A stretch of 64,000 bases of DNA from an uncultured Solirubrobacterales bacterium (GCA_963818815.1 CAWFTL010000004.1:90717-154716); one strand, 5' to 3'; positions 1-64,000 are shown, counted from the first letter of the stretch. Notes: generated by a model not told the origin, from the sequence alone. Program-made: numbers and translations.

Positions 1-960
1 GCAGCCCTGGTCGGCGTGGCCGCGTTCGTCGCCCTCTACGGCCTGTTCCAACAGGTCGTGGGGCAGTTCACGCTGGTTTCGTGGGGCTACTCGTTCGACG
101 CTCAGGTTCGCACCATCGGCGGCCTGCTACGCAGCTTCGGGACGCTCGACGACCCGTTCGCGTACGCGATGGTTCTCCTGCTGGCCATCGGAGCACTGTG
201 GTTCTGGGCCCGCAAGGGCCTGTTCAACTCGGTCGCCACCGGTCTCTTGCTGCTGGGGCTGGCCTCATCGTTCGTCCGCACCGGAGTCCTTGTTCTGGCG
301 GCGTTTGCGGGCCTCGTGATGGTTCGCTGGCGCTACACGACTGCGGCGGTCTTCTTCGTGATCGCGATCTTGGTCGTCTCGATCGTGTCGCTCGTCGGCG
401 CGGGCGGATCTCGTACGAGAACGCTCAACGTCCTCTCCAGTCGCGGCCCTGAGCAGGTCACCACGAGCAGCGGCTCGTCGAGCTCGATCAACGTCATCCT
501 CAACGGACGCATCTCAGCCTGGACTGCGGCCATTGGCAACAACCCGTTCCAATGGGTGATCGGGCGAGGCGTCGGGACGGTGGGCACGGCTGCCCAGCGC
601 GCATCGTCGGGTTTTGCGCCCTCTACCGGAGGCTCTCAGAATTCCTCGCCGACAACTTCGCAGTCCGAGGCGGTCGACTCCGGCTATCTGGCCACGATCG
701 CCGACGTCGGGATACTCGGTCTCGGCGTGCTCGTGGCCTTATTGGCCCGTCTGTGGCGGTTGGGAGCGGCGGCGGCCAGACGCGGCATCTCCGACGGCTG
801 GGTCGCCCTGGCACTGCTCGTGACGATCATGCTCGACGCGCTCACCCGCGCTGCCTTCACCGAGTTCCCGACCGCCTTCGTCGGGATGCTGCTCATCGGC
901 ATCGCGCTGACTGCCGCGCAGGACGACCGGCGCAAGTCTGGCTCGTTGCGGCGCGCTTGA
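1..960 (+). CDS. O-antigen ligase/Wzy-like polytopic membrane protein (5' truncated by window edge)
   Basis: The frame is open from base 1. It has many TM segments, an R...GT(L)DDPFAYA motif, a large Ser-rich loop ending GRISAW, and xDSGYL followed by GILGL. It lies in a glycosyltransferase cluster. Confidence 0.7.
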   Translation, partial: AALVGVAAFVALYGLFQQVVGQFTLVSWGYSFDAQVRTIGGLLRSFGTLDDPFAYAMVLLLAIGALWFWARKGLFNSVATGLLLLGLASSFVRTGVLVLAAFAGLVMVRWRYTTAAVFFVIAILVVSIVSLVGAGGSRTRTLNVLSSRGPEQVTTSSGSSSSINVILNGRISAWTAAIGNNPFQWVIGRGVGTVGTAAQRASSGFAPSTGGSQNSSPTTSQSEAVDSGYLATIADVGILGLGVLVALLARLWRLGAAAARRGISDGWVALALLVTIMLDALTRAAFTEFPTAFVGMLLIGIALTAAQDDRRKSGSLRRA

Positions 961-991
961 ACGCCACCAGCCGTCTGCGTCCCCTCAGCCC

Positions 992-2146
992 GTGCGTGTC
1001 CTGATCGTCAGCTCTCACGGCGCGGATCGCACGTTTGGCGGTGCCGAGCGCTACGTCCACGACCTGCTCTCGGGCCTGGAGGCTCGCGGCCACGAGATCT
1101 CGCTCCTCAGCGTCTTTCCCGTCGACGAGACCTCCGCTGCCCCCACCTGGACCCTGCACCGCACCGACTGGCGCGAAGATCGTGTCCGGCGCTACCGCAA
1201 CCACGTCGGCGACTGGGTCGCCGCTCCCTGGCCGCGATTGCACGAGCTGCTGGCGTCCGCGCGCCCCGACATCGTGCACACCAACAATCTGATCGGCCTG
1301 GGCACCGGGATCTGGGAGCGCGCGCGCCGGCTCGGGATCCCGGTCGTCCACACGCTGCACGACTACCACCTGCTCTGCCCCAGGACGACGCTCACACGCC
1401 GCGATGGCCGTCCCTGCGACCCGAGCCCCCTGCTGTGCGGCCTTCGCACGCGGCGGCTGGCACGCTGGGGCGGCGGCGTCGAGGTGGTGATCGGAGTCTC
1501 GGAGCACGTGCTGCGCCGCCACGACACCTTTTTTGGCCCGAGCAGCGCCATGAACGTGATCCGGCCGCCGCTGGCCCCGCTCGCGGGGCTCGTCGGCAGC
1601 ACCCCGGAGAGGCCCGCCGTCATCGGGTTCCTAGGGGGGCTGGTCAAGGCCAAGGGGATCGAGGTCCTGCTGGAGGCCGCTCCGTCGCTGGCCGGTTTAG
1701 GAATGAGGTTGCGCGTCGGCGGCGACGGGCCGCTGCGCCGCGAGGTCGAGTTGGCGCCGGATGTCGCCTACGAAGGCCGGCTCGAGGGTCGCGAGCTCAC
1801 GGCTTTTCTGAGCACGTGCGACCTGGGCGTGGTGCCCTCGCTGTGGGAGGAGCCAGCGCTCACCTTCGTGGTGTGCGAGTGGCTGGCGGCGGGACGACCG
1901 GTGCTCACCACAGGGCGTGGCGGCCTGGCCGAAGCCGCAGCGCTGGGAGGCGCGGCGACCTTCGACGGCTCCTCTGAGGGGCTGCTCGGCGCGCTGGAGC
2001 GCTTGCGTGAGGAGCCGGAGTGGCGACGCCTGCGCGATTCTGTCCCGCCCGTGCACGACGACCGGGACGTCGAGCGCTGGCTCGACGAGCACGAGGCCGC
2101 CTACGAACATGCCCTCTCGGGCCGGATGAGTACGGCAGCCCGGTGA
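992..2146 (+). CDS. Glycosyltransferase family 4 (GT-B)
   Basis: GGAERYV, PDIVHTNNL, HTLHDY, KGIEVLL and VVPSLWEEP...E motifs. Confidence 0.9.
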   Translation: MRVLIVSSHGADRTFGGAERYVHDLLSGLEARGHEISLLSVFPVDETSAAPTWTLHRTDWREDRVRRYRNHVGDWVAAPWPRLHELLASARPDIVHTNNLIGLGTGIWERARRLGIPVVHTLHDYHLLCPRTTLTRRDGRPCDPSPLLCGLRTRRLARWGGGVEVVIGVSEHVLRRHDTFFGPSSAMNVIRPPLAPLAGLVGSTPERPAVIGFLGGLVKAKGIEVLLEAAPSLAGLGMRLRVGGDGPLRREVELAPDVAYEGRLEGRELTAFLSTCDLGVVPSLWEEPALTFVVCEWLAAGRPVLTTGRGGLAEAAALGGAATFDGSSEGLLGALERLREEPEWRRLRDSVPPVHDDRDVERWLDEHEAAYEHALSGRMSTAAR

Positions 2147-2859
2147 TCGACACCCATTGCCACCTGCTCCACGGGCTCGACGACGGCCCCGCGTCGCTCG
2201 CGGGCTCGGTCGCGCTGGCCAAGGACCTGGCCCGGGCCGGCGTGCGGGAAGTCGTGTGCACTCCTCACTATTCCCGGCGCTTTCCCACTGTCCGCGCGGA
2301 GGCTCAGCACCGGCTGCATGAGGTGCGAGCCGGCCTGAAGGCGAGCGGCGTGGCCATGACGCTTCACCTGGCAGCGGAGATCGCGCCGCTCACCGCCATG
2401 GAGGCCCCACCCGACGAGCTAGGGCAGCGAACGTTCGGAGATGGCCGTCTGCTCGTCGAGCTCCAGCGCGACACACCCGCGAGTCTCGTGCCGCTCCTGC
2501 TCGAGCGCCTGACGGGCCTCGGGCACCGGGTCGTGTTGGCGCACCCGGAACGGTGTGGGTCGGTCGCCGTCCATCCTCGCCTGCTCGACGATGCGCGCGA
2601 GGACGGTGCACTCGTCCAGGTAGTGGCCTCGAGCCTGACCGGCCGCCAGGGCCGTGAGGTGGCCACCGCCGCGTGGCGGCTGCTCGAGGCCGGCCGCGTC
2701 GATCTGCTCGCCAGCGACGCCCACCGGGCCAGGCCCGAGGGACCTCACCTGGCCAGGGCGGTGGGCCTGATCGGCAACCGGCTCGGCGAGGAGGCGGTGC
2801 GGGAGCTGACCCAGCGCGCGCCCGCGCGGCTGCTGCGGCAGGCAGATGCCGGCTTCTGA
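2143..2859 (+). CDS. CpsB/CapC/YwqE-type PHP-family tyrosine-protein phosphatase
   Basis: IDTHCHLL..DDG, CTPHY, LAHPER and ASDAH motifs. GTG start at 2143 overlaps the GT4 stop (GTGA). Confidence 0.9.
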   Translation: MIDTHCHLLHGLDDGPASLAGSVALAKDLARAGVREVVCTPHYSRRFPTVRAEAQHRLHEVRAGLKASGVAMTLHLAAEIAPLTAMEAPPDELGQRTFGDGRLLVELQRDTPASLVPLLLERLTGLGHRVVLAHPERCGSVAVHPRLLDDAREDGALVQVVASSLTGRQGREVATAAWRLLEAGRVDLLASDAHRARPEGPHLARAVGLIGNRLGEEAVRELTQRAPARLLRQADAGF

Positions 2860-3796
2860 TCTCACCGCCGTCGTTCTGAACTGGCGTACGCCCGATCTGA
2901 CCGTGCGCGCCGTCCGAGCGCTGATCGGCGACGGCGTCTCGCCCCAGCGCGTTGTCGTGGTCGACAACGCCTCGGGCGACGGCAGCGCCGAGCGGCTGAG
3001 CGCGGAGCTGGCCGGCAGCCCGATCCTCGCCTTGGAGGAGAACATCGGCTTCGCGAGGGCCAACAACGCCGGCGCGAGCTCGCTGCCGGCCACGGGCGGC
3101 TATCTGTTCGTCAACAGCGACGCCTTCGTCCACCTCCCGGGCAGCATCGAGAGCCTCCTCGCCGCGGTGCGCCGGCGCGGGGTCGCCATCGCGGTGCCGC
3201 GCCTGCGCAACGAGGATCTGACCCTGCAGCCCAACGTCGTCCCCATCTCGACCCCGTTGCCCGAGCTCTTTCGGGCCTCCGGCCTCTCGCGCTTTGTGCC
3301 CAATCGCGTGCAGCCGCGCCTCGGGACGCACTGGGACCACTCGCGCTCGCGGTTCATACAGGCCGCGATCGGCCCGGTCCTCATGGTCCGCGCCGACGCT
3401 TGGCACCGGCTCGGAGGCTTCGACGAGCGGCGGTTCATGTATGCCGAGGACCTCGAGCTCTTCCGCCGCGCGGCCCGCCTCGGGTGGCGCTCGCGCTTCG
3501 TCGCCGAGGCCGAGTTCGTCCATTTGGGCGGCGGCTCGGCGGGTCAGGTCTGGAGCGACCCTCAGCGGGCCGAGCGTGTGGCCCGGGCCGAGGCGCAGAT
3601 GATCCGCGAGCATCTCGGGCCGGTGCAGCGCCGGATCACCCTCGGGCTGATGGCGGCGGGAGTCGGAGGCCGCGCGGTCTTTCACCAAGCCCGCGGCAAC
3701 CGTGCCCTCGCCGAGACTCAGCGCGCGTGGCTGCGCGGATACCTCGCCCGCGGTGGGTCCGAGCGGGCCCCTGATCTGCCAAAACCCGGTGCATAA
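2846..3796 (+). CDS. Glycosyltransferase family 2 (rhamnosyltransferase-like)
   Basis: VVLNW, VVDNASGDGS, NIGFARANN, FVNSD, GGFDERRFMYAEDLEL. Confidence 0.9.
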   Translation: MPASDLTAVVLNWRTPDLTVRAVRALIGDGVSPQRVVVVDNASGDGSAERLSAELAGSPILALEENIGFARANNAGASSLPATGGYLFVNSDAFVHLPGSIESLLAAVRRRGVAIAVPRLRNEDLTLQPNVVPISTPLPELFRASGLSRFVPNRVQPRLGTHWDHSRSRFIQAAIGPVLMVRADAWHRLGGFDERRFMYAEDLELFRRAARLGWRSRFVAEAEFVHLGGGSAGQVWSDPQRAERVARAEAQMIREHLGPVQRRITLGLMAAGVGGRAVFHQARGNRALAETQRAWLRGYLARGGSERAPDLPKPGA

Positions 3797-3965
3797 GGCG
3801 TTGCAGACCACTCGGCCGTGACGGAGTCCGCGGATCGCCTGGATATACGCCATTTGTGGTACGCCACCCACGCCCACACTTGAATCTGGTGAAACCCGGA
3901 AACCGGGAAAAATTTGGGCTCTACAGTTACTTTGGTGTAGGATCCGGGTAGGGAACGTGGACAGT

Positions 3966-4002
3966 TTCTCCGCACCTTTTCCGAAAAGGGGGCAGCGGAG
4001 AA
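3966..4002 (+). promoter_or_regulatory. Stem-loop in the lower-GC leader of the LPFTG peptide gene
   Basis: TTCTCCGC (3966-3973) pairs with GCGGAGAA (3995-4002). CCTTTT/AAAAGG close a CCG loop. CCGCACCTT is directly repeated at 3970 and 4020. Confidence 0.4.
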
Positions 4003-4078
4003 GCGTGTAAAACGGAAAGCCGCACCTTGTTGTCAGGGGGTTAGCGGGAAAACCTCGGGACATTTTTGGAAGGGACTC

Positions 4079-4333
4079 ATGAGACGGATCGCGACGCTGG
4101 TGGCGAGCATCGCACTCATCGTGCCAAGCACGGCGCTTGCCCAGAGCAGTAGCTCTACTTGCCAGGCCTATAACCCACAGCTGTGCTCAGTGAGCTCGAG
4201 CAGCTCACCGCACACGAGCTCGGCGGGGACCCTGCCTTTCACAGGGCTCGACGTCGCTTTGCTGGCTGTCGGCGGCGGCACGCTCCTCGGAGCTGGCCTC
4301 GTCGTGCGGCGCATGTCCAAGCGGCTGAACTGA
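4079..4333 (+). CDS. Small secreted protein with LPXTG-like (LPFTG) cell-wall sorting signal
   Basis: Signal peptide ending ALA, short Ser-rich core with two Cys, then LPFTG, a hydrophobic helix and a basic tail RRMSKR. AAGGGA RBS upstream. Confidence 0.8.
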   Translation: MRRIATLVASIALIVPSTALAQSSSSTCQAYNPQLCSVSSSSSPHTSSAGTLPFTGLDVALLAVGGGTLLGAGLVVRRMSKRLN

Positions 4334-4419
4334 GCCTTCGCTCGCCGACGAAAGGCGCCGAGCGGCCTCGCGCCGCAGGCTCCACTGCGCGCTGACGCGG
4401 CGATTGATCGTGCACGCCT

Positions 4420-4458
4420 GTAGGGGCGGTCCTATTCCCGCTTCAGGACCGCCCCGTA
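4420..4458. repeat. GTAG-headed REP-like palindrome / bidirectional terminator between convergent genes
   Basis: GGGGCGGTCCT (4423-4433) and AGGACCGCCCC (4445-4455) form a perfect 11-bp inverted repeat. The element begins with GTAG at 4420. Confidence 0.55.
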
Positions 4459-4517
4459 AGGCGGCTGCTCGCAGATAGGACGCGCCTGCAGCCCCCCGCC
4501 CCGCAGCCCCCCGGCGG

Positions 4518-5957
4518 CTAGGATCGCTCGGCCAGACGCGAGCGGATCAGCTTGGTCACCTCGCCCCCGTCGGCGCGGCCCTTGGTCTCGCGCATCACGA
4601 AGCCGACGAGCGGGCCGATCGCCCTCATGTTGCCGGCCCGGACCTGCTCCGCCGCCGCCTGGTCAGAGGCGATCGCGCGGTCGACGACGTCCGCGAGCCC
4701 GTCGTCTCCGCTCATCGCGCCCAGCCCCTCGCGCTCCACGATCTCGCGCGGGTCTCCCCCGTTCTCCACCATCCGGCTCAGCACCTCGCGCGCCGCGTCA
4801 CGGCTCACCGTGCGGGTGGCCACCATCGCGGCCAGGGAGGCCAGGCTCTCGGGCGCCACCTTGCTCTGCGCCGGGTCGGCCGCCGGCCCTATTCGCTCGA
4901 CCAGCTGGGGGATCCAGTTGGCGATGTCCACCGGCGCGGCTTCTCCGTCCGCTGCGGCGCGCTCGAAGTATCCCGCCAGCGCGGAGCGGAAGGCTAGCTC
5001 TCGCGCCCGCTCCGCGCTCAGGCCGAAGTCGCGCTGAAAGCGCGCCATCCGCTGCGCCGGCAGCTCCGGGATGTCCTCGCGCGCGGCCGAGAGCAGCTGC
5101 TCGTCGACCAGCAGCGGCACCAGGTCGGGCTCGGGGAAGTAGCGGTAGTCGTGGGCCTCCTCCTTGGAGCGAAGCGACGTCAGGCGCCCGCTCACAGGAT
5201 CGAAGTGCAGCGTCTCCTGGACGACCGGCTCGCCCCCGCGCACGAGCCCGGTCTGTCGCTCGAGCTCGGCTCGAACGCCGCGCTCGAGGAAGCGGAACGA
5301 GTTCATGTTCTTGAGCTCGGTCTTCGTCCCCAGGGCGGTGGCGCCCGCCGGCCGGACCGACACGTTGGCGTCACAGCGCAGCGAGCCCTCCTCCATGTTC
5401 ACATCGGAGACGCCCAGCCCGCGGAGCGTCTCGCGCAGCAGGATGAGCCACTCGCGCACCTGCTCAGGGGAGCGGAAGTCCGGCTCGGTGACGATCTCGA
5501 CCAGCGGCGTCCCGCAGCGGTTGAAGTCGACGATGCTCCGGTCCGAGCCGTGGATGCGGCCGCTCTCCCCTACGTGGTCGAGCTTCGCCGCGTCCTCCTC
5601 CAGGTGCACGCGGTGGATGCGCACGCCCGCCAGCTCGCCGCCCTGGCACAGAGGAATGTCGTACTGGGAGATCTGGTAGCCCTTGGGCGAGTCGGGATAG
5701 AAGTAGTTCTTGCGGTGAAAGATCGACCGCGGCGCGATCTCCGACCCCAGCGCCAGCCCGATCATCACCCCAAAGCGCACAGCGCGCTCGTTGAGCACCG
5801 GCAGAGCGCCGGGCAGCCCCAGGCACGTGGGGCAGGTGTGGATATTGCGCGGGTCGCCGAAGGACACCTCGCATCCGCAGAACATCTTGGTCCTCGTCTT
5901 GAGCTGAACGTGGATCTCGAGCCCGATCACGGCCTCGTAGTCGCTCGTCGCGCTCAT
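4518..5957 (-). CDS. gatB: Asp-tRNA(Asn)/Glu-tRNA(Gln) amidotransferase subunit B
   Basis: [61 protein letters not shown]. Confidence 0.98.
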
Positions 5958-7384
5958 TGCCGCGCTGCTCCTCCGTCGAAGCCGATCGCCTGCTCGAACG
6001 CGTAGGCGGCCCCGAGCAGGCGGTTCTCGCTGAACGCCGGGCCCGCTAGCTGGAAGCCGACGGGCAGGCCGTCGCTCAGCCCGGAGGGGATCGAGATGGC
6101 CGGGATCCCGGCCAGCGGCATGGGGACGGTGCAGAAGTCGTTCAGGTACATGGCCAGCGGGTCGTCGCTCTTGGCTCCGAGCTCGAACGCCGTCCACGGG
6201 CTCGTCGGCGTGACGATGAAGTCAAAGCGCTCGAACGCGGCCCGGAAGTCCTCTGAGATCTTCGTGCGGACCTTCTGGGCGGTCCCGTAGTACGCCTCGT
6301 AGTAGCCGCTGGAGAGCGCGTAGGTCCCGAGCATGATCCGGCGCTTGACCTCGTCTCCGAAGCCCGCCGCGCGCGTGCGCGTGTACATCGAGTGCAGATC
6401 CGCCTCTCCGTCGACCCGCAGGCCGTAGCGAACACCGTCGAAGCGAGCGAGGTTGGCCGAAGCCTCGGCTGGGGCGATCAGGTAGTACGCGGACAGTGCG
6501 TGCGGCGCGTGGGGCAGCCGGCACGGCTCTACCGTGGCACCGAGCCCCTCCGCCAGCCTGAGCGTCTGCTCGAAGCTCTCCCGCACGCCCGGCTCGACCC
6601 CTCCGCTCTCGCCCGTCAGCTCCTCGGGCACCCCGAGCCGGAGCCCGCGCAGGTCCTCGGACTGCGGCAGCTCTATCCGGCCCGGGAACTCCACCGACGT
6701 GGAATCGCCGCGGTCGCGCCCGACCATGTGCGCCAGGAGCAGGGCCGCATCGGTCACATCCCGGGTCAGCGGGCCCGCCTGGTCGAGCGAGGAGGCGAAG
6801 GCGATCATGCCGTAGCGCGAGCACGCCCCGTAGGTGGGCTTCATCCCCACGATCCCGCACAGCGCTGCCGGCTGGCGGATCGAACCGCCGGTGTCGGTGC
6901 CGATCGCCCACGGAGCCAGCCCCGCCGCCACCGCGGCGGCGCTGCCACCCGACGATCCGCCGGGCACGCGCGCGCGATCCCACGGATTCAGCACCGGGCC
7001 GAAGCCGGAGTTCTCGTTGGATGAGCCCATCGCGAACTCGTCCTGGTTGGTCTTGCCCAGCAGGGGAGCGCCGGCCTCACGCAGCCTTCGCACCACAGTG
7101 GCGGTGTAGGGGGGCCGGTAGCCCTCGAGGATGCGTGAACCGGCCTGGCTGGGAACGCCCTCGGTGCAGAAGAGGTCCTTGACGGCCAGGGGGACTCCGC
7201 CCAGCGGCGTCCCGGCGCCCCCACTGCCCGCCGGAGGACCGTCGGCCACCCAGGTGAAGGCATTCAGCTCCTCGCCGGCGGCACGCTCCCGGTAGGCCTC
7301 GAACAGCTCGGCCGGATCGATCTCCCGGCGCCGCACCCGGTCGGCCGCGGCGGCCGCCGTGAGCTCGATCAGCTCGGCGCTCAT
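5954..7384 (-). CDS. gatA: Amidotransferase subunit A
   Basis: [52 protein letters not shown]. Confidence 0.98.
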
Positions 7385-7671
7385 CAGCCCGCGCCCGGGC
7401 TGGGGACGCCGAATCCGTCACCCACCGGCTCGGGGGCGGCCTCGAGCACCTTCTCCACCGGCAGGGACGGGCGCGGCTCGTCGGGCCGCATGGCGTCCAG
7501 CACCTCGACCACGTGGGAGGTCGGCGGCACACCGCCGAGATCGAGCTCGCGGATCTTCTCGATGTGGTCGAGGACGTGCGAGAGCTCGGCCGCCATGCGC
7601 TCCACCTCTGTCTCCGTGAGGTCGAGGCGAGCCAGCCGGGCCACGTGGAGGACCTGCGCGCGATCGAGCAT
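7384..7671 (-). CDS. gatC: Amidotransferase subunit C
   Basis: [11 protein letters not shown], 95 aa, directly upstream of gatA. TAGAAT -10 lies 8 nt before the ATG (leaderless-type). Confidence 0.95.
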
Positions 7672-7682
7672 CGACGGCGATT

Positions 7683-8198
7683 CTAGGAGCCGACTGGGGA
7701 GCCGAGCCTCACAGTCTCGATCTCCTGGGGCCCGTCCTGGGGACGAATCCCCTCACGCCGCAGCGACTGGTAGGCGCCGTAGAGCAGGGCCAGCGAACAC
7801 AGCAGCCCCAGGTAGGCCCCCGCCTTCTGCTCGTAGAACCCGTCGGGCCCGGGGACGTTGATGAGCACGCGGTAGAGCAGGGCCAGAACGTTCAGCAGCG
7901 ACAGCACGATCAGGATCACGCTCAAGCTGACGGGCGTCGCGGGCGCGCGGCACGCAGCCTGGAAGTACGCGAGCGCGAGCGCCACGACGATGGTGACCAG
8001 GATCAGCCATCGCAGGTGCGACAGCGAGTTCCATCCGCTGACCGAGGTCGACGTCGGCAGCGTGGCCGCGGTGCGGGCGTATGTGGGAGTCAACCCGTAC
8101 CACGGCAGCACGAACAGGAAGATGAGCAGGAGCGTCGCGGCCGCGGCGACGATCGTCTCGCCGCGGCGAAGCCGCGAGAGATCGAAGCTCGACGTCAT
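7683..8198 (-). CDS. 4-TM membrane protein (LPWY family, paralogue 3)
   Basis: ATG at 8198. FLFVLPWYG, SGWNSL, LYRVLINVPGP, GAYLGLL. Confidence 0.75.
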   Translation of the reverse strand: MTSSFDLSRLRRGETIVAAAATLLLIFLFVLPWYGLTPTYARTAATLPTSTSVSGWNSLSHLRWLILVTIVVALALAYFQAACRAPATPVSLSVILIVLSLLNVLALLYRVLINVPGPDGFYEQKAGAYLGLLCSLALLYGAYQSLRREGIRPQDGPQEIETVRLGSPVGS

Positions 8199-8650
8199 GG
8201 CGCCTCGCCCCCGGGCGCCGGACCGGAGGCCCCGACGGCGCGTGCCGCCAGCACGACGAGCACCGCGGCGAGCGGGATGGCGACCCAGAACCCGGCACCC
8301 AGGTTCCCAGCCTCGTCTACGTGCAGGATGAACTTCACGAACAAGAACAGCGCGGCCAGAGCAGCAAGGATCAGGCGTGTCATCGTACGGCCCCTGGCCG
8401 GCGCGGGGACCCTGGTCTGCGGCGAGAAGCGCTCCAGCGCCAGATCGACCAGGAGCACCACGAGGGCGAGCGCGGCCAGCGTCCCGAGCAGGCCATCCGG
8501 TGGCCCGGTGGCCGGATCGCTGGGTGAGGGCAGGACGATGCCGCTGACCGTTCCCCCACCCGTCGTGTGCCAGGGGAGCTGGCTTACGTCGATCAGCAGG
8601 AGCACGGCGGCCAGGGCCAGGAGGACATCGCGGCGCCTTGCGGTCCTCAC
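8195..8650 (-). CDS. 4-TM membrane protein (LPWH family, paralogue 2)
   Basis: SQLPWH, four hydrophobic segments and GAGFWVA. 4-nt overlaps with both neighbours. Confidence 0.7.
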   Translation of the reverse strand: MRTARRRDVLLALAAVLLLIDVSQLPWHTTGGGTVSGIVLPSPSDPATGPPDGLLGTLAALALVVLLVDLALERFSPQTRVPAPARGRTMTRLILAALAALFLFVKFILHVDEAGNLGAGFWVAIPLAAVLVVLAARAVGASGPAPGGEAP

Positions 8651-9159
8651 TGCGCCGCCGTCCGGCGACCCGGACGTATCCGGCCGCGCCGGCGCCGCCG
8701 GCGCTCACGCGGGAGATCGAGAGCGCGCGCGGCGTCGAATGCCCCCACGGCGATTGCCGTCGCGCTCAGGAGTCCGAGATAGGCGCCCAGCTTCTGGTCG
8801 ACCACCGAGGACGGCGAGGGAAGCGAGACCAGAACGCGGTAGGCCACGAGGATCCAGGTGACGGGGGCCAGGATGGCGAGGATCCGCCGCACGTCGCCGG
8901 CTCGGCTCTGCCCGGCCAGATGCAGCACGGGCGCGCAGACGGTGGCCAGGGCGGTCAGGAGCATCAGCCAGCGCAGGACCGGCAGAGCCTGCCACGCGTT
9001 CTCAGCCCGCGTCAGCGCCGAGCGCCCCGGAATCCCGTCGACGCCGTACCACTTCAGCAGGAACATGAGGCCGGGCAGCATCAGTGCGCCGGCGACGCTC
9101 ACGATCTCGCCCCGGTGGGCGCGACGTACCGGCGGCACGCTCTCCGCGGTCGTGCTCAT
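8647..9159 (-). CDS. 4-TM membrane protein (LKWY family, paralogue 1)
   Basis: FLLKWYG, NAWQAL, YRVLVSLPSP, GAYLGLL. Coupled to the folD stop. Confidence 0.75.
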   Translation of the reverse strand: MSTTAESVPPVRRAHRGEIVSVAGALMLPGLMFLLKWYGVDGIPGRSALTRAENAWQALPVLRWLMLLTALATVCAPVLHLAGQSRAGDVRRILAILAPVTWILVAYRVLVSLPSPSSVVDQKLGAYLGLLSATAIAVGAFDAARALDLPRERRRRRRGRIRPGRRTAAQ

Positions 9160-10010
9160 GCGCCGGCTTGCAGCTCAGCGGCCCGCAGCGTGTTGCGCAG
9201 GAGCATGGCAATGGTCATCGGGCCCACGCCTCCGGGGACCGGCGTGATCAGAGCGGCACGCTCGGCCGCGGCTTCGAAGTCCACGTCGCCGAGCAGGCCC
9301 TCCTCGGTGCGGTTCATGCCCACGTCGATGACCGCGGCGCCCGGCTTGACGTGGCCCGCCCCGATCAGCCGGGGCACCCCGACGGCGGCCACCAGCACGT
9401 CGGCCCGCGAGCACACGCCCTCGAGATCGCGCGTATGCGAGTGGCAGGTCGTCACGGTGGCATTGCGCTCGAGCAGGAGCGCTGCAAGCGGCTTGCCCAC
9501 CAGGTCCGAGCGCCCGACGACGACAGCCTGCGCCCCGTCCAGCTCCGCGCCGTGGGTGTCCAGCAGCTCGATCACGCCGAGTGGCGTGCAGGGCCGAAGT
9601 CCCGGCGTGCCCTGGGCCAGGCGTCCCGCGCTGAGCGTGGTGAGCCCGTCCACGTCCTTGTAGGGAGAGATCAGCGCGGTCAGCTCGGCCCCGTGCAGCC
9701 CGGCGGGAACCGGGAGCTGGAGCAGGATGCCGGTCACATCCGGGTCGTGGTTGCACTGCTCGATCACCGCTGCGACCTCTTCCTGGCTCGCGCTGGCGGG
9801 CAGCTTGCGGTGGAGATCGGCGATGCCGACCTCGTCGCATGCCTTGCGCTTGTTGGCCACGTAGATGGCCGACGCCGGGTCCTCCCCGACCAGGATCGTC
9901 GCCAGGCCGGGTGCTCGGCCCAGGCTCTCGGTCAGCTCGGGCACGCGCTCGGCAACCCCGGCCCGGACTCGGGCCGCCACCGCCCGCCCATCGATGATCG
10001 TCGCGGTCAT
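9156..10010 (-). CDS. folD: Methylenetetrahydrofolate dehydrogenase/cyclohydrolase
   Basis: IIDGRAVA, ILVGEDPASAIYV.NK, KDVDG, VVGRSDLVGKP, TPVPGGVGPMTI. ATG at 10010. Confidence 0.97.
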   Translation of the reverse strand: MTATIIDGRAVAARVRAGVAERVPELTESLGRAPGLATILVGEDPASAIYVANKRKACDEVGIADLHRKLPASASQEEVAAVIEQCNHDPDVTGILLQLPVPAGLHGAELTALISPYKDVDGLTTLSAGRLAQGTPGLRPCTPLGVIELLDTHGAELDGAQAVVVGRSDLVGKPLAALLLERNATVTTCHSHTRDLEGVCSRADVLVAAVGVPRLIGAGHVKPGAAVIDVGMNRTEEGLLGDVDFEAAAERAALITPVPGGVGPMTIAMLLRNTLRAAELQAGA

Positions 10011-10041
10011 GGCCTCCGGCAAGCTAGTGCAGAGCCCCGGC

Positions 10042-12261
10042 TCAGCGCTTGGAGATCGGGGCCAGGTCGGCCACGAGCTTTCGCTCCGAGCGGTCCTTGC
10101 TGAAGCGGATGACGACGATGCCACCCGGCTCGAGCCCCGTGACCACGCCCTCGCCGAACGACGGATGAGCCACGTCGTCCCCCAGGGCATAAGCCGCCGG
10201 CTGCCCGCCCCCCGCCCCACCCCACGAATCTCGATCGCCACTGCGCGCCGACGCCCACTGCGTCGCGCGGGCGCGCAGCCCGCCCGGCCGGCGCAGCTCC
10301 TGGGCCTCGTGATCGGTGAGCTCGGGAGGGATCTCGGCCACGAACCGGCTCGGCGCGCCGAAGTTCCGGGCCCCGAACACCGTCCGCGTCCGTGCGTAGG
10401 TGATGTACAGGTCGCGCTCGGCGCGAGTGATCCCGACGTAGCAGAGCCGCCGCTCCTCCTCCAGGCCGCCCTCGTCCAACGCCCGGGAATGCGGGAACAC
10501 CCCCTCCTCGCACCCGATCATGAACACGATCGGGTACTCGAGCCCCTTGGCGTTGTGCAGCGTCATCAACGTGACGAGCCCCTGATCGTCGGCTCGCGAG
10601 TCGGCGTCGGCGATCAGCGCCACCTGCTGGAGAAATTCACTAAGCGAATGGCCCTCCTCGCCGGCGTCGGACGCGTCGTACTCGGTGGCCACGTTGACCA
10701 GCTCCTCCAGGTTCTCGATCCGCCCCTGGGCCTCGATCGTCCGCTCGGCCTGCAGGGCCTCGAGGTAGCCCGTCTCGCGCAGGATCTCGCTGATCAGCTC
10801 GGCGATCGGAGTGTTTGCCGCCGCGCGTTCCGCGAGCACGTGCATCGTCCCCATGAAGCGCCTGAAGGCCTTGATCGCGGCGCCTCCCAGTCCGGGAACC
10901 TGCTCGGGATCCGAGGCCGCCTCCCAGATCGAGACGCCCATCGTGTTGGCATGTGCCAGCACCCGCGACAGCGAGGTCGAGCCGATCCCCCGCCGAGGCG
11001 AGTTGACGATGCGGGTGAACGCCCCCACGTCCTGCGGGTTGATGAGGGCCGTGAGGTAGGCGATCGCATCTTTGATCTCGGCGCGCTCGTAGAACTTCGT
11101 GCCCCCGATCACCTGGTAGCCGATCTCCGCCCGCACGAGCGTGTCCTCGAGCACGCGCGACTGGGCGTTGGTCCGGTAGAAGACCGCGATCTCCGACCGC
11201 GACGTGCCCTCGTCGAGCAGTCGCTGGAGCTCGCCCGTGACGTAGCGCGCCTCGGCGTGCTCGTCCTCGAGCTCGCGGACCTTGATCGGATCGCCCTGGC
11301 CGAGCTCGGTCCACAGCGACTTGGGCTTCTGCGCTCGGTTGTTGCGGATCACCGCGTTCGCTGCGTCGAGGATGGTCTGCGTCGAGCGGTAGTTCTGCTC
11401 GAGCTTGACGACGTGGGCATCCGGAAAGTCGTCGGTGAAGTTCAGGATGTTGCGGATGTCGGCCGAGCGAAAGCTGTAGATCGACTGCGCGTCGTCACCC
11501 ACGACCATCAGGTTCCGATGCTCCGAGGCGAGAAGCTGCAGCCAGCGGTACTGCGTGTGGTTGGTGTCCTGGTACTCGTCCACGAGCACGTAGCGGAACC
11601 CGTTTGCGTAGCGCTCGCGGACCTCGTCGAACATCTGCAGCACCTCGACCGCGCGGACGAGTAGGTCGTCGAAGTCCATCGCGTTCATGCGGTGCAGCTC
11701 GCGCTCGTAGCTGCGGTACACGTCGGCCACCGTCTGCTCGAAGAACGAGCCCACCATCTGCGCGTAGGCATCCGCGTTGCGCAGCTTGTTCTTCGCATCG
11801 GAGATCTGCGACTGCACAGCCGCCGGCGTGAAGCGCTTGGGATCGATACCCAGGTCGTCCAGACAGCGCTTCACGAGCCGCCGTGAGTCGGCCTGATCGT
11901 AGATCGTGAACTGGCGCGTGTAGCCAAGCCGGTCGGCGTGGGCGCGCAGCATCCGCGCGCACGCGGAGTGAAATGTCATGACCCACATCGCGCGCACGCG
12001 GCGGCCGACGAGCAGCCCGGCGCGATCGCGCATCTCCCCCGCGGCCTTGTTCGTGAACGTGATGGCCAGGATCTCGTCCGGCCGGGCAGCGCCGGTGGCG
12101 AGCAGGTGGGCGATCCTGTGCGTGAGGACTCGCGTCTTGCCCGACCCGGCCCCGGCGAGGATGAGCAGCGGCCCCTCACCGTAGGTGACGGCGTCTCGCT
12201 GGGGCTCGTTCAGCCCCTCGAGCAGGCCTCGGAGGTCCTCGCTGATGCCGGTCTCGGCCAC
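10042..12261 (-). CDS. pcrA: ATP-dependent DNA helicase PcrA/UvrD
   Basis: AGAGSGKT, TFTNKAA, DEYQDTN, VGDDAQSIY.FR, NYRST, TLHNAKGLEY, EERRL.YVGITRA and a C-terminal Tudor-like domain. Confidence 0.96.
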   Translation of the reverse strand: MAETGISEDLRGLLEGLNEPQRDAVTYGEGPLLILAGAGSGKTRVLTHRIAHLLATGAARPDEILAITFTNKAAGEMRDRAGLLVGRRVRAMWVMTFHSACARMLRAHADRLGYTRQFTIYDQADSRRLVKRCLDDLGIDPKRFTPAAVQSQISDAKNKLRNADAYAQMVGSFFEQTVADVYRSYERELHRMNAMDFDDLLVRAVEVLQMFDEVRERYANGFRYVLVDEYQDTNHTQYRWLQLLASEHRNLMVVGDDAQSIYSFRSADIRNILNFTDDFPDAHVVKLEQNYRSTQTILDAANAVIRNNRAQKPKSLWTELGQGDPIKVRELEDEHAEARYVTGELQRLLDEGTSRSEIAVFYRTNAQSRVLEDTLVRAEIGYQVIGGTKFYERAEIKDAIAYLTALINPQDVGAFTRIVNSPRRGIGSTSLSRVLAHANTMGVSIWEAASDPEQVPGLGGAAIKAFRRFMGTMHVLAERAAANTPIAELISEILRETGYLEALQAERTIEAQGRIENLEELVNVATEYDASDAGEEGHSLSEFLQQVALIADADSRADDQGLVTLMTLHNAKGLEYPIVFMIGCEEGVFPHSRALDEGGLEEERRLCYVGITRAERDLYITYARTRTVFGARNFGAPSRFVAEIPPELTDHEAQELRRPGGLRARATQWASARSGDRDSWGGAGGGQPAAYALGDDVAHPSFGEGVVTGLEPGGIVVIRFSKDRSERKLVADLAPISKR

Positions 12262-12286
12262 CTCTCAACGGTAGCGTCCGGGTCCG

Positions 12287-13195
12287 ATGCACCAGCTGCG
12301 CGCCGCCTGCGCCGAAGTCGCCCGAAATGCGCGTCATGTCCACCTCGTGCACGACGCGATCGCAGGCTATGCGGCGGCCCTGCCCGCGCACGTGAACGGC
12401 CCGGACGCGGATTCGCATCTGCACCGGGGTAGCCGCGAGGAGCTGGCCGCGTTCTGGCTCACGCTGGATGCGATCAACTTCGGCTCGGGGTGGTTTCCGA
12501 CGCTGCGCAAGCCGCCCGGGCGTTCGGGCTACGCGACGGTCGCCGCCGGCGTGCGCGAGCGCTTTGCCCGGGGCGGGCCCTGGAGCGCCTCAGAGCTCGC
12601 GCACATCGAGGTGCAGGAGATCGCTGAAGTCCTGGGCCAGCACCCCGGGCACGAGCTGATGGCCCTGTTTGCACGCTCGCTGCGCGACCTCGGCGAGCGC
12701 ACGTGCACGGAAGCGGACGGCCGGTTCGAGGCGCTCGTCGGCGCCGCGGGCGGTTCGGCAGTGGCGCTGGCCTGGCGCCTCGGCGGCTGGCCTTCGTTCG
12801 CCGACACGTCACGTTATGACGGGATCGACGTCCCGTTCCTCAAGCGGGCGCAGATCGCCGCCGCGGACCTGGCCCGCGCCGGGGTGGCGAGCTTCGCCGA
12901 CCTCGACCAGCTGACGATGTTCGCCGACAACCTCGTGCCGCACGTGCTCCGTCTGGACGGGATCCTGCGCTTCGACGCGGGCCTCGTGGCTCGGATCGAC
13001 CGGGGCGAGCTGGTCGCGCACGACTCCCCCGAGGAGATCGAGATCCGCGCCTGCGCGGTCCACGCCGTGGAGCTGATCGTCGCCGCCCGCCCGGGCAGAC
13101 CCGCCGCGGAGGTCGACCAGATCCTGTGGAACCGCGGCCAGCAGCCCCGCTACAAGGCCTCGCCCCGGCACCGCTGCCGGTGTACGGCGTATTGA
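12287..13195 (+). CDS. Queuosine salvage protein (DUF2419 / Qng1-like Q-nucleotide hydrolase)
   Basis: LDAINFGSGW, FLKRAQI, LTMFADNLVPHVLR..GIL, EIEIRA, DQ.LW and C-terminal RHR...Y resemble the family. Confidence 0.85.
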   Translation: MHQLRAACAEVARNARHVHLVHDAIAGYAAALPAHVNGPDADSHLHRGSREELAAFWLTLDAINFGSGWFPTLRKPPGRSGYATVAAGVRERFARGGPWSASELAHIEVQEIAEVLGQHPGHELMALFARSLRDLGERTCTEADGRFEALVGAAGGSAVALAWRLGGWPSFADTSRYDGIDVPFLKRAQIAAADLARAGVASFADLDQLTMFADNLVPHVLRLDGILRFDAGLVARIDRGELVAHDSPEEIEIRACAVHAVELIVAARPGRPAAEVDQILWNRGQQPRYKASPRHRCRCTAY

Positions 13196-13214
13196 GTGCG
13201 CCGTCCCGGCCGAT

Positions 13215-13251
13215 TTCGAGATTTCTGTGTCTATGGGACAGAAATCTCGAA
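13215..13251. repeat. AT-rich perfect palindrome between convergent genes
   Basis: TTCGAGATTTCTGT (13215-13228) / ACAGAAATCTCGAA (13238-13251), 14-bp stem. The loop GTCTATGGG contains CTATGG. Confidence 0.7.
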
Positions 13252-13262
13252 CGCGCGCCCGC

Positions 13263-14525
13263 TCAGCCCCGCCCCTCGACCGCCTCCCGCCGCGCCCGGA
13301 CGATCGCCTCGGCGCCCTCCTCGCCCACCAGGAGCTCGGCCCGGTGCGTGCGGCTCGCCGCCACGTCCACGGCCGGGAAGTGCCCGGCCGCGGCCAAGCG
13401 GCTGCTGAGGACCAGGACCGTGGTCTCGCCGCCCACCGGCGCCAAGGCCGTGGCCACGACGGTCAGCGATCCCCCGTCGACGATGTTCCGTGCGGCGGCG
13501 AGGGCCCGGCGCGCGGCGCCCGAATGCAGGCCGGCGAGCGTGTCGATCAGCACCACGACGTGCGCGCCCCGGGCCGCCATCCGCCGGCCCTGATCGACGA
13601 CCAGGTCGACGGCGTGACCCTGCGCATCGGAGGACGCCTCGAAGCTCACCGCGCTGGTCGGGGCCGTCTCGGCCTCGTTCCACTGCGCGATCTCCTCGGG
13701 CCTCACGCCCGCCAGCGCGATCGAGACCTCCACCCCATCCTCGGCTGCCAGCACCGCGGCGATCCGCCGCAGGAGCTCGGTCTTGCCCGAGCCCGCCGGT
13801 CCCGCGATCGTCACCCGCGATCCGCGGCCGAACGGGGCGACGGCCTCCACCGCCGCGAGCGCCTCATCGCCGAGCGCCAAGCGCTCGGTGGCGAAGGCCG
13901 CCGGCAGGTCCTCGAAGCGGCCGCCCGTCGCCTCCTCCACCGGCCGGCCGTTGACGGTTTCGACGCGGACCAGCGAGGCGAAGCGCTCCGAGCGCCGCGG
14001 CGCCCGCCGCGGACCGGCGATCCGGTCGCCCGAGACGAGCTCGCAGCGCTTGACCTGCGCAGCCGAGACGTAGACGTCGTGGTCCGAGGGCTCGGGCGGG
14101 TCGACGCGGATGAAGCCCGAGCCGTTGGGCAGGAGCTCGACGACGCCCTCAACGGTGTCCTCCTCGCGCGGTGCCGGGGCCGCGGCCTCGGGCGCCTCGG
14201 CGTCCGCCTCGGCCTCCGGAGCGGCCTCCGACTGCGCCTCCGGGCGGGCTTCCGCAGCCGGTTCTTCGGTCCGGGCGCGGCCCCCGCGGCGCGAACGGGT
14301 CCGGCGACGCGGCGCCGGCGCGTCCCCGGCAGCCTCAGCGTCCTCGGCGGCCTCGGAGGACGCGGACGCCTCCGGGGCGTCCCCGCCGTCTCCCTCGCCG
14401 AGGATCCTGTCGATCAGCTCGGCCCGGCGCAGCCGGCGGTAGCCGTCGATCGAGAGCTCCGAAGCGATCGCGTGAAGGTCGGCCAGCGGGCTGGCTTCAA
14501 GGGCGTCGCGGTCGAGCACGGACAT
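13263..14525 (-). CDS. Degenerate transcription termination factor Rho paralogue
   Basis: Rho N-terminal helical domain (LADLHAIASELSI.GYRRLRRAELI), OB-fold (GVVELLPNGSGF, DVYVSAAQVKR), PFGRG.R..I.GPAGSGKT, RPEE, AARNIVDGGSLTVVATAL, FPAVD, ELL. Internal deletions are present. Confidence 0.85.
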   Translation of the reverse strand: MSVLDRDALEASPLADLHAIASELSIDGYRRLRRAELIDRILGEGDGGDAPEASASSEAAEDAEAAGDAPAPRRRTRSRRGGRARTEEPAAEARPEAQSEAAPEAEADAEAPEAAAPAPREEDTVEGVVELLPNGSGFIRVDPPEPSDHDVYVSAAQVKRCELVSGDRIAGPRRAPRRSERFASLVRVETVNGRPVEEATGGRFEDLPAAFATERLALGDEALAAVEAVAPFGRGSRVTIAGPAGSGKTELLRRIAAVLAAEDGVEVSIALAGVRPEEIAQWNEAETAPTSAVSFEASSDAQGHAVDLVVDQGRRMAARGAHVVVLIDTLAGLHSGAARRALAAARNIVDGGSLTVVATALAPVGGETTVLVLSSRLAAAGHFPAVDVAASRTHRAELLVGEEGAEAIVRARREAVEGRG

Positions 14526-14613
14526 TCGTTACCTCCTGGTATGCGGGTTAGCTCCGGCCGCGTCGAGGCAGCGGCCGACGATCCTCAATCTAGCGGCCGG
14601 CGCGGATGCGCGG

Positions 14614-15229
14614 TCAGGCCGGGGGCGGGGGTACCGAGCCCTCGGGGCCCCACGGCGCCACGGCCGGGGACGCCGGGACCGTCGGCATGCCGTACGCATC
14701 GCCGGCGCTCTCGAACCGGACGAAGCCGGTCTGTCCCGCGAACGAGCCCTCGCGCATCCCGAACGACCCCACGAGCACGGCCAGTGCCCCGGCGAGCGCG
14801 ACATAGCCGCCGGTGGCCGGGTGCAGCACGCCGTCCGGTCCGGGCGGCACGAGCACCCGATAGAGCGCCAGCACCGCCGCCAGGGCGCCTGCGGCGCCAA
14901 GCAGCCCCGGCAGGGCAACCGCCCGGCCCGAGTACGCCAGCAGAGCCAACCCGCCCGCCACGATCCCGACGACCAGCAGCACGATGTCGATCGTCTGAAA
15001 GACCTGCCAGGCGTTCACGTGCAGCGGCCCGAGCTGGCGCGCGAGCTCCAGGCCCTGGTGCACCAGCGGCGCGAAGGCGCCCAGCTGCTGCGCCGTCTGA
15101 TCGACCTGATTGATCAGCGCACGGCGGGATCTCGAGCCGATACCAGGGCAGCCACAGGCTGACCACGATCGCGCCCGCCCCGAGCGCGACGGTGAAATGG
15201 CCCCACCCGGTGCGGGCTTCGGGCTCCAT
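14614..15229 (-). pseudogene. LPWY-family membrane protein split by a single-base frameshift near 15121-15126
   Basis: MEPEARTG...SLWLPWYRLEIP is in one frame and ALINQVDQ...NAWQVF...LYRVLVPPGP...GGYVAL in another. Removing one base joins them. Confidence 0.7.
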
Positions 15230-15293
15230 GGCGTCCAGATCGGCCGATCCGGGGCTGGGCTTGAGGCCGGCAGGGCCCGAGCCGGACGGTCGC

Positions 15294-16202
15294 TCAGCCG
15301 GTCCGTCGCTCCCAGCGCAACTCGTCGGCCAGTCGCGCTCCGGGGTCGAGCTCCCGGTCGCCGTCGAGGGCTTCCTGCACGGCCATGAAGTCGGCCACCG
15401 CGGCGACGTCGTGCACACGCAGCATGTGCGCGCCGGATCGCACGCCGTGGCCGGCCGCGGCGAGCGTGCCGGCCAGCCTCGCCCGGGGCGCACGGCCCGT
15501 GAGCACGCCGATGAAGTCCTTGCGCGAGACAGCCAGCAGCACGGGCCGCTCGAGCGCATGCAGCTCGCCGAGCCGGCGCAGCATCTCGATCGTCTGCGCC
15601 GGCGTCTTGGCGAAGTCGGGACCGGGATCGAGCATCAGCTGCTCGAACGCCACGCCGCGTGCCGTGGCGAGCTCGATCCGCTCCCGCAAGAAGGCGAGCA
15701 CGTCCTCCATGACGCGGCCGTCGAGGCCGGCGTCGAAGTACTTCTCCTTCGGCGCAGCGAGCGTGTGCATGAGCACGAGACCGGCCCCCGTCTGCGCGCA
15801 GACGTCGGCCAATCCGGGATCGCGCAGGCCGCTCACGTCGTTGACGATGCACGCCCCCGCCTCGATCGCCGCCTGCGCCACCCGGGGCTTGTACGTGTCC
15901 ACGGACACCGGGACCCCGAGCTCTCTCGTCACGGCCTCGATCAGCGGCACGACGCGAGCGACCTCCTCCTCCGGCTCGACCGCCGGCCGGTTGGTCACGC
16001 CCGACTCCCCGCCGATATCGATCAGCCGCGCGCCCGCCTGCACCAGCGAGCGCGCCAGCGCCACGCGGTCCTCGAGGCCGCGCCCGCCGTCTCCGTCCGA
16101 GAACGAATCCGGGGTCGCGTTGACGATTCCCATGAGCCAAGGCCGCCCGCCCAGCTCCAGCTCGCCCGCCGCCGTCCGAAGCGTTCGCGGCGGCGGCCTC
16201 AC
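15294..16202 (-). CDS. folP: Dihydropteroate synthase
   Basis: MGIVNATPDSFSDG, IDIGGES, SVDTYK, IVNDVSG, DPGPDFAKT, SRKDFIG, RVHDV. Confidence 0.95.
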   Translation of the reverse strand: MRPPPRTLRTAAGELELGGRPWLMGIVNATPDSFSDGDGGRGLEDRVALARSLVQAGARLIDIGGESGVTNRPAVEPEEEVARVVPLIEAVTRELGVPVSVDTYKPRVAQAAIEAGACIVNDVSGLRDPGLADVCAQTGAGLVLMHTLAAPKEKYFDAGLDGRVMEDVLAFLRERIELATARGVAFEQLMLDPGPDFAKTPAQTIEMLRRLGELHALERPVLLAVSRKDFIGVLTGRAPRARLAGTLAAAGHGVRSGAHMLRVHDVAAVADFMAVQEALDGDRELDPGARLADELRWERRTG

Positions 16203-17881
16203 GTCGCCTCCGCCGAGATCCCCTCGGCGCCGGCCTCGGCGCGGAAGCGCTCCACCTCCAGGTCAACGCGGCGCTCGTCCCATCCGAGCTCCTCGCCGAT
16301 CGCGCGCGCCACCCGCAACGGCACCTCGCTACCGGCTGTGCCCACCTCGCGGCCGGCCAGCAACCCCAGCCGCGTACGCCGCAGCAGAACGTCGGCCACC
16401 GTGCCGGCCTGCTCGTTGCGGGCCGCGAAGGGGGCCTCGGCCAGGAGGTCCGGCAGCCCCGCGACGATCGGCTGGGCCAGCTCGCCGCGCTCCGCGGCGA
16501 CGGCGAGGACGTGCTCGGCGGCGTGGCCGTAGCGCCCGGCCAGGGCAGCGTAGGAGTCCTCCGGCACGCCCTCCACGCGCGCCAGCTGCGCAGGATCGGT
16601 CGGTGCACCGAGGGGAATCTCGTGCGTCCGGCACGGCGCGTTGCGCCCGTCGCGCTCGACCAACCGGTCGACGGCCAGCTTGGCCATCCGCCGCCACGTC
16701 GTGAGCTTCCCGCCCGTGATCGTGATCAGGCCGCTCGAGGTCTCGTACAGCTCAGCCTTGCGCGAGATGTCCACCGACTTTCGCGAGTCGCCGGTCGAGA
16801 TCAGCGGCCGCACGCCGGCGTAGGCGCCGACCAGGTCGTCCGGTCCGAGCGTCGTGCCGAAGAAGCCGTTGGTCGCCTCGAGCAGGTAGCGGACGTCATC
16901 GGGGTCGGGCTGGACGTGGTCGACGTCGCCGTCGTAGTTGTTGTCAGTGGTCCCGACGAGGCTCCGGCCCAGCCAGGGCAGGGCGAAGATCGAGCGCCCC
17001 TCGGGCGCGGGGACGATCGCGCCGGCCACCAGCGGCAGCTCGGACGCCGAGAGCATCACGTGGGTGCCGCGGCTGGGCACGATGCGGGGGACCTCAGCCT
17101 CGGAGTGAAGCTCCTCGGGGCGGATGCGGTCGGCCCACACTCCCGTGGCGTTGACCACGTTCTCGGCCCGCACGAGGAGCTCCCGGTCGCTGGCGTGATC
17201 GCGCACCCGCAGCCCTGGGCCGTCGCCGTTTTCTCCCACCAGCTCGACCACCTCGAGCCGGTTGGCGCAGATCGCGCCGAAGCGCTCGGCCTCGCCCAGC
17301 ACGGTCAGCACGAGGCGCACGTCGTCGGTCTGGCAGTCATAGAACAGATAGCCGCCGGTCGGCTCGCGGCCGCGCAGGGCGGGCAGCAGCTCCGCCGCCT
17401 CCTCGCCCGAGATCACGCGGTGGCGCTCCGGGCTCCAGTCGGCCTCGTTGTCCTCTCCCAGAGCCCGCTCGGCCCGGCGCGCGCTGCGCCGCCCGCGCAG
17501 GCGGGGCGTGGCCATGACGTCGTACATGTTCAGCCCGATCCCCATCAGGCGGTCGGGCCTGGCCCCGTTGAAGGCGGGCACGACCAGCGGCAGCGGGTGC
17601 ACGAGATGCGGGGCCAGCTTGACCATCAGCTGGCGCTCGAGCAGGGCCTCGCGCACGAGCCCCAGGTCGAAGTTCTGCAGGTAGCGCAATCCCCCGTGGA
17701 CGAGCTTGGAGGAACGGCTGCTGGTGCCGGCCGCAAAGTCGGCCTTCTCGAGCAGCGCGACGCTGTATCCGCGCGAGGCCGCGTCCAGGGCGACGCCGGC
17801 CCCCGTGATCCCGCCGCCGATCACCGCCACGTCGAACTCCTCGGAGGCGAGGATCTCGATCGCCCGCTCGCGCGTGAGCAT
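16199..17881 (-). CDS. glpD: FAD-dependent glycerol-3-phosphate dehydrogenase/oxidase
   Basis: IGGGITGAGVALDAASRG, GTSSRSSKLVHGGLRYL, NATGVWAD, AGVRPL, GGKLTTWR. Confidence 0.93.
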   Translation of the reverse strand: MLTRERAIEILASEEFDVAVIGGGITGAGVALDAASRGYSVALLEKADFAAGTSSRSSKLVHGGLRYLQNFDLGLVREALLERQLMVKLAPHLVHPLPLVVPAFNGARPDRLMGIGLNMYDVMATPRLRGRRSARRAERALGEDNEADWSPERHRVISGEEAAELLPALRGREPTGGYLFYDCQTDDVRLVLTVLGEAERFGAICANRLEVVELVGENGDGPGLRVRDHASDRELLVRAENVVNATGVWADRIRPEELHSEAEVPRIVPSRGTHVMLSASELPLVAGAIVPAPEGRSIFALPWLGRSLVGTTDNNYDGDVDHVQPDPDDVRYLLEATNGFFGTTLGPDDLVGAYAGVRPLISTGDSRKSVDISRKAELYETSSGLITITGGKLTTWRRMAKLAVDRLVERDGRNAPCRTHEIPLGAPTDPAQLARVEGVPEDSYAALAGRYGHAAEHVLAVAAERGELAQPIVAGLPDLLAEAPFAARNEQAGTVADVLLRRTRLGLLAGREVGTAGSEVPLRVARAIGEELGWDERRVDLEVERFRAEAGAEGISAEAT

Positions 17882-17914
17882 GGCCCTGAGACTACTTGCG
17901 GCTTGGAAGCGGGC

Positions 17915-18775
17915 TCAGCCGACGGCCTTGCGGTACAGCCCCAGCATCAGCTGGTACATCTCGTTCGACGTCTCGCCGCCGGGGCAGCAGGGCGGCCCGC
18001 CCGGGTCGCTGATCCCGATCTCGATGTGAGGACCGCTGGAGATGCCCACGTCCCCGCAGCCGACCTCGGCGATCGGCTGACCGGTGGTGACATGGGTGCC
18101 GACCTTCACCAACGCGGGCATCGCGTGGCCGTAGTAGATGTAGCGGCCGCGGTACGGCCCGCTGTCGACCTTGAGGATCGGGGCCGCGGACCCGAAGCCG
18201 CTGATGCCCTCCTGCACGATCGTCCCTGACGTCACTGCCACCTCGACCACGCTGGAGCCGCACGCCCCGCCCGTGGTGGCGATGTCGACGCCCTGGTCGC
18301 GCGTCCAGTGCGAGGGGCCGAGGGCCCTGCTGGCGGGACGCAGCGGGAACACCCAGCTGGTCGAGCTGTCAGGCGAGGCCCCGCCGCCGCCAATCACGCC
18401 CGAGCTGCTGGCGGCGCGCTTGACCGCGCCGAGCAGGGCCGAGGCGGTCCGCCGTCCGACGGTGCCGCTGGCCGGCGTCAGCTTGTACGCGCGCTGAAAG
18501 CGCCGGACCGACGATTGCGTCACGGTGCCGAAGTAGCCGGTCTCAGGAACCTGGTAGCCGACCTCGGTCAGCCACGTCTGGAGCGTCTTCACGTCCTGGC
18601 CCGACTCGCCGCGGCGCAGGACGCGCCCGAAGGCCGAGTACACGACGGCCGAGCTGTCGAAGCCCTTGGGGTGCTGCGGCGCGATCGAGGCGCCGCCCGA
18701 GCCCGCCCACGCGGTCGCCGGCGCCGCGAGCAGAGTCACGGCGAGCAGGACGGAGAGACGGCGGGCGAAGGCCAT
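17915..18775 (-). CDS. Secreted peptidoglycan-binding + atypical M23/LytM-domain protein
   Basis: Signal peptide (ATG 18775), PG_binding_1 ([15 protein letters not shown]...GYF...T..SVRRFQ), then [34 protein letters not shown]. Confidence 0.85.
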
Positions 18776-18910
18776 TACTGATGCCGCTCGGACCGCCCCG
18801 GCGGCACGCCTTCCTCCCGGCCGGGGTTGCACAGCCTCTTCGGTTGAAACCTGCAGAAAGCCGAACACGCAGGACACTCCGCTGGGCACGGTCTTGCACT
18901 TGTCGCCTGA

Positions 18911-19038
18911 TGCCTGCGGAGTTAGCTGTCGGGCTCGCGCTTGTCTGGCAAGCGCTTCCCACGGATCACCGTGAGACTCGCCCCAATGTGTTGGGTTCCC
19001 CGCTCCCCGGGGCGGCAGTCCGGGGATTCGGCGGGCAG
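18911..19038 (-). ncRNA. c-di-AMP (ydaO/yuaA) riboswitch
   Basis: The minus strand reads GCCGAATCC...GGAGCGGGGAACC...TTGGGGCGAGTC...GAGCCCGACAGCTAACTCCGCAGGC, matching the conserved ydaO segments. It lies upstream of a cell-wall hydrolase-like gene. Confidence 0.92.
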
Positions 19039-19129
19039 GAACGTACCAGAATGATCGGACGCGCGCATGCGCGCGTCCGCCGGGGCGTGCATGCACGCCC
19101 CGGGGACCGGCCGCATGCGGCCGGTCCTA

Positions 19130-19537
19130 TTAGCCCTGGTGCGCGGGGTCGGCGACCCCGGCCTGCTGGCGCTCGTTGATGATCTCCTTGATCCGGTCGA
19201 GCGTCTCCTCGGACATCCGGCGGATCTCCCAGTGCGTCAGCTTGATCACCCGCATCGGCGAGGTGGCGATCACGTCGGCGTTGCGGGGCTCGCGGGAGAG
19301 CAGCCCCATCTCCCCGATGAGGTCGCCGTCCTTCAGCGACGCGACCTTCTCGTCGTCGCGAAGCACGTCGGCGGTCCCCTCCTCGATCGCGATCAGCTCG
19401 GTCGAGTAGTCGCCCTGCTTCATCAGGATCTGGCCCTCGGCAACGCTCTGCTCGGTCGCGAACGCCGCCAGGCGCTTGGCCTCCTCGTCGGAGAGCTTCG
19501 AGAAAAGCGGGATTGCCTTCAGGCGGTTTGGATCCAT
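19130..19537 (-). CDS. Stand-alone cyclic nucleotide-binding domain protein
   Basis: LKAIPLFSKL, GQILMKQGD, LKDGDLIGEMGLL...PRNADVIA. Confidence 0.9.
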   Translation of the reverse strand: MDPNRLKAIPLFSKLSDEEAKRLAAFATEQSVAEGQILMKQGDYSTELIAIEEGTADVLRDDEKVASLKDGDLIGEMGLLSREPRNADVIATSPMRVIKLTHWEIRRMSEETLDRIKEIINERQQAGVADPAHQG

Positions 19538-19574
19538 GTTCGCTCCGAGTTCGGGTTGCTCTGCTGGAGCAAAC

Positions 19575-20999
19575 CTACAGGGACTGGACCTCGGCGGTGA
19601 TCTCGCTCACCGACTGCTTGGCGTCGCCGAACAGCAGGGCGGTCTTCTCGTCGTAGAAGAGCGGGTTGTCGATGCCGGCGAACCCCGAGGCCATGGAGCG
19701 CTTGAGCACGATCACCGAGCCAGAGCGGTCGACCTCCAGGATCGGCATCCCGTAGATCGGGGAGCCGGGCTCGTTCTTGGCCGCCGGGTTGGTGACGTCG
19801 TTGGCTCCGATCACGAGCGTCACGTCGGTGCGGGAGAACTCCGGGTTGATCTCGTCCATCTCCCTGAGCAGGTCGTAGGGCACGTCGGCCTCGGCCAGGA
19901 GCACGTTCATGTGCCCGGGCATCCGGCCCGCAACCGGGTGGATCGCGAACTTGACCTCGACGCCCTTGGCCTCGAGCGCGCGCTCGAGCTCGCGGACGGA
20001 GTGCTGGGCCTGGGCCACGGCCATCCCGTAGCCGGGGGCGATCACGACCTGGCGGGCGTAGGAGAGCTGGATCGCGACGTCCTGGGGGGAGGTCGAGCGC
20101 ACGGTGCCGCCGGCGTCCCCCGTCGCGCTCGGCGCGGCGACCGCGCCCCCAAAGCCGCCGGCCACGATCGCGGGCACCGAGCGGTTCATGGCCTTCGCCA
20201 TCAGGTTGGTGAGGATCGTGCCCGAAGCTCCGACGATCATGCCGGCGACGATCATCGCCGTGTTGTTGAGCGCGATCCCGGTGGCGGCCGCGGACAGGCC
20301 CGTGAACGCGTTCAGCAGCGAGATCACGACCGGCATGTCGGCGCCGCCGATCGGCAGCACGACCATGTTCCCCAGGATCGCCGCCGCGACGAGGATGCCC
20401 AGGATGAACAGCCCCTGCGAATGCGTCCCGGCGGCCAGCACGACCGCGCTCACGACCGAGATCAGCAGCAACGCCAGGTTGATGATCGACTGGCCGGGGA
20501 GCTTGATCGGCCGCCCCGGCAGGATCTCCTGGAGCTTGCCGAACGCGATGTTCGAGCCCCAGAACGAGATCGAGCCCACGATCGCCGCGAACAGCGTGGG
20601 GATCTGGGACTTCTCGACCCACACGCTGCCGCCGCTGGCGAAGTGGTGGCGGTACTCGATCCAGGCGATCACCGCGACGGCGCCGCCGCCCACGCCGTTG
20701 AACAGCGCGACCATCTGGGGCATCGCGGTCATGCGGACGTTGCGGGCCGCCGGGACCCCGACCACGGTGCCGATCACGAGGCCGAGCAGGATCAGCCAGA
20801 CGGTGCTCGACCCGCTGAGGACATGGGGCTGAAGCAGGGTCGAGATGAAGGCGATCACCATGCCGACGGCGGCGATCAGGTTTCCGCGCACCGCCGTGCG
20901 CGGGCCGGTCAGCCCGCTCATGCCGTAGATGAACAGGGCGAAGGCGATGATGTACAGCCCGTCGGTGACGTTCGAGCTGACTGCCGCGAGCGCGATCAC
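19575..20999 (-). CDS. pntB: NAD(P) transhydrogenase subunit beta
   Basis: MTAMPQMVALFNGVGG, IGGADMPVVISLLN, PGYGMAVAQAQ, HPVAGRMPGHMNVLLAEA, GANDVTNPAA. GTG at 20999. Confidence 0.97.
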   Translation of the reverse strand: MIALAAVSSNVTDGLYIIAFALFIYGMSGLTGPRTAVRGNLIAAVGMVIAFISTLLQPHVLSGSSTVWLILLGLVIGTVVGVPAARNVRMTAMPQMVALFNGVGGGAVAVIAWIEYRHHFASGGSVWVEKSQIPTLFAAIVGSISFWGSNIAFGKLQEILPGRPIKLPGQSIINLALLLISVVSAVVLAAGTHSQGLFILGILVAAAILGNMVVLPIGGADMPVVISLLNAFTGLSAAATGIALNNTAMIVAGMIVGASGTILTNLMAKAMNRSVPAIVAGGFGGAVAAPSATGDAGGTVRSTSPQDVAIQLSYARQVVIAPGYGMAVAQAQHSVRELERALEAKGVEVKFAIHPVAGRMPGHMNVLLAEADVPYDLLREMDEINPEFSRTDVTLVIGANDVTNPAAKNEPGSPIYGMPILEVDRSGSVIVLKRSMASGFAGIDNPLFYDEKTALLFGDAKQSVSEITAEVQSL

Positions 21000-21310
21000 G
21001 GTCCCGGCTCCTCGGCTTCCTCGGTCTTCGGCGGGTCCTTGCGTTTGAACATTCCCAGCATGCGGTCGGTGACCAGGAAGCCGCCGATCACGTTGATCGT
21101 CCCGAACGCGATCGCGATCACCAGCAGCGCGTGCTCGAGCACGCCATGGGCCGAGTGCATCAGCAGCAGCCCGCCGAGCAGGACGATGCCGTGGATCGCG
21201 TTGGTGCCCGACATCAGCGGCGTGTGCAGCGTGTTCGGGACCTTCGAGATCACCTCGAAGCCGACGAACGCGGCCAGGACCAGGATCGCGATCTCCGTGA
21301 TAGTGGTCAT
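20996..21310 (-). CDS. pntA: NAD(P) transhydrogenase subunit alpha part 2
   Basis: LHTPLMSGTNAIHG, NVIGGFLVTDRML.MFK. Confidence 0.95.
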   Translation of the reverse strand: MTTITEIAILVLAAFVGFEVISKVPNTLHTPLMSGTNAIHGIVLLGGLLLMHSAHGVLEHALLVIAIAFGTINVIGGFLVTDRMLGMFKRKDPPKTEEAEEPGP

Positions 21311-22437
21311 GCCGGGGCCCCCGCCGCCTGCTTGGCGCCCTCGTGCACGATCTCCCCACCGCGGGTGATGCAGGCGCCGGCGATCACCTCGTCGTCGAAG
21401 TCGAGCGAGAGCTGGCCCTCCTCGGAGATCATCAGCCCCAGCAGCGCCTCGATGTTGCGCGCGTAGAGCTGGGAGGCGTGCTCGGCCATCGTGCTCGGCA
21501 CGTTGAGCGGCGCCAGGATCTTCACGTCGTGGCGGATGACCGACTCGCCGGGCTCGGAGAGCTCGCAGTTGCCGCCCTGCTCACCGGCCAGGTCGACGAT
21601 CACCGAGCCGGGCTTCATCAGCTTGACCGCCTCCTCGGTGACGAGGATCGGCGCGCGCCGGCCCGGCACCAGGGCGGTCGTGATGACCACGTCGACCTTG
21701 CCGATGGCTTCGGCCATCAGCTCCTGCTGGCGCGCCTGCTGCTCGGGCGTGAGCTCCTTGGCGTAGCCGCCCGCGCCCTCGAGGTCCTGACCACCAATTT
21801 CGAACTCCAGGAACTTCGCTCCGAGCGACTCGACCTGCTCCTTGACGGCGGCGCGCACGTCGAAGCCCTGTACCACGGAGCCCAGCCGGCGGGCGGTGGC
21901 AATCGCCTGCAGGCCCGCCACGCCCGCTCCCAGCACGAGCACGGTGGCCGGGCGGATCGTTCCCGCGGCGGTCATCAGCATCGGGTAGAAGCGGCCGAGC
22001 TCCTGGGCGCCGATCAGCGCGGCGCGGTAGCCGGCGATGTTGGCCTGGCTCGAGAGCGCGTCCATCGACTGCGCGCGGCTGATCCGCGGCACGGCCTCGA
22101 GCGCGAAGCTGGTCGCGCCGGTCGCGGCGATGGCGCGGATCCCGTCGCCGTTGGTGAGCGGCTGCAAAAACCCGATGAGGACGGATTCCGAGCCCAGGCG
22201 GCCTACCTCGTCCTGGCCCGGCGGCGCCACCTTGACGATGAGCTCGGCCCCCCATGCGTCGTCGGTCAGCTCGGCCCCGGCCTCCTCGTACTGCTGGTCG
22301 GGGATCAGCGCGCCCGCACCCGCGCCGCGCTGCACCAGGATGCGGTGCTCGCGGCCGGTGAGCTTGCGCACGACTTCGGGGACCAGCGCCACCCGGCGCT
22401 CGCCCTCGACGGTCTCCCTGGGCACTCCGATCTGCAT
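21307..22437 (-). CDS. pntA: NAD(P) transhydrogenase subunit alpha part 1 (dI)
   Basis: IGVPRE...ERRVA, RISRAQSMDALSSQANIAGY, GAGVAGLQAI, TTALVPGRRAP. Confidence 0.96.
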   Translation of the reverse strand: MQIGVPRETVEGERRVALVPEVVRKLTGREHRILVQRGAGAGALIPDQQYEEAGAELTDDAWGAELIVKVAPPGQDEVGRLGSESVLIGFLQPLTNGDGIRAIAATGATSFALEAVPRISRAQSMDALSSQANIAGYRAALIGAQELGRFYPMLMTAAGTIRPATVLVLGAGVAGLQAIATARRLGSVVQGFDVRAAVKEQVESLGAKFLEFEIGGQDLEGAGGYAKELTPEQQARQQELMAEAIGKVDVVITTALVPGRRAPILVTEEAVKLMKPGSVIVDLAGEQGGNCELSEPGESVIRHDVKILAPLNVPSTMAEHASQLYARNIEALLGLMISEEGQLSLDFDDEVIAGACITRGGEIVHEGAKQAAGAPA

Positions 22438-22464
22438 GCGGCGCGGGAGGCTACCGAGTCTCGC

Positions 22465-24204
22465 TCATGTCAGGCCGACCGGCGCGAAGGCCAGCGCCGC
22501 GGCCACGCCGGCCTCGGAAGCCAGGCCGGATAGGGCGCGGGCGCTGCCCAGTGCAGAGGCAGCCCGCTTTCCGGAGCGAGCGGTCCCGCGGTGAGCGCCG
22601 CCACGGCCCGATCCGCCCCCGCTCCGCGCCCTGGATTGGCGTCGCGACGCCCCGCCCCCCGAGCGCCGCCGGGCGACCGGGGCCAGCGGCAGGGCCTTGC
22701 CGTCCAGGGCCATCTCCGCCTGGGCGGTGACCCACACCGGGGTCTGGTCGCTGGTGCGCGAGTAGCGCACGTGGCCGTCGGGGGCGATAAGCGAATTCAG
22801 GAACTGCAGCGGCGACGGCGCGCCGTGGCGATGAAGGCCGGCGGGGTCGACGCCGGCGGCGATCAGCCCCTGCACCGCCCATGCCGTGGACTGAGCATTG
22901 GACTGCCCGCCGCCCTGGGCGGAAAAGCCGCCGTCGGGGCTCTGCACGCGGCGCAGGTAGCGCACGGCGGCGGTGGCGGCCCGTCCCGCCGCGCCGCCGG
23001 CCCCGGCGAGCGCCTGCAGCGCCGCGCCCGTGTCGTCGACGTCGCTGGCCCCGCCCGCGCGCGCGAAGTTGAAGCCGCCGTCGCGGTCCTGCTGGCGGGC
23101 GATCCAGCTGATCGAGGCTCCCGGGGCTCCGCTCCCGGCCGCGCGGAGCGCGAGCACCGCGAAGGCGGTCCAGTTGACCTGCTCGGCCACCGATCCGTCA
23201 GAGCGGATGTGCTGCTCGAGCATGGCGACGAGGTCACGCCCCCCGAAGCTCCGTGCCGGCGCCCCGGCGGCGCCGGCGACGAGGATCGTGCGCTCGATCG
23301 CGCCCGGGTCGCCGAGCCCGCCGGCCCCCGCGCGTACGTAGGCCAGCAGGTTCTGGCCCCCGCGGCGGACGTCGGCCGGGTTGCGCCCGGCGGCGGCGAG
23401 CCCCAGGGCCGCCCAACCGCTGTAGAGCTGCGAGGACGGGGCGGCCGGCGCGGAGCCAAAGCCGCCGTCGCGGTTCTGGGCGGCGAGCAGGTAGCCGCTC
23501 GGCGTGCCCGCGGCACGTGCGAGTGCAGCCCCGCCTCCCACCACCGGCTGCACGGCCGCCGCCGCGACCACGAGCACGATCAGCGGGACCGCGGCTCCCG
23601 GCACCCATACCACCTGTATGCGCCTGGCGAAGCGCTGGATCGAATGCATCAGCGCCGGGCCGAATGCGAGCGCGAAGGCGACACAGCCGGCCGCGTGAAT
23701 GAAGTCAAAGCCGGTTCCCTTGCCCACGTATACGCCGAGCTGGACCAGGCTGTGGTCGCTGTAGGTGACCCAGTCTCCGACGTCCTGGAGGGCGGCGAAG
23801 GCGAAACCGGCGAGTCCGCAGATCGCCGCCAGCGACCAGCGGCCGAGCCGGCGGCCCGTGAGCACGGCCAGACCGGCGCCGAGCACTCCCGTGGCACCCC
23901 AGGCGGCCATCTGCCACGGCGTCCACGGCCCCTGCCCGAAGAAGAAGTTGGACGTCAGCCCCGCCAGCGCCCCCACCACGAAGCCCGGTGCCCCGCCGAG
24001 CGCATAGCCCGAGATGAGGACGATGTCCGTCGTCGGCTTGACGTTGGGGAGCGCGACGAAGGCGATGCGGCCCAGCGCGGCGAGCGCGGCCAGGGTGGCG
24101 ACGAGCGCGACGATGCGCGCGTCGGGACGGCTGCGCTCGTACCAGGCGAAGCCCGCCGCCAGGGCTACGGCGAGGATCGCCAGCGCGCCGAGCTGCCAGG
24201 TCAA
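22465..24204 (-). CDS. CbrT-like cobalamin ECF S-component fused to an extracellular prenyltransferase-repeat (alpha6/alpha6 barrel, transcobalamin alpha-like) domain
   Basis: TTG at 24204 overlaps the ATPase stop. The N-terminal part has GRIAF..LPNVKPTT and SNFFFGQGPWTPWQ. After an extra TM come repeats QNRDGGF, QDRDGGF, QSPDGGF, plus VDDTGAALQAL and NAQSTAWAVQGL. Confidence 0.85.
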   Translation of the reverse strand: MTWQLGALAILAVALAAGFAWYERSRPDARIVALVATLAALAALGRIAFVALPNVKPTTDIVLISGYALGGAPGFVVGALAGLTSNFFFGQGPWTPWQMAAWGATGVLGAGLAVLTGRRLGRWSLAAICGLAGFAFAALQDVGDWVTYSDHSLVQLGVYVGKGTGFDFIHAAGCVAFALAFGPALMHSIQRFARRIQVVWVPGAAVPLIVLVVAAAAVQPVVGGGAALARAAGTPSGYLLAAQNRDGGFGSAPAAPSSQLYSGWAALGLAAAGRNPADVRRGGQNLLAYVRAGAGGLGDPGAIERTILVAGAAGAPARSFGGRDLVAMLEQHIRSDGSVAEQVNWTAFAVLALRAAGSGAPGASISWIARQQDRDGGFNFARAGGASDVDDTGAALQALAGAGGAAGRAATAAVRYLRRVQSPDGGFSAQGGGQSNAQSTAWAVQGLIAAGVDPAGLHRHGAPSPLQFLNSLIAPDGHVRYSRTSDQTPVWVTAQAEMALDGKALPLAPVARRRSGGGASRRQSRARSGGGSGRGGAHRGTARSGKRAASALGSARALSGLASEAGVAAALAFAPVGLT

Positions 24205-25787
24205 GCGATCGCCTCCAGCGGCCGGGGCCGGCTCAGCAGCGCGACGCCGTCGGCCGGCGTCAGCGCCGCTCCGTTCAGGATCCGCGCCGTCTCGGTGGCG
24301 AAGTAGTCCCCCCCGGCCAGGATCTCCGCCGTGGACCCGTCGGCGATCGGGGCGCCGTCGCCGAGCAGGATGACCCGGTCGGCGAAGGCGGCCGCGAACT
24401 CGGCATCGTGGGTGGCGACGACGACCGCCGGCTCGAGCCCGCGCAGGAGCTCGGCCAACGCGTCCTTGCGGGCCCGGTCCATGCCGCGCGTGGGCTCGTC
24501 GAGGCAAACGACGGCCGGCGCTTCCTTGGCGCCCTCCGGATCGAGCACGATCGCCAGGGCCAGGCGCTGGCGCTCCCCGCCTGAGAGATCGCGGGGGTGG
24601 CGGTCTCCGAACACCACCGGGTCGAGCCCGACGGCAGCCAGCGCGGCCGGCGAGGCCTCCTCGGCCACCGACTCGTGCACGAGGTAGTCGCCGGGGTTCT
24701 GGAGCAGCAGGGCCACGCGGCCCGCGGAGGCCACTCGTCCTCGGGTGGGCGCCAGCAGCCCGGCGGCGTGACGGAGCAGGGTCGACTTCCCGGCCCCGTT
24801 TCGCCCCATGAGCGCCACCCGCTCACCGGGTGCGACCGAGAGGCGCACATCGCGCAGGATGGCCGCGCCGCCGCGGAGCTCGTGCCAAACGCCTGAGAAG
24901 CGCAGGGCGGCGGAGCGCTCCGCCGCGCGCGAGATGGCGGGAGCGGGAGCGGAGGGCAGTTCGACACCGGCATCGCGCAGCGCCGTCCTGGCCGCCCTGA
25001 CGCCGGCCACGGGAGCCAGCCCGAGGCCGCTGAGCAGCCGCGCCCCGGGCGTGCACAGCGTGGGCGCCTGGGCCGCGGCCCACTCCAGGAACTGCGACGG
25101 CGGGCCATCGCAGACGATCCGGCCCGCCGCGAGGGCGATCACGCGGTCGGCGAAGCTCAGGCAGCGCTCGAGGCGATGCTCGGCCAGCAGGAGCGCGATC
25201 TCGGCATCGTCGTGCAGGCGCCGCAATGTGGCCAGCAGCTCCTCACCGGCCACCGGATCGAGCTGGGCGGTCGGCTCGTCGAGGACGAGGAGCTGCGGAC
25301 GCGCGGCCAGGGCGGCGGCGAGCGCCACGCGCTGCAGCTCGCCCCCCGAGAGCTCGGAGGTCGGGCGCTCGAGCAGGTGGGCGACGCCGAGCGAGAGCGC
25401 AGCCTCCTCGACCGCGCGCGCGATCGCCGGCGGGCTGGCACCGTGATTCTCGAGTGCGAAAGCGATCTCGGCCCGCACCGTCGCCATCACGACCTGCGTC
25501 TCGGGGTCCTGCAGGAGCGTCCCCACCGCGGCCGAGAGCTCGCCTGGACGGTGCTCGCGCGTGTCGAGCCCGGCGACGATCGCGCGGCCGGCGAACTCGC
25601 CGCCGTGGAAGTGCGGCACGAGTCCGCTGGCCAGGGCGAGCAGGGTCGATTTGCCCGAGCCCGAGGAACCCGTCACGACCACGAGCTCCCCAGGCGAGAT
25701 CGCCAGCGAGACGTCGCGCAGCGATGGCCCGGGGGCGCCGGGGTACGTGTAGGTGACGTCCTGCAACTCGAGGACGGACCCGCTCAT
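24201..25787 (-). CDS. ECF transporter double ATPase (EcfA-A' fusion, CbrU-like)
   Basis: Two ABC cassettes: GSSGSGKST/LSGGELQR/LDEPT and GRNGAGKST/LSGGERQR/LDEPTRG. QDPETQ Q-helix. Confidence 0.93.
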   Translation of the reverse strand: MSGSVLELQDVTYTYPGAPGPSLRDVSLAISPGELVVVTGSSGSGKSTLLALASGLVPHFHGGEFAGRAIVAGLDTREHRPGELSAAVGTLLQDPETQVVMATVRAEIAFALENHGASPPAIARAVEEAALSLGVAHLLERPTSELSGGELQRVALAAALAARPQLLVLDEPTAQLDPVAGEELLATLRRLHDDAEIALLLAEHRLERCLSFADRVIALAAGRIVCDGPPSQFLEWAAAQAPTLCTPGARLLSGLGLAPVAGVRAARTALRDAGVELPSAPAPAISRAAERSAALRFSGVWHELRGGAAILRDVRLSVAPGERVALMGRNGAGKSTLLRHAAGLLAPTRGRVASAGRVALLLQNPGDYLVHESVAEEASPAALAAVGLDPVVFGDRHPRDLSGGERQRLALAIVLDPEGAKEAPAVVCLDEPTRGMDRARKDALAELLRGLEPAVVVATHDAEFAAAFADRVILLGDGAPIADGSTAEILAGGDYFATETARILNGAALTPADGVALLSRPRPLEAIA

Positions 25788-26647
25788 CGGCCGATCCCCC
25801 GGCGGTCGGCGAACGGCATCAAGGCGACGGCGATCACCGCGAGGGCGATCAGCAGCTGGCCGGTGCCGAGCGGCATGTGCAGCGAGGGGTAGGCGCTGAA
25901 CGCGACCAGCCCCGCGACGCGGCCGCCGACCGCCAGGACGAGGATCGCGGCTGCCGCGGCGGCGAAGGCGAGGTCGTGGCGCGAGCGCGGACGGCGCACG
26001 GCGGCCGGCCTGCTGGCTCCGGCATATCCACGTACTTCGAGCGCGGCGGCGACATCGAGGGCGCGGTCGAGCGCGCCGGCGGTGGTCGCGCGCATCAGGG
26101 CAAAGCGAGACGGCGAGCGGCCGGCGCGGCAGCGCTGCGCCTCCGCCAGGCGGCGCGAGTCGCGGATCAGCACGGGGACCAGCCGTGTGGCGAGCGTCGC
26201 CGTCAGCGCCGAGTGAAAGGACACGCGGCGCAGCAGGCGCAACACCTCATCGGGGTCGACGGCGGCCGAGTAGAGGGCGCCGCAGAGCACGAGGATGAGC
26301 GCGCGTAGGCCCAGCACCGCCCCGTAGACACTCGCCTCGAGCGTGATGTCGGTGTGCCCGAGCACGGGCAGATCCCCGAGGCGGAGAATCACCGTGAGCC
26401 CGTCGCGCGTCACGAGGGCGTTGATCAGGGCGATCAGCAGCGCCAGCGGCAAGGCGAGGAGGAGCGCGCGAGCGAGCACGCTCCGCAGCCCTGCGGCGAC
26501 GAAGGCACCGGCGACGGCGAGGCAGACCGCCGCCAGGACGACGGGACTGGAGAGCACCAGGGCGGCGATGGCCAGCGCCAGGCAGTAGCCGATCCCCGCC
26601 GCGGCCCGCGCCGAGTGAAGGGGGCTGGCTCGGCGACGGTAGATCAC
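25784..26647 (-). CDS. ECF transporter T component (EcfT/CbrV-like)
   Basis: TM segments, then LATRLVPVL, AQRCRA and ALEVRGY (Arg-containing coupling helices). Confidence 0.9.
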   Translation of the reverse strand: MIYRRRASPLHSARAAAGIGYCLALAIAALVLSSPVVLAAVCLAVAGAFVAAGLRSVLARALLLALPLALLIALINALVTRDGLTVILRLGDLPVLGHTDITLEASVYGAVLGLRALILVLCGALYSAAVDPDEVLRLLRRVSFHSALTATLATRLVPVLIRDSRRLAEAQRCRAGRSPSRFALMRATTAGALDRALDVAAALEVRGYAGASRPAAVRRPRSRHDLAFAAAAAAILVLAVGGRVAGLVAFSAYPSLHMPLGTGQLLIALAVIAVALMPFADRRGIGR

Positions 26648-27567
26648 GATCCCGCTCTCAGGGGGAGCGGGATGACTCCATGCCCGTCGACCGCGACCGC
26701 GAAGTGGTCACGCAGGTCGGCCTGGTTGAACGCGGCGGCCGCCCTGGCGACGCCGGTGGCGTCGGTCCCGGTGATGAGCCACGTCGGCGTCGGCGTCTGA
26801 TAGGCCGTGGCGGCGATCAGCCCCGCGCCGGGACCGAGCGTGCGCACCACGTGCCCAGCCGGGTCGAGCAGCTGAAGTGCGGCGCCGGCGGACGCGAACT
26901 TGGCATAGACCCCGCTGGCCGACGGCCCGACCGCGATCAAACCGGCGATCAGCTGCGGGCGCAGCTCTTGCCAGGTGCCGACGTCGACGGTCAGCGTGTC
27001 GCTCCCGGAGCCCGTGCCCAGCAACTGGCTGGCCGCCGGCACGCCGACCGCATGGAGGGCCGCCGCGGCGCGCCGGCAGGCGAGGCCGGCATCAGGCCCG
27101 CAGGCGAGCGAGGTGGGAAAGCGCTTGCCGCCGGTGCCGTGGACGAAGGGCTCGGGGAACGCTCCGACGACGGCCGGCACGGAGTTGGTGGCGGTCCAGT
27201 CGTGCAGGTCCCACCAGATGTGGTCTCCGCGGTGCACAGCGGTCGTGGCCGCCCCCTGGGGCGCCTCCACGCCGTTGACGTAGTAGAACCAGTCGAGCCG
27301 GCTGCCCGAGCCCCCGAGGCCGTTGATCGACTGCACGAAACCGCCCCCGTAGCGGGTGTTCACGCGGAAGGACCGCTCGAGCATCCGCATCACAGTCTCG
27401 GAGCCCGGCACCTTCGACCGGCTGACCTGCGCGATCCGCTTCTGCCCAAACGAGCGCGTGACGGTCACGCTCACGTTCGAGGTGCCCTGGCCCGGACCCA
27501 GCCCGCACCCGGCGAGGATCGCGGCCGCGGTGGCCACGGTCCCCGCCAGTAGGGCCCGGCTGCGCAT
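26644..27567 (-). CDS. DUF4430 (transcobalamin beta-domain-like) lipoprotein, CbrS-like
   Basis: ATG 27567, lipobox LAGC, GGFVQSING...DWFYYVNG...GA....HRGDHIWWD, plus an additional C-terminal domain. Confidence 0.85.
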   Translation of the reverse strand: MRSRALLAGTVATAAAILAGCGLGPGQGTSNVSVTVTRSFGQKRIAQVSRSKVPGSETVMRMLERSFRVNTRYGGGFVQSINGLGGSGSRLDWFYYVNGVEAPQGAATTAVHRGDHIWWDLHDWTATNSVPAVVGAFPEPFVHGTGGKRFPTSLACGPDAGLACRRAAAALHAVGVPAASQLLGTGSGSDTLTVDVGTWQELRPQLIAGLIAVGPSASGVYAKFASAGAALQLLDPAGHVVRTLGPGAGLIAATAYQTPTPTWLITGTDATGVARAAAAFNQADLRDHFAVAVDGHGVIPLPLRAGS

Positions 27568-27569
27568 CG

Positions 27570-28259
27570 TCAGGACGAGACGCGCACGCGCACCGTCGCC
27601 GCCCGGATGTAGCCGTTCGCGCGCGCATGCAGGATCAGCGAGCCTTGATGACCGGCGGTGAACGTCGCGACGCCCTTGCCGTTCGTGTGCGAGCCCTGGG
27701 TGCCGCCGGCGACGTTCGCGTACACCGTCGCCCCGGACACGGGCTTGGCTTTGCCCGCGGCGGAGTAGGCCGCGACCTTGACCTGGAACGGCTTGCCCGC
27801 GGTGGCGGCCGAGGGCGCGCTCAGCACAAGTGGGAACTGCTTGCCGTTCGTGACCGCGAACAGAAGCTGCTCGCCCGCGTGCAGCTTCATGTCGCACACG
27901 CCCGCGCTCGCCGAGCGGTTGTTCACGAACACCGTCCAGTAGTCGTTCCCGCTCGCCTTCTCACCCAGGATCGAGGTGATGAAGATGCCGGGCACGCTGG
28001 CGTACCACTTGCCCGTCCAGCGATGGTGGGTCGCCGCGTCGAGCGCGCCGGCGGCGCTCGATCCGGAGCATTTGCCACGAGGCGCACCGCCCTTCGTGAC
28101 CCAGCCCTTGGCGCCGGCCGTCTTGGTCGGGGCCAGCAGCGTGCGACTGAGCCCTTCCACGCGCACGGTGACCTGGCTTCGGTTGCCGGCGCTGGCCGCC
28201 GGTACCGCAACCACACCGGCGAGCACTCCGAGAAGCGCGATGGAGATTCTTCGATTCAA
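27570..28259 (-). CDS. Secreted DUF4430-like protein with C-terminal Ig-like domain
   Basis: Likely TTG start 28259 after AAAGGGG. Signal peptide ending ASA, GIFITSILGEKASGNDYWTVFVNN...GVCDMKLHAGEQLLF, and a beta-rich C-terminus. Confidence 0.8.
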   Translation of the reverse strand: MNRRISIALLGVLAGVVAVPAASAGNRSQVTVRVEGLSRTLLAPTKTAGAKGWVTKGGAPRGKCSGSSAAGALDAATHHRWTGKWYASVPGIFITSILGEKASGNDYWTVFVNNRSASAGVCDMKLHAGEQLLFAVTNGKQFPLVLSAPSAATAGKPFQVKVAAYSAAGKAKPVSGATVYANVAGGTQGSHTNGKGVATFTAGHQGSLILHARANGYIRAATVRVRVSS

Positions 28260-28304
28260 CAGGGCCACCCCTTTCCGCGAGGGCGTATCGGCGTTGCGGT
28301 CGCA

Positions 28305-28447
28305 GCCTGGTCTCCTGGCTGACGGGCCTACCGGCCGCGCCTTCCCGGCGAGGTTTCCTCACCAGTGGCACGTTGCGGCCGGCGTCCCCGATCACAGTGG
28401 CGGGTCCGCTCCGGAATCTCACCGGCTTCCCATCGCCTGCGACCTTG
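28305..28447 (-). ncRNA. Cobalamin riboswitch
   Basis: The minus strand reads AAGGTC...ATGGGAAGCCGGTGAGATTCCGG...GCCACTGT...GCCACTGG...GGGAAGG...AGCCAGGAGACC (B12 box). TACGAT -10 at 28461-28456. Confidence 0.95.
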
Positions 28448-28492
28448 ACGGGCGGATCGTAGCGCTCCCCCGGCTCTTAGACTTGACTCGCG

Positions 28493-29050
28493 ATGACCGT
28501 GAACCTGACCCGCATCTACACCCGGCTGGGTGACGGCGGGGAAACCCACCTGGGGGACATGAGCCGCGTCCCCAAGACCCACCCGCGGATCGAGGCCTAC
28601 GGGACGGTGGACGAGCTGAACGCCCACCTCGGGGTCGCGCTGACCTTGCCGGACCTCTCGGGCGAATTCGCGGCGTGGCTGCGACGGATCCAGAACGACC
28701 TCTTCGACGTCGGGGCCGACATTGCCGCGCCTGAGGACCCCGGGCGCGACCGCCTCCGGGTCGTGCCCGAGCAGACCTCATGGCTCGAGGCGCGCTGCGA
28801 TGAGGTCAACGAGAAGCTCGAGCCGCTGAAGTCGTTCGTGCTGCCCGGTGGGACGCCGGTCGCGGCGCATCTGCACGTGTGCCGCACGGTCTGCCGGCGC
28901 GCCGAGCGGCTGGCCATCGCGTGCGGCGAGGCGTGCAGCCCGGAGGTGGTTCGCTACCTCAACCGCCTCTCCGACCTGCTGTTCATCCTTGCCCGCGGGG
29001 CCAACGGCGGCGAGGAGCCGCTGTGGGAGCCCGGCCGCTACCGGTCCTGA
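28493..29050 (+). CDS. pduO: PduO-type cob(I)alamin adenosyltransferase
   Basis: RIYTRLGDGGETHL, RIEAYGTVDELN, IQNDLFDVGA, FVLPGG, RTVCRRAER, YLNRLSDLLF. Confidence 0.95.
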   Translation: MTVNLTRIYTRLGDGGETHLGDMSRVPKTHPRIEAYGTVDELNAHLGVALTLPDLSGEFAAWLRRIQNDLFDVGADIAAPEDPGRDRLRVVPEQTSWLEARCDEVNEKLEPLKSFVLPGGTPVAAHLHVCRTVCRRAERLAIACGEACSPEVVRYLNRLSDLLFILARGANGGEEPLWEPGRYRS

Positions 29051-29051
29051 G

Positions 29052-29906
29052 CTAGCGCCGCAGGGCGAGCATCACGCCGGTGGCGAGCGCCAGCCCCAGG
29101 GCGCCGATGGCCAACGCGCCGACCACGAACGGCTCGTGCAGCCGCGCGTAGGCCACGACCTCGCGCGGCCGGGCCAGGGCGACGAGCCCGGCGAGCGCGA
29201 GCGCGCCCAGCAGCACCGCCGAGGGCGGCCCGAGCGCCGCGCGCACCGACAGCCGCTGCGGCGGACCGCTGGGTCCGGGAAGGCGGAGCCGGGCGTCGGC
29301 GGTGAGCACGGCGGCGACGGCGAGCAGGGTCCAGATCGCGGCGACCAGGAAGCCGCCGAGAACGTCGCTGGGATAGTGCCACTCGAGGGTCAGGAACGAA
29401 TAGCTAACCGCGACCGCGAACGCGGCTCCCAGCGCGGCGACGAACGGCCGGGCGCGGGCCGGGACCGCGAGCACGAGGCAGAGGGCCAGCGACATCGCCG
29501 CCGTCGCATGCCCGCTCGGCCACGAGGCCGGCGCCGGCGGCAGCGTTCCCGCCAGCAGGTTCGCGGGCCGGGGCTCGGCCAGCAGCGGCTTGAGCAGCTG
29601 CGTCGTCACGTTGGCGCCGAGCAGGATCGTCACCACCGCCAGCGTGACCCACAGCCGGCGCCGGGCCAGCGCGATCAGGACAGGAGCCGCGCAGAAGTAC
29701 ACGTACGGCTTGGGATCGCACAGCTTGGCCACGAACAGGGCCAGCGAGCTCACTCGGGGGCGCCCCTTGAGGCCGGTGAAGCCGCGCAGGACCGACTCGT
29801 CGGCGTGCTTGACGATCCCGATGTGAAACGCGGCGTACCACGTGGCGACGAGCAGCACGGTCAGCGCCACCGCGCCGAGCATGGCTCTCCGGGCGCGTAG
29901 GGGCAT
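29052..29906 (-). CDS. PAP2-family membrane phosphatase
   Basis: LLKPLLAEPRP, SWPSGHA, WHYPSDVLGG. Confidence 0.9.
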   Translation of the reverse strand: MPLRARRAMLGAVALTVLLVATWYAAFHIGIVKHADESVLRGFTGLKGRPRVSSLALFVAKLCDPKPYVYFCAAPVLIALARRRLWVTLAVVTILLGANVTTQLLKPLLAEPRPANLLAGTLPPAPASWPSGHATAAMSLALCLVLAVPARARPFVAALGAAFAVAVSYSFLTLEWHYPSDVLGGFLVAAIWTLLAVAAVLTADARLRLPGPSGPPQRLSVRAALGPPSAVLLGALALAGLVALARPREVVAYARLHEPFVVGALAIGALGLALATGVMLALRR

Positions 29907-29956
29907 ACCGCCAGGTTAGGTGGTGCGCGGCAACCCGCCGCGCACTTGGCGGACGG

Positions 29957-30610
29957 CTAGACCTCGTGCTTGGCCGGCCCCGGCTCTTCGGCCGGCTTCG
30001 GCGCTTCGGCGGTCTCGGCCTGCACCGCCGCCTGCACCGCCGGTCCTGACTCCTCAGCCGCTGGACCGTCTTTGGCCTTGCGCGTGATCCGGATCTCGGG
30101 CGCCGAGCCGGTGCGGCGGAGGTGGTCGTAGTGCGCGAGGTCCTCGGGCGAGGCCACTTCGACGCTCAGATCGGGGGCGAGGTCGAAGCGCGCCGCCTCG
30201 TAGACCAGCTCCTGGTAGCGGGAACCGTCTTCGGGACGGCCTTCGATGTCCAGGTCGTAGACCCCGCAGCGCAGCGTCCAGCGCGAGGCCCGGGCGAGCT
30301 TCTCCTCGTTCATCTTGAACGGGACCGTGCCGCCCTCACCCTCGACCCGCAGCCGAGCGTGGCCCGACCACAGGGCGCGGGAGAGCCGTTCGTAGTTGCG
30401 GCGGAAGGGCGCGACGACGATGGAGACGGGCCCGGAGGCGGCCTTGCCGGCGCGGATCGCCTCCGCGGTCGGTCCCACGAGCACGAAGTTGACGCGATTT
30501 GCGGCCAGCCAGCGAAGCAACGCGACGGCCTTGCGGTCGAGGTGCTCATAGCCCCTGACCGTGGTGATCGGCTGGGAGTCCAGCCCGGGTGGACGACGTC
30601 TGAGCAGCAT
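29957..30610 (-). CDS. Hypothetical protein with degenerate nucleotidyltransferase-like fold
   Basis: LRWLAANRVNFVLVGPTA, NYERLSRAL, LDI, VEVASPEDL follow the layout of small bacterial NTases, but the GG and DxD residues are missing. Confidence 0.5.
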   Translation of the reverse strand: MLLRRRPPGLDSQPITTVRGYEHLDRKAVALLRWLAANRVNFVLVGPTAEAIRAGKAASGPVSIVVAPFRRNYERLSRALWSGHARLRVEGEGGTVPFKMNEEKLARASRWTLRCGVYDLDIEGRPEDGSRYQELVYEAARFDLAPDLSVEVASPEDLAHYDHLRRTGSAPEIRITRKAKDGPAAEESGPAVQAAVQAETAEAPKPAEEPGPAKHEV

Positions 30611-30661
30611 GGTGCAGCGTTTCGCCCTGGGCGGGCGGATCCCTTCCCGCACGCGGCTGGT

Positions 30662-32395
30662 TCAGACCGGCAGCGCGTCCACACTCGCCATGCGGCGCAA
30701 GAGCCCGGGCGCGAACCGTGAGAGGGCTCGCGTCAGCTTGGCCTCGGGCGTTACGACGGCCAGCGGTCGGTCGGCCGCGATCGCCTTCACCACCTCCGCC
30801 GCCACCTGCTCCGGCGTGAAGTTGCGGCGCTGGTAGATCCGGCTGACCTGGTCGCGCATGCGCTCCTGATCGACGCCCCCGGGCCCCACGTACTTCGCCA
30901 CGCGGGTGATGTTGGTGGCCACGATGCCCGGGCAGACTGCGGTCACGCCGATACCGGAGGGCAGCACCTCGGCGCGCAGGCACTCGCTCAGCATCAGAAC
31001 CGCCGCCTTGGAGGCCGCGTAGGCGGGCAGATCCTTGGTGGGGAGAAATGCCGCCGCGGAGGCCGTGTTGACGATGTGGCCGCCCTCGCCGCGCTCGACC
31101 AAGGCGCGCCCGAAGAGCCGGCAGCCGTGCACCACTCCCATCAGGTTGACGTCGAGCACGCGCCGCCAGTCGGAGAAGTCCGTGTCCATGAACGGCCCGG
31201 CGACCGCGATCCCGGCGTTGTTCACGACGATGTCGGGCACGCCGTGCTCGCCGAGCACGGAAGCCGCGAGTCGCTCCATGGCCTCGCCGTCGCTGACGTC
31301 GCAGGTGAAGTGCTGCGCTCCCGGAATCGCGGCGGCGGTCTGCGCGACCGTTTCGTGATCGCGGTCGACGAGCAGCAGGCGGACGCCGTGGTCGGCCAGC
31401 GCCCGGGCAATGGCCCGGCCGATGCCGCTCCCCGCCCCGGTGACGAGCCCCAGGCGGCCCGGTAGCTGTCCCAGGCCGCCGCCTCTCACCCACGGCCGGC
31501 TCGGGCTCGCCGGGCCTCCGCCCTCCACCTCGTCGACGAACTCGGCCACCCACCGCGCGATGAGCTCCGGCCGTGCCCGTGGGGCCCAGTGCGACCCGGC
31601 CACGGTCCGCCGCCGGAGCTTCGGCGCCAGCCGCGTCGCGGACTCGTAGTAGCGCGGCGAGATGAAGTGATCGCCGCTGGGGACGATCAGCTGCACGGGC
31701 ACGTGCGACGGCGCTCCGGCGCCCGGGCGCAGCAGCCTCGGGAGGATGTTGCGGCGATAGAGGTTGGCGCCATGACGCGCGTCGGCGGCGAATGTGCCGG
31801 CGGGATAGCCGGGACCGCTGGGGACCCGCTCGACGTTCTCGAGCACCCACCGCCACCGGCCCCGGGCCAGCAGCAGGGAGCCGGCGAACGTGGGGCCGCC
31901 GGGCGCGGTAAGGACCAGCACGTACCAGGAGCGCCAGAGCGCACCGAGCAGCCGCAGAGCCTCGCCGCGGCGCAGCCCGTTCCGCAGCTCGGCGCCGAGG
32001 GCGTCCAGCGAGGGTCCGGCGATCGTCGTGAACGAGGCCAGCTTGCCCTCGAAGCGCGCGGCAGTGGCGAACTCCCAGCCGGCGACGCCGCCCCAGTCGT
32101 GCCCGACCAGGTGCACGGGCCGCCCGCCGGCGACCTGGGCGATCACCGCCTCGAGGTCGTCGCCGAGCCGCGCGAGCGAATAGGCGCGCGGGCCGTGCGG
32201 AGCGTCGGAGCCGCCCGCGCCGCGGACGTCGTAGGCGGCGAGGTGAAAGCGCGGCTGCAGCTGGTCGAGCACCGGCTCCCACAGCTCCTTGGTGTCGGGA
32301 TAGCCGTGCACGAGGACGATCGTGGGGCGATCCGGGTCGCCCGCTTCGCGCACGGCGAGCCGGACGCCTGAGGCCTCGACGGTGCGCTCGGTCAA
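30662..32395 (-). CDS. Alpha/beta-hydrolase-SDR fusion (EphD-like)
   Basis: VLVHGYPD, GHDWGG, then VTGAGSGIG, NNAGI, YAASKAA. Confidence 0.9.
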   Translation of the reverse strand: MTERTVEASGVRLAVREAGDPDRPTIVLVHGYPDTKELWEPVLDQLQPRFHLAAYDVRGAGGSDAPHGPRAYSLARLGDDLEAVIAQVAGGRPVHLVGHDWGGVAGWEFATAARFEGKLASFTTIAGPSLDALGAELRNGLRRGEALRLLGALWRSWYVLVLTAPGGPTFAGSLLLARGRWRWVLENVERVPSGPGYPAGTFAADARHGANLYRRNILPRLLRPGAGAPSHVPVQLIVPSGDHFISPRYYESATRLAPKLRRRTVAGSHWAPRARPELIARWVAEFVDEVEGGGPASPSRPWVRGGGLGQLPGRLGLVTGAGSGIGRAIARALADHGVRLLLVDRDHETVAQTAAAIPGAQHFTCDVSDGEAMERLAASVLGEHGVPDIVVNNAGIAVAGPFMDTDFSDWRRVLDVNLMGVVHGCRLFGRALVERGEGGHIVNTASAAAFLPTKDLPAYAASKAAVLMLSECLRAEVLPSGIGVTAVCPGIVATNITRVAKYVGPGGVDQERMRDQVSRIYQRRNFTPEQVAAEVVKAIAADRPLAVVTPEAKLTRALSRFAPGLLRRMASVDALPV

Positions 32396-33201
32396 CTGCG
32401 ACCCACGGGGTAGAAGCGCGCGGCGGCGCGCAGGAGCAGCCAGCGCGGTACGTGGCGGCCCAGGACCGCCCCCAGCTCGTTGACCGCTCCCGGGATGACC
32501 ACGCGCTCACCCGACGCGAGCCCCTGCACGCCGGCTTCTGCGACCTTGCCGGGCGAGGCCCAGAGAAAGCCCGGCGTGGCCGAGTCGATCCCCTCCATCC
32601 CGGCCACCGACATGAACTCGGTACGGACCGGCCCCGGGCAGAGCGCGGTGACCGCGACTCCCGCTCCCGCCAGCTCCTGGTGAAGCGCCTCGCTGAAGGA
32701 GAGCACGAGTGACTTCGACGCCGCGTAGGTGGACTGGCCGGGAAGCGGCTGGAAGGCGGCGGTGGAGGCGACGTTGAGAATCGCGCCGCGCCCCCGCTGC
32801 ACCATCTGGGGGGCGTAGCGGCCGCAGAGGTCGACCACCGCCTCGCAGTTCAACCTCAGCATCCGCAGCTCGCGCTCGCGTTCGAGCTCGACGAACGGCG
32901 CCGCGCTGCCGAAGCCGGCGTTGTTGACGAGGACCTCGACCGCCAGGCCGAGATCGGTCAGCTGCGCCGCGAGCTTGTCGCGCTCGGTGGCGTCCCCCAG
33001 GTCACGCCCCAAGACCTCCACCCGCACCCCGTGGCTCGCGCGCAACTCGCCGGCCAGCGTCTCGAGCCGCTCGGTTCGCCTCGCCACGAGCGTGACCCCA
33101 TGCCCCCGGCGCGCGAGCGCTCGGGCGACTTCCGCCCCGATCCCAGACGACGCTCCGGTGATCAGAGCGGTGGCGTCAGGCGACGGTGACGGGAGCGCCA
33201 T
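32392..33201 (-). CDS. Short-chain dehydrogenase/reductase
   Basis: ITGASSGIG, VNNAGFG, YAASKS. ATG 33201 (alternative 33213). Confidence 0.92.
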   Translation of the reverse strand: MALPSPSPDATALITGASSGIGAEVARALARRGHGVTLVARRTERLETLAGELRASHGVRVEVLGRDLGDATERDKLAAQLTDLGLAVEVLVNNAGFGSAAPFVELERERELRMLRLNCEAVVDLCGRYAPQMVQRGRGAILNVASTAAFQPLPGQSTYAASKSLVLSFSEALHQELAGAGVAVTALCPGPVRTEFMSVAGMEGIDSATPGFLWASPGKVAEAGVQGLASGERVVIPGAVNELGAVLGRHVPRWLLLRAAARFYPVGRS

Positions 33202-35119
33202 CGCCGCTGACACTACCCCGTTTGGCGCCCGCGGCGGCGGCGTCTGCGCCCTGCACGGGCGGGGTCTCGATCACCACGCGGCATGGGCGGTGGGCCAGCA
33301 GATAGCTCGCGGTCGGCCCGAGCGCGCGCTCAGAGGGAGGGGCGTGCGCCGTGCCCAGGTAGATGATCTCGGCCTCGGTTCGCTCGGCCTCCTCGACGAT
33401 CGCGGCGCCCGGCGACCGGGTCCGGATCATCCGCGTGTGGACCTTCAGGCCGGCTTTCCGCCCCGTCACCTTCGCGCTTTCCAGCACGCTCAGACCGAGT
33501 TGCTCCTCCCGCTCGAGACCGGCGTCGAGCGATAGCTGGTTGGGGACCCGGAGCACGTAGATCGCCTCGACCAGCGCGTCCGGGCCGACCAGCTTCGCCG
33601 CCGCTCGCAGCGCCGACGCATCGACGTCGGTCCCGAAGATCGGCACGATGGCCGAGCGGTACTCGAGCTCGATGAAGAAGGACGGACGCTCGCGGCGCTC
33701 GAGCCTGTGGCGTGATCGCAGGTCAAGCCCCTGGCGGCGGCGGTAGACGACGTATCCCCCGAGGCCCACGACCATCCAGCCCAAGCCCACCGTCCGCGCC
33801 TCGGCGTGCAGCACCAGCACCGAGATCCAGGCCGCAAAGGTGCCGATCCCACCCAGGACCGCGGTGAGCGGCAGCTGGCGACCGCGCACCCTGACGTTCC
33901 ACGGCATCCGGTAAGGACGCTCCCGGTCGGGATCCTTGAAGCGCAGCGCGATCACCGCGGCGTGGGCGGTGGTGAACGACAGCATGGCGCCGAACGAGTA
34001 GAGGTTGCCCAGGAAGTCGGTCTTGCCCGGGATGAGCAGGATGCCGGCGATGACGGAAAAGGTCACGATCGTGAACCACGGCGTGCGGTACCGCGGGTGA
34101 AGGCGCGAGAACAGCGTGGGCAGCTGCCGGTGCTCGGCCAGGGACCAGGAGAGGCGTGAGATCCCGATCAGGCCCGCGTTGGTCGCGATGAACAGGATCG
34201 TCGCGGCGAGGACGCCGACGTAGTAGCGCAGCACGTGCGCCACGCCCCTGGCCAGCCCCAGGTGGTCGATGATGCCAAGCACCGGGTCGTTCTGGAACCC
34301 GTGCGGTGGCGGCTGGCCGAGCAGCGTGGTGGCCTGGGCGCCGTGGCCGGTCACGGGCAGGGCGGAGAGCGCGACCACCGTCATCCCGGCGTAGACGCCG
34401 AGCACCGCGAACAGGATGAGGTTGACGGCCCGGGGAACGTCCTTGCCGGGATCCCGCGCCTCCTCGGCCATGTTCGAGACGGTTTCGATCCCGGTGTAGG
34501 CCAGCATGGCCAGCGACAGCGCGAAGATCAGGTGGGAATAGCTCGGGACCGTCCCGAGATGGACCTGGTGCACGAGCAGCGACGGGTCGAGGACCAGGAA
34601 CGCGCCCACCACGATGATCACGCACTGCGTGACCAGGTCAGCGACGGCCAGGAAGAAGTTGAGCTTGGCCGACTCCCCGATCCCGCGAATGTTCAGCCAG
34701 GCCAGCAGGGCGATCACCACGAGCCCACCGATGACATCCCCCGGGGGATGTTCCAGTGACGGCCAGAATGCACCGAGGTAGTGCGGCACGAAGAAGGCCG
34801 AGATCGCGATCGTGAGGATGTAGTCGAGGCTGAGGGCCCACCCCGCGAAGAACGAGATCAGCTCATTGAAGGCATGGCGGGCGAAGCTCGATGAACCGCC
34901 CGCCTCCGGGAACATCGCGGCTCCCTCGGCGTATGTCTTGGCGGTAAGCGCGAACAGCCCCCCGGCGAGCATGAACACCACTGGAGTCAGCCCGAGCGCG
35001 TAGGCGGCGACGATGCCTAGCGCGTAATAGATCGAAGAGCCGACGTTGCCGTAGGCGGTGGCGAACAAGCCGCCGACGCCGACACTGCGACGCAATCCGT
35101 GGGTCTCGATCCGGGCCAT
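33176..35119 (-). CDS. APC-family permease fused to C-terminal universal stress (USP) domain, copy 3
   Basis: YGNVGSSIYYALG, PEAGGSSSFARHAF, YTGIETVSNMAEEA, GNLYSFGAMLSF, then IVPIFG...RSPGAAIVEEA...PCRVVI. Confidence 0.88.
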   Translation of the reverse strand: MARIETHGLRRSVGVGGLFATAYGNVGSSIYYALGIVAAYALGLTPVVFMLAGGLFALTAKTYAEGAAMFPEAGGSSSFARHAFNELISFFAGWALSLDYILTIAISAFFVPHYLGAFWPSLEHPPGDVIGGLVVIALLAWLNIRGIGESAKLNFFLAVADLVTQCVIIVVGAFLVLDPSLLVHQVHLGTVPSYSHLIFALSLAMLAYTGIETVSNMAEEARDPGKDVPRAVNLILFAVLGVYAGMTVVALSALPVTGHGAQATTLLGQPPPHGFQNDPVLGIIDHLGLARGVAHVLRYYVGVLAATILFIATNAGLIGISRLSWSLAEHRQLPTLFSRLHPRYRTPWFTIVTFSVIAGILLIPGKTDFLGNLYSFGAMLSFTTAHAAVIALRFKDPDRERPYRMPWNVRVRGRQLPLTAVLGGIGTFAAWISVLVLHAEARTVGLGWMVVGLGGYVVYRRRQGLDLRSRHRLERRERPSFFIELEYRSAIVPIFGTDVDASALRAAAKLVGPDALVEAIYVLRVPNQLSLDAGLEREEQLGLSVLESAKVTGRKAGLKVHTRMIRTRSPGAAIVEEAERTEAEIIYLGTAHAPPSERALGPTASYLLAHRPCRVVIETPPVQGADAAAAGAKRGSVSGDGAPVTVA

Positions 35120-35131
35120 GAGCCCGAATCC

Positions 35132-35164
35132 ACGGTAGATCCGCGGCCGTCAAGATCCCGTAAA
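35132..35164 (-). promoter_or_regulatory. Putative OmpR/PhoB-type (KdpE) tandem box plus -10 element
   Basis: The minus strand has TTTACG-N5-TTGACG (35164-35148), then 10 nt, then TACCGT (35137-35132), 12 nt before the ATG at 35119. Confidence 0.5.
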
Positions 35165-35192
35165 GGATCGCCCCGCCGGCGTAGAGATTTCG

Positions 35193-35882
35193 TTAATCGC
35201 CCGGGGCGCGAAGCCGGTAGCCGACGCCCGGCTCGGTGATCAGGTAGCGAGGTCGCGAAGGGTCGGGTTCGAGCTTGGCGCGGATGTGGGCCACGTGGAC
35301 CCGGAGGTAGTGCGTCTCCTCGCCGTACTGCGGCCCCCACACCTCCTGAAGCAGGCGCCGGTGGGTGACGAGGCGGCCAACGTGCGAGGCCAGGACCCGG
35401 ATGAGCTCGAACTCGATCGGGGTCAGGCGGACCTCCTCGCCGTCGCGCAGGACGCGCCGGTCCTGCAGGTCGACCACCACCTCCCCCAGCTCCACCAGCG
35501 GCGAGCCGGTGGCCTGCGCGGAGCGGCGCAGCACAGCGCGCAGCCGCGCCAGCAGCTCATCGGTGCCAAACGGCTTGGTCACGTAGTCGTCGGCGCCGGC
35601 GTCGAGCGCCTTTACCTTCTCGCGCTCGTCGCCGACGGCGGATAGCACGAGGATCGGCAACCCGCTCCAGCGCCGGACCTCCTGGCAGACATCGACGCCG
35701 CGGCCGTCGGGCAGGACGAGGTCGAGAACCATCGCGTCGGGCGGGCGCAGCGCGAGGGAGCTCAGCGCCTCTTCCTTGCTCGCGGCGGCCTCGACGGCGT
35801 ACCCGGCGCCGCGCAGGATGATCTTCAGGCCCCGGACGATCTGGGGCTCGTCGTCGACGACCAGGACCCGGGGCGAGCTCAA
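35193..35882 (-). CDS. kdpE: KdpE-like response regulator
   Basis: VLVVDDEPQI, LDLVLPDG.G, KVKALDAGADDYVTKPFG, HYLRVHV..IR.KLEPDPSRPRYLITEPGVGYR. TTG overlaps the kinase stop. Confidence 0.9.
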   Translation of the reverse strand: MSSPRVLVVDDEPQIVRGLKIILRGAGYAVEAAASKEEALSSLALRPPDAMVLDLVLPDGRGVDVCQEVRRWSGLPILVLSAVGDEREKVKALDAGADDYVTKPFGTDELLARLRAVLRRSAQATGSPLVELGEVVVDLQDRRVLRDGEEVRLTPIEFELIRVLASHVGRLVTHRRLLQEVWGPQYGEETHYLRVHVAHIRAKLEPDPSRPRYLITEPGVGYRLRAPGD

Positions 35883-37306
35883 CCGACGGCCTCGGGCTGC
35901 GGGACGACCGGGAAGCTGACCGCGAACGCCGTTCCCCGGTTGGCCCCGGACTGCAGGGCGATCTGGCCGCCGTTGGCTTCGACGAAGCCGCGGCAGATGG
36001 CGAGCCCGAGCCCAGAGCCCGAACCGGTGCGGCCGCGGAAGAAGGGCTCGAACACACGCGCGCGCTGCTGGGAGGGAATGCCCCGTCCCTGGTCGATCAC
36101 CCGTACGGTCACGCGTCCCGAGCCCACGCCCGCGGTGATGCGCACGGGCGCGCCCGGAGGCGAGAACTTGACCGCATTCTCGATCAGGTTCGAGAACACC
36201 CGCTCCAGCTGGGACTCGTCGGCGCGGACCAGGGGCAGGTCGCGAGGCAGATCGAACTCGAGCGGGTGCTCGGTCCGGATCCCGGCGCCGGCTGAGGCGA
36301 CGACGTCGCGCAGGTCGCACCAGTCCGACTGCGGAGCCAGCGCTCCGGCCTGGATCTTCGAGAGGTCGAGGAGGTCGTCGACCAGCTTGGCCAGTCGCGC
36401 CCCTTCGTCCTCGATCACCGAAACGAGCTCGGAGCGCTCCTGCTCGCTGATGCCCTCAGTGCGCAGCGCCGAGCCGGCGGTCGTGATCGCCGTGAGCGGA
36501 GAGCGCAGATCGTGCGAGATCGCGTGCAGAATTGCCGTCCTGGCCACCTCGGCCCGGCGTGCCGCCTCGGTCTCGGCCTCGCGCTCGGCCACGCGCTCCC
36601 GTTCGAGCGCGACGTCGAGCAGCCGTCCGAGCGGCTCGCACAGCCGCTCGAGCTCCTGCGCCGACCAGCTGGTGTCACGGGCGACGTACAGCCACGCGTT
36701 GCGGGCGCGGGTGCGTAGGGCGAGCGTGTGCTCCTCCGCGTGCGGCGAGGGCACGGGCTCGAGGATCACGCGGGCGCGGCTGGCTCCGGTGGCCCTGGAG
36801 ACCTGGCTGCCGATGCTCTCGAGCTGGGCGGCCAGGCTCTGTCCGGCCAGGACGGCTGAGGCAGCCTGGGCCAGCAGCGAGGCCTCGCGCTCGCGGGCCG
36901 CAGCCACGTGCGCGCGGACCTCAGCCTCGGCCGCGCGCTGGCGGCCGGTGGCGGCCAGGCGGCCCACTACGACGGCAGCGATGAGCAGCACCCCGAGCTC
37001 GACCACATCTCTCGAGTGGGCGATCGCGAGCTGGTGCCGTGGGGCGATGAACAGGTAGTTGAGGACGAGCATGCTCAGTACGGCGGAGATCAGGGCGGCG
37101 ATCTCGCCCCGGCGGATCGCGATCGCCAGTACCGCGAGCAGGTAGAGCACGCCGAGTCCCTCGGCGGGCGCGGTTGACTGGAGCGCGGCGATCACGGCCG
37201 TGGCCAGACCGATCGCGACGACGATCTCGGCCGCGGCGAGGGCGAGCTTCCGCCTGGCCGGCAGCTTCGGCCGGATCCTCATGGATGACGCCTTGACGGC
37301 GCTCAT
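35879..37306 (-). CDS. KdpD-like sensor histidine kinase lacking the N-terminal KdpD and USP domains
   Basis: Starts directly with the 4-TM DUF4118-like block (NYLFIAPR), then coiled coil, SHDLRSPL H-box, NLIENAVKFS, DQGRGI, GSGLGL. Start 37306 or 37282. Confidence 0.85.
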   Translation of the reverse strand: MSAVKASSMRIRPKLPARRKLALAAAEIVVAIGLATAVIAALQSTAPAEGLGVLYLLAVLAIAIRRGEIAALISAVLSMLVLNYLFIAPRHQLAIAHSRDVVELGVLLIAAVVVGRLAATGRQRAAEAEVRAHVAAAREREASLLAQAASAVLAGQSLAAQLESIGSQVSRATGASRARVILEPVPSPHAEEHTLALRTRARNAWLYVARDTSWSAQELERLCEPLGRLLDVALERERVAEREAETEAARRAEVARTAILHAISHDLRSPLTAITTAGSALRTEGISEQERSELVSVIEDEGARLAKLVDDLLDLSKIQAGALAPQSDWCDLRDVVASAGAGIRTEHPLEFDLPRDLPLVRADESQLERVFSNLIENAVKFSPPGAPVRITAGVGSGRVTVRVIDQGRGIPSQQRARVFEPFFRGRTGSGSGLGLAICRGFVEANGGQIALQSGANRGTAFAVSFPVVPQPEAVG

Positions 37307-37316
37307 GCGGTGAAGG

Positions 37317-39206
37317 CTACGCGGCGATCGGCGTACGCCGGCCGCCCTTGGCCGGCACCGACTCGATGATCACCCGGCAGGGGCGCTCGCGCAGGACGGT
37401 CTCGAGCGTCTTCCCGAACCCGCCGCCGGGCGCCGCCATCGGCATGACGATCGCGCCGGCGCGCATCGCGCGAGCGTTGTCGACGATCACGCGGCCGGTC
37501 TGACCGGGTCTGACCTTCTCCCAGTGGCCGGACACGCGGCGCCCGGCCTGGACCTTGGCCTCCTCGATGATCGAGGCCGCCGCGGCCTCGTGCTCGGGTA
37601 TGGCGGCGCCGATCGGGCTGCTGGCCGGCACGGTGATCGTGACCAGCACGTGGATCCCGCGCCGGCGCCGGGCCGCCATCCGCGTCGCCGTGGCCATCAC
37701 CTCGGGCACGTAGCCGCGCTCGTCGAAGGCGACCAGTACCGACTCGTACTCGGCCTCGGTGTCGACCGCGGGCTGGGGAATCGCGACCTTGGCCGTGGTC
37801 GTGAGATCGAGGCCCTGCTGGCGACGGTAGGCGATGAACACGCAGACCCCGATGGCCAGCCAGCCGACACCGGCGGCGGCCACGGTTGCGTGCAGCGCGG
37901 TCACGGTGACGAAGGCCAGGAACGTCCCCAGACCGCCGAGGACTGCGAACAGCGGCAGCTCGCGGCCGGCCAGGCGCAGATTGCCCGGACCCCGGTACGG
38001 CCGCTTGCGGTCGGGATCGCGCAGCCGCAGCCGGATGACGGACAGGTGCGCGATCGTGAACGACAGCATCGCGCCGAAGGCGTACATGTTGCCCAGGAAG
38101 TCGGCCTGGCCCGGGATCAGCGTGATGCAGGCGATGGCGCCGAAGGCGATGATCCCGATCCAGGGCGTGCGAAAGCGCGGGTGCAACCGGCGCAGAGCAT
38201 CGGGGACCTGGCGGTGCAGCCCCATCGAGTAGACCAGGCGCGAGACGCCGATGATCCCGGCGTTGGTCGCGATGAACAGGATCGTCGCTGCCAGCAGCCC
38301 CACGTAGATCTCGCCGGCGTGCTGGAGAGGGCCAAGGTTCAGGTGCTTGACGATGCCCAGCACCGGATCGCCGGCGAAGCCGCCCTGCTGCTCGCTCAGC
38401 CCGAGCAGCGTCTGGCAGTGCCCATTGACGCAGCGGACGGGAAGCGCCGACAACGCCACCGCCGGGAGCGCGGCGTAGATGGCGAACACCGCGATCACCA
38501 CGCGGTTGATCGCCTTGGGGATGGTTCGCTCCTGGTCCTTGGCCTCCTCGGCCATGTTCGAGATCGTCTCGATCCCGGTGTAGGCGATCATGCCCACGGG
38601 GATCGCGATCAGGAAGTCCCGCCAGTGGGGAACGGTTCCGAGGTGGACGTTGGCGATCAGCGTGTGCCCGTCGAACACGAGGACCAGCCCCAGCGCGACG
38701 AGCAGCACCTGGGTGGAGAAGTCGACAATGGCCAGCGCCACGTTGACCCTCGTCGCCTCGGTGATGCCGACGACGTTGATCGCGCCCAGGAGCGCGATCA
38801 CGCCGATGCCGAAGAAGATGTCGCCCGGCGAGGTCTTCAGGAAGGGGAAGAACAGCCCGCCGAGGTAGTGCGGGACGAAGAACGCCGAGATGGCGATCGT
38901 GATCACGTAGTTGAGCATCTGGCCCCAGGCGGCGAAGAACGACCAGAACTCGTTGAAGGCGTGGCGGGCGAAGCTCGAGGAGCCTCCCGCCTCGGGATAC
39001 ATCGCCGTGGCCTCGGCGTAGGTGGCGGCGGTCAGGTAGAAGATCACGCCACTGACCACAAATACGATCGGGGTCAGGCCGAGAGCCAGCGAGGCGACGA
39101 GACCGAGCGCGTAGTAGATCGAGGAACCGACGTTCCCGTACGCGCTCGAGGCGAGCGCGTTGACACCGAGGACGCGTTGCAGGCCCGGCAGCCGCCGCTC
39201 GGCCAT
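37317..39206 (-). CDS. APC-family permease-USP fusion, copy 2
   Basis: ATG 39206. YGNVGSSIYYALG, YPEAGGSSSFARHAF, YTGIETISNMAEEA, C-terminal USP with RERPCRVII. Confidence 0.88.
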   Translation of the reverse strand: MAERRLPGLQRVLGVNALASSAYGNVGSSIYYALGLVASLALGLTPIVFVVSGVIFYLTAATYAEATAMYPEAGGSSSFARHAFNEFWSFFAAWGQMLNYVITIAISAFFVPHYLGGLFFPFLKTSPGDIFFGIGVIALLGAINVVGITEATRVNVALAIVDFSTQVLLVALGLVLVFDGHTLIANVHLGTVPHWRDFLIAIPVGMIAYTGIETISNMAEEAKDQERTIPKAINRVVIAVFAIYAALPAVALSALPVRCVNGHCQTLLGLSEQQGGFAGDPVLGIVKHLNLGPLQHAGEIYVGLLAATILFIATNAGIIGVSRLVYSMGLHRQVPDALRRLHPRFRTPWIGIIAFGAIACITLIPGQADFLGNMYAFGAMLSFTIAHLSVIRLRLRDPDRKRPYRGPGNLRLAGRELPLFAVLGGLGTFLAFVTVTALHATVAAAGVGWLAIGVCVFIAYRRQQGLDLTTTAKVAIPQPAVDTEAEYESVLVAFDERGYVPEVMATATRMAARRRRGIHVLVTITVPASSPIGAAIPEHEAAAASIIEEAKVQAGRRVSGHWEKVRPGQTGRVIVDNARAMRAGAIVMPMAAPGGGFGKTLETVLRERPCRVIIESVPAKGGRRTPIAA

Positions 39207-41140
39207 CAGGCCTCCGGCTCGCTGCCGTCGCGATCGGCCGGTGCACCGCGGTGCGCGGGCGGCGCGGTCAGGATGACCCGGCACGGGGCCTTGTTGATCA
39301 CGTACTTGGTCATGTCGCCCACGTAATTGTCAAGCGGGCTGACGCCGCCCAGCAAACCGCCTCCGCGCACGCGCGACGGCTCCTCGGCGGCCAGCACGAT
39401 CGCCTCTACCCCACGGCGCTTGGCCTCACCCACGATCGCCTGCCCGGCCCGCCGCGCCCTGACCATCGCGGTGGCCACCTCGACGCCCTCGTACTCCTCC
39501 CCCACCGCCTTGGCCCGCGCCAGGGCCTCACGCGCCCGCTTGATCTGGCCGTCTGGCAGGGGCGCGTCGAGGGGCAGCGACAGCGGCATCTCGAACACCC
39601 AGATCGCCTCGATGACGGCGCCCTCCTCGACCAGGTCGTCGCGGCTCTCACCCGCCAGCCGGCCCGCCGTCTGCACGATGTCGTCGTCGAGCGCGTTACC
39701 TGAGATGGGGACGAGGATCGAGCCGAACTCGGACTCGAGCGGCTCGTGGCGGAGCGCCCGCTCGGGGATCGTGACCCGGCGCAGCAGCGGCTTCTGCTGG
39801 GTCTTCCGGTACGTGACGTACAGGACGAGGCCGCCGGCCAGCCAGCCCACGCCGACGTAGCGCGCACCACTGTGGAAGATCATCACCGAGATCAGTCCCG
39901 CGGCGGCCAGGAGCCCGCCTGCCACGGCCGGGAGCGGCACCGGCACGCCGCGCACGGGAACCGAGCACGGCACGGCGAATGGCCGCTCTCTGCCCGGCTC
40001 GCGGAAGCGCAGCGCGATCACAGAGACGTGGGCGATCGTGAACGCCAGCAGCGCCCCGAAGGCATAGATCCCGATCAGCAGCTCGAGGTCCCGCGGCACC
40101 ACGAGCGCCCCAGCCGCGACCGCGGCGGCGCCGATGATCACGAACGGTGTCCCCCATCGGCCGCTGAGACGCCCGACGGCGCTGGGGATCTGGCGGTTGG
40201 TGGCCAGCGAGTACCCCACGCGCGAGACGCCGAGCATCGACGAGCCTGCGGCGGCCGCCAGACCCGCCGCACCGCCGACCGCGACCGCGTAGCGCAGGAC
40301 GTCGGAGATCCACTTCGGCCGGAAAGCCTCGACTACGCCGAGGACAGGCGCGTGCAGATGGGTCTGGCCGAGCTGCGTGACGCCATTGGTCACGGGCAGG
40401 GCCGAGATCCCCACGAAGGCGATGCCCACGTAGACGAGCACGATCACGGCCGAGCCCGGCACCACGAGCCGTCTCACCTGCGCGGCCGAGGCCGTCACCT
40501 CGCCTGCGATGCTCGCCGCCGCCTCCAGTCCGGTGAAGGCGATGACCGCCACCGGGAAGGCGAAGGCCAGATCCGACCACGTTGGCGCGCTGCCGAGGTG
40601 GATCGACTCGGTCAGGTGGTGTGGGTGCAGAGCCAGGGCGAGGCCGAGGACGATCACCGCCGCCTGAAGGGCGAGGTCGGCCACGGCGATGATGATCCGC
40701 CGCCGCAGCCGCCGGACGTTCACTCCGGTCAGGTTGTCGACGGCCACGAAGGCGATCACCACCAGGGCCAGCACGACCTGCACGCTGCCCCGTCCGAGCG
40801 GGGCGTAGAAGCCGCCGAGGTAGGCCGGCACCGTGAGCGCGGCCACGGCCAGGAGAATCGTGTAGTCGAGCACGATCATCCAGCCCGCGACGAAGCTGAC
40901 CAGCTCGTTGAAGGCATAGCGCGCGAACACGGCGGAGCCGCCGCGCTCGCGGTGCAGCGCGGCGCCCTCGGCGTAGCTCATGGCGGTGAGCTGGAAGAAG
41001 ATGCCGCCGGCGAGGAAGACGAGCGGCGTGAGCCCGTCGGCGCGGCGCGCGACGACCCCCAGCGCGAAGTAGACCGAGCTGATCGAGGTCGTGTACACGA
41101 CCGCGAACAGCGCGCGGTAGGAAAAGGGCCGCTCGTTCAC
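39206..41140 (-). CDS. APC-family permease-USP fusion, copy 1 (divergent TM1)
   Basis: VYTTSISSVYFALG, ERGGSAVFARYAF, FTGLEAAAS, C-terminal USP (ILVPISG...AIVGEAKRR...APCRVIL). Confidence 0.85.
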   Translation of the reverse strand: MNERPFSYRALFAVVYTTSISSVYFALGVVARRADGLTPLVFLAGGIFFQLTAMSYAEGAALHRERGGSAVFARYAFNELVSFVAGWMIVLDYTILLAVAALTVPAYLGGFYAPLGRGSVQVVLALVVIAFVAVDNLTGVNVRRLRRRIIIAVADLALQAAVIVLGLALALHPHHLTESIHLGSAPTWSDLAFAFPVAVIAFTGLEAAASIAGEVTASAAQVRRLVVPGSAVIVLVYVGIAFVGISALPVTNGVTQLGQTHLHAPVLGVVEAFRPKWISDVLRYAVAVGGAAGLAAAAGSSMLGVSRVGYSLATNRQIPSAVGRLSGRWGTPFVIIGAAAVAAGALVVPRDLELLIGIYAFGALLAFTIAHVSVIALRFREPGRERPFAVPCSVPVRGVPVPLPAVAGGLLAAAGLISVMIFHSGARYVGVGWLAGGLVLYVTYRKTQQKPLLRRVTIPERALRHEPLESEFGSILVPISGNALDDDIVQTAGRLAGESRDDLVEEGAVIEAIWVFEMPLSLPLDAPLPDGQIKRAREALARAKAVGEEYEGVEVATAMVRARRAGQAIVGEAKRRGVEAIVLAAEEPSRVRGGGLLGGVSPLDNYVGDMTKYVINKAPCRVILTAPPAHRGAPADRDGSEPEA

Positions 41141-41158
41141 GTGGTCGTGTCGGCCGCC

Positions 41159-41350
41159 TCAGGTACCCCTGGTCAGCAGGTACAGGCGAGCGGCTCCGGC
41201 GGCTATGAAGAGCAGGCCCAGTACCAGTCCCGTTGCGGCGATCCCTCCCCCCGCGGTCAGCGTGCGTACGACCAGAGCGATCCCGATGACGATCATCAAG
41301 GTCGACATGACCCGCGTAGAGCTCCGTCGGAACTGGCGTCGCTGCTGCAT
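41159..41350 (-). CDS. Small two-TM membrane protein
   Basis: 63 aa, basic N-terminus and two hydrophobic helices, co-oriented within the cluster. Confidence 0.65.
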   Translation of the reverse strand: MQQRRQFRRSSTRVMSTLMIVIGIALVVRTLTAGGGIAATGLVLGLLFIAAGAARLYLLTRGT

Positions 41351-41380
41351 CGCGCCCCGTAGCTTAGGACGCGGCGAGGC

Positions 41381-43216
41381 TCATTCGCGCACGCGAAACG
41401 CCAGTGTCGCGATGACGATGTTGGTCCGCGTCTTCAGCACCGACTCGAGCAGACGGCCCCGCTGGTTGTGAAGGATCTCGTGGCGTCGCTTGCTCGGGAC
41501 GATCACCGGGATCAGGACCACGATCGTGGCGTCCTCGCGCTCCACCGACTTCACGTAGCGCAGAACGCTGCGCACGAGCGAGCGGTGGGGATCGAGCACG
41601 ACCTCGATGGGGATCCCCGGGTCCCAGTCGTCCCAGGAGCGCTTTATCTCCTCGGACTCCTCCTCGTCACCGGCCACGGCCAGCGCGATGGCGGTGTCTC
41701 CGAGCGACAGAGCCGCCGCGACGGCCTTTTCGGTGAGCAGGCTGACAGTGGAACTGGGCACGATGACCACGCTCTCGCGCCGGCGAGGGTGCGGCGGCGT
41801 CTTGCCGAGCTTCAGCTCGCGTGCCACCTCGGCGTAGTAGTCCTGGGTCCGCGCGAAGCCGAGGATCAGCAGCGGCACGGCCACGGTGACGACCCAGGCG
41901 CCCTCGAGGAACTTCGAGGTCAGGAAGACGACGACGGCCACGGCCGTCATCACCGCGCCGGCCCCGTTCAGTCCCGCCCGGAGCTGCCATCTGGCCGGGC
42001 GCTCCTGCCTCCAGTGGCGGACCAGCCCCACCTGGCTGATCGTGAAGCTGAGGAATACGCCGATGGCATACAGAGGAATCAGCTTTGTCGTCTGCGCGCC
42101 GACGGCCACCAGCAGCAGGGCCGCCCCCAGGGCCAGAGCGACGATCCCGTGACGGTACACCGGCCTCTCGGCCCGCAGGTAGAACATGTGGGGCAGGCGG
42201 TGATCGCGGGCCAGCAGGCTCATCAGCACGGGCAGACCGCCGAAGCTCGTGTTGGCGGCCAGGCCCAGGACCAGCGTGACGGCGAGGTTGGACACGTAGA
42301 ACGCCCAGCCCGTCCCGAACGCGCCCGCCGTCAGCTGCGCGAGGACGGTCACGCCGCCCCGCGGCACCACGTGGTGGGCCCGGACCTGAACCGCGAGACC
42401 GATCAGCATCACGGCCAGGAGCACGCCGAGCACGGCTTCCGTGGCCTGGGCGCGCTTGACCCGGGGCGCGCGGAAGGCGGGCACGCCGTTGGCGATCGCC
42501 TCCACCCCCGTGACCGCCGAGCAGCCGTTGGCAAAGGCCTTGAGCAGCAGCACGATCCCGACCGCGGTGCTCGGTGCGACCGGCAGCGGTGTGCCGACAT
42601 GGGCCACGGGGTGCGAGCGCAGCGGCCCCACGACGATGACCGCGATGATGCTCACCACGAACACGGCGGCCGGGAGCATCAGCAGCTTGGCCGACTCCGA
42701 GATCCCGAACATGTTCACCGCCGTGAGCAGCACCAGGCCGGCCAGGGAGACGAGCAGCAGGTGGTGCGCGAGGGACGGAAACACGCTGCCCAGGCTGGCT
42801 GCGCCCGCGGCGAGGCTGACGGCGACCGTGAGCACGTAATCCACGACCAGCGCCGCCGCGGCCAGCAGCGCCGGCCACTTGCCGAGGTTGCGCTTGGCCA
42901 CCGCGTACGCGCCTCCACCCTCGGGATGGGCCGAGATCACCTGCGCGTAGGAGACGACGAGCAGCGCCAGCATGCCCGTGATGACCAGGGTCAGCGGCAG
43001 CGTGAAGCGCAGCGCGGCCGTGCCCGCGGTGACGAGGACGACGACCATCGCCTCCGGGCCGTAGGCGACGCTCGAGAGCGCGTCGAGGCTGAGCGCGGCC
43101 AGCCCGCCGGGGACCCCAAGCTGGTGACCGCCCTCGGAATGCTTTCCGGCGCGCGAGCCTCGTCTCTGTCGGCGGCCGGTTGGGGAGCCAGCTTCCGTCT
43201 CCGGGTGCTCGCTCAC
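41381..43216 (-). CDS. KimA/YdaO-like APC potassium importer
   Basis: LSLDALSSVAYGPE, HPEGGGAY, DYVLTVAVS, AVTGVEAIANGVP, ANTSFGGLP.L, LIPLYAIGVF, HEILHNQ. Confidence 0.88.
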   Translation of the reverse strand: MSEHPETEAGSPTGRRQRRGSRAGKHSEGGHQLGVPGGLAALSLDALSSVAYGPEAMVVVLVTAGTAALRFTLPLTLVITGMLALLVVSYAQVISAHPEGGGAYAVAKRNLGKWPALLAAAALVVDYVLTVAVSLAAGAASLGSVFPSLAHHLLLVSLAGLVLLTAVNMFGISESAKLLMLPAAVFVVSIIAVIVVGPLRSHPVAHVGTPLPVAPSTAVGIVLLLKAFANGCSAVTGVEAIANGVPAFRAPRVKRAQATEAVLGVLLAVMLIGLAVQVRAHHVVPRGGVTVLAQLTAGAFGTGWAFYVSNLAVTLVLGLAANTSFGGLPVLMSLLARDHRLPHMFYLRAERPVYRHGIVALALGAALLLVAVGAQTTKLIPLYAIGVFLSFTISQVGLVRHWRQERPARWQLRAGLNGAGAVMTAVAVVVFLTSKFLEGAWVVTVAVPLLILGFARTQDYYAEVARELKLGKTPPHPRRRESVVIVPSSTVSLLTEKAVAAALSLGDTAIALAVAGDEEESEEIKRSWDDWDPGIPIEVVLDPHRSLVRSVLRYVKSVEREDATIVVLIPVIVPSKRRHEILHNQRGRLLESVLKTRTNIVIATLAFRVRE

Positions 43217-43228
43217 GTCAGCAGGAGA

Positions 43229-43260
43229 CGGGCCGCGCGACCCCGGTGTCGCGCGGCCCG
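43229..43260. terminator. GC-rich hairpin after the osmoprotectant ABC operon
   Basis: CGGGCCGCGCGAC / GTCGCGCGGCCCG perfect 13-bp stem with 6-nt loop. Confidence 0.65.
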
Positions 43261-43267
43261 CTGCTCA

Positions 43268-44245
43268 TCAGGCCAGGCCGTTGGCGGCCAGGAACGAGTG
43301 CGCGACGCTCGCCGGTGACTGCTGGTCGAGCTGCACAGCCGCGTTCATCTTGATGATCGCCGGGAGGGTGAGCAGAGAGCTCACCTTGTTGATGGTCTGA
43401 GTGAAGGCGGGCCCCTCCGCCCGCACGAGGCTCTGCTTGACGACCGGAGCGACATTCTGGAAGCCGAACAGCTTCTTCGTGTCGGCCAGTACCGTGTACT
43501 TCCCAGCCTGCAGCTGCGGGTCGGTGGTGAAGATGGTCGCAATCTTCACCTGCCCCGAGTCGAGTGCCTTGTAGTTGAGGCCCTCGGCCAGCGGCACGAA
43601 CTGCAGCTTGTGCAGCCCATAGACCTTCTCCAGACCGACGAGTCCGTCGTAGCGAGTGCGATTCTCCGCCGGCGCGCCGTAGCTGACCTTCCCGAGCTTT
43701 TGCAGGTCGGCGATGGTCTTCAGGCTGTGGGCCTTGGCGTAGGCCTTGACCGCGGCCAGTCCGTCGGCGTCATAGAAGGGTGTCTGGTCCAACAGGATGA
43801 AACCGTGCTGCTTGACGAAGGCCTGGGCCTCGTTATAGGTCTGCTTGGCGCTGCTGGGTGGCTTGGTGTTGCCGGCGATAGCCGTGAGCAGCGTTCCGGT
43901 GTATTCCGGGTACATCTGGATCTGACCACCCTGAAGTGCCTTCCAGATGATCTCCGAGCTGCCGATGTTGCCCTTGAGCGTCACCGAGTAGCCCTTGGCG
44001 GCGAGAGCCTGCTGGTACAGCGCACCGAGCAGGTACTCCTCGTCGAAGTTCTTGTCTCCGAGCACGATCGGCGGCTTGCCCTTGCCGGGGCCGCTCGCGG
44101 CCGGGGCTGCGGACGAGCTGCCCGTTGCGGTACTGCTGGTCGAGCTGGTCTTGGGACTCGACGACGAGCTGCCGCAGGCAGCCAGCGCAAGCGTCATGAC
44201 GACCGCCAGTGCGCCGGAGCTCCATCCTTTCCATCTCATGTGCAT
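43268..44245 (-). CDS. Osmoprotectant (glycine betaine/choline) ABC substrate-binding lipoprotein, OpuCC/OsmF-like
   Basis: GAGGAGG RBS, lipobox LAAC, GDKNFDEEYLLG, MYPEYTGT, FTTDPQL, FGFQNVAPVV. Confidence 0.9.
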   Translation of the reverse strand: MHMRWKGWSSGALAVVMTLALAACGSSSSSPKTSSTSSTATGSSSAAPAASGPGKGKPPIVLGDKNFDEEYLLGALYQQALAAKGYSVTLKGNIGSSEIIWKALQGGQIQMYPEYTGTLLTAIAGNTKPPSSAKQTYNEAQAFVKQHGFILLDQTPFYDADGLAAVKAYAKAHSLKTIADLQKLGKVSYGAPAENRTRYDGLVGLEKVYGLHKLQFVPLAEGLNYKALDSGQVKIATIFTTDPQLQAGKYTVLADTKKLFGFQNVAPVVKQSLVRAEGPAFTQTINKVSSLLTLPAIIKMNAAVQLDQQSPASVAHSFLAANGLA

Positions 44246-44279
44246 CTGTTTCCTCCTCGTTGGTTTTGTTGGGTGAAAG

Positions 44280-45002
44280 TCAACCTTGGCTGACAGCAGG
44301 CACGAGCGCCGAGGTGGGATCCTCGGCACTGGCGAGCTTGAGTCCACGCGGCGTCAGCACCCGCTGCACTCCGGCTAGAGCGAACTCGATCCCCAGGGCC
44401 AGCGCGGCGATGCAGTAGGCCGCGCCGATCACCCCGGGGAGGCGGTAGCTCGCCTCGTTGTTGATGATGTCCCCGAGGGTGCCGCTGTATCCGGTCAGGG
44501 CCGCGATCGTCGTGGTCGAGATGACGAACAGCGAGGCGGTGCGAATCCCGGCGAAGATGAGCGGGATTCCCATCGGCAGCTCGACCTGGCGGAGGATCTG
44601 CCAGCCGGTCAGGCCCATGCCCCGTGCGGCATCGACGATCTCGCGATCGACGCCGTCGATGGCCACGTACGCATTGGTGATCACCGGCGGAATCGCGAGC
44701 ACGATCAGAGCCAGCTCGACGTTCTCCAGTCCGACGCCGAGAAACGCCACCCCGATGGCCAGCACGGCCAGGCTGGGGAGCGCCCGCCAGACGTTGCCGA
44801 TGTTGATGGCCAAAAACGAGAAGCGATGTATGTGGCCGAGCCACACGCCGAGCGGGATCGCCACGATCAGCGCGATGGCCATGCCGATCGCGGCCACCTT
44901 CAGCGTCTCCAGAGCGAGATGGACCAGCGTGGGCTGGCCCGGGATACCGGCGATCTGCCCGTTGTTGCCGATGAAGTGGAAGGCCTGGATGAAGTTGTGC
45001 AT
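44280..45002 (-). CDS. Osmoprotectant ABC permease
   Basis: RALPSLA, DAARGMG (EAA motif), VELPMGIPLIFAGIR. Confidence 0.92.
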   Translation of the reverse strand: MHNFIQAFHFIGNNGQIAGIPGQPTLVHLALETLKVAAIGMAIALIVAIPLGVWLGHIHRFSFLAINIGNVWRALPSLAVLAIGVAFLGVGLENVELALIVLAIPPVITNAYVAIDGVDREIVDAARGMGLTGWQILRQVELPMGIPLIFAGIRTASLFVISTTTIAALTGYSGTLGDIINNEASYRLPGVIGAAYCIAALALGIEFALAGVQRVLTPRGLKLASAEDPTSALVPAVSQG

Positions 45003-45730
45003 TACGCCCGCGTCCAGGGTGTGAGTACTCGCTGAAGGCCCACGAGCAGCGCATCGGCGACGAGCGCAAGCAGCACGGCCAGGGCGCCGGCAGAGATCAG
45101 CTCGGTCTTGAAGACGTTCTTGGAGATCGCGTCGAGGATCGGCGCTCCGAGACCTTCGTTGTCGATCAACGAGGCCACCGTGGCCAGCGAGATCACGGTC
45201 ACGGTCGCGATCCGCAGCCCGGCAATGATCGCCGGCAGCGCGAGCGGCAGCTCCACCCGCAGCAGCGATTCTGTGGCCCCCATGCCCATCCCGGCCGCCG
45301 CGTCACGGACCTCTTCCGGTACCTCACGCAGCCCGGTGAGAGTGTTGCGGAACAAGATCAGCAGCGTGTATGACACGAGCGCCACCTCGGCCGTGGTACG
45401 GCTCAGACCCAGCCCGGGAATGCCTTCGAGGAGCTCGAACAGGGCCAACGACGGGATCGTGTAGAGGATCGAGGTGACGATGATCACCGGCCGCTCGGCC
45501 CAGCGTCGTCGGTAGGCGATCAGCGCCAGTGCGGTCGAGATGGCGAAGCCGATCACCACGGCGATCACGGTCAGCACGACGTGCTGGCGCACCGCGGGCC
45601 AGAGCAGGGTGCTCCAGTTCTGGCTGAACCAATGCGTGCAGAACAACCGGTTGGCGCGCTCGCAGGCAAACGAGGACGGACTGCCCCCGAAGCTCGGGAT
45701 CACCGGGCCGGAGCTGGCGAGCAGGATCAC
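45002..45730 (-). CDS. Osmoprotectant ABC permease
   Basis: LYTIPSLAL, DAAAGMGMG, VELPLALPAIIAGLR. Confidence 0.92.
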   Translation of the reverse strand: MILLASSGPVIPSFGGSPSSFACERANRLFCTHWFSQNWSTLLWPAVRQHVVLTVIAVVIGFAISTALALIAYRRRWAERPVIIVTSILYTIPSLALFELLEGIPGLGLSRTTAEVALVSYTLLILFRNTLTGLREVPEEVRDAAAGMGMGATESLLRVELPLALPAIIAGLRIATVTVISLATVASLIDNEGLGAPILDAISKNVFKTELISAGALAVLLALVADALLVGLQRVLTPWTRA

Positions 45731-46767
45731 GAGCGGGCCGCGTGGCCGGAGTCGGAGTTCTCGGATCCCAGCAGGCCGCCGACCAGCTCCAGCGTGAGGA
45801 CCCCGGCGGGTTGGTCGTCGTCGTCCACGACGCGGAGCGGGGCACCGCCGGCGGCGAGCATCTGCGAGAGGGCGTCGCGCACCGTCGTCGAGAGCGCGAC
45901 CGGCCGGCCGGTTGTCGGCTGCCCGTCGACCTGCTCGAGCTTCACGTCGCGAAGCGTCGCCAGACCGAGGCGCTTCAGGGCGCGATCCGCGCCGACGAAC
46001 TCGGCCACGAAGTCATCGGCGGGGGCGGTCAGGATCGCCGCCGGTGAGTCGTACTGGGCCAGGTGTCCGCCCTGACGCAGGATCGCGATCTTGTCCCCCA
46101 TCTTGATCGCCTCGTCGATGTCATGGGTGACGAACACCACGGTCTTGCGCACCCGCTGCTGCAGGCGCAGGAACTCGTCCTGCAGGTGCGCTCGGTTGAT
46201 CGGGTCGATCGCGCCGAAGGGCTCGTCCATCAGCATCAGCGGCGGGTCGGCGGCAAGGGCCCGGGCCACCCCGATCCGCTGGCGCTGACCTCCTGAGAGC
46301 TGCGCCGGATAGCGCGAGCCGACCTCGTCGGGGTCGAGGCCGATCAGCTCCAGCAGCTCTCTCACGCGCGCCTCGATCCTCGACTTCTCCCAGCCGAGCA
46401 GACGAGGGACGGTGGCGATGTTGTCGGCGACGCTCAGATGCGGGAAAAGCCCGATCTGCTGAATCACGTAGCCGATCTCGCGTCGCAGCTCGTTCGGCTC
46501 GCGCTCGAGCACGCTGCGGCCGCCGAGCAGGATGTCGCCCCCGCTCAGCGGGATCATGCGGTTGATGAGCCTCATCGCGGTCGTCTTGCCCGAGCCGGAC
46601 GGGCCGACCAGGACGCACACCTCGCCTGCCTCGACGCTGAAGCTCAGGCTCGCGATGGCAGGCTCGCGCTGGCCGCGATAGTGCTTGCAGACATCGCGCA
46701 GCTCAAGCGGCGCCGCTTGCGGGAACGACGAAGGCCCCTCTGACTGGGCGGTGTTTGCGCTGTTCAC
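45727..46767 (-). CDS. Osmoprotectant ABC ATPase (OpuCA/OsmV-like) with short CBS-like tail
   Basis: GPSGSGKTT, INRMI, GYVIQQIGLFPH, LSGGQRQR, LMDEPFGAIDP. Confidence 0.93.
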   Translation of the reverse strand: MNSANTAQSEGPSSFPQAAPLELRDVCKHYRGQREPAIASLSFSVEAGEVCVLVGPSGSGKTTAMRLINRMIPLSGGDILLGGRSVLEREPNELRREIGYVIQQIGLFPHLSVADNIATVPRLLGWEKSRIEARVRELLELIGLDPDEVGSRYPAQLSGGQRQRIGVARALAADPPLMLMDEPFGAIDPINRAHLQDEFLRLQQRVRKTVVFVTHDIDEAIKMGDKIAILRQGGHLAQYDSPAAILTAPADDFVAEFVGADRALKRLGLATLRDVKLEQVDGQPTTGRPVALSTTVRDALSQMLAAGGAPLRVVDDDDQPAGVLTLELVGGLLGSENSDSGHAARS

Positions 46768-46802
46768 GAGAAAGCCGGGCCGGGTAGGCGAAGCCTACTG
46801 AT

Positions 46803-48272
46803 ATGGGGCCGCTGAGTCGCAACCGACGGCTGCTCGTGCTCTGTATCTGCAGTATGAGCCTGCTGATCGTCGGGCTCGACACGACGATCGTCAACGTCGC
46901 GCTGCCGGCGATCCATCGCTCGCTTCACGCCTCGCTGTCGGGCCTGCAGTGGACGATCGATGCCTACACGCTGGTCCTGGCCAGCCTGCTGATGCTCGCC
47001 GGCTCGACGGCCGACCGCGTGGGACGGCGGCGAACGTTCCAGACCGGCCTCGCGGTGTTCTCGCTCGGCTCGCTGTTGTGTGCCCTGGCGCCGAGCCTCG
47101 GCTTTTTGATCGCGGCCCGGGTCCTGCAGGCGACCGGGGGCGCGATGCTCAATCCCGTGGCCATGTCGATCGTCCGCAACGTCTTCGAGGACCCGCGCGA
47201 GCGGGCCCAGGCGATCGGCGTGTGGGGTGCCGTGTTCGGGATCAGCATGGCCCTCGGTCCCGTGCTGGGCGGGGTGCTCGTGGATTCGATCAGCTGGCGG
47301 GCTGTGTTCCTGGTCAACCTGCCCGTCGGCCTGCTGGCCATCAGCCTGACGGCGGCCTACGTTCCGGAATCCCGCGCGCCGCGCCCGCGCCGCGTGGACC
47401 CGGTCGGCCAGGTGCTCGTCGTGCTGGCCCTCTCGACGCTGACCTACGCCATCATCGAGGGCCGCCAGCACGGCTGGCTCTCGGCCGAGATCCTCACGCT
47501 GTTCGCCGTCTCGCTGGCGTCCTTCGCGGCGCTCATCCTCTACGAGCTCCGGCGGGAGGAACCGCTGCTCGAGATCCGGTTCTTCCGCAGCGCCCCGTTC
47601 TCAGGCGCGAGCGCGATCGCCGTGTGCGTGTTCGCCGCCATCGGGGGCTTCCTGTTCCTCAACACGCTCTATCTCCAGGAGGTGCGTGCCCTCTCGCCGC
47701 TGCACGCCGGGCTCTACATGCTGCCGATGGCGGGCACGATGTTCGTCGCCTCACCGCTGTCGGGAGCTTTCGTCGGTCGCTACGGCGCCCGCCCGTGCCT
47801 GGTTGCCGGAGGCCTCGCCGTGCTGGGCGGGGCGCTGATGCTCACCGGGCTGAAGGCCTCCACGGCCACGGCTTTCCTGCTCGCCGCGTACGTGGTCTTC
47901 GGTCTGGGGTCCGGGCTCGTGAACCCGCCGATCACCAACACGGCGGTCTCCGGAATGCCGCCCTCGCAGGCCGGCGTGGCCGCCGCCATCGCCTCGACCA
48001 GCCGGCAGGTCGGGATGACGCTCGGCGTGGCGGTGGTGGGCGCGCTGGCGGGCAGCGGATTCGCCGCTGCGGCGGGCGACCACACCTCAGGAGGTTTCGC
48101 CGCGGCCACGCACGCGGGCTGGTGGACGATCGCTGCGCTGGGCTTCGCCGTGGCCGTGCTGGGGCTGTTCACGACCACCCGCTGGGCGCACCGGACCGCA
48201 CGCCGCACCGCGGAGCGCCTCGGCGGGGAGCGTGTCGATCACAGGCTCGCGCCCGAGCGGGCGGCAGCCTGA
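46803..48272 (+). CDS. DHA2 (EmrB/QacA) 14-TM MFS efflux protein
   Basis: LDTTIVNVALPAI, LQWTIDAY, DRVGRR, GPVLGG, WRAVFLVNLPVG. Confidence 0.92.
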   Translation: MGPLSRNRRLLVLCICSMSLLIVGLDTTIVNVALPAIHRSLHASLSGLQWTIDAYTLVLASLLMLAGSTADRVGRRRTFQTGLAVFSLGSLLCALAPSLGFLIAARVLQATGGAMLNPVAMSIVRNVFEDPRERAQAIGVWGAVFGISMALGPVLGGVLVDSISWRAVFLVNLPVGLLAISLTAAYVPESRAPRPRRVDPVGQVLVVLALSTLTYAIIEGRQHGWLSAEILTLFAVSLASFAALILYELRREEPLLEIRFFRSAPFSGASAIAVCVFAAIGGFLFLNTLYLQEVRALSPLHAGLYMLPMAGTMFVASPLSGAFVGRYGARPCLVAGGLAVLGGALMLTGLKASTATAFLLAAYVVFGLGSGLVNPPITNTAVSGMPPSQAGVAAAIASTSRQVGMTLGVAVVGALAGSGFAAAAGDHTSGGFAAATHAGWWTIAALGFAVAVLGLFTTTRWAHRTARRTAERLGGERVDHRLAPERAAA

Positions 48273-48285
48273 GGATCGCCTCTGA

Positions 48286-49542
48286 CTACGTCCGCGCTGA
48301 CCCTCGGTTCGCGCGGCGGCGGTGCTTCCTGTGCCTGCGCCGGTGATGGCGCCGCCTGTGTGCCGGTTTGCGGACTTGCCGCGGCGGGCTCGCGCCCAGC
48401 CGCGCGATCAGGGCGCGGTAGGTGCCGAAGGACTGTTTCGGCGTGTAGTCGTCACGCAGGAGCCCGTCGGAGGCGAACGTCGGGCCCACGAGCCCGGTGG
48501 GCGAGCTCGATGAGGCGTCGCGCAGGTTGAACCAGCGGTAGTCGGTGATGTTGAACGTCCCCGAGTAGTCGTTCGCCGCCTGCACGAGCTCACTCAGCGC
48601 CGCGGCCTGCTGAGCCTCGGACAGCGCACCCGTTGGGACCCCGTTCTCGGTGATCCAGATCGGAACCTGGGCTCCGATCCCGGCCATCGGCGCGAAGCAG
48701 CTGCGCAGGACGCCGGCGGCCTGGGCCAGCTCGTGCCGGTAGGTATCTCCCGGCGTCATCGCCGGCGGGTAGACGCTTCCCGGATAGAAGTCCAGGCCCA
48801 CGAAACCAAGCGCCTGCTGGAAGGAACGGCCGCCGTGCGTGCCGAGGTAGGAAAAGAAAGCGGCGTCGCCCGGCGGTGAGAAGCGGTAGGCGTAGGTGAA
48901 GCCGAAGCGCAGCTGGCGATAGCCTCGCTGCACCGCTTCGCTGTGCGCGGCCTCGATTCCCTGGATCAACGCGTCCTTTGCCCCGCTGTAGTAGCCGTCC
49001 GAGGTGTTGGACGAGAAGGTCACGTTCACCTCGTTGGTGATCGTCATCGCGACCACGTGCGGGTTTGGCCCGAAGGCGTCGACGACCTGGCGCACGTAGC
49101 GCTGCCACGCCGCCAGGTCCCCCACCTCGGCCTTGGTCGGGTGGTAGCGGACCTGAATCTCGACGTCGAATCCCGCCCGGGTGTAGCGCGTGGCCTCCCG
49201 CTGGAAGTTCTCGATCCCGGCCTGGCCGTCGGACCAGAAGAGCCGGTTCAGCCGCAGCACGATGACTCTTTGGGCCGGGCGCAGAGCCTCGACCGCCTGG
49301 AGGTCACGGGCGGGATCATCGGGAACGGTGGGCAGCTGCACGCCGCCGGTGCTCCCCGCCAGGCCGGGATCGACCCCGAAGCGGATCGCGGAGCCGGTGC
49401 GCGGAGCAGCACCGCTGTAGTCGGCGGTGCAATCAGGGTCCTGGCCGGCGGCGGCGGCTCGCGACCGGCCCGGGCCCGCACTGCCGACGAGCAGGGACAT
49501 GATCGCGACGGCGGCGAGTGCAGCCCGGCGCCGGTTTCTCAT
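48286..49542 (-). CDS. Secreted glycoside hydrolase-like (clan GH-A-type TIM barrel) protein
   Basis: Signal peptide from ATG 49542, ITNEVN, GLDFYP, IWITENG, DGLL and an Arg/His-rich C-terminal tail. Confidence 0.65.
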   Translation of the reverse strand: MRNRRRAALAAVAIMSLLVGSAGPGRSRAAAAGQDPDCTADYSGAAPRTGSAIRFGVDPGLAGSTGGVQLPTVPDDPARDLQAVEALRPAQRVIVLRLNRLFWSDGQAGIENFQREATRYTRAGFDVEIQVRYHPTKAEVGDLAAWQRYVRQVVDAFGPNPHVVAMTITNEVNVTFSSNTSDGYYSGAKDALIQGIEAAHSEAVQRGYRQLRFGFTYAYRFSPPGDAAFFSYLGTHGGRSFQQALGFVGLDFYPGSVYPPAMTPGDTYRHELAQAAGVLRSCFAPMAGIGAQVPIWITENGVPTGALSEAQQAAALSELVQAANDYSGTFNITDYRWFNLRDASSSSPTGLVGPTFASDGLLRDDYTPKQSFGTYRALIARLGASPPRQVRKPAHRRRHHRRRHRKHRRRANRGSART

Positions 49543-50150
49543 GCCGAGGCTCCTCGACGGCTCAGGTGAGCTTCGAGCCGCCGCTTCAGGCCGGCCTTCA
49601 CCTCCGGCCACTCATCGTCGATGACCGAGAAGTAAGCCGAGTCGCGGGGTGCTCCACGCTGGACGACCATGTGCTTGCGAAGGATGCCCTCGAACTGCGC
49701 CCCGAGCGCCTCTAGCGCGCCGCGCGAGCGCTCGTTGCGGGCATCGGTCTTGAACTCGACTCGGCGCACGCCCACATGCTCGAAGGCATGGGTCAGGAGC
49801 AGCAGCTTGGCCTCCACGTTCGCGCCCGATCCCCACGCCTGCTGGGCCAGCCATGTCCAGCCGATCTCGACGCGCAGGTGCTCGAGACGGATCTCGAGAA
49901 AGCGCGTCGAGCCGATCGTGCGCCCGGACTCCGCCCACAGGATCGCGAACGGGACCTCTCGCTCGCGCGCGGCGGCTTCGCCGGCGGCCGCGAACCAGGC
50001 TTGGAGGGCGTCTTGGGTGCCGAGGTCGACGGGCAGCCATGTGAAGATCTCTTCGTCCTCGGCGGCCGCGCGCAGATCCTCCTCGTGTGCGCGCGCAAGC
50101 GGCTCGACCACCACGAGCCGGCCTGGCAGCCGCGCGCGCAGGGCGGCCAC
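49539..50150 (-). CDS. RimJ/RimL-family GNAT acetyltransferase
   Basis: IGSTRF, VEIGWTWL...AWGSGANVEAKLLLL, VEFKTDARNERSRGAL. Likely GTG start 50150. Confidence 0.88.
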   Translation of the reverse strand: MAALRARLPGRLVVVEPLARAHEEDLRAAAEDEEIFTWLPVDLGTQDALQAWFAAAGEAAAREREVPFAILWAESGRTIGSTRFLEIRLEHLRVEIGWTWLAQQAWGSGANVEAKLLLLTHAFEHVGVRRVEFKTDARNERSRGALEALGAQFEGILRKHMVVQRGAPRDSAYFSVIDDEWPEVKAGLKRRLEAHLSRRGASA

Positions 50151-50163
50151 CGAGAGCCCTTCG

Positions 50164-51294
50164 CTACGGCCGAGTACCGCCCGGTGCACGCGGTTGACGA
50201 TACGCGACGGCGGGCACCAGCTCGTCGGCATCCCGAAGCGGCGGCTCGGCCCGAGCGGGTGCAGCGCGCCGCTGCAGGCGGTCCATCCACAGCTCCTCGA
50301 CCAGGATCTTGACCGTGGCGATGATCGGGATCGCGATGAACAGGCCGACGATCCCGAACAGAGTGCCCACGGCGACGACGCCGACGGCGACGACCGCGGG
50401 GTGGATCTTGACCGCACGGGCGACGATCACCGGCTGGATCACGTTGCCCTCGAGCTGATGGGCGCCGATGTAGATCGCCGCCACGACCAGTGCCTTGCCG
50501 GGCGAGACCGTGAGCGCGTAGGCGATCGGGGGAATCGAGCTGACGAGCGCGCCGAAGTAGGGAACGATCATCGCCACGGCGGTGAACACGGCGAAGAAGG
50601 CCGCGAAGTCGAGGCCCACGAGGCGCAGCCCCACATACGTGAGGCCGCCGAGGATGATCATCCCGATCACGAGCCCGCGCAGCCATCCCATGTAGGCGGT
50701 GCGCAGTCGCAAGAGGACCTCCTCCACGCGGCCCCTGCGCTCCATCGGGAACATCCGGAGCAGGCCCGAGACCAGCGGCTCGGGGTGCATCGCCGTGTAG
50801 AGCGCTGTCAGCAGGACCACGACCAGCGCCGCCACGGCCGCGACGATGCTGGCTCCGACCGAGGCGACCGGGCCGAGCAGCCGCTCTGGATGGTGGGTGT
50901 AGCCGTTGACGAAGGACTGAATCCGCTGGCCTACGTGACTGGGAGAGGTGCCGGTCAGCCCGGCGGCACGATGGCGCAGCGAGTCGACGATGCTCGGCAG
51001 CGAATTGGTGAAGCGGTTGACCTCCTTGGTGAATACGGGAACGATGGCCGCGATCACGAGCGCCACGGCGCAGAGGCCGATCAGCAGCGCGATCACGGCG
51101 CCCAGCTCGCGGGGGATCCGGAGGCGCTGCAGGGCGGTGGCGACCGCGGCCAGCGGGAGCGCGATGATCACGACGATCATCACGGCCAGGACCAGCTCCA
51201 CGAGGGCCTGGAAGATGAGCCCCGCGACCACGAGGCCGAAGGCCAGGAGCACCGCCTTGTAGAGCGTCCCCGGCGTGATCCGCGACTCGTTCAT
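50164..51294 (-). CDS. AI-2E/PerM family transporter
   Basis: Multi-TM, IVPYFGAL, QLEGNVIQPVIV, HPAVV, GIVGLFIAIP. Confidence 0.9.
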   Translation of the reverse strand: MNESRITPGTLYKAVLLAFGLVVAGLIFQALVELVLAVMIVVIIALPLAAVATALQRLRIPRELGAVIALLIGLCAVALVIAAIVPVFTKEVNRFTNSLPSIVDSLRHRAAGLTGTSPSHVGQRIQSFVNGYTHHPERLLGPVASVGASIVAAVAALVVVLLTALYTAMHPEPLVSGLLRMFPMERRGRVEEVLLRLRTAYMGWLRGLVIGMIILGGLTYVGLRLVGLDFAAFFAVFTAVAMIVPYFGALVSSIPPIAYALTVSPGKALVVAAIYIGAHQLEGNVIQPVIVARAVKIHPAVVAVGVVAVGTLFGIVGLFIAIPIIATVKILVEELWMDRLQRRAAPARAEPPLRDADELVPAVAYRQPRAPGGTRP

Positions 51295-51385
51295 CGAGAC
51301 AAGGGTGCCCGGTCCGGCGGCGTTGCACGCCCCGAGTGGTTGACTTGCCGTCCTCAGCGGCTACCTGAAGGCGGCTGCTGAGGAC

Positions 51386-51574
51386 TCAGGCGTGCCACTC
51401 GGCGTCGCGCGCCGCCTGGGCGAGGCGGTTGGCGTAGGCCCGGAACTCGCGCTCGAACCCAGACCACCAGTCGCCGCGCAGCTGGCGGTTCAGCCGCTGG
51501 CGCCGGATCATCGGCACGCCGATCCGCACCACCACCGCGAGCAGGAACAGCGCCGCAGCGACGATCAGGATCAT
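51386..51574 (-). CDS. Small single-TM hypothetical protein
   Basis: AGGAGG RBS, N-terminal TM, DWWSGFEREFRAYA. Confidence 0.6.
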   Translation of the reverse strand: MILIVAAALFLLAVVVRIGVPMIRRQRLNRQLRGDWWSGFEREFRAYANRLAQAARDAEWHA

Positions 51575-51606
51575 CGCTGGCGCCTCCTAGCTCTCATGCG
51601 TCGGAA

Positions 51607-51690
51607 ATACCCAGGTGTGTGCGCCCTCGAACGAGCACGGTTATCGCCCGAACAGCGATGCGCGGGGTTCGGGAGGGAGCCTGCGGGTAT
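51607..51690. promoter_or_regulatory. Divergent SigB/SigF-type general stress promoters
   Basis: Plus: GGTT (51666-51669)-N15-GGGTAT (51685-51690). Minus: GTTC-N16-GGGTAT (51612-51607). Confidence 0.5.
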
Positions 51691-51700
51691 GCACAGGGCC

Positions 51701-52210
51701 ATGACTGTTGAGACCAAGGAAAACGAACTCCGAAACGGCTACTCGCCGCAGGAAGAGCGGCCGGTCGGCAGCTACGCGGTCCTGATCGGCGCCTTCTCGA
51801 GCCTTGCGGCGGCCTTCGCCGCGTGGTTTCGGTCCACCGGACGTGAGCTTCCGGAGCGCATGGAGGCCCGCGACCTGGCGCTCCTGACCGTGGCCAGCCA
51901 CAAAGCCTCGCGACTGATCTCGAAGGACAAGGTGGCGACGCCGGTACGCGCCCCGTTCACCCGGTTTCAGAGCGACAGCGACGCAGGTCCCGGCGAGGTG
52001 AGCGAGGAGCCACGCGGCAGCGGTCTTCGCCACGCGATCGGCGAGCTGCTCGTCTGTCCCTACTGCCTGGGCATGTGGACGAGCGCCGCTTTCACGGCCG
52101 GGCTGCTCGTGGCCCCGCGGTTCACGCGCTGGGTGGCTTCGGTCCTGGTGACCTTCTTCGGATCCGAGCTTCTGCAGATCGCCTACAAGAAGGCCGAGGA
52201 AACGCTGTGA
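51701..52210 (+). CDS. DUF1360-like membrane protein
   Basis: SRLISKDKV..PVRAPF, GELLVCPYCLGMW. ATG 51701. Confidence 0.8.
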   Translation: MTVETKENELRNGYSPQEERPVGSYAVLIGAFSSLAAAFAAWFRSTGRELPERMEARDLALLTVASHKASRLISKDKVATPVRAPFTRFQSDSDAGPGEVSEEPRGSGLRHAIGELLVCPYCLGMWTSAAFTAGLLVAPRFTRWVASVLVTFFGSELLQIAYKKAEETL

Positions 52211-52228
52211 CCACGACCGAGGCCGGCT

Positions 52229-53104
52229 ATGGCGGGCACTGAAACCGTCGCGGTGCTGGGAGCCGGCGGCACGATGGGGTTCCCCATCGCGCGGAACCTT
52301 GCCCGGGCCGACCGCGAGGTGCGCGCGTGGAACCGCTCGCGTGAGAAGGCCGAGCCGCTGGCCGAGGACGGCGTGCAGGTCTGCGACACCGCGGCCGAGG
52401 CGGCGGAACGGGCGGGAGTGATCGTCACCATGCTCGCGGAGACCGACGCCGTGCTTGCGTCGATGAGCGGCGAGGACGGGGCACTGGCCGGTGCCCCGGA
52501 CTCGGCCGTGTGGGCGCAGATGAGCACGATCGGCGAAGCCGGCACCGAGCGCTGTGCTGAGCTCGCGCGCGAGCACGACATCACGTTCGTCGACACTCCC
52601 GTGCTCGGGACCAAGCAGCCGGCCGAGGAGGGCAAGCTGGTGATCCTGGCCTCGGGACCGCAGGACGCCCGCTCGCGACTGGAGCCGTTGTTCGAGGCGG
52701 TGGGCTCCAAGACGATGTGGGTCGGCGACGCCGGCGCGGGGACGAAGCTCAAGCTCGCGATCAACAGCTGGCTGCTCGCCGTGGTCGAGGGAACGGCAGA
52801 GACGATCGCGCTGACCGAGGGCCTGGGCCTCGACCCGGATTCGCTCTTCGAGGCGCTCGAGGGCGGACCGCTCGACCTCCCCTACATGCGGATGAAGGGC
52901 AAGGCCATGACCGAAGGCAACTTCGAGCCCGCCTTCCGCCTCGCTTTGGCGGCAAAAGACGCCCGCCTGGTCGAGGAAGCGGCGGCGCGGCGCGACCTCG
53001 ACCTTCCCCTGCTTCAGACGATCAGCCGGCGGATGGCCGAGGGCGCCGAGGAGCACGGCGAGCAGGACCTCAGCGCGACCTACCTCACGAGCGCGCCTCG
53101 CTGA
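52229..53104 (+). CDS. NAD(P)-dependent beta-hydroxyacid dehydrogenase family
   Basis: GAGGTMG, WNRS, DTPVLG, KLAINSW, FRLALAAKD. Confidence 0.9.
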   Translation: MAGTETVAVLGAGGTMGFPIARNLARADREVRAWNRSREKAEPLAEDGVQVCDTAAEAAERAGVIVTMLAETDAVLASMSGEDGALAGAPDSAVWAQMSTIGEAGTERCAELAREHDITFVDTPVLGTKQPAEEGKLVILASGPQDARSRLEPLFEAVGSKTMWVGDAGAGTKLKLAINSWLLAVVEGTAETIALTEGLGLDPDSLFEALEGGPLDLPYMRMKGKAMTEGNFEPAFRLALAAKDARLVEEAAARRDLDLPLLQTISRRMAEGAEEHGEQDLSATYLTSAPR

Positions 53105-53369
53105 GCCGGAACGCTGTCGACCAGCTCCCGGGTCTAGCGGGAGCGCCTCGCCGGCAATTGATGCGTCTGCCGGCGAGGCTCATTCCCGCGCTCGCGGTCG
53201 AGCTACTGGCCCTGCTTGACGCCTGGCTCGCCGAGCTCGAACTGGATCGGGTAGGTGTGCTGCCCGCCCGGCACGTTCGCCTCCTTGCGGTACTTCCCCA
53301 GCGGGAAGATCACGCGTCCGAACGCGCTCGCCAGAGGCGGTCGCGAGGCTCGACCTGTGCGTCTCGTCG

Positions 53370-53669
53370 TCAGCGCGAGCGGCGCTTCTGAGACACAGCT
53401 CGAATCAGCTGTGCCTTGCCCATCTTCGAGCGGCCTTCGATACCGAGGCGAGCCGCTTCCCGGCGCAGCTCGGTCACCGTCATCGCGCCGGCCCCGCTGC
53501 CCGTCCCCTGCGAGGCACCGCGCTTGCGCGCAGCCGCCTTCGCGCCCTCCCGTCCCAGAGCGCTCCGCGTCTTGCTCGAGAGTCTGGTGATCGTCCGCTT
53601 CTTGCCCGCGGCCGACTGAGCCTTCTTCACGTTCTTGCGAGCCGCCTGTCGTTGCTTCTGCGTAGCCAT
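53370..53669 (-). CDS. Small basic protein with C-terminal Rho_N-like helix-extension-helix
   Basis: AGGAG RBS, MATQKQRQAARKNVKKAQ...MTVTELRREAARLGIEGRSKMGKAQLIRAV. Confidence 0.8.
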   Translation of the reverse strand: MATQKQRQAARKNVKKAQSAAGKKRTITRLSSKTRSALGREGAKAAARKRGASQGTGSGAGAMTVTELRREAARLGIEGRSKMGKAQLIRAVSQKRRSR

Positions 53670-53731
53670 GTCCAAGCTCCTAGGTCTCGGTGCGCGAGCG
53701 CTCCACGAGAGCGTCCGCGCACCTGAGATTC

Positions 53732-54196
53732 TCAGCCGGTGGTGGTGCCCTTCACGCTCACCTTGACGCGGTTGTTCTTCGTGTCCAGGGTCCCGGTGAA
53801 GGTGTAGGTGCAGTGCTCCTTGCGATGCACGCGGGTTCCGCCGGCGCACTTGCCGCTTCCCGTGATCGCGCTGGTCCCAGCCGCGTTGGGCGTGCCCAGG
53901 GTGAACTTGTCCGTCGTTACCAGGACACCGCTCGGGAAGTACGTCTTCGTCCTGTCGCTTCCGGTGATCGGGAACTTCGTGCCGCTCACCTGGCCGACTT
54001 GCAGCGAAGCACCCGTTCCGTAGATCGAGTCCTTCACCTGATAGGCGTTCTCGAAGCTGTTCCCGTTGGACGCGATCTCGGCGCCGAGATCAGTCTGCGT
54101 GAATGCGTGCCGTTTGCCGGCCGCAAGCGACGCCGGAAGCCCGATCGCCGCGCCGATACCCAACACCACCATCGCGACTGCCAGCCGTCTGGGCAT
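53732..54196 (-). CDS. Secreted all-beta hypothetical protein (allene-oxide-cyclase/dirigent-like barrel possible)
   Basis: GAGGGG RBS, signal peptide, alternating beta pattern, AITGSGKCAGGT. Confidence 0.6.
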   Translation of the reverse strand: MPRRLAVAMVVLGIGAAIGLPASLAAGKRHAFTQTDLGAEIASNGNSFENAYQVKDSIYGTGASLQVGQVSGTKFPITGSDRTKTYFPSGVLVTTDKFTLGTPNAAGTSAITGSGKCAGGTRVHRKEHCTYTFTGTLDTKNNRVKVSVKGTTTG

Positions 54197-54686
54197 GTCC
54201 ACCCCCTCAGTCGTGTTCCGGAGCGGCCGCATAACGCGGCGCTCCGATCGCCCGCGGCGAGCCTACCCCGGCCGCCGAGGCGCTTGCAAGGGCGGCCGGC
54301 TAGTCGACGACGAGCCTGACTACGTTCGCGTTGCTGATCGAGATGAGCATCTTGCCGATCCGAGCCCACACGAACTCCGCCAGCGGTCCGTGCTCGCGCT
54401 CCTCGTCGCCGTTCACGAACCAGAGCGTGACGACAGTGAGCGCCGCCATCCACCAGCTCCGCCGCCTGACATTCGATTCGGTCTTACGACCCATGCTTCG
54501 CCCCCTCGTGTCGTCAGATCCACTCTCTTACTGGGAGCTTGCTCCAACTCCTCGTTGCCCTGGGCAGTATCGGCCTGACTGCGGCGGTTCGCCCCAGGAA
54601 ACCACCCTAGAGTTACGACAATCGACGACCATGGGGGCCGGGCCGCCTGCAGGCTGTCGCTCGCGCTAGCGATCCGCGTCGAGCGT

Positions 54687-54881
54687 CTACGCGGCGTGGT
54701 CGCCTGCGGTGGGCCTGGTGCTGCCGGTCTCGCCTGGCTCAGAGGCGCGCCGGGGTGGCTCGGTCTCGAGCTTCGCGCAGCGCGGGTCGGTGGGATCGAA
54801 GATCGGCTGTGGTTCACCGGGATGGGCGCGCCGTCGAGTCGCGCTCTCGCCTGCCGTCGGGTCGACGTCTCTGACAGTCAT
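54687..54881 (-). CDS. Small hydrophilic hypothetical protein
   Basis: GAGGAG RBS before ATG 54881. 64 aa, no recognisable motif. Confidence 0.4.
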   Translation of the reverse strand: MTVRDVDPTAGESATRRRAHPGEPQPIFDPTDPRCAKLETEPPRRASEPGETGSTRPTAGDHAA

Positions 54882-55068
54882 TTCGCCTGCTCCTCGGTTG
54901 GTTTCTCGCGCTTCAGTTCTACGCCCGGCCACGTTGCCAGCGAACCGGTGCCGTCAGAGATGTGACGAGCGATGCCGGCGCCTGTCATGTGGGCTACCAC
55001 TGCGCCACCTCGACTCGAGCGGACCAGTTCGCGAACCTAGAATCGGTGAAGGTGAGGAGCAGCTTGTG

Positions 55069-55791
55069 ATGGCCCGCAGCCACGTCCTCCTCGACGACCC
55101 GGAGCTGGCACAGCACCTCCCCGACGATCGGAGGACAGGCGCGATGCGCGACTGCGTCGCGTCGGAGATACGACTGCCGGCAGGTCCCTGGACACCTCGA
55201 CGGGACGCCGAGACCATGCGCTTCGGCATCGGGTTGCTGCTGCTGGAGGGCCTGATCGTCCGGCGCGTCGGCGTGGCGGGACGGTTCGGCGCTGAGCTGC
55301 TGGGTGAGGGAGACCTGATCCGGCCGTGGCAGCGCGAAGACGCCGGCACCACGCTACCGCGCACCGGTCGATGGCGGGTGCTGAGCCCTTGCCGGATCGC
55401 TGTGCTGGACAGCGGCTTTGCCTCCAGACTTGCCCATTACCCGGAGCTGTTCGCGGCATTCATGGCGCGGGCTGTCAGGCGGTCACGACACATGGCGGTG
55501 ACGATGGCGATCGTGCACCAGCCACGCGTCGACGTCAGGCTGCACATGCTCCTGTGGGATCTCGCCGACCGCTGGGGCACGGTCCATCCTGACGGCGTCC
55601 ACGTCCCGTTCAACCTCACGCACGCCGTCCTGGCAGACCTGGTGGCAGCTCAGCGGCCGACCGTCAGCAGGGCCCTCGGCGAGCTCACGGATCGCGACCT
55701 GCTGCGATGGGTCGACGACGGCTGCGTGCTCTACGGCGACCCACCCACCGAGCTGCAGGCGGTCGGCTCCGTGTCGGTCAAGCGCGTCTAG
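55069..55791 (+). CDS. Crp/Fnr-family transcriptional regulator
   Basis: GAGGAG RBS, cNMP-like ELLGEGDLI, and HTH LTHAVLADLVAAQRPTVSRALGEL. Confidence 0.85.
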   Translation: MARSHVLLDDPELAQHLPDDRRTGAMRDCVASEIRLPAGPWTPRRDAETMRFGIGLLLLEGLIVRRVGVAGRFGAELLGEGDLIRPWQREDAGTTLPRTGRWRVLSPCRIAVLDSGFASRLAHYPELFAAFMARAVRRSRHMAVTMAIVHQPRVDVRLHMLLWDLADRWGTVHPDGVHVPFNLTHAVLADLVAAQRPTVSRALGELTDRDLLRWVDDGCVLYGDPPTELQAVGSVSVKRV

Positions 55792-56046
55792 AGCAGTTCT
55801 GACATCGGCCGTCAGAGTTGCGACGGCACTGCTTGCCGTCCAGCCGGAATAGGCCTATTCATGAAGGCACGGTGCGCTCGAACACCACAGCCGTCAGGGC
55901 CTCAACCGATTCAGAGATCACCCGACAAGTCGCGTTCGTGCAGCGGGAGCTGCAGCGGATCCGACGGAGACTGAACGCGCGCCCTCGAGCTCGGTCAGAG
56001 AGCACGAAGCCGTCATCGCGTCTTCCTCGTAGAGCCAGGCCGGGCG

Positions 56047-56412
56047 ATGTCCGCACGTAACGTCGTCTCGGTGGAGATCGCCTTCGTCCTCGGCTACTGC
56101 CTTGGGCTCATGGAGGCGATGGAGCGCCTGTCCTACTCGCAAACCCTCGGCCTCGGCGCGGTCGGCCTGGTCATCAGTGTGGCCGTGGGCCTGATCGCGT
56201 CAATCGGAATACGCGCACGCCTGCTCAACCATCTCGGAGTAGCGATCCTTCGCGGCGGTCTGAGCGGCGGCGTATTCGTGCTCACCTTCGAGGGCGTCCG
56301 CCTGCTGGCGAAGCAGGGCAACATCGCTCTCGCAGTTGCGTCCTGGATCCTGGCCGGAGCCATGGGCTGGGTGCTGGCGCACCTCGCGCCGGCTCGGTCG
56401 CGAAGCGCTTGA
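56047..56412 (+). CDS. Hypothetical 4-TM membrane protein
   Basis: 121 aa, four hydrophobic segments. Confidence 0.55.
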   Translation: MSARNVVSVEIAFVLGYCLGLMEAMERLSYSQTLGLGAVGLVISVAVGLIASIGIRARLLNHLGVAILRGGLSGGVFVLTFEGVRLLAKQGNIALAVASWILAGAMGWVLAHLAPARSRSA

Positions 56413-56443
56413 GGTTCTTCGGGGCGTCGCGCTTGCGGGTGAG

Positions 56444-56516
56444 TACCGCTACCGGGATTCGAACCCGGGTTTCCGCCGTGAGAGGGCGGCGTCCTAGTCC
56501 CCTAGACGATAGCGGC
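56444..56516 (-). tRNA. tRNA-Glu (anticodon CTC)
   Basis: GCCGCTA acceptor, CCGCC-CT-CTC-AC-GGCGG anticodon arm, GGTTCGAATCC T-arm. CCA not encoded. Confidence 0.96.
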
Positions 56517-56678
56517 GAGATGGGGTCGATCGGGACCGTGGCGCGTGGGCCGACGACAAGATCGACCACCTCAGCGTAGCGGCGAAAGGTTAGCGAGTGG
56601 GGTCGCAGCGATCCGGCGGCGAGACGCCGCCGGAGCTGGCGAGAGACCGCGGCCAACTGCTACCTTGATTCGCCACCC

Positions 56679-56762
56679 GCGGCTGTGGCGGAATTGGTCT
56701 ACGCGCACGGTTCAGGTCCGTGTGGGCGAAAGCCCTTGGGGGTTCGAGTCCCTCCAGCCGCA
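56679..56762 (+). tRNA. tRNA-Leu (anticodon CAG)
   Basis: GCGGCTG/CAGCCGC acceptor, CACGG-TT-CAG-GT-CCGTG arm, long variable arm GGGCGAAAGCCC, GGTTCGAGTCC. Confidence 0.96.
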
Positions 56763-56818
56763 TGCGGATCGCACGCCAAAAGTGGGGCGCTCTCGGCGGT
56801 CGCGGGCCGGCCGGAGGT

Positions 56819-56935
56819 ACCTGCTCTAAAGCCCAGCGTCGGGATCAAAAGCGAGCATTGGGGACCTGAGCACCCATGGAGTGCTCAACGTCCCAAGGTT
56901 CGACTCGAGCGCCAGCCGCGGGACGTTGAGCAGGT
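56819..56935. repeat. Nested inverted-repeat element downstream of tRNA-Leu
   Basis: TTGGGGACCTGAGCAC (56858-56873) / GTGCTCAACGTCCCAA (56881-56896) flank CCATGGA. A third copy GGGACGTTGAGCA lies at 56920-56932, with an outer pair ACCTGCTC/GAGCAGGT. Confidence 0.55.
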
Positions 56936-57147
56936 CTCCCTTCCCCGCGCGCGACCCGCCGCTCCCACCCACGTGCATCAGGGCGCAGATCCGCGCCCCA
57001 AAACCGAGCCTTGACGGCTCATGCAGGTAGAGCGTGCTTAATCCGCCAAGACTCGCCTCGCGGACGGGTCGTGGCGCGTTATGCACGCCCGCCGCCGCCA
57101 ATCCGGCCACCCGCGACTCGCCACCCCGCAAAACCCAACCCACCCCC

Positions 57148-57705
57148 TCACACATTCCACCGCCGAATGACCTCCGTCTCCCGTTCGAACCCCAGCACGC
57201 ACACAGCCCCCGCGGCCAGGGCGAGGCGGGCGCCCGCCATGACGTCCATGCCGATCCACCGCGCAGCCACCACGCGCAGGATGTGGCCGTGGGCGAACAC
57301 CAGGACATCGCCCTCCGCGGCCCGCACCCGATCCAGCACGCGGTCCGCTCGCGCCGAGACCTCGGGAGGCTGCTCACCGCCGGGGCAGCCGTCCTGCCAC
57401 AGGTTCCAGTCGGGTCGGTCGACGCGGATCTGCGGGGTGGTCAGACCCTCATAGCTGCCGTAGTCCCACTCGTGCAGGTCGTCCGATACGTGCGCCGCCT
57501 CGCCGAAGCCGGCGATCTCGCACGTCTCGCGCGCGCGCAGGAGCGGACTGGTCAACACGAGCGCGAACTCGCTGCCTGAGAGCTCGCGCCCCAGCGCTTC
57601 AGCTCGGCGGCGCCCCTCGTCGATCAGCGGCAGGTCGGTCCGGCTCGTGTGCTGGCCGGACAGGCTCCACTCGGTCTCACCGTGACGGACGAGGACGATC
57701 TGCAG
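57148..57705 (-). CDS. Histidine phosphatase (phosphoglycerate mutase-like) family
   Basis: IVLVRHGETEWS, TSPLLRARET, LHEWDYG.YEG, FAHGHILR. The most plausible start is CTG at 57705. Confidence 0.88.
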   Translation of the reverse strand: MQIVLVRHGETEWSLSGQHTSRTDLPLIDEGRRRAEALGRELSGSEFALVLTSPLLRARETCEIAGFGEAAHVSDDLHEWDYGSYEGLTTPQIRVDRPDWNLWQDGCPGGEQPPEVSARADRVLDRVRAAEGDVLVFAHGHILRVVAARWIGMDVMAGARLALAAGAVCVLGFERETEVIRRWNV

Positions 57706-57721
57706 GGCGGCGCTCCGGGCC

Positions 57722-58201
57722 TCAGCGAACCGCTTCGCCCTCGGATGCGTAGCCGCCCCCGGTGCGCTCGATCTCCAGCACCTTCGCCCGGCGGCGGACG
57801 TGACGCTCCTCATCGCTCACCTGGGCGCTCAGGAACGCGGCGACGATCTCCGCCGCGACCTCGACGCCGATCACCCGCCCTCCCAGGCAGAGCACGTTGA
57901 CGTCATCGTGCTCGACCGCCTGGTGGGCGGTGTAGGTGTCGTGGATCGTTGCCGCTTGAACGCCGCGGATCTTGCACGCCGCCACAGAGACACCGGCGCC
58001 GGATCCGCACACGATGATCCCGCGCTCGGCCTCTCCCGAGACGACCGCGCGGCCCACCGCCAGCGCCTTGTCGGGGTAGTCGATCGGCTCTGCGCTATCC
58101 GTCCCCAGGTCGAGCACCTCATGGCCCAGATCCGCGATCAGCCCCAGGAGCCGCGGCCGCAGCGGCACTCCGGCGTGATCGAACCCGCAGGCGACGATCA
58201 A
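57722..58201 (-). CDS. rpiB: Ribose-5-phosphate isomerase B
   Basis: GFDHAG, DYPD, CGSGAG, ACKIRG, HDDVNVLCLGGR, RHVRR. Confidence 0.93.
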   Translation of the reverse strand: MIVACGFDHAGVPLRPRLLGLIADLGHEVLDLGTDSAEPIDYPDKALAVGRAVVSGEAERGIIVCGSGAGVSVAACKIRGVQAATIHDTYTAHQAVEHDDVNVLCLGGRVIGVEVAAEIVAAFLSAQVSDEERHVRRRAKVLEIERTGGGYASEGEAVR

Positions 58202-59202
58202 CGGCCCATCTCCCGGTCTGGCACCTGCTGAGTCGGGGGTGGGGCATCGACCGCCTCGAGTTCGTGAACCGCCAGGAGGGCCGCCCCCAGCACGCCCGCG
58301 CGCACGCCGTGGCGGGCCAGCCGGATCGTCGTCTTCGTCCCGAGCCCGGGCAGCACATACCCGGCGGCTACCCGCTTGGCGGGCTCGAGCAGGAGCTCGC
58401 GGGCCTGGGCGGCGCCTCCTCCGATCACCACCTCCTCAGGGTCGAAGGTGTTGATCGCATTGGCCACTCCGACGCCCAGCCGCTGGCCCCAGATCTCCAC
58501 CATCCGCGCCGCGGCGCCGTCCCCGTCCTGCGCCGCCTTCACCGCGTCTGCGCCGAGGACCGACTCGCCCTTCTCGTGCAGGCGTCCGAGCGCCGACTCG
58601 GGATGCAGGTTGGCCGCCTGCGCGGCCAGGCGATCGAGGGCGTGGCCGGAGGCGACGAACTCGAGCGACCCGGGCTGGGGAAACGCGCCCATCGGGGACG
58701 GGACGGCGCCCGCCAGGTCGAGTCCGACGATCGTGTGCCCCAGCTCCCCCGCAGCCCCGGTGGCGCCCCGATAGATCCTGCCGCCGAGCACCAGCCCACC
58801 CCCCACGCCGGTTCCGACCGTGATCATCACGAGGTCGTGGGCGACGAGCCGAAGATGCTCGTCGTGGGCCTCGGCCAGCGCCGCGACGGTGGCGTCGTTG
58901 TCGACGAACACCGGAACTCCGAGCCGCTCGGATAGAACCTGCCGAAGCTGCACGTCCTTCAGGGGCACGTTCACCGACGAGACGACCCGGCCGGTATCGA
59001 ATTCCACCACCGACGGGACGCCGATGCCCACGCCATCGAGCTCGTCGTCGGCCACCTTGCCGACCACGGCCACCAGCTGGTCGATCAGTGCGCCGCTGCT
59101 GCTGAGGTCCGTGTGCTCGACCAGCGACTCCGACAGCTCGCGCTCGCGGAGCGTCGCCATGGCCACCTTCGTCCCGCCGAGGTCGACACCGACGACCGTC
59201 AC
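58198..59202 (-). CDS. ROK-family sugar kinase (glucokinase)
   Basis: VDLGGTK, GIGVP, DNDATVAALAE, TVGTGVGGG, GELGH. Confidence 0.9.
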   Translation of the reverse strand: MTVVGVDLGGTKVAMATLRERELSESLVEHTDLSSSGALIDQLVAVVGKVADDELDGVGIGVPSVVEFDTGRVVSSVNVPLKDVQLRQVLSERLGVPVFVDNDATVAALAEAHDEHLRLVAHDLVMITVGTGVGGGLVLGGRIYRGATGAAGELGHTIVGLDLAGAVPSPMGAFPQPGSLEFVASGHALDRLAAQAANLHPESALGRLHEKGESVLGADAVKAAQDGDGAAARMVEIWGQRLGVGVANAINTFDPEEVVIGGGAAQARELLLEPAKRVAAGYVLPGLGTKTTIRLARHGVRAGVLGAALLAVHELEAVDAPPPTQQVPDREMGR

Positions 59203-59903
59203 AGCTGCTTCGCTGCCTCCGGGTCGAGGAGCACGGTCACCTTCTCGGCTTCGGAGGCCACAAGCGAGGCCGGCACATGCGGGTCGGGGCGGGCGTCGGG
59301 GCCGAACGCCTTCGCGACGGCCTCGGCCTTATCGGATCCGGCCACCAGGAAGACGACTGCGCGGCCGGACAGCAGTGCCGGCAGTGTCAGCGTGATGCGC
59401 GGAACGTACGGCTCGAAGCCGGCCTCAGGCACGCCGGTGACCAGCCGCGAGCGTTCCTGGAGGGACGGCTGACCGGGGAACATCGAGGCGATGTGGGCAT
59501 CGGGACCGAGCCCCAGGAGCACGAGGTCGAAGGGCTGCGAGCGGTCCCGTTCTTTCAGCGAGCGCTCGTAGTCCTCGGCGCCCGCCTCGGGACCCAGCTC
59601 ACCCTTCATCCGGAAAACGTGCGGCTGGTTGTCCCGCCCGAGCGGCTCGAACAGGCTCTGCTTGGCCATCAGGTAGTTGGAGCGCTCGTCGTCGGGCTCG
59701 ACGCAGCGCTCATCGCCGAACCAGAAGGTGCTTTCCCGAAGGTCCAGGCCGACCGCCTGCACCGCCCGGACGAGCTCTTCGTAGGCGTTGCGGGGCGTCG
59801 AGCCCCCGGTCAGGACGACTTCGCCTCCGTCGGCCGCCGCCCCCAGCAGCATGGCCGCACAGGCTCGGGCGGGGTCGTCGAGTACCTCGATCTCGACGCT
59901 CAC
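59199..59903 (-). CDS. pgl: 6-phosphogluconolactonase
   Basis: LTGGSTP, FGDERCV..DDERSNY, LLGLGPDAHIASMFP, RITLT. Confidence 0.95.
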   Translation of the reverse strand: MSVEIEVLDDPARACAAMLLGAAADGGEVVLTGGSTPRNAYEELVRAVQAVGLDLRESTFWFGDERCVEPDDERSNYLMAKQSLFEPLGRDNQPHVFRMKGELGPEAGAEDYERSLKERDRSQPFDLVLLGLGPDAHIASMFPGQPSLQERSRLVTGVPEAGFEPYVPRITLTLPALLSGRAVVFLVAGSDKAEAVAKAFGPDARPDPHVPASLVASEAEKVTVLLDPEAAKQL

Positions 59904-60949
59904 GGGCAGAGCTCCCGTGCCGCCTCGAGCGCCGGCGCATAGGTCGGATCACGCAACAGCGCCTGCCTCACGCCCTCCCCCAGGATTCCGCCCTCACCGC
60001 GTGAGGCGCCCAGGACCTGCCAGCTGCGCTCGTCTCCGTCGGCGCTTCGCTGCTTCGCGCACAGCCCGCCCTGAGCGCGATCGAGCGAGAGCTCGAACCC
60101 GTTCTCGCAGCCGACGGTCACGCCGATCAGGCCCGGGACGTCCTGCTCGGCCGCCTCCAGACTGATCTTGACCCCGTCGCCGTTGCGCCTGGCGGCGCCA
60201 TGCAGCTCGCCGCTCCCGGCATCCTCGAGCGCTTGCGGCTCCCAGCCCAGGCGCGACGCCAGCCACCCGGCGAGCAGCAGGGCGCTCGCGGTCGAGTTGC
60301 GTTGATGGCGCACGGTCAGTCCTCCGAGCCGCCACAGGGACTTCTTGCGATCGGCAGGGTCGAAGGTGGCGGCCAGGCGCTCGCGCCAGGGCGTCGTGCG
60401 CAGCCAGGCCAGGTCGACGACGTAGGCTGAGTCCGCGGCCTCGGCTGCGCGAGCGAGGGCGGCTGCAGGCTCGGAGACGTCGTCGGAGTCGAGCAGCATG
60501 ACGTCGACCATGCCGCCAAGCGCGGCCGCGGCCTCGTCGTGCCCGTGTGGCGCCCAAAGCACGGTCGCGAGCTCGGATACGAGCACCGGGTCGACGATCG
60601 TGTCCAGCCGGGCCAGGTGCTCGGGGCCGATGTCGATCTCGACCTGTTCGCGGATCACGCCGAGTCCGCTTTCGGGCTCCGTGTAGTTCATGACGGCGGT
60701 CGCATCGAGCGTGCTGCGGCCCTGCTCGACCGCGCACAGCAGCGTGCGGGAGGCGTGGAACCGGCCGACGCGCTCGAGGCGGTTGGCGATCTCGCCCTTC
60801 CACTCGCGCTCGACGACGACGATCAGGTTCAGGACGCGTGCCGGGGCCAGCGAAGGATTCTCGGCATGCCGCCGGCGCAGCAGCTCGCGCAGCGCGGCGT
60901 CGATCGCATCGGGATTGGTGTCCCGCGCTGCCCAGACGTCGTCGCTCAT
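59900..60949 (-). CDS. opcA: Glucose-6-phosphate dehydrogenase assembly protein OpcA
   Basis: ARVLNLIVV, HASR, DLAWLRTTPWRE.LA..FD, LLAGWLASRLGW. Follows zwf. Confidence 0.88.
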   Translation of the reverse strand: MSDDVWAARDTNPDAIDAALRELLRRRHAENPSLAPARVLNLIVVVEREWKGEIANRLERVGRFHASRTLLCAVEQGRSTLDATAVMNYTEPESGLGVIREQVEIDIGPEHLARLDTIVDPVLVSELATVLWAPHGHDEAAAALGGMVDVMLLDSDDVSEPAAALARAAEAADSAYVVDLAWLRTTPWRERLAATFDPADRKKSLWRLGGLTVRHQRNSTASALLLAGWLASRLGWEPQALEDAGSGELHGAARRNGDGVKISLEAAEQDVPGLIGVTVGCENGFELSLDRAQGGLCAKQRSADGDERSWQVLGASRGEGGILGEGVRQALLRDPTYAPALEAARELCP

Positions 60950-60970
60950 GGGCAGACCTTGCTCACGAGC

Positions 60971-62515
60971 TCAGAGCCGTCGCCACCTGTGGCCTGGATT
61001 GAGCAGCTCGTCCGCCTCGTCCGGACCTGCGGACCCGGCCTTGTACTGCGGGATGGGCGTAGAGGTGTCCTCGTGCCATGCGGTGAGGATCGGGTCGATG
61101 ATCCCCCAAAGCGCCTCGATCTCGTCGTTGCGCGTGAACAGCGTGGCGTCGCCGCGCATGGCGTCGAGGATCAAGCGCTCGTAGGCCTCCGGCGACTCCG
61201 ACATGAACGATGTGCCGTAGCGGAACTCCATGTTGACGGGCCTGATCCGCATCGTCGGGCCGGGAATCTTGGCTCCGAGGGACACCGACACGCCTTCGTC
61301 AGGCTGCACGGTGAGGATCACCTGGTTGGCCTGAATTCCGACCGAGCCAGAGCTCTGGAACGCGAGGTGGGGAACCGGCTTGAGCGTCACGGCGATTTCG
61401 GTGACCTTGCGAGCCAGGCGCTTTCCGGTGCGCAGGTAGAACGGCACGCCGGACCAGCGCCAGTTCGAGATCTGCAGGCGCAGCGCGGCGTAGGTCTCGG
61501 TCCGAGAGTCCTCGGCGACGTCCTCCTCCTGCAGATAGCCCGGCACCTCGTCGCCGCCGACCACGCCAGGCCCGTACTGCGCGCGCAGCGACATGCTGCT
61601 CACGTCCTCGGGCGCGGGCGGCACGATCGCCTCCAGCACCTTGAGCTTCTCGTCTCGCAGCCGGTTGGCCTCGAAGGACGACGGTGGCTCCATGGTCAGC
61701 AGTGCCAGCAGCTGCAGCATGTGGTTCTGCACGAGGTCGCGCAGCGCGCCTGCTCCCTCGTAGTAGCCCGCGCGACCCTCGATCCCGATGTCCTCGGCTG
61801 CGGTGATCTGGACGTTGTCGATGAAGTTGCGGTTCCACACCGGCTCGAACAGCGCGTTGGCGAAGCGCAGCGCCAGCAGGTTCTGGACCGTCTCCTTGCC
61901 CAGGTAGTGGTCGATCCGGTAGACCTGCGACTCCGTGAAGACGTCGAGAACCGCTGCGTTCAAATCCCGCGCCGAGGCCAGGTCGTAGCCGAACGGCTTC
62001 TCGATGACGATCCGCGTATCCGCGTTTTCGCAGCGGTGCAGCCGGGCAGCCCCGAGCTTCTCCGTGATCACCGGAAAGAACTGCGGCGCGGTGGACAAGT
62101 AAAAGACGCGCGCCAGTGGCTGGCCCGCCTGCTCGTCGAACTCCGAGAGGGTGCGCTCGAGCTCGCTGTAGACGTTGTCGTCGTCGAAGGACCCGGGGAC
62201 GTAGCGCATGTTCGCGGTCAGGCCCTCGAGCACGTCCGCATCAGCCTCGCGCCGTGAGAAGCGCTCGATCGACTCGCGCACCATGGCTCGGAAGTCCTCG
62301 TGCGGCTGCTCTGAGCGCGCCACTCCGATCAGCTCGAACTGCTCGGGCAGCGATCCTTCGTGGGCGAGGTTGTAGAGCGCCGGCAGGAGCTTGCGGTGCG
62401 CGAGGTCTCCCGTGGCTCCGAAGATGACGAGCGCGGTGGGATGGACCGGCAGCCGCTCGAGGCCCTCGGTGAGCGGGTTCTCTTCCCGCTGCTGTTCCTC
62501 GACGGTGAGCGCCAT
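60971..62515 (-). CDS. zwf: Glucose-6-phosphate 1-dehydrogenase
   Basis: IFGATGDLA, IEKPFG, RIDHYLGKETVQN, RDLVQNH, YLRTGKRL, AYERL. ATG 62515. Confidence 0.98.
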   Translation of the reverse strand: MALTVEEQQREENPLTEGLERLPVHPTALVIFGATGDLAHRKLLPALYNLAHEGSLPEQFELIGVARSEQPHEDFRAMVRESIERFSRREADADVLEGLTANMRYVPGSFDDDNVYSELERTLSEFDEQAGQPLARVFYLSTAPQFFPVITEKLGAARLHRCENADTRIVIEKPFGYDLASARDLNAAVLDVFTESQVYRIDHYLGKETVQNLLALRFANALFEPVWNRNFIDNVQITAAEDIGIEGRAGYYEGAGALRDLVQNHMLQLLALLTMEPPSSFEANRLRDEKLKVLEAIVPPAPEDVSSMSLRAQYGPGVVGGDEVPGYLQEEDVAEDSRTETYAALRLQISNWRWSGVPFYLRTGKRLARKVTEIAVTLKPVPHLAFQSSGSVGIQANQVILTVQPDEGVSVSLGAKIPGPTMRIRPVNMEFRYGTSFMSESPEAYERLILDAMRGDATLFTRNDEIEALWGIIDPILTAWHEDTSTPIPQYKAGSAGPDEADELLNPGHRWRRL

Positions 62516-62528
62516 GGTGATCCGGTGC

Positions 62529-63431
62529 CTAGGCCTTCTTGACCGCGTGTCCGCCGAACTGATTGCGCAGAGCGGCCAGCATGCGCGCGCTGTAGTCGCC
62601 GTTGCCGCGGGAGTCGAAGCGGGTGAACAGCGAGGCCGCCAGCGCAGGCATGGGCACGTCGTGGTCGATCCCCGAGGCGAGCGTCCAGCGGCCCTCACCC
62701 GAGTCTTCGACGTAGCCCTCCAGCCCCTCCAGATCGTTGCCGTCGGCGGAGAAGGCGCGCGCTGCGAGCTCGAGCAGCCAGGAGCGCACGACCGACCCCT
62801 GTCCCCAGAGGTTGGCGATCTTCTCCATGTCCAGGCCGTACTCCGACTTGTGCAAGAGCTCGAAGCCCTCGGCGTAGCCCTGCATGAGGGCGTACTCGAT
62901 GCCGTTGTGGACCATCTTCACGTAGTGACCTGATCCGGGGCCGCCCATGTGCGCCCAGCCGTCGGGGGGTGCCAGGACGTCGAGGATCGGGGCCAGCCGC
63001 GACACGTGCTCGTCGTCGCCTCCGACCATCATGCAGTAGCCGACCTCGAGCCCCCACACCCCGCCGCTGGTGCCGACGTCGACGAATCCGACGCTGCGGG
63101 CGCTGCACTGAGCGAAGCGGTCGATCGAGTCGGTCCACTTGGAGTTACCACCGTCGATGATCGTGTCGCCGGCCTCGAGCAGGTCGAGCAGCTGTTCGAT
63201 CGTCTGCTGAGTCGGCGCCCCAGCCGGAACCATGATCCACACGGCGCGCGGCGCCGAGAGCTGTGAGACGAGGTTCTCGAGCGAGTCGGCCCCGGACGCT
63301 CCGTGCTCCTCGGCGGCCTGCACGGCTTCCGCGCTGAAGTCGAAGGCGACGACCTCGTGATCGGAGTCGCGCCTGACCCGGTGGACCATGTTGCCCCCCA
63401 TCTTCCCCAGGCCGACGAACCCGATCTGCAT
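62529..63431 (-). CDS. gnd: 6-phosphogluconate dehydrogenase (decarboxylating, short form)
   Basis: GLGKMGGNM, IIDGGN, DVGTSGGVWG, VKMVHNGIEY, RNQFGGH. Confidence 0.96.
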   Translation of the reverse strand: MQIGFVGLGKMGGNMVHRVRRDSDHEVVAFDFSAEAVQAAEEHGASGADSLENLVSQLSAPRAVWIMVPAGAPTQQTIEQLLDLLEAGDTIIDGGNSKWTDSIDRFAQCSARSVGFVDVGTSGGVWGLEVGYCMMVGGDDEHVSRLAPILDVLAPPDGWAHMGGPGSGHYVKMVHNGIEYALMQGYAEGFELLHKSEYGLDMEKIANLWGQGSVVRSWLLELAARAFSADGNDLEGLEGYVEDSGEGRWTLASGIDHDVPMPALAASLFTRFDSRGNGDYSARMLAALRNQFGGHAVKKA

Positions 63432-63439
63432 CTCTGGAC

Positions 63440-64000
63440 CTAGCTCCCGTTCAGTAGCCCGGCGATGAGCTCGGTGAGCGCCTTCACATCCGCCACGGGA
63501 TCCTCTCCGAATTCCACCCGCTCCGCTTTCAGCCCGTGGTCGCGCAGGGTTTGCAGGTCGCCGGCGGCTTGTGCTGCGATCAGCGTGCCGAACGAGTAGC
63601 CGGCCCCAGGGATCTCGGCGTCGCGACGGGGCCGCGAGGTGAGCTGCAGGAAGCGGCCATTCGGCGCCCCTCCCTTGTGGAGCTGCCCCGTCGAGTGCAG
63701 GAACCGGGGGCCGTAGCCGAACGTCGTCGCCGCACCCGTGGCCGCTCTGATCGTCGCCCTCAGCTCACCGACCGCGGCGTCGAATGCCTCCGACGGCGGG
63801 ACGTAGCCCATGATCGCCACGTAGTGCGGTGGCTCTGCGTCGCCGAGCAGCGCCCGCAGCGCGTCGTCGCCGGCGGCCGCCTGCTCAGGCACCGTGCCCG
63901 AGTCCAGCACCCGCTTCGTGTTGTCCTTGGCCTCCTGGACGTTCGGCTGGTCGAACGGGTTGATCTCGAGCGTCCAGCCCGCCACGGCGACCGCGAATTC
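63440..64000 (-). CDS. C-terminal glucose-6-phosphate isomerase domain (tal-pgi-like), truncated by window edge
   Basis: INPFDQPNVQEAK, GYGPRFLHSTGQLHKGG, AQAAGD. Confidence 0.85.
   Translation of the reverse strand, partial: EFAVAVAGWTLEINPFDQPNVQEAKDNTKRVLDSGTVPEQAAAGDDALRALLGDAEPPHYVAIMGYVPPSEAFDAAVGELRATIRAATGAATTFGYGPRFLHSTGQLHKGGAPNGRFLQLTSRPRRDAEIPGAGYSFGTLIAAQAAGDLQTLRDHGLKAERVEFGEDPVADVKALTELIAGLLNGS

Follow-up and report, generated by a model that had tools for sequence, protein, structure and literature searches.

Gene content and genomic context of the locus

The window, a 64,000-nt stretch of DNA from an uncultured Solirubrobacterales bacterium, holds seven genes between positions 33176 and 43216, all co-oriented on the minus strand (Table 1). 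Along that strand, an OpuAC-type ABC operon is followed by a KimA orthologue, a 63-aa protein with two transmembrane (TM) helices, two permeases with a C-terminal Usp domain (APC-USP 1 and 2), a short DUF4118 kinase (HK-A), a KdpE-like regulator (RR-A) and a third permease of the APC-USP type (APC-USP 3). Pfam, NCBIfam and reading of the genes recovered all seven as the initial annotation had described them, including their position directly downstream of an osmoprotectant ABC operon, which is the OpuAC-containing operon upstream of the block. The neighbourhood comparison proposed there was equally clear: the block small–APCU1–APCU2–HK–RR–APCU3 is found again in over 15 species-level genomes, and because of this recurrence the gene arrangement is not a matter of chance. 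KimA had been counted as part of the cluster, which is true of its position here, but few of these genomes have its gene next to the block, and a conserved promoter-like TAAGCT separates it from the small gene. Several relatives (L079, L082 and L016) also have the ABC importer beside the cluster.

Table 1. Features of the locus, with positions counted from the first nucleotide of the window
Feature	Position	Strand	Description
Osmoprotectant-type ABC importer	43268-46767	-	Pfam ABC_tran, BPD_transp_1 (twice), OpuAC (E 1.7e-45)
ABC importer ATPase	45727-46767	-	
ABC importer permeases	45002-45730 and 44280-45002	-	
OpuAC substrate-binding protein	43268-~44242	-	
KimA orthologue	41381-43216	-	611 aa; phmmer against B. 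subtilis KimA (PDB 6S3K), E 7e-120
-10-like TAAGCT	41361-41366	-	10 nt ahead of the start codon of the small gene
Small hairpin membrane protein	41159-41350	-	63 aa; 2 TM helices, GGG loop; 54-72% identical in relatives
APC-USP 1	39206-41140	-	12-TM APC permease with C-terminal Usp; AA_permease_2 1.3e-24, Usp 2e-07
APC-USP 2	37317-39206	-	AA_permease_2 3e-42, Usp (PF00582) 7e-05
HK-A, short KdpD-type histidine kinase	35879-37306	-	475 aa; DUF4118 (4-TM), linker, HisKA, HATPase_c
RR-A, KdpE-like OmpR-family response regulator	35193-35882	-	Response_reg, Trans_reg_C
Operator	35148-35196	-	49 bp; four direct hexamers at offsets 0, 11, 32 and 43; begins inside the RR-A stop codon
-10-like TACCGT	35132-35137	-	10 nt past the last hexamer, 12 nt before the APC-USP 3 ATG
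APC-USP 3	33176-35119	-	AA_permease_2 1.2e-43, Usp 5.6e-12

The lack of Kdp pump genes, noted at first for the window, extends to the whole source assembly (3.15 Mb, 95% complete). The genome search for kdpABC that had been suggested returned no KdpA, KdpB or KdpC (family searches for KdpA and KdpB), nothing above cut-off for the KdpD-N domain (PF02702), no tblastn match to Kdp proteins of relatives, and no TrkH. The kdp operon is absent within the limit of that completeness, and one might still lie in the missing part. KimA and one Kup are the only known K+ importers of the genome.

By sequence, the 611-aa protein is a true KimA, predicted to act as a KUP-family symporter of K+ and H+ and to bind c-di-AMP through its C-terminal domain. 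The phmmer alignment pairs its residues 29-609 with 20-605 of 6S3K and is full-length, including the cytoplasmic domain. D36, Y43, D117, T121, S125, T230, E233, Y377 and H579-N580-Q581 are all kept, among them the complete set of K+-site and proton-coupling residues (D36, Y43, T121, T230, E233 and Y377; roles described in PMC6994465 and PMC10284832), and R337 is replaced by His. No riboswitch was found upstream of the gene.

The kinase-regulator pair

HK-A keeps the four-helix membrane domain and the domain order of KdpD, with Pfam matches to DUF4118 (1.9e-21), HisKA (1.9e-15) and HATPase_c (5.7e-27); neither KdpD-N (PF02702) nor Usp appeared in a Pfam scan of the 475-aa protein. Its best NCBIfam model is KdpD (NF007793; 204.7 bits, below the equivalog cut-off of 1123), followed by PnpS at 145.8 bits. 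RR-A, with Response_reg at 6.8e-28 and Trans_reg_C at 2.5e-23, is best matched by KdpE (NF007820; 251.7 bits, below the equivalog cut-off of 325) and then by MtrA (207.7 bits). The TTG start of RR-A overlaps the stop codon of HK-A, and this overlap of the kinase and regulator genes suggests translational coupling. HK-A is the sole DUF4118 kinase of the genome, and orthologues of at least 53% identity occur in 26 of the 301 genomes of the order. There is no linkage to kdpFABC in this genome, the kdp genes being absent; orthologues adjoin kdp elsewhere (G286, G167, G236 and G119).

The initial annotation took the kinase for a truncated KdpD. This description had to be abandoned, and we rejected HK-A as a decayed orphan, since a short kinase with a separate KdpD-N gene is typical across Solirubrobacterales, where KdpD is split throughout. 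Kdp loci of the order run HK-B, RR-B, kdpA, kdpC, kdpB, KdpD-N; HK-B is a DUF4118-HisKA-HATPase protein of 468 aa, and the separate KdpD-N gene at the end of kdpACB encodes 372 aa (PF02702; NF038185 at 351 bits). Identity is 38-43% between HK-A and HK-B and about 55% between RR-A and RR-B. On the KdpD and KdpE models HK-A and RR-A score above their kdp-linked counterparts, RR-B reaching only 212.8 bits on the KdpE model. In sister genomes HK-A/RR-A coexists with the kdpFACB-linked HK-B/RR-B, and both the latter pair and the Kdp pump are absent here. Judged from these comparisons, HK-A/RR-A is a paralogue of the order's split KdpD/KdpE pair rather than a decayed KdpD. The recognition helix of RR-A (ETHYLRVHVAHIRAKLE) is unlike that of RR-B, and HK-A, if functional, would work without a KdpD-N partner.

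A four-hexamer operator ahead of APC-USP 3 and kup

The operator reads TTAACG-N5-TCTACG-N15-TTTACG-N5-TTGACG in the window, and its general form is TTAGCG-N5-TCTACG-N15-TTAGCG-N5-TTGACG. Over 20 genomes keep this hexamer spacing unchanged, with the operator standing ahead of APC-USP 3, Kup, or Usp plus Kup. A position weight matrix scan of the 3.15-Mb genome found two sites only, scoring 62 bits ahead of APC-USP 3 and 53.5 bits ahead of kup, the latter being a single gene on another contig, outside the window; none lay ahead of KimA, APC-USP 1 or APC-USP 2. A degenerate version of the pattern gave 21 matches in the 301 genomes, compared with 0 for a reversed-pattern control, and was present in 17 of the 26 genomes with HK-A versus 1 of the 275 without it (Fisher p = 2e-20). 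At four loci APC-USP 3 directly follows RR-A and there is no operator. Promoters of kdp have a four-hexamer layout of equal geometry built from other hexamers (TTCACA/TGTATG). On its other strand, the site footprinted for M. smegmatis KdpE reads TTGATG-N5-TTTACG (PMC5401905); the hexamers and 11-bp spacing of our operator match this site. RR-A is predicted to bind our operator.

Both -10-like elements are conserved in position. TACCGT, TAGCGT or TACCTT is kept at equal spacing from the operator in orthologous loci, and TAAGCT or TAATCT at equal distance from the small gene in about 15 orthologous loci, irrespective of the upstream gene. The second element is a candidate promoter of small–APCU1–APCU2–HK–RR, whose transcript would be near-leaderless. 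The APC-USP 2 ATG shares 1 nt with the stop codon of APC-USP 1, and from the gene layout these two permeases appear to be co-transcribed with the kinase from this separate promoter, leaving APC-USP 3 as the probable operator-controlled output gene. The proposed tie between a KdpDE-like pair and secondary carriers is thus strengthened by an OmpR-type operator before APC-USP 3 whose other copy in the genome lies before kup only. Control of the APC-USP carriers as a group was too broad a claim, holding for APC-USP 3 but not for APC-USP 1 and 2; it was also too narrow, since the candidate regulon includes Kup, outside the window.

The gene following RR-A varies among the 35 distinct HK-A/RR-A loci that we compared. 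It is an APC-USP gene in 22 of them (Usp-only in 3), Kup in 9 (2 co-directional, 6 convergent within 800 nt and 1 convergent at 828 nt) and kdpACB–KdpD-N in 1. Two genomes have the whole cluster placed between kdpDE-B and kdpA.

The APC-USP permeases and their small partner

Databases label this family "APA basic amino acid/polyamine antiporter". It comprises 810 representative clusters at E <= 1e-30, and no NCBIfam subfamily is matched above any cut-off, the best being TIGR00909 (142 bits, cut-off 556.8). APC-USP 1 and 2 are present elsewhere in the class without any two-component system. The small gene, which has no Pfam or NCBIfam match, is always directly upstream of an APCU1-type gene and is thus a constant partner; homologous ORFs of 51-57 aa precede APC-USP genes in Gaiellales and one archaeon.

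The signature motifs of APC-USP 2 (TM1 AYGNVGSSIY, TM3 LNYVITIAIS, TM6 AYTGIETISN) are invariant in 42 orthologues, and APC-USP 3 has AYGNVGSSIY, LDYILTIAIS and AYTGIETVSN at the same places, followed by its C-terminal Usp. APC-USP 1 has lost the TM1 glycine motif (VVYTTSISSVYF), a state kept in 30 orthologues. The TM1 sequence YGNVGSS has the spacing of Kup YGDIGTS and a one-residue deletion relative to SLC7 (a HMMER gap against CAT4); TM6 TGIE resembles Kup TGSE and KimA TGVE, TM3 DYILTIAIS of APC-USP 3 resembles KimA DYVLTVAVS, and the TM10 Tyr equivalent to KimA Y377 is kept. Exceptions in TM3 are an Asn at the D117 position in APC-USP 2 and a missing T121 equivalent in APC-USP 1. At the position of KimA D36 and Kup D23, APC-USP 2 and 3 have Asn and APC-USP 1 has Thr, invariantly in their orthologues, and wider relatives carry Asp or Glu (YGD/YGE). 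The substitution D36N abolishes K+ uptake by KimA (PMC6994465).

Overall sequence similarity is highest to xCT (9e-23) and CAT4 (2e-20), followed by KimA (2e-13), and an SLC7-like AEExxxPxxDxP motif follows TM6; Pfam K_trans (PF02705) matched none of the three proteins. An AlphaFold2 model of APC-USP 3 (pLDDT 80) has a LeuT-type 12-TM fold and in Foldseek reached TM-scores of about 0.8 to BasC, LAT and CAT; KimA and SLC12 K+ carriers were the only structures aligned over the full length of the model, including the C-terminal domain. Between the KimA C-domain and Usp there is no significant profile match (hhalign E 0.059). The Usp domains lack the ATP motif G-x2-G-x9-G-(S/T), in which the final Gly (G601) is the one position invariant across alignment A1 (for the definition of the UspFG-type nucleotide-binding motif, see PMC8214093), and also lack the KdpD-type c-di-AMP motif (A/G/C)-x-S-x-S-x2-N.

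A proposed K+ regulon and its alternatives

Reading gene content, paralogy, synteny and operator together, we consider the locus to be probably (at roughly 0.6) a K+/osmotic homeostasis island around HK-A/RR-A, with a regulon of secondary carriers. HK-A, which retains both the membrane portion of KdpD and its C-terminal portion, would sense K+ availability or ionic stress and phosphorylate RR-A; RR-A~P would bind the 49-bp operator, which would replace the -35 region, and activate transcription of its targets here, APC-USP 3 and the only kup gene. The genes from the small protein to RR-A would be expressed from a separate, apparently unregulated promoter, with KimA and the OpuAC ABC importer alongside. 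The APC-USP proteins would work as secondary carriers and meet the physiological need that Kup also meets, their substrate most likely K+ or another monovalent cation, and the C-terminal Usp would act as a cytoplasmic regulatory module like the C-terminal domains of KimA and SLC12 carriers. The alternative K+/osmotic module of the initial annotation is upheld by the absence of Kdp and the tie of the pair to secondary carriers; K+ transport by APC-USP is the part that we infer, and there the essential Asp has become Asn or Thr.

The cargo is the point at which another reading comes closest. Within the same circuit, APC-USP could take up, in place of K+ itself, organic solutes that act alongside K+ or stand in for it, such as glutamate as counter-ion, basic amino acids or polyamines as substitute cations, or compatible solutes. 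We regard this as somewhat unlikely, although sequence and TM fold are nearest to SLC7/CAT/LAT and ApcT-type amino-acid carriers, the EExxxPxxDxP motif after TM6 is SLC7-like, the K+-binding Asp is replaced, the database label points the same way, KimA and Kup are already in the genome, and the cluster adjoins an osmoprotectant importer. Basic amino acids also partly substitute for K+ in B. subtilis under extreme K+ limitation. Against this, the invariant TM1 and TM6 of APC-USP 2 and 3 are KUP/KimA-like and not of the SLC7 types G-S-G and (I/V)-G-(F/W)-(D/E); wider relatives have YGD/YGE, as in KUP; among solved structures, KimA and SLC12 have an alpha/beta domain C-terminal to the APC fold and SLC7 does not; and APC-USP 3 and Kup fill the same operator-controlled slot in different genomes.

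The signal is a separate matter. HK-A/RR-A might respond to pH, Na+, NH4+ or general envelope stress, with an indirect link to K+ carriers: the kinase scores far under the KdpD cut-off, half of KdpD is missing, and not every DUF4118 kinase is a K+ sensor. In M. smegmatis, kdp responds to Na+ and NH4+ as well (PMC5401905). We judge a signal other than K+ improbable, as the two proteins match the KdpD and KdpE models best by a clear margin, the neighbours are nearly all K+ carriers (Kup, KimA and Kdp), and in G286 the A-type pair is the sole KdpDE-like system and adjoins kdpACB–KdpD-N, whose kdp promoter has an A-like first hexamer. Least probable of all, in our view, is that the APC-USP proteins or their Usp domains are mainly co-sensors providing Usp input to HK-A in trans (compare LysP-CadC and UspC-KdpD). 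Such a role would fit a kinase without KdpD-N and Usp in a genome without a KdpD-N gene, the co-transcription of APC-USP 1 and 2 with HK-A predicted for this genus, the loss in APC-USP 1 of TM1 glycines expected in an active carrier, a layout that parallels kdp operons ending in KdpD-N, and the Usp-only derivatives of APC-USP 3 that three genomes (L083, L075 and L076) retain behind the operator. It is hard to reconcile with G002, where HK-A, RR-A, the operator and Kup occur in the complete absence of APC-USP, with the many genomes of the class that carry the APCU2–small–APCU1 unit without HK-A, and with the absence of specific similarity between the APC-USP Usp domains and the Usp-like part of KdpD-N.

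Returning to the K+ regulon, we put forward as a tentative extension that APC-USP and its 2-TM partner form a third, unrecognised APC-superfamily family of K+ (monovalent cation) carriers, between SLC7 and KimA/KUP in sequence. It would occur in Thermoleophilia, Gaiellales and some archaea, and in Solirubrobacterales would be under a duplicated KdpDE cassette with its own operator, a Kdp-independent K+ regulon. KdpDE is regarded as serving the Kdp pump exclusively. In these loci kinase, regulator and operator exist in a second copy that would have been moved onto secondary carriers, and this copy persists in genomes that have lost the pump. A second K+-control circuit, and possibly a new K+ carrier family, is thus indicated in a Kdp-less soil actinobacterium. 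A 49-bp operator is defined, the candidate regulon has two genes, and both are open to direct test. For permeases now labelled basic amino acid/polyamine antiporters, signature motifs and regulation suggest a part in K+ homeostasis instead. Should K+ be their cargo, the known K+ uptake systems of bacteria would gain a further member, and the missing steps on the evolutionary path that leads from amino-acid carriers to KimA/KUP would be supplied.

Comparison with known systems

With the KdpD/KdpE–kdpFABC system of E. coli and M. smegmatis, the pair shares DUF4118, HisKA and HATPase_c, an OmpR-type regulator, best matches to the KdpD and KdpE models, and overlapping kinase and regulator genes. 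It differs in that HK-A has neither KdpD-N nor Usp, both proteins fall below the equivalog cut-offs, the genome has no Kdp pump, and the candidate targets are secondary carriers (Kup and APC-USP) instead of that pump. TT-rich hexamers 11 bp apart next to the -10 element are common to the operator and the KdpE site, with four hexamers here versus two. In the arrangement named by NF038185 ("KdpD-like non-kinase potassium sensor"), the N-terminal half of the order's KdpD is a separate 372-aa gene and the kinase half a separate short protein; the window genome departs from it in lacking both this N-terminal gene and the pump.

Among permeases, a Halobacterium salinarum fusion of amino-acid permease and Usp, cat3, reportedly lies beside the kdpFABCQ operon (work of the Greie laboratory). 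We know of no regulatory role for haloarchaeal cat3, and the archaeal APC-USP relative in our set (L141) has no kdp neighbour. SLC7/APC carriers (GkApcT, BasC, LAT1, xCT, CAT4 and ApcT) are the best sequence and TM-fold matches of APC-USP, sharing AA_permease_2 and EExxxPxxDxP after TM6; APC-USP differs from them by the one-residue deletion in TM1, G-S-S for G-S/A-G, TM6 T-G-I-E for (I/V)-G-(F/W)-(D/E), the C-terminal Usp and the constant 2-TM partner gene. B. subtilis KimA (YdaO; PDB 6S3K and 8B70) has a full-length orthologue in the window with all K+-site and proton-coupling residues, though no c-di-AMP riboswitch precedes its gene. APC-USP has in common with KimA the TM3 and TM6 motifs, the Y377 equivalent and an APC fold with a C-terminal alpha/beta domain, and departs from it in the Asn or Thr at D36 and in a C-terminal domain recognisable as Usp. 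Compared with Kup/KUP (PF02705), APC-USP has no K_trans match, ALYADMGHF motif or K_trans_C and has Asn for the essential Asp, but its TM1 YGNVGSS(I)Y is the counterpart of YGDIGTS(PL)Y, and TM6 TGxE is common to both. The same operator precedes both Kup and APC-USP 3, and in other genomes Kup occupies the slot after RR-A instead.

Gene content of the locus and potassium systems of the genome

Within the window, which has a G+C content of 70%, every gene from 46767 down to 33176 lies on the minus strand and the genes are tightly packed, confirming the co-oriented cluster downstream of an osmoprotectant ABC operon described in the initial annotation. Genes overlap at two junctions: the stop codon of APC-USP 1 with the ATG of APC-USP 2 (both APC permeases with a C-terminal Usp domain), and the stop codon of the kinase HK-A with the TTG start of the regulator RR-A. 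The permease first called KimA-like is a full-length orthologue; in alignment to 6S3K, and read against PMC6994465 and PMC10284832, it keeps D36, Y43, D117, T121, S125, T230, E233 and Y377, has His in place of R337, and retains the H-N-Q of the c-di-AMP pocket. The scan for sigma-70 promoters and terminators was uninformative at 70% G+C. At the far end of the cluster, an SDR gene forms a conserved flank (also in L010 and L004) outside the module; because its longest reading frame shares 38 nt with the end of APC-USP 3, its true start is probably farther downstream.

Features of the locus and of related loci (window coordinates unless another sequence is named)
Feature	Position	Strand	Evidence or content
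ABC importer with OpuAC binding protein	43268-46767	minus	
KimA orthologue	41381-43216	minus	E 7e-120 vs PDB 6S3K, full length
Small gene (63-aa 2-TM protein)	41159-41350	minus	no family match
APC-USP 1	39206-41140	minus	AA_permease_2 + Usp
APC-USP 2	37317-39206	minus	AA_permease_2 + Usp
Kinase HK-A	35879-37306	minus	DUF4118-HisKA-HATPase_c
Regulator RR-A	35193-35882	minus	OmpR type
A-class operator	35148-35196		62 bits
APC-USP 3	33176-35119	minus	AA_permease_2 + Usp
SDR, longest reading frame	32392-33213	minus	
Cobalamin riboswitch	28308-28432	minus	84 bits
c-di-AMP (ydaO/yuaA) riboswitch	18895-19043	minus	63 bits
kup	contig C5, 645312-647177		single copy
Second A-class operator of G258	L105 (G258:C4:1034017-1034065), 1501-1549	minus	divergent intergenic region
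A-class operator of L016	L016, 12345-12393	minus	57 bits, full score
kdp locus	L061 (G146:C2:582001-600000), 6111-14105		
Gaiellales locus	L137, 5819-9950		H+-PPase, APC-USP, 51-aa ORF, APC-USP
Archaeal locus	L141, 7826-10331		57-aa ORF, then 776-aa APC-USP

The genome (3.15 Mb in five contigs; order Solirubrobacterales, class Thermoleophilia) is 95% complete, and the absence of kdp genes noted for the window extends to this whole assembly: family searches gave no match to KdpA or KdpB and no KdpD N-terminal domain above cut-off, and tblastn with the KdpA, KdpB, KdpC and KdpD-N (the separately encoded KdpD N-terminal domain) of relatives found none of them. TrkH and KtrB were also lacking in the genome, and therefore its recognizable K+ importers are KimA and one Kup. 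For c-di-AMP signaling, the genome has one DAC cyclase and a ydaO-type riboswitch, the sole c-di-AMP riboswitch in the window, where no riboswitch was found upstream of kimA or the cluster.

A paralogue of the kdp-linked two-component system

HK-A and RR-A have KdpD and KdpE as their top NCBIfam models (204.7 and 251.7 bits, both under the equivalog cut-offs). Using HK-A as query against 301 genomes of the order, we obtained two groups of matches, namely orthologues at 53-73% identity in 26 of the 301 genomes and a second kinase, HK-B, at 38-43% identity and encoded directly beside kdpA. HK-B (468 aa) shares the DUF4118-HisKA-HATPase_c arrangement of HK-A, and kdp loci across the Solirubrobacterales begin with HK-B and its regulator RR-B, continue through two short ORFs to kdpA, kdpC and kdpB, and close with a distinct 372-aa gene that scores 351 bits against NF038185 ('KdpD-like non-kinase potassium sensor') and encodes the N-terminal domain of KdpD (PF02702, E 3e-93). 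The whole order thus has a split KdpD, with the kinase half and KdpD-N in separate genes. HK-A/RR-A is a paralogue of HK-B/RR-B (about 55% identity between the regulators) and is not the more diverged of the two pairs: on the KdpD and KdpE models it outscores HK-B and RR-B, which reach 158 and 213 bits. The description of HK-A as a 'truncated' KdpD thus does not hold, and a decaying KdpD was rejected, since short kinases are usual in this order and HK-A outscores HK-B on the KdpD model. Besides the A pair, the window's genome has no KdpDE-like pair. KdpA is patchy, occurring in 15 of 24 sampled members of this genus and in 11 of 26 HK-A genomes versus 130 of 301 overall; HK-A thus occurs independently of kdp. 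The gene order of the Solirubrobacterales kdp locus is A-C-B, not A-B-C, and of its two short ORFs, the first encodes 26 aa and the second a KdpF-like product of 29 aa (L061); the same layout occurs in L017, L021, L064 and L073.

Neighborhood conservation was checked in 35 distinct HK-A/RR-A loci; the relatives are mostly metagenome-assembled genomes, with frameshifts in some. The gene after RR-A was a same-strand copy-3-type APC-USP in 22 loci (three of these a stand-alone Usp gene, Pfam Usp 4.7e-15), a same-strand Kup in two, a convergent Kup in seven (six within 800 nt, one at 828 nt), a convergent kdpACB-KdpD-N in one and RR-B in one; the other two had no APC-USP, Kup, kdp or RR-B there. 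Thus the A pair is consistently linked to K+ carriers, with APC-USP 3 and Kup in the same slot. Two loci (L075, L076) have the order HK-A, RR-A, Usp, Kup, with an APC-USP added after Kup in L075. In G236 and G119, the block from the small gene through APC-USP 1, APC-USP 2, HK-A and RR-A to APC-USP 3 is inverted between kdpDE-B and kdpA, and G286 has no KdpDE-like system besides the A pair, which there adjoins the kdp operon. Chance clustering was rejected given synteny kept in 35 loci and a shared operator. Four loci (L005, L006, L009, L079) have APC-USP 3 only 10-42 nt after RR-A, without the operator, and the output gene there appears to have become part of the operon of the two-component system.

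A conserved operator downstream of RR-A

The intergenic DNA 3′ of RR-A is conserved as four direct hexamers at offsets 0, 11, 32 and 43, with the consensus TTAGCG-N5-TCTACG-N15-TTAGCG-N5-TTGACG (A-class operator). It starts within the RR-A stop codon; TACCGT follows 10 nt past the last hexamer and a start codon about 12 nt further. A weight matrix built from 20 sites, run over both strands of the whole genome at a threshold of 14 bits, returned exactly two matches, the window site and one of 53.5 bits at 647484-647532 of contig C5, immediately upstream of kup. Among relatives, a degenerate IUPAC form matched 21 sites spread over 18 of the 301 genomes, its reversed-pattern control matched none, and the pattern was found in 17 of 26 genomes with HK-A versus 1 of 275 without (Fisher p = 2e-20). 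The genes downstream were APC-USP 3, Kup or Usp plus Kup, with the exception of two kdp promoters (G286, G054) and a second site in G258. That site, which no known gene follows, is flanked by a 489-aa KimA-like permease with the D36/Y43 motif kept (DPVSSVAYA) and no C-terminal domain, and by an unknown 128-aa ORF. In L016, a full-score operator between convergent RR-A and kup is directed at the RR-A 3′ end with no gene downstream, and may be a rearrangement remnant or an antisense promoter.

The kdp promoters of the order have identical geometry and position but different hexamers (B-class, TTCACA-N5-TGTATG-N15-TGCATG-N5-TTGACG), and the recognition helices differ consistently, with ETHYLRVHVAHIRAKLE in 36 RR-A versus DTQVLRxHIANLRRKIE in 25 RR-B. 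The simplest reading would be that kinase, regulator and operator were duplicated together as one cassette, with a change of cargo. Autoregulation was rejected, as the regions upstream of HK-A and of the small gene contain no operator site of 20 bits or more. The small gene has instead a conserved -10-like TAAGCT, 10-13 nt upstream of its start codon. Where the cluster lies beside kdp (L004, L008, L011, L012, L060, L063), a B-class operator stands back to back with this TAAGCT; because it ends about 12 nt away, RR-B binding could also affect the APC-USP/HK-A operon.

Predicted regulon and role of the APC-USP proteins

Overall, comparative sequence evidence supports well an architecture in which a KdpDE paralogue with its own operator would govern a small secondary-carrier regulon, predicted to comprise APC-USP 3 and Kup in this Kdp-less genome; the cluster also contains KimA and the osmoprotectant importer. 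RR-A would bind the operator in response to K+ or ionic stress, and activation is favored over repression because the operator occupies the -35 position, like pho boxes. The original proposal that KdpDE controls secondary APC-USP carriers is thereby retained for APC-USP 3 and widened to kup, but not retained for APC-USP 1 or APC-USP 2; no operator was found before these two, KimA, the small gene or HK-A. That the APC-USP proteins are purely co-sensors for HK-A is unlikely to be general, and an obligatory co-sensor role is weakened: G002 has no APC-USP yet keeps HK-A, the operator and Kup.

The APC-USP family (at least 35% identity) is nearly confined to Thermoleophilia, with 24 class members and one other among 401 genomes sampled from the phylum, and its class-wide core unit is APC-USP 2, the small gene and APC-USP 1 without any two-component system. 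A first homologue search with APC-USP 3 gave only relatives at least 83% identical; a search of 1.8 billion representative proteins reached further, with 810 clusters at E <= 1e-30. The short ORFs beside APC-USP genes in Gaiellales and in an archaeon (51-57 aa) are homologous 2-TM partners with a GGG loop, so the pairing is kept outside Thermoleophilia; two TrkA-domain genes lie 2.5 kb from the Gaiellales locus. APC-USP 1 is always 3′ of the small gene, and it and 30 orthologues have lost the TM1 glycines, with VVYTTSVSSVYF in place of AYGNVGSSIY, while the Gaiellales counterpart retains AYGEIGSS. APC-USP 1 may serve APC-USP 2 as a partner that does not itself transport, or that forms a heteromer with it.

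As to substrate, the nearest relatives of APC-USP by sequence are SLC7-type amino-acid carriers (xCT 9e-23, CAT4 2e-20, GkApcT 2e-15, versus KimA 2e-13), an SLC7-like AEExxxPxxDxP motif follows TM6, and SLC7 structures give the best fit to the TM domain of the AlphaFold2 model of APC-USP 3 (pLDDT 80), with a TM-score of about 0.8. This closeness is a real objection to a cation in favor of an organic solute, as is the main obstacle, the replacement of the essential Asp of KimA and Kup by Asn in copies 2 and 3 (Thr in copy 1). On the other side, the invariant TM1 AYGNVGSSIY matches the spacing of Kup VYGDIGTSPLY, whereas HMMER deletes one residue to align CAT4; wider relatives read YGDVGSS or YGEIGSS there. 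TM6 T-G-I-E resembles TGSE of Kup and TGVE of KimA rather than (I/V)-G-(F/W)-D of SLC7, TM3 LDYILTIAIS matches KimA VDYVLTVAVS, and the equivalent of KimA Y377 is retained. At full length, including the C-terminal alpha/beta domain, only KimA and SLC12 K+-coupled carriers align with the model. Because of the slot shared with Kup, the KUP/KimA-type motifs and this KimA/SLC12-type architecture, we consider K+ or another cation a somewhat more likely substrate than an organic solute. The Usp domains contain neither the glycine motif for ATP binding nor the c-di-AMP motif of the KdpD type, as given in PMC8214093. Homology of these domains to the KimA C-domain was not significant (hhalign E 0.059 over 24 columns), and BLASTP found no similarity to the Usp-like tail of KdpD-N.

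Comparison with known systems

The haloarchaeal cat3-kdp neighborhood is one that we take to be a parallel to the APC-USP cluster. In Bacillus subtilis, kimA is preceded by a c-di-AMP riboswitch, in contrast to the window copy. For Mycobacterium smegmatis, the footprinted KdpE site is 5′-CCGTAAAGAAACCATCAAGGCC, and its other strand, TTGATG-N5-TTTACG, has the same hexamer type and spacing as the A-class operator (PMC5401905).
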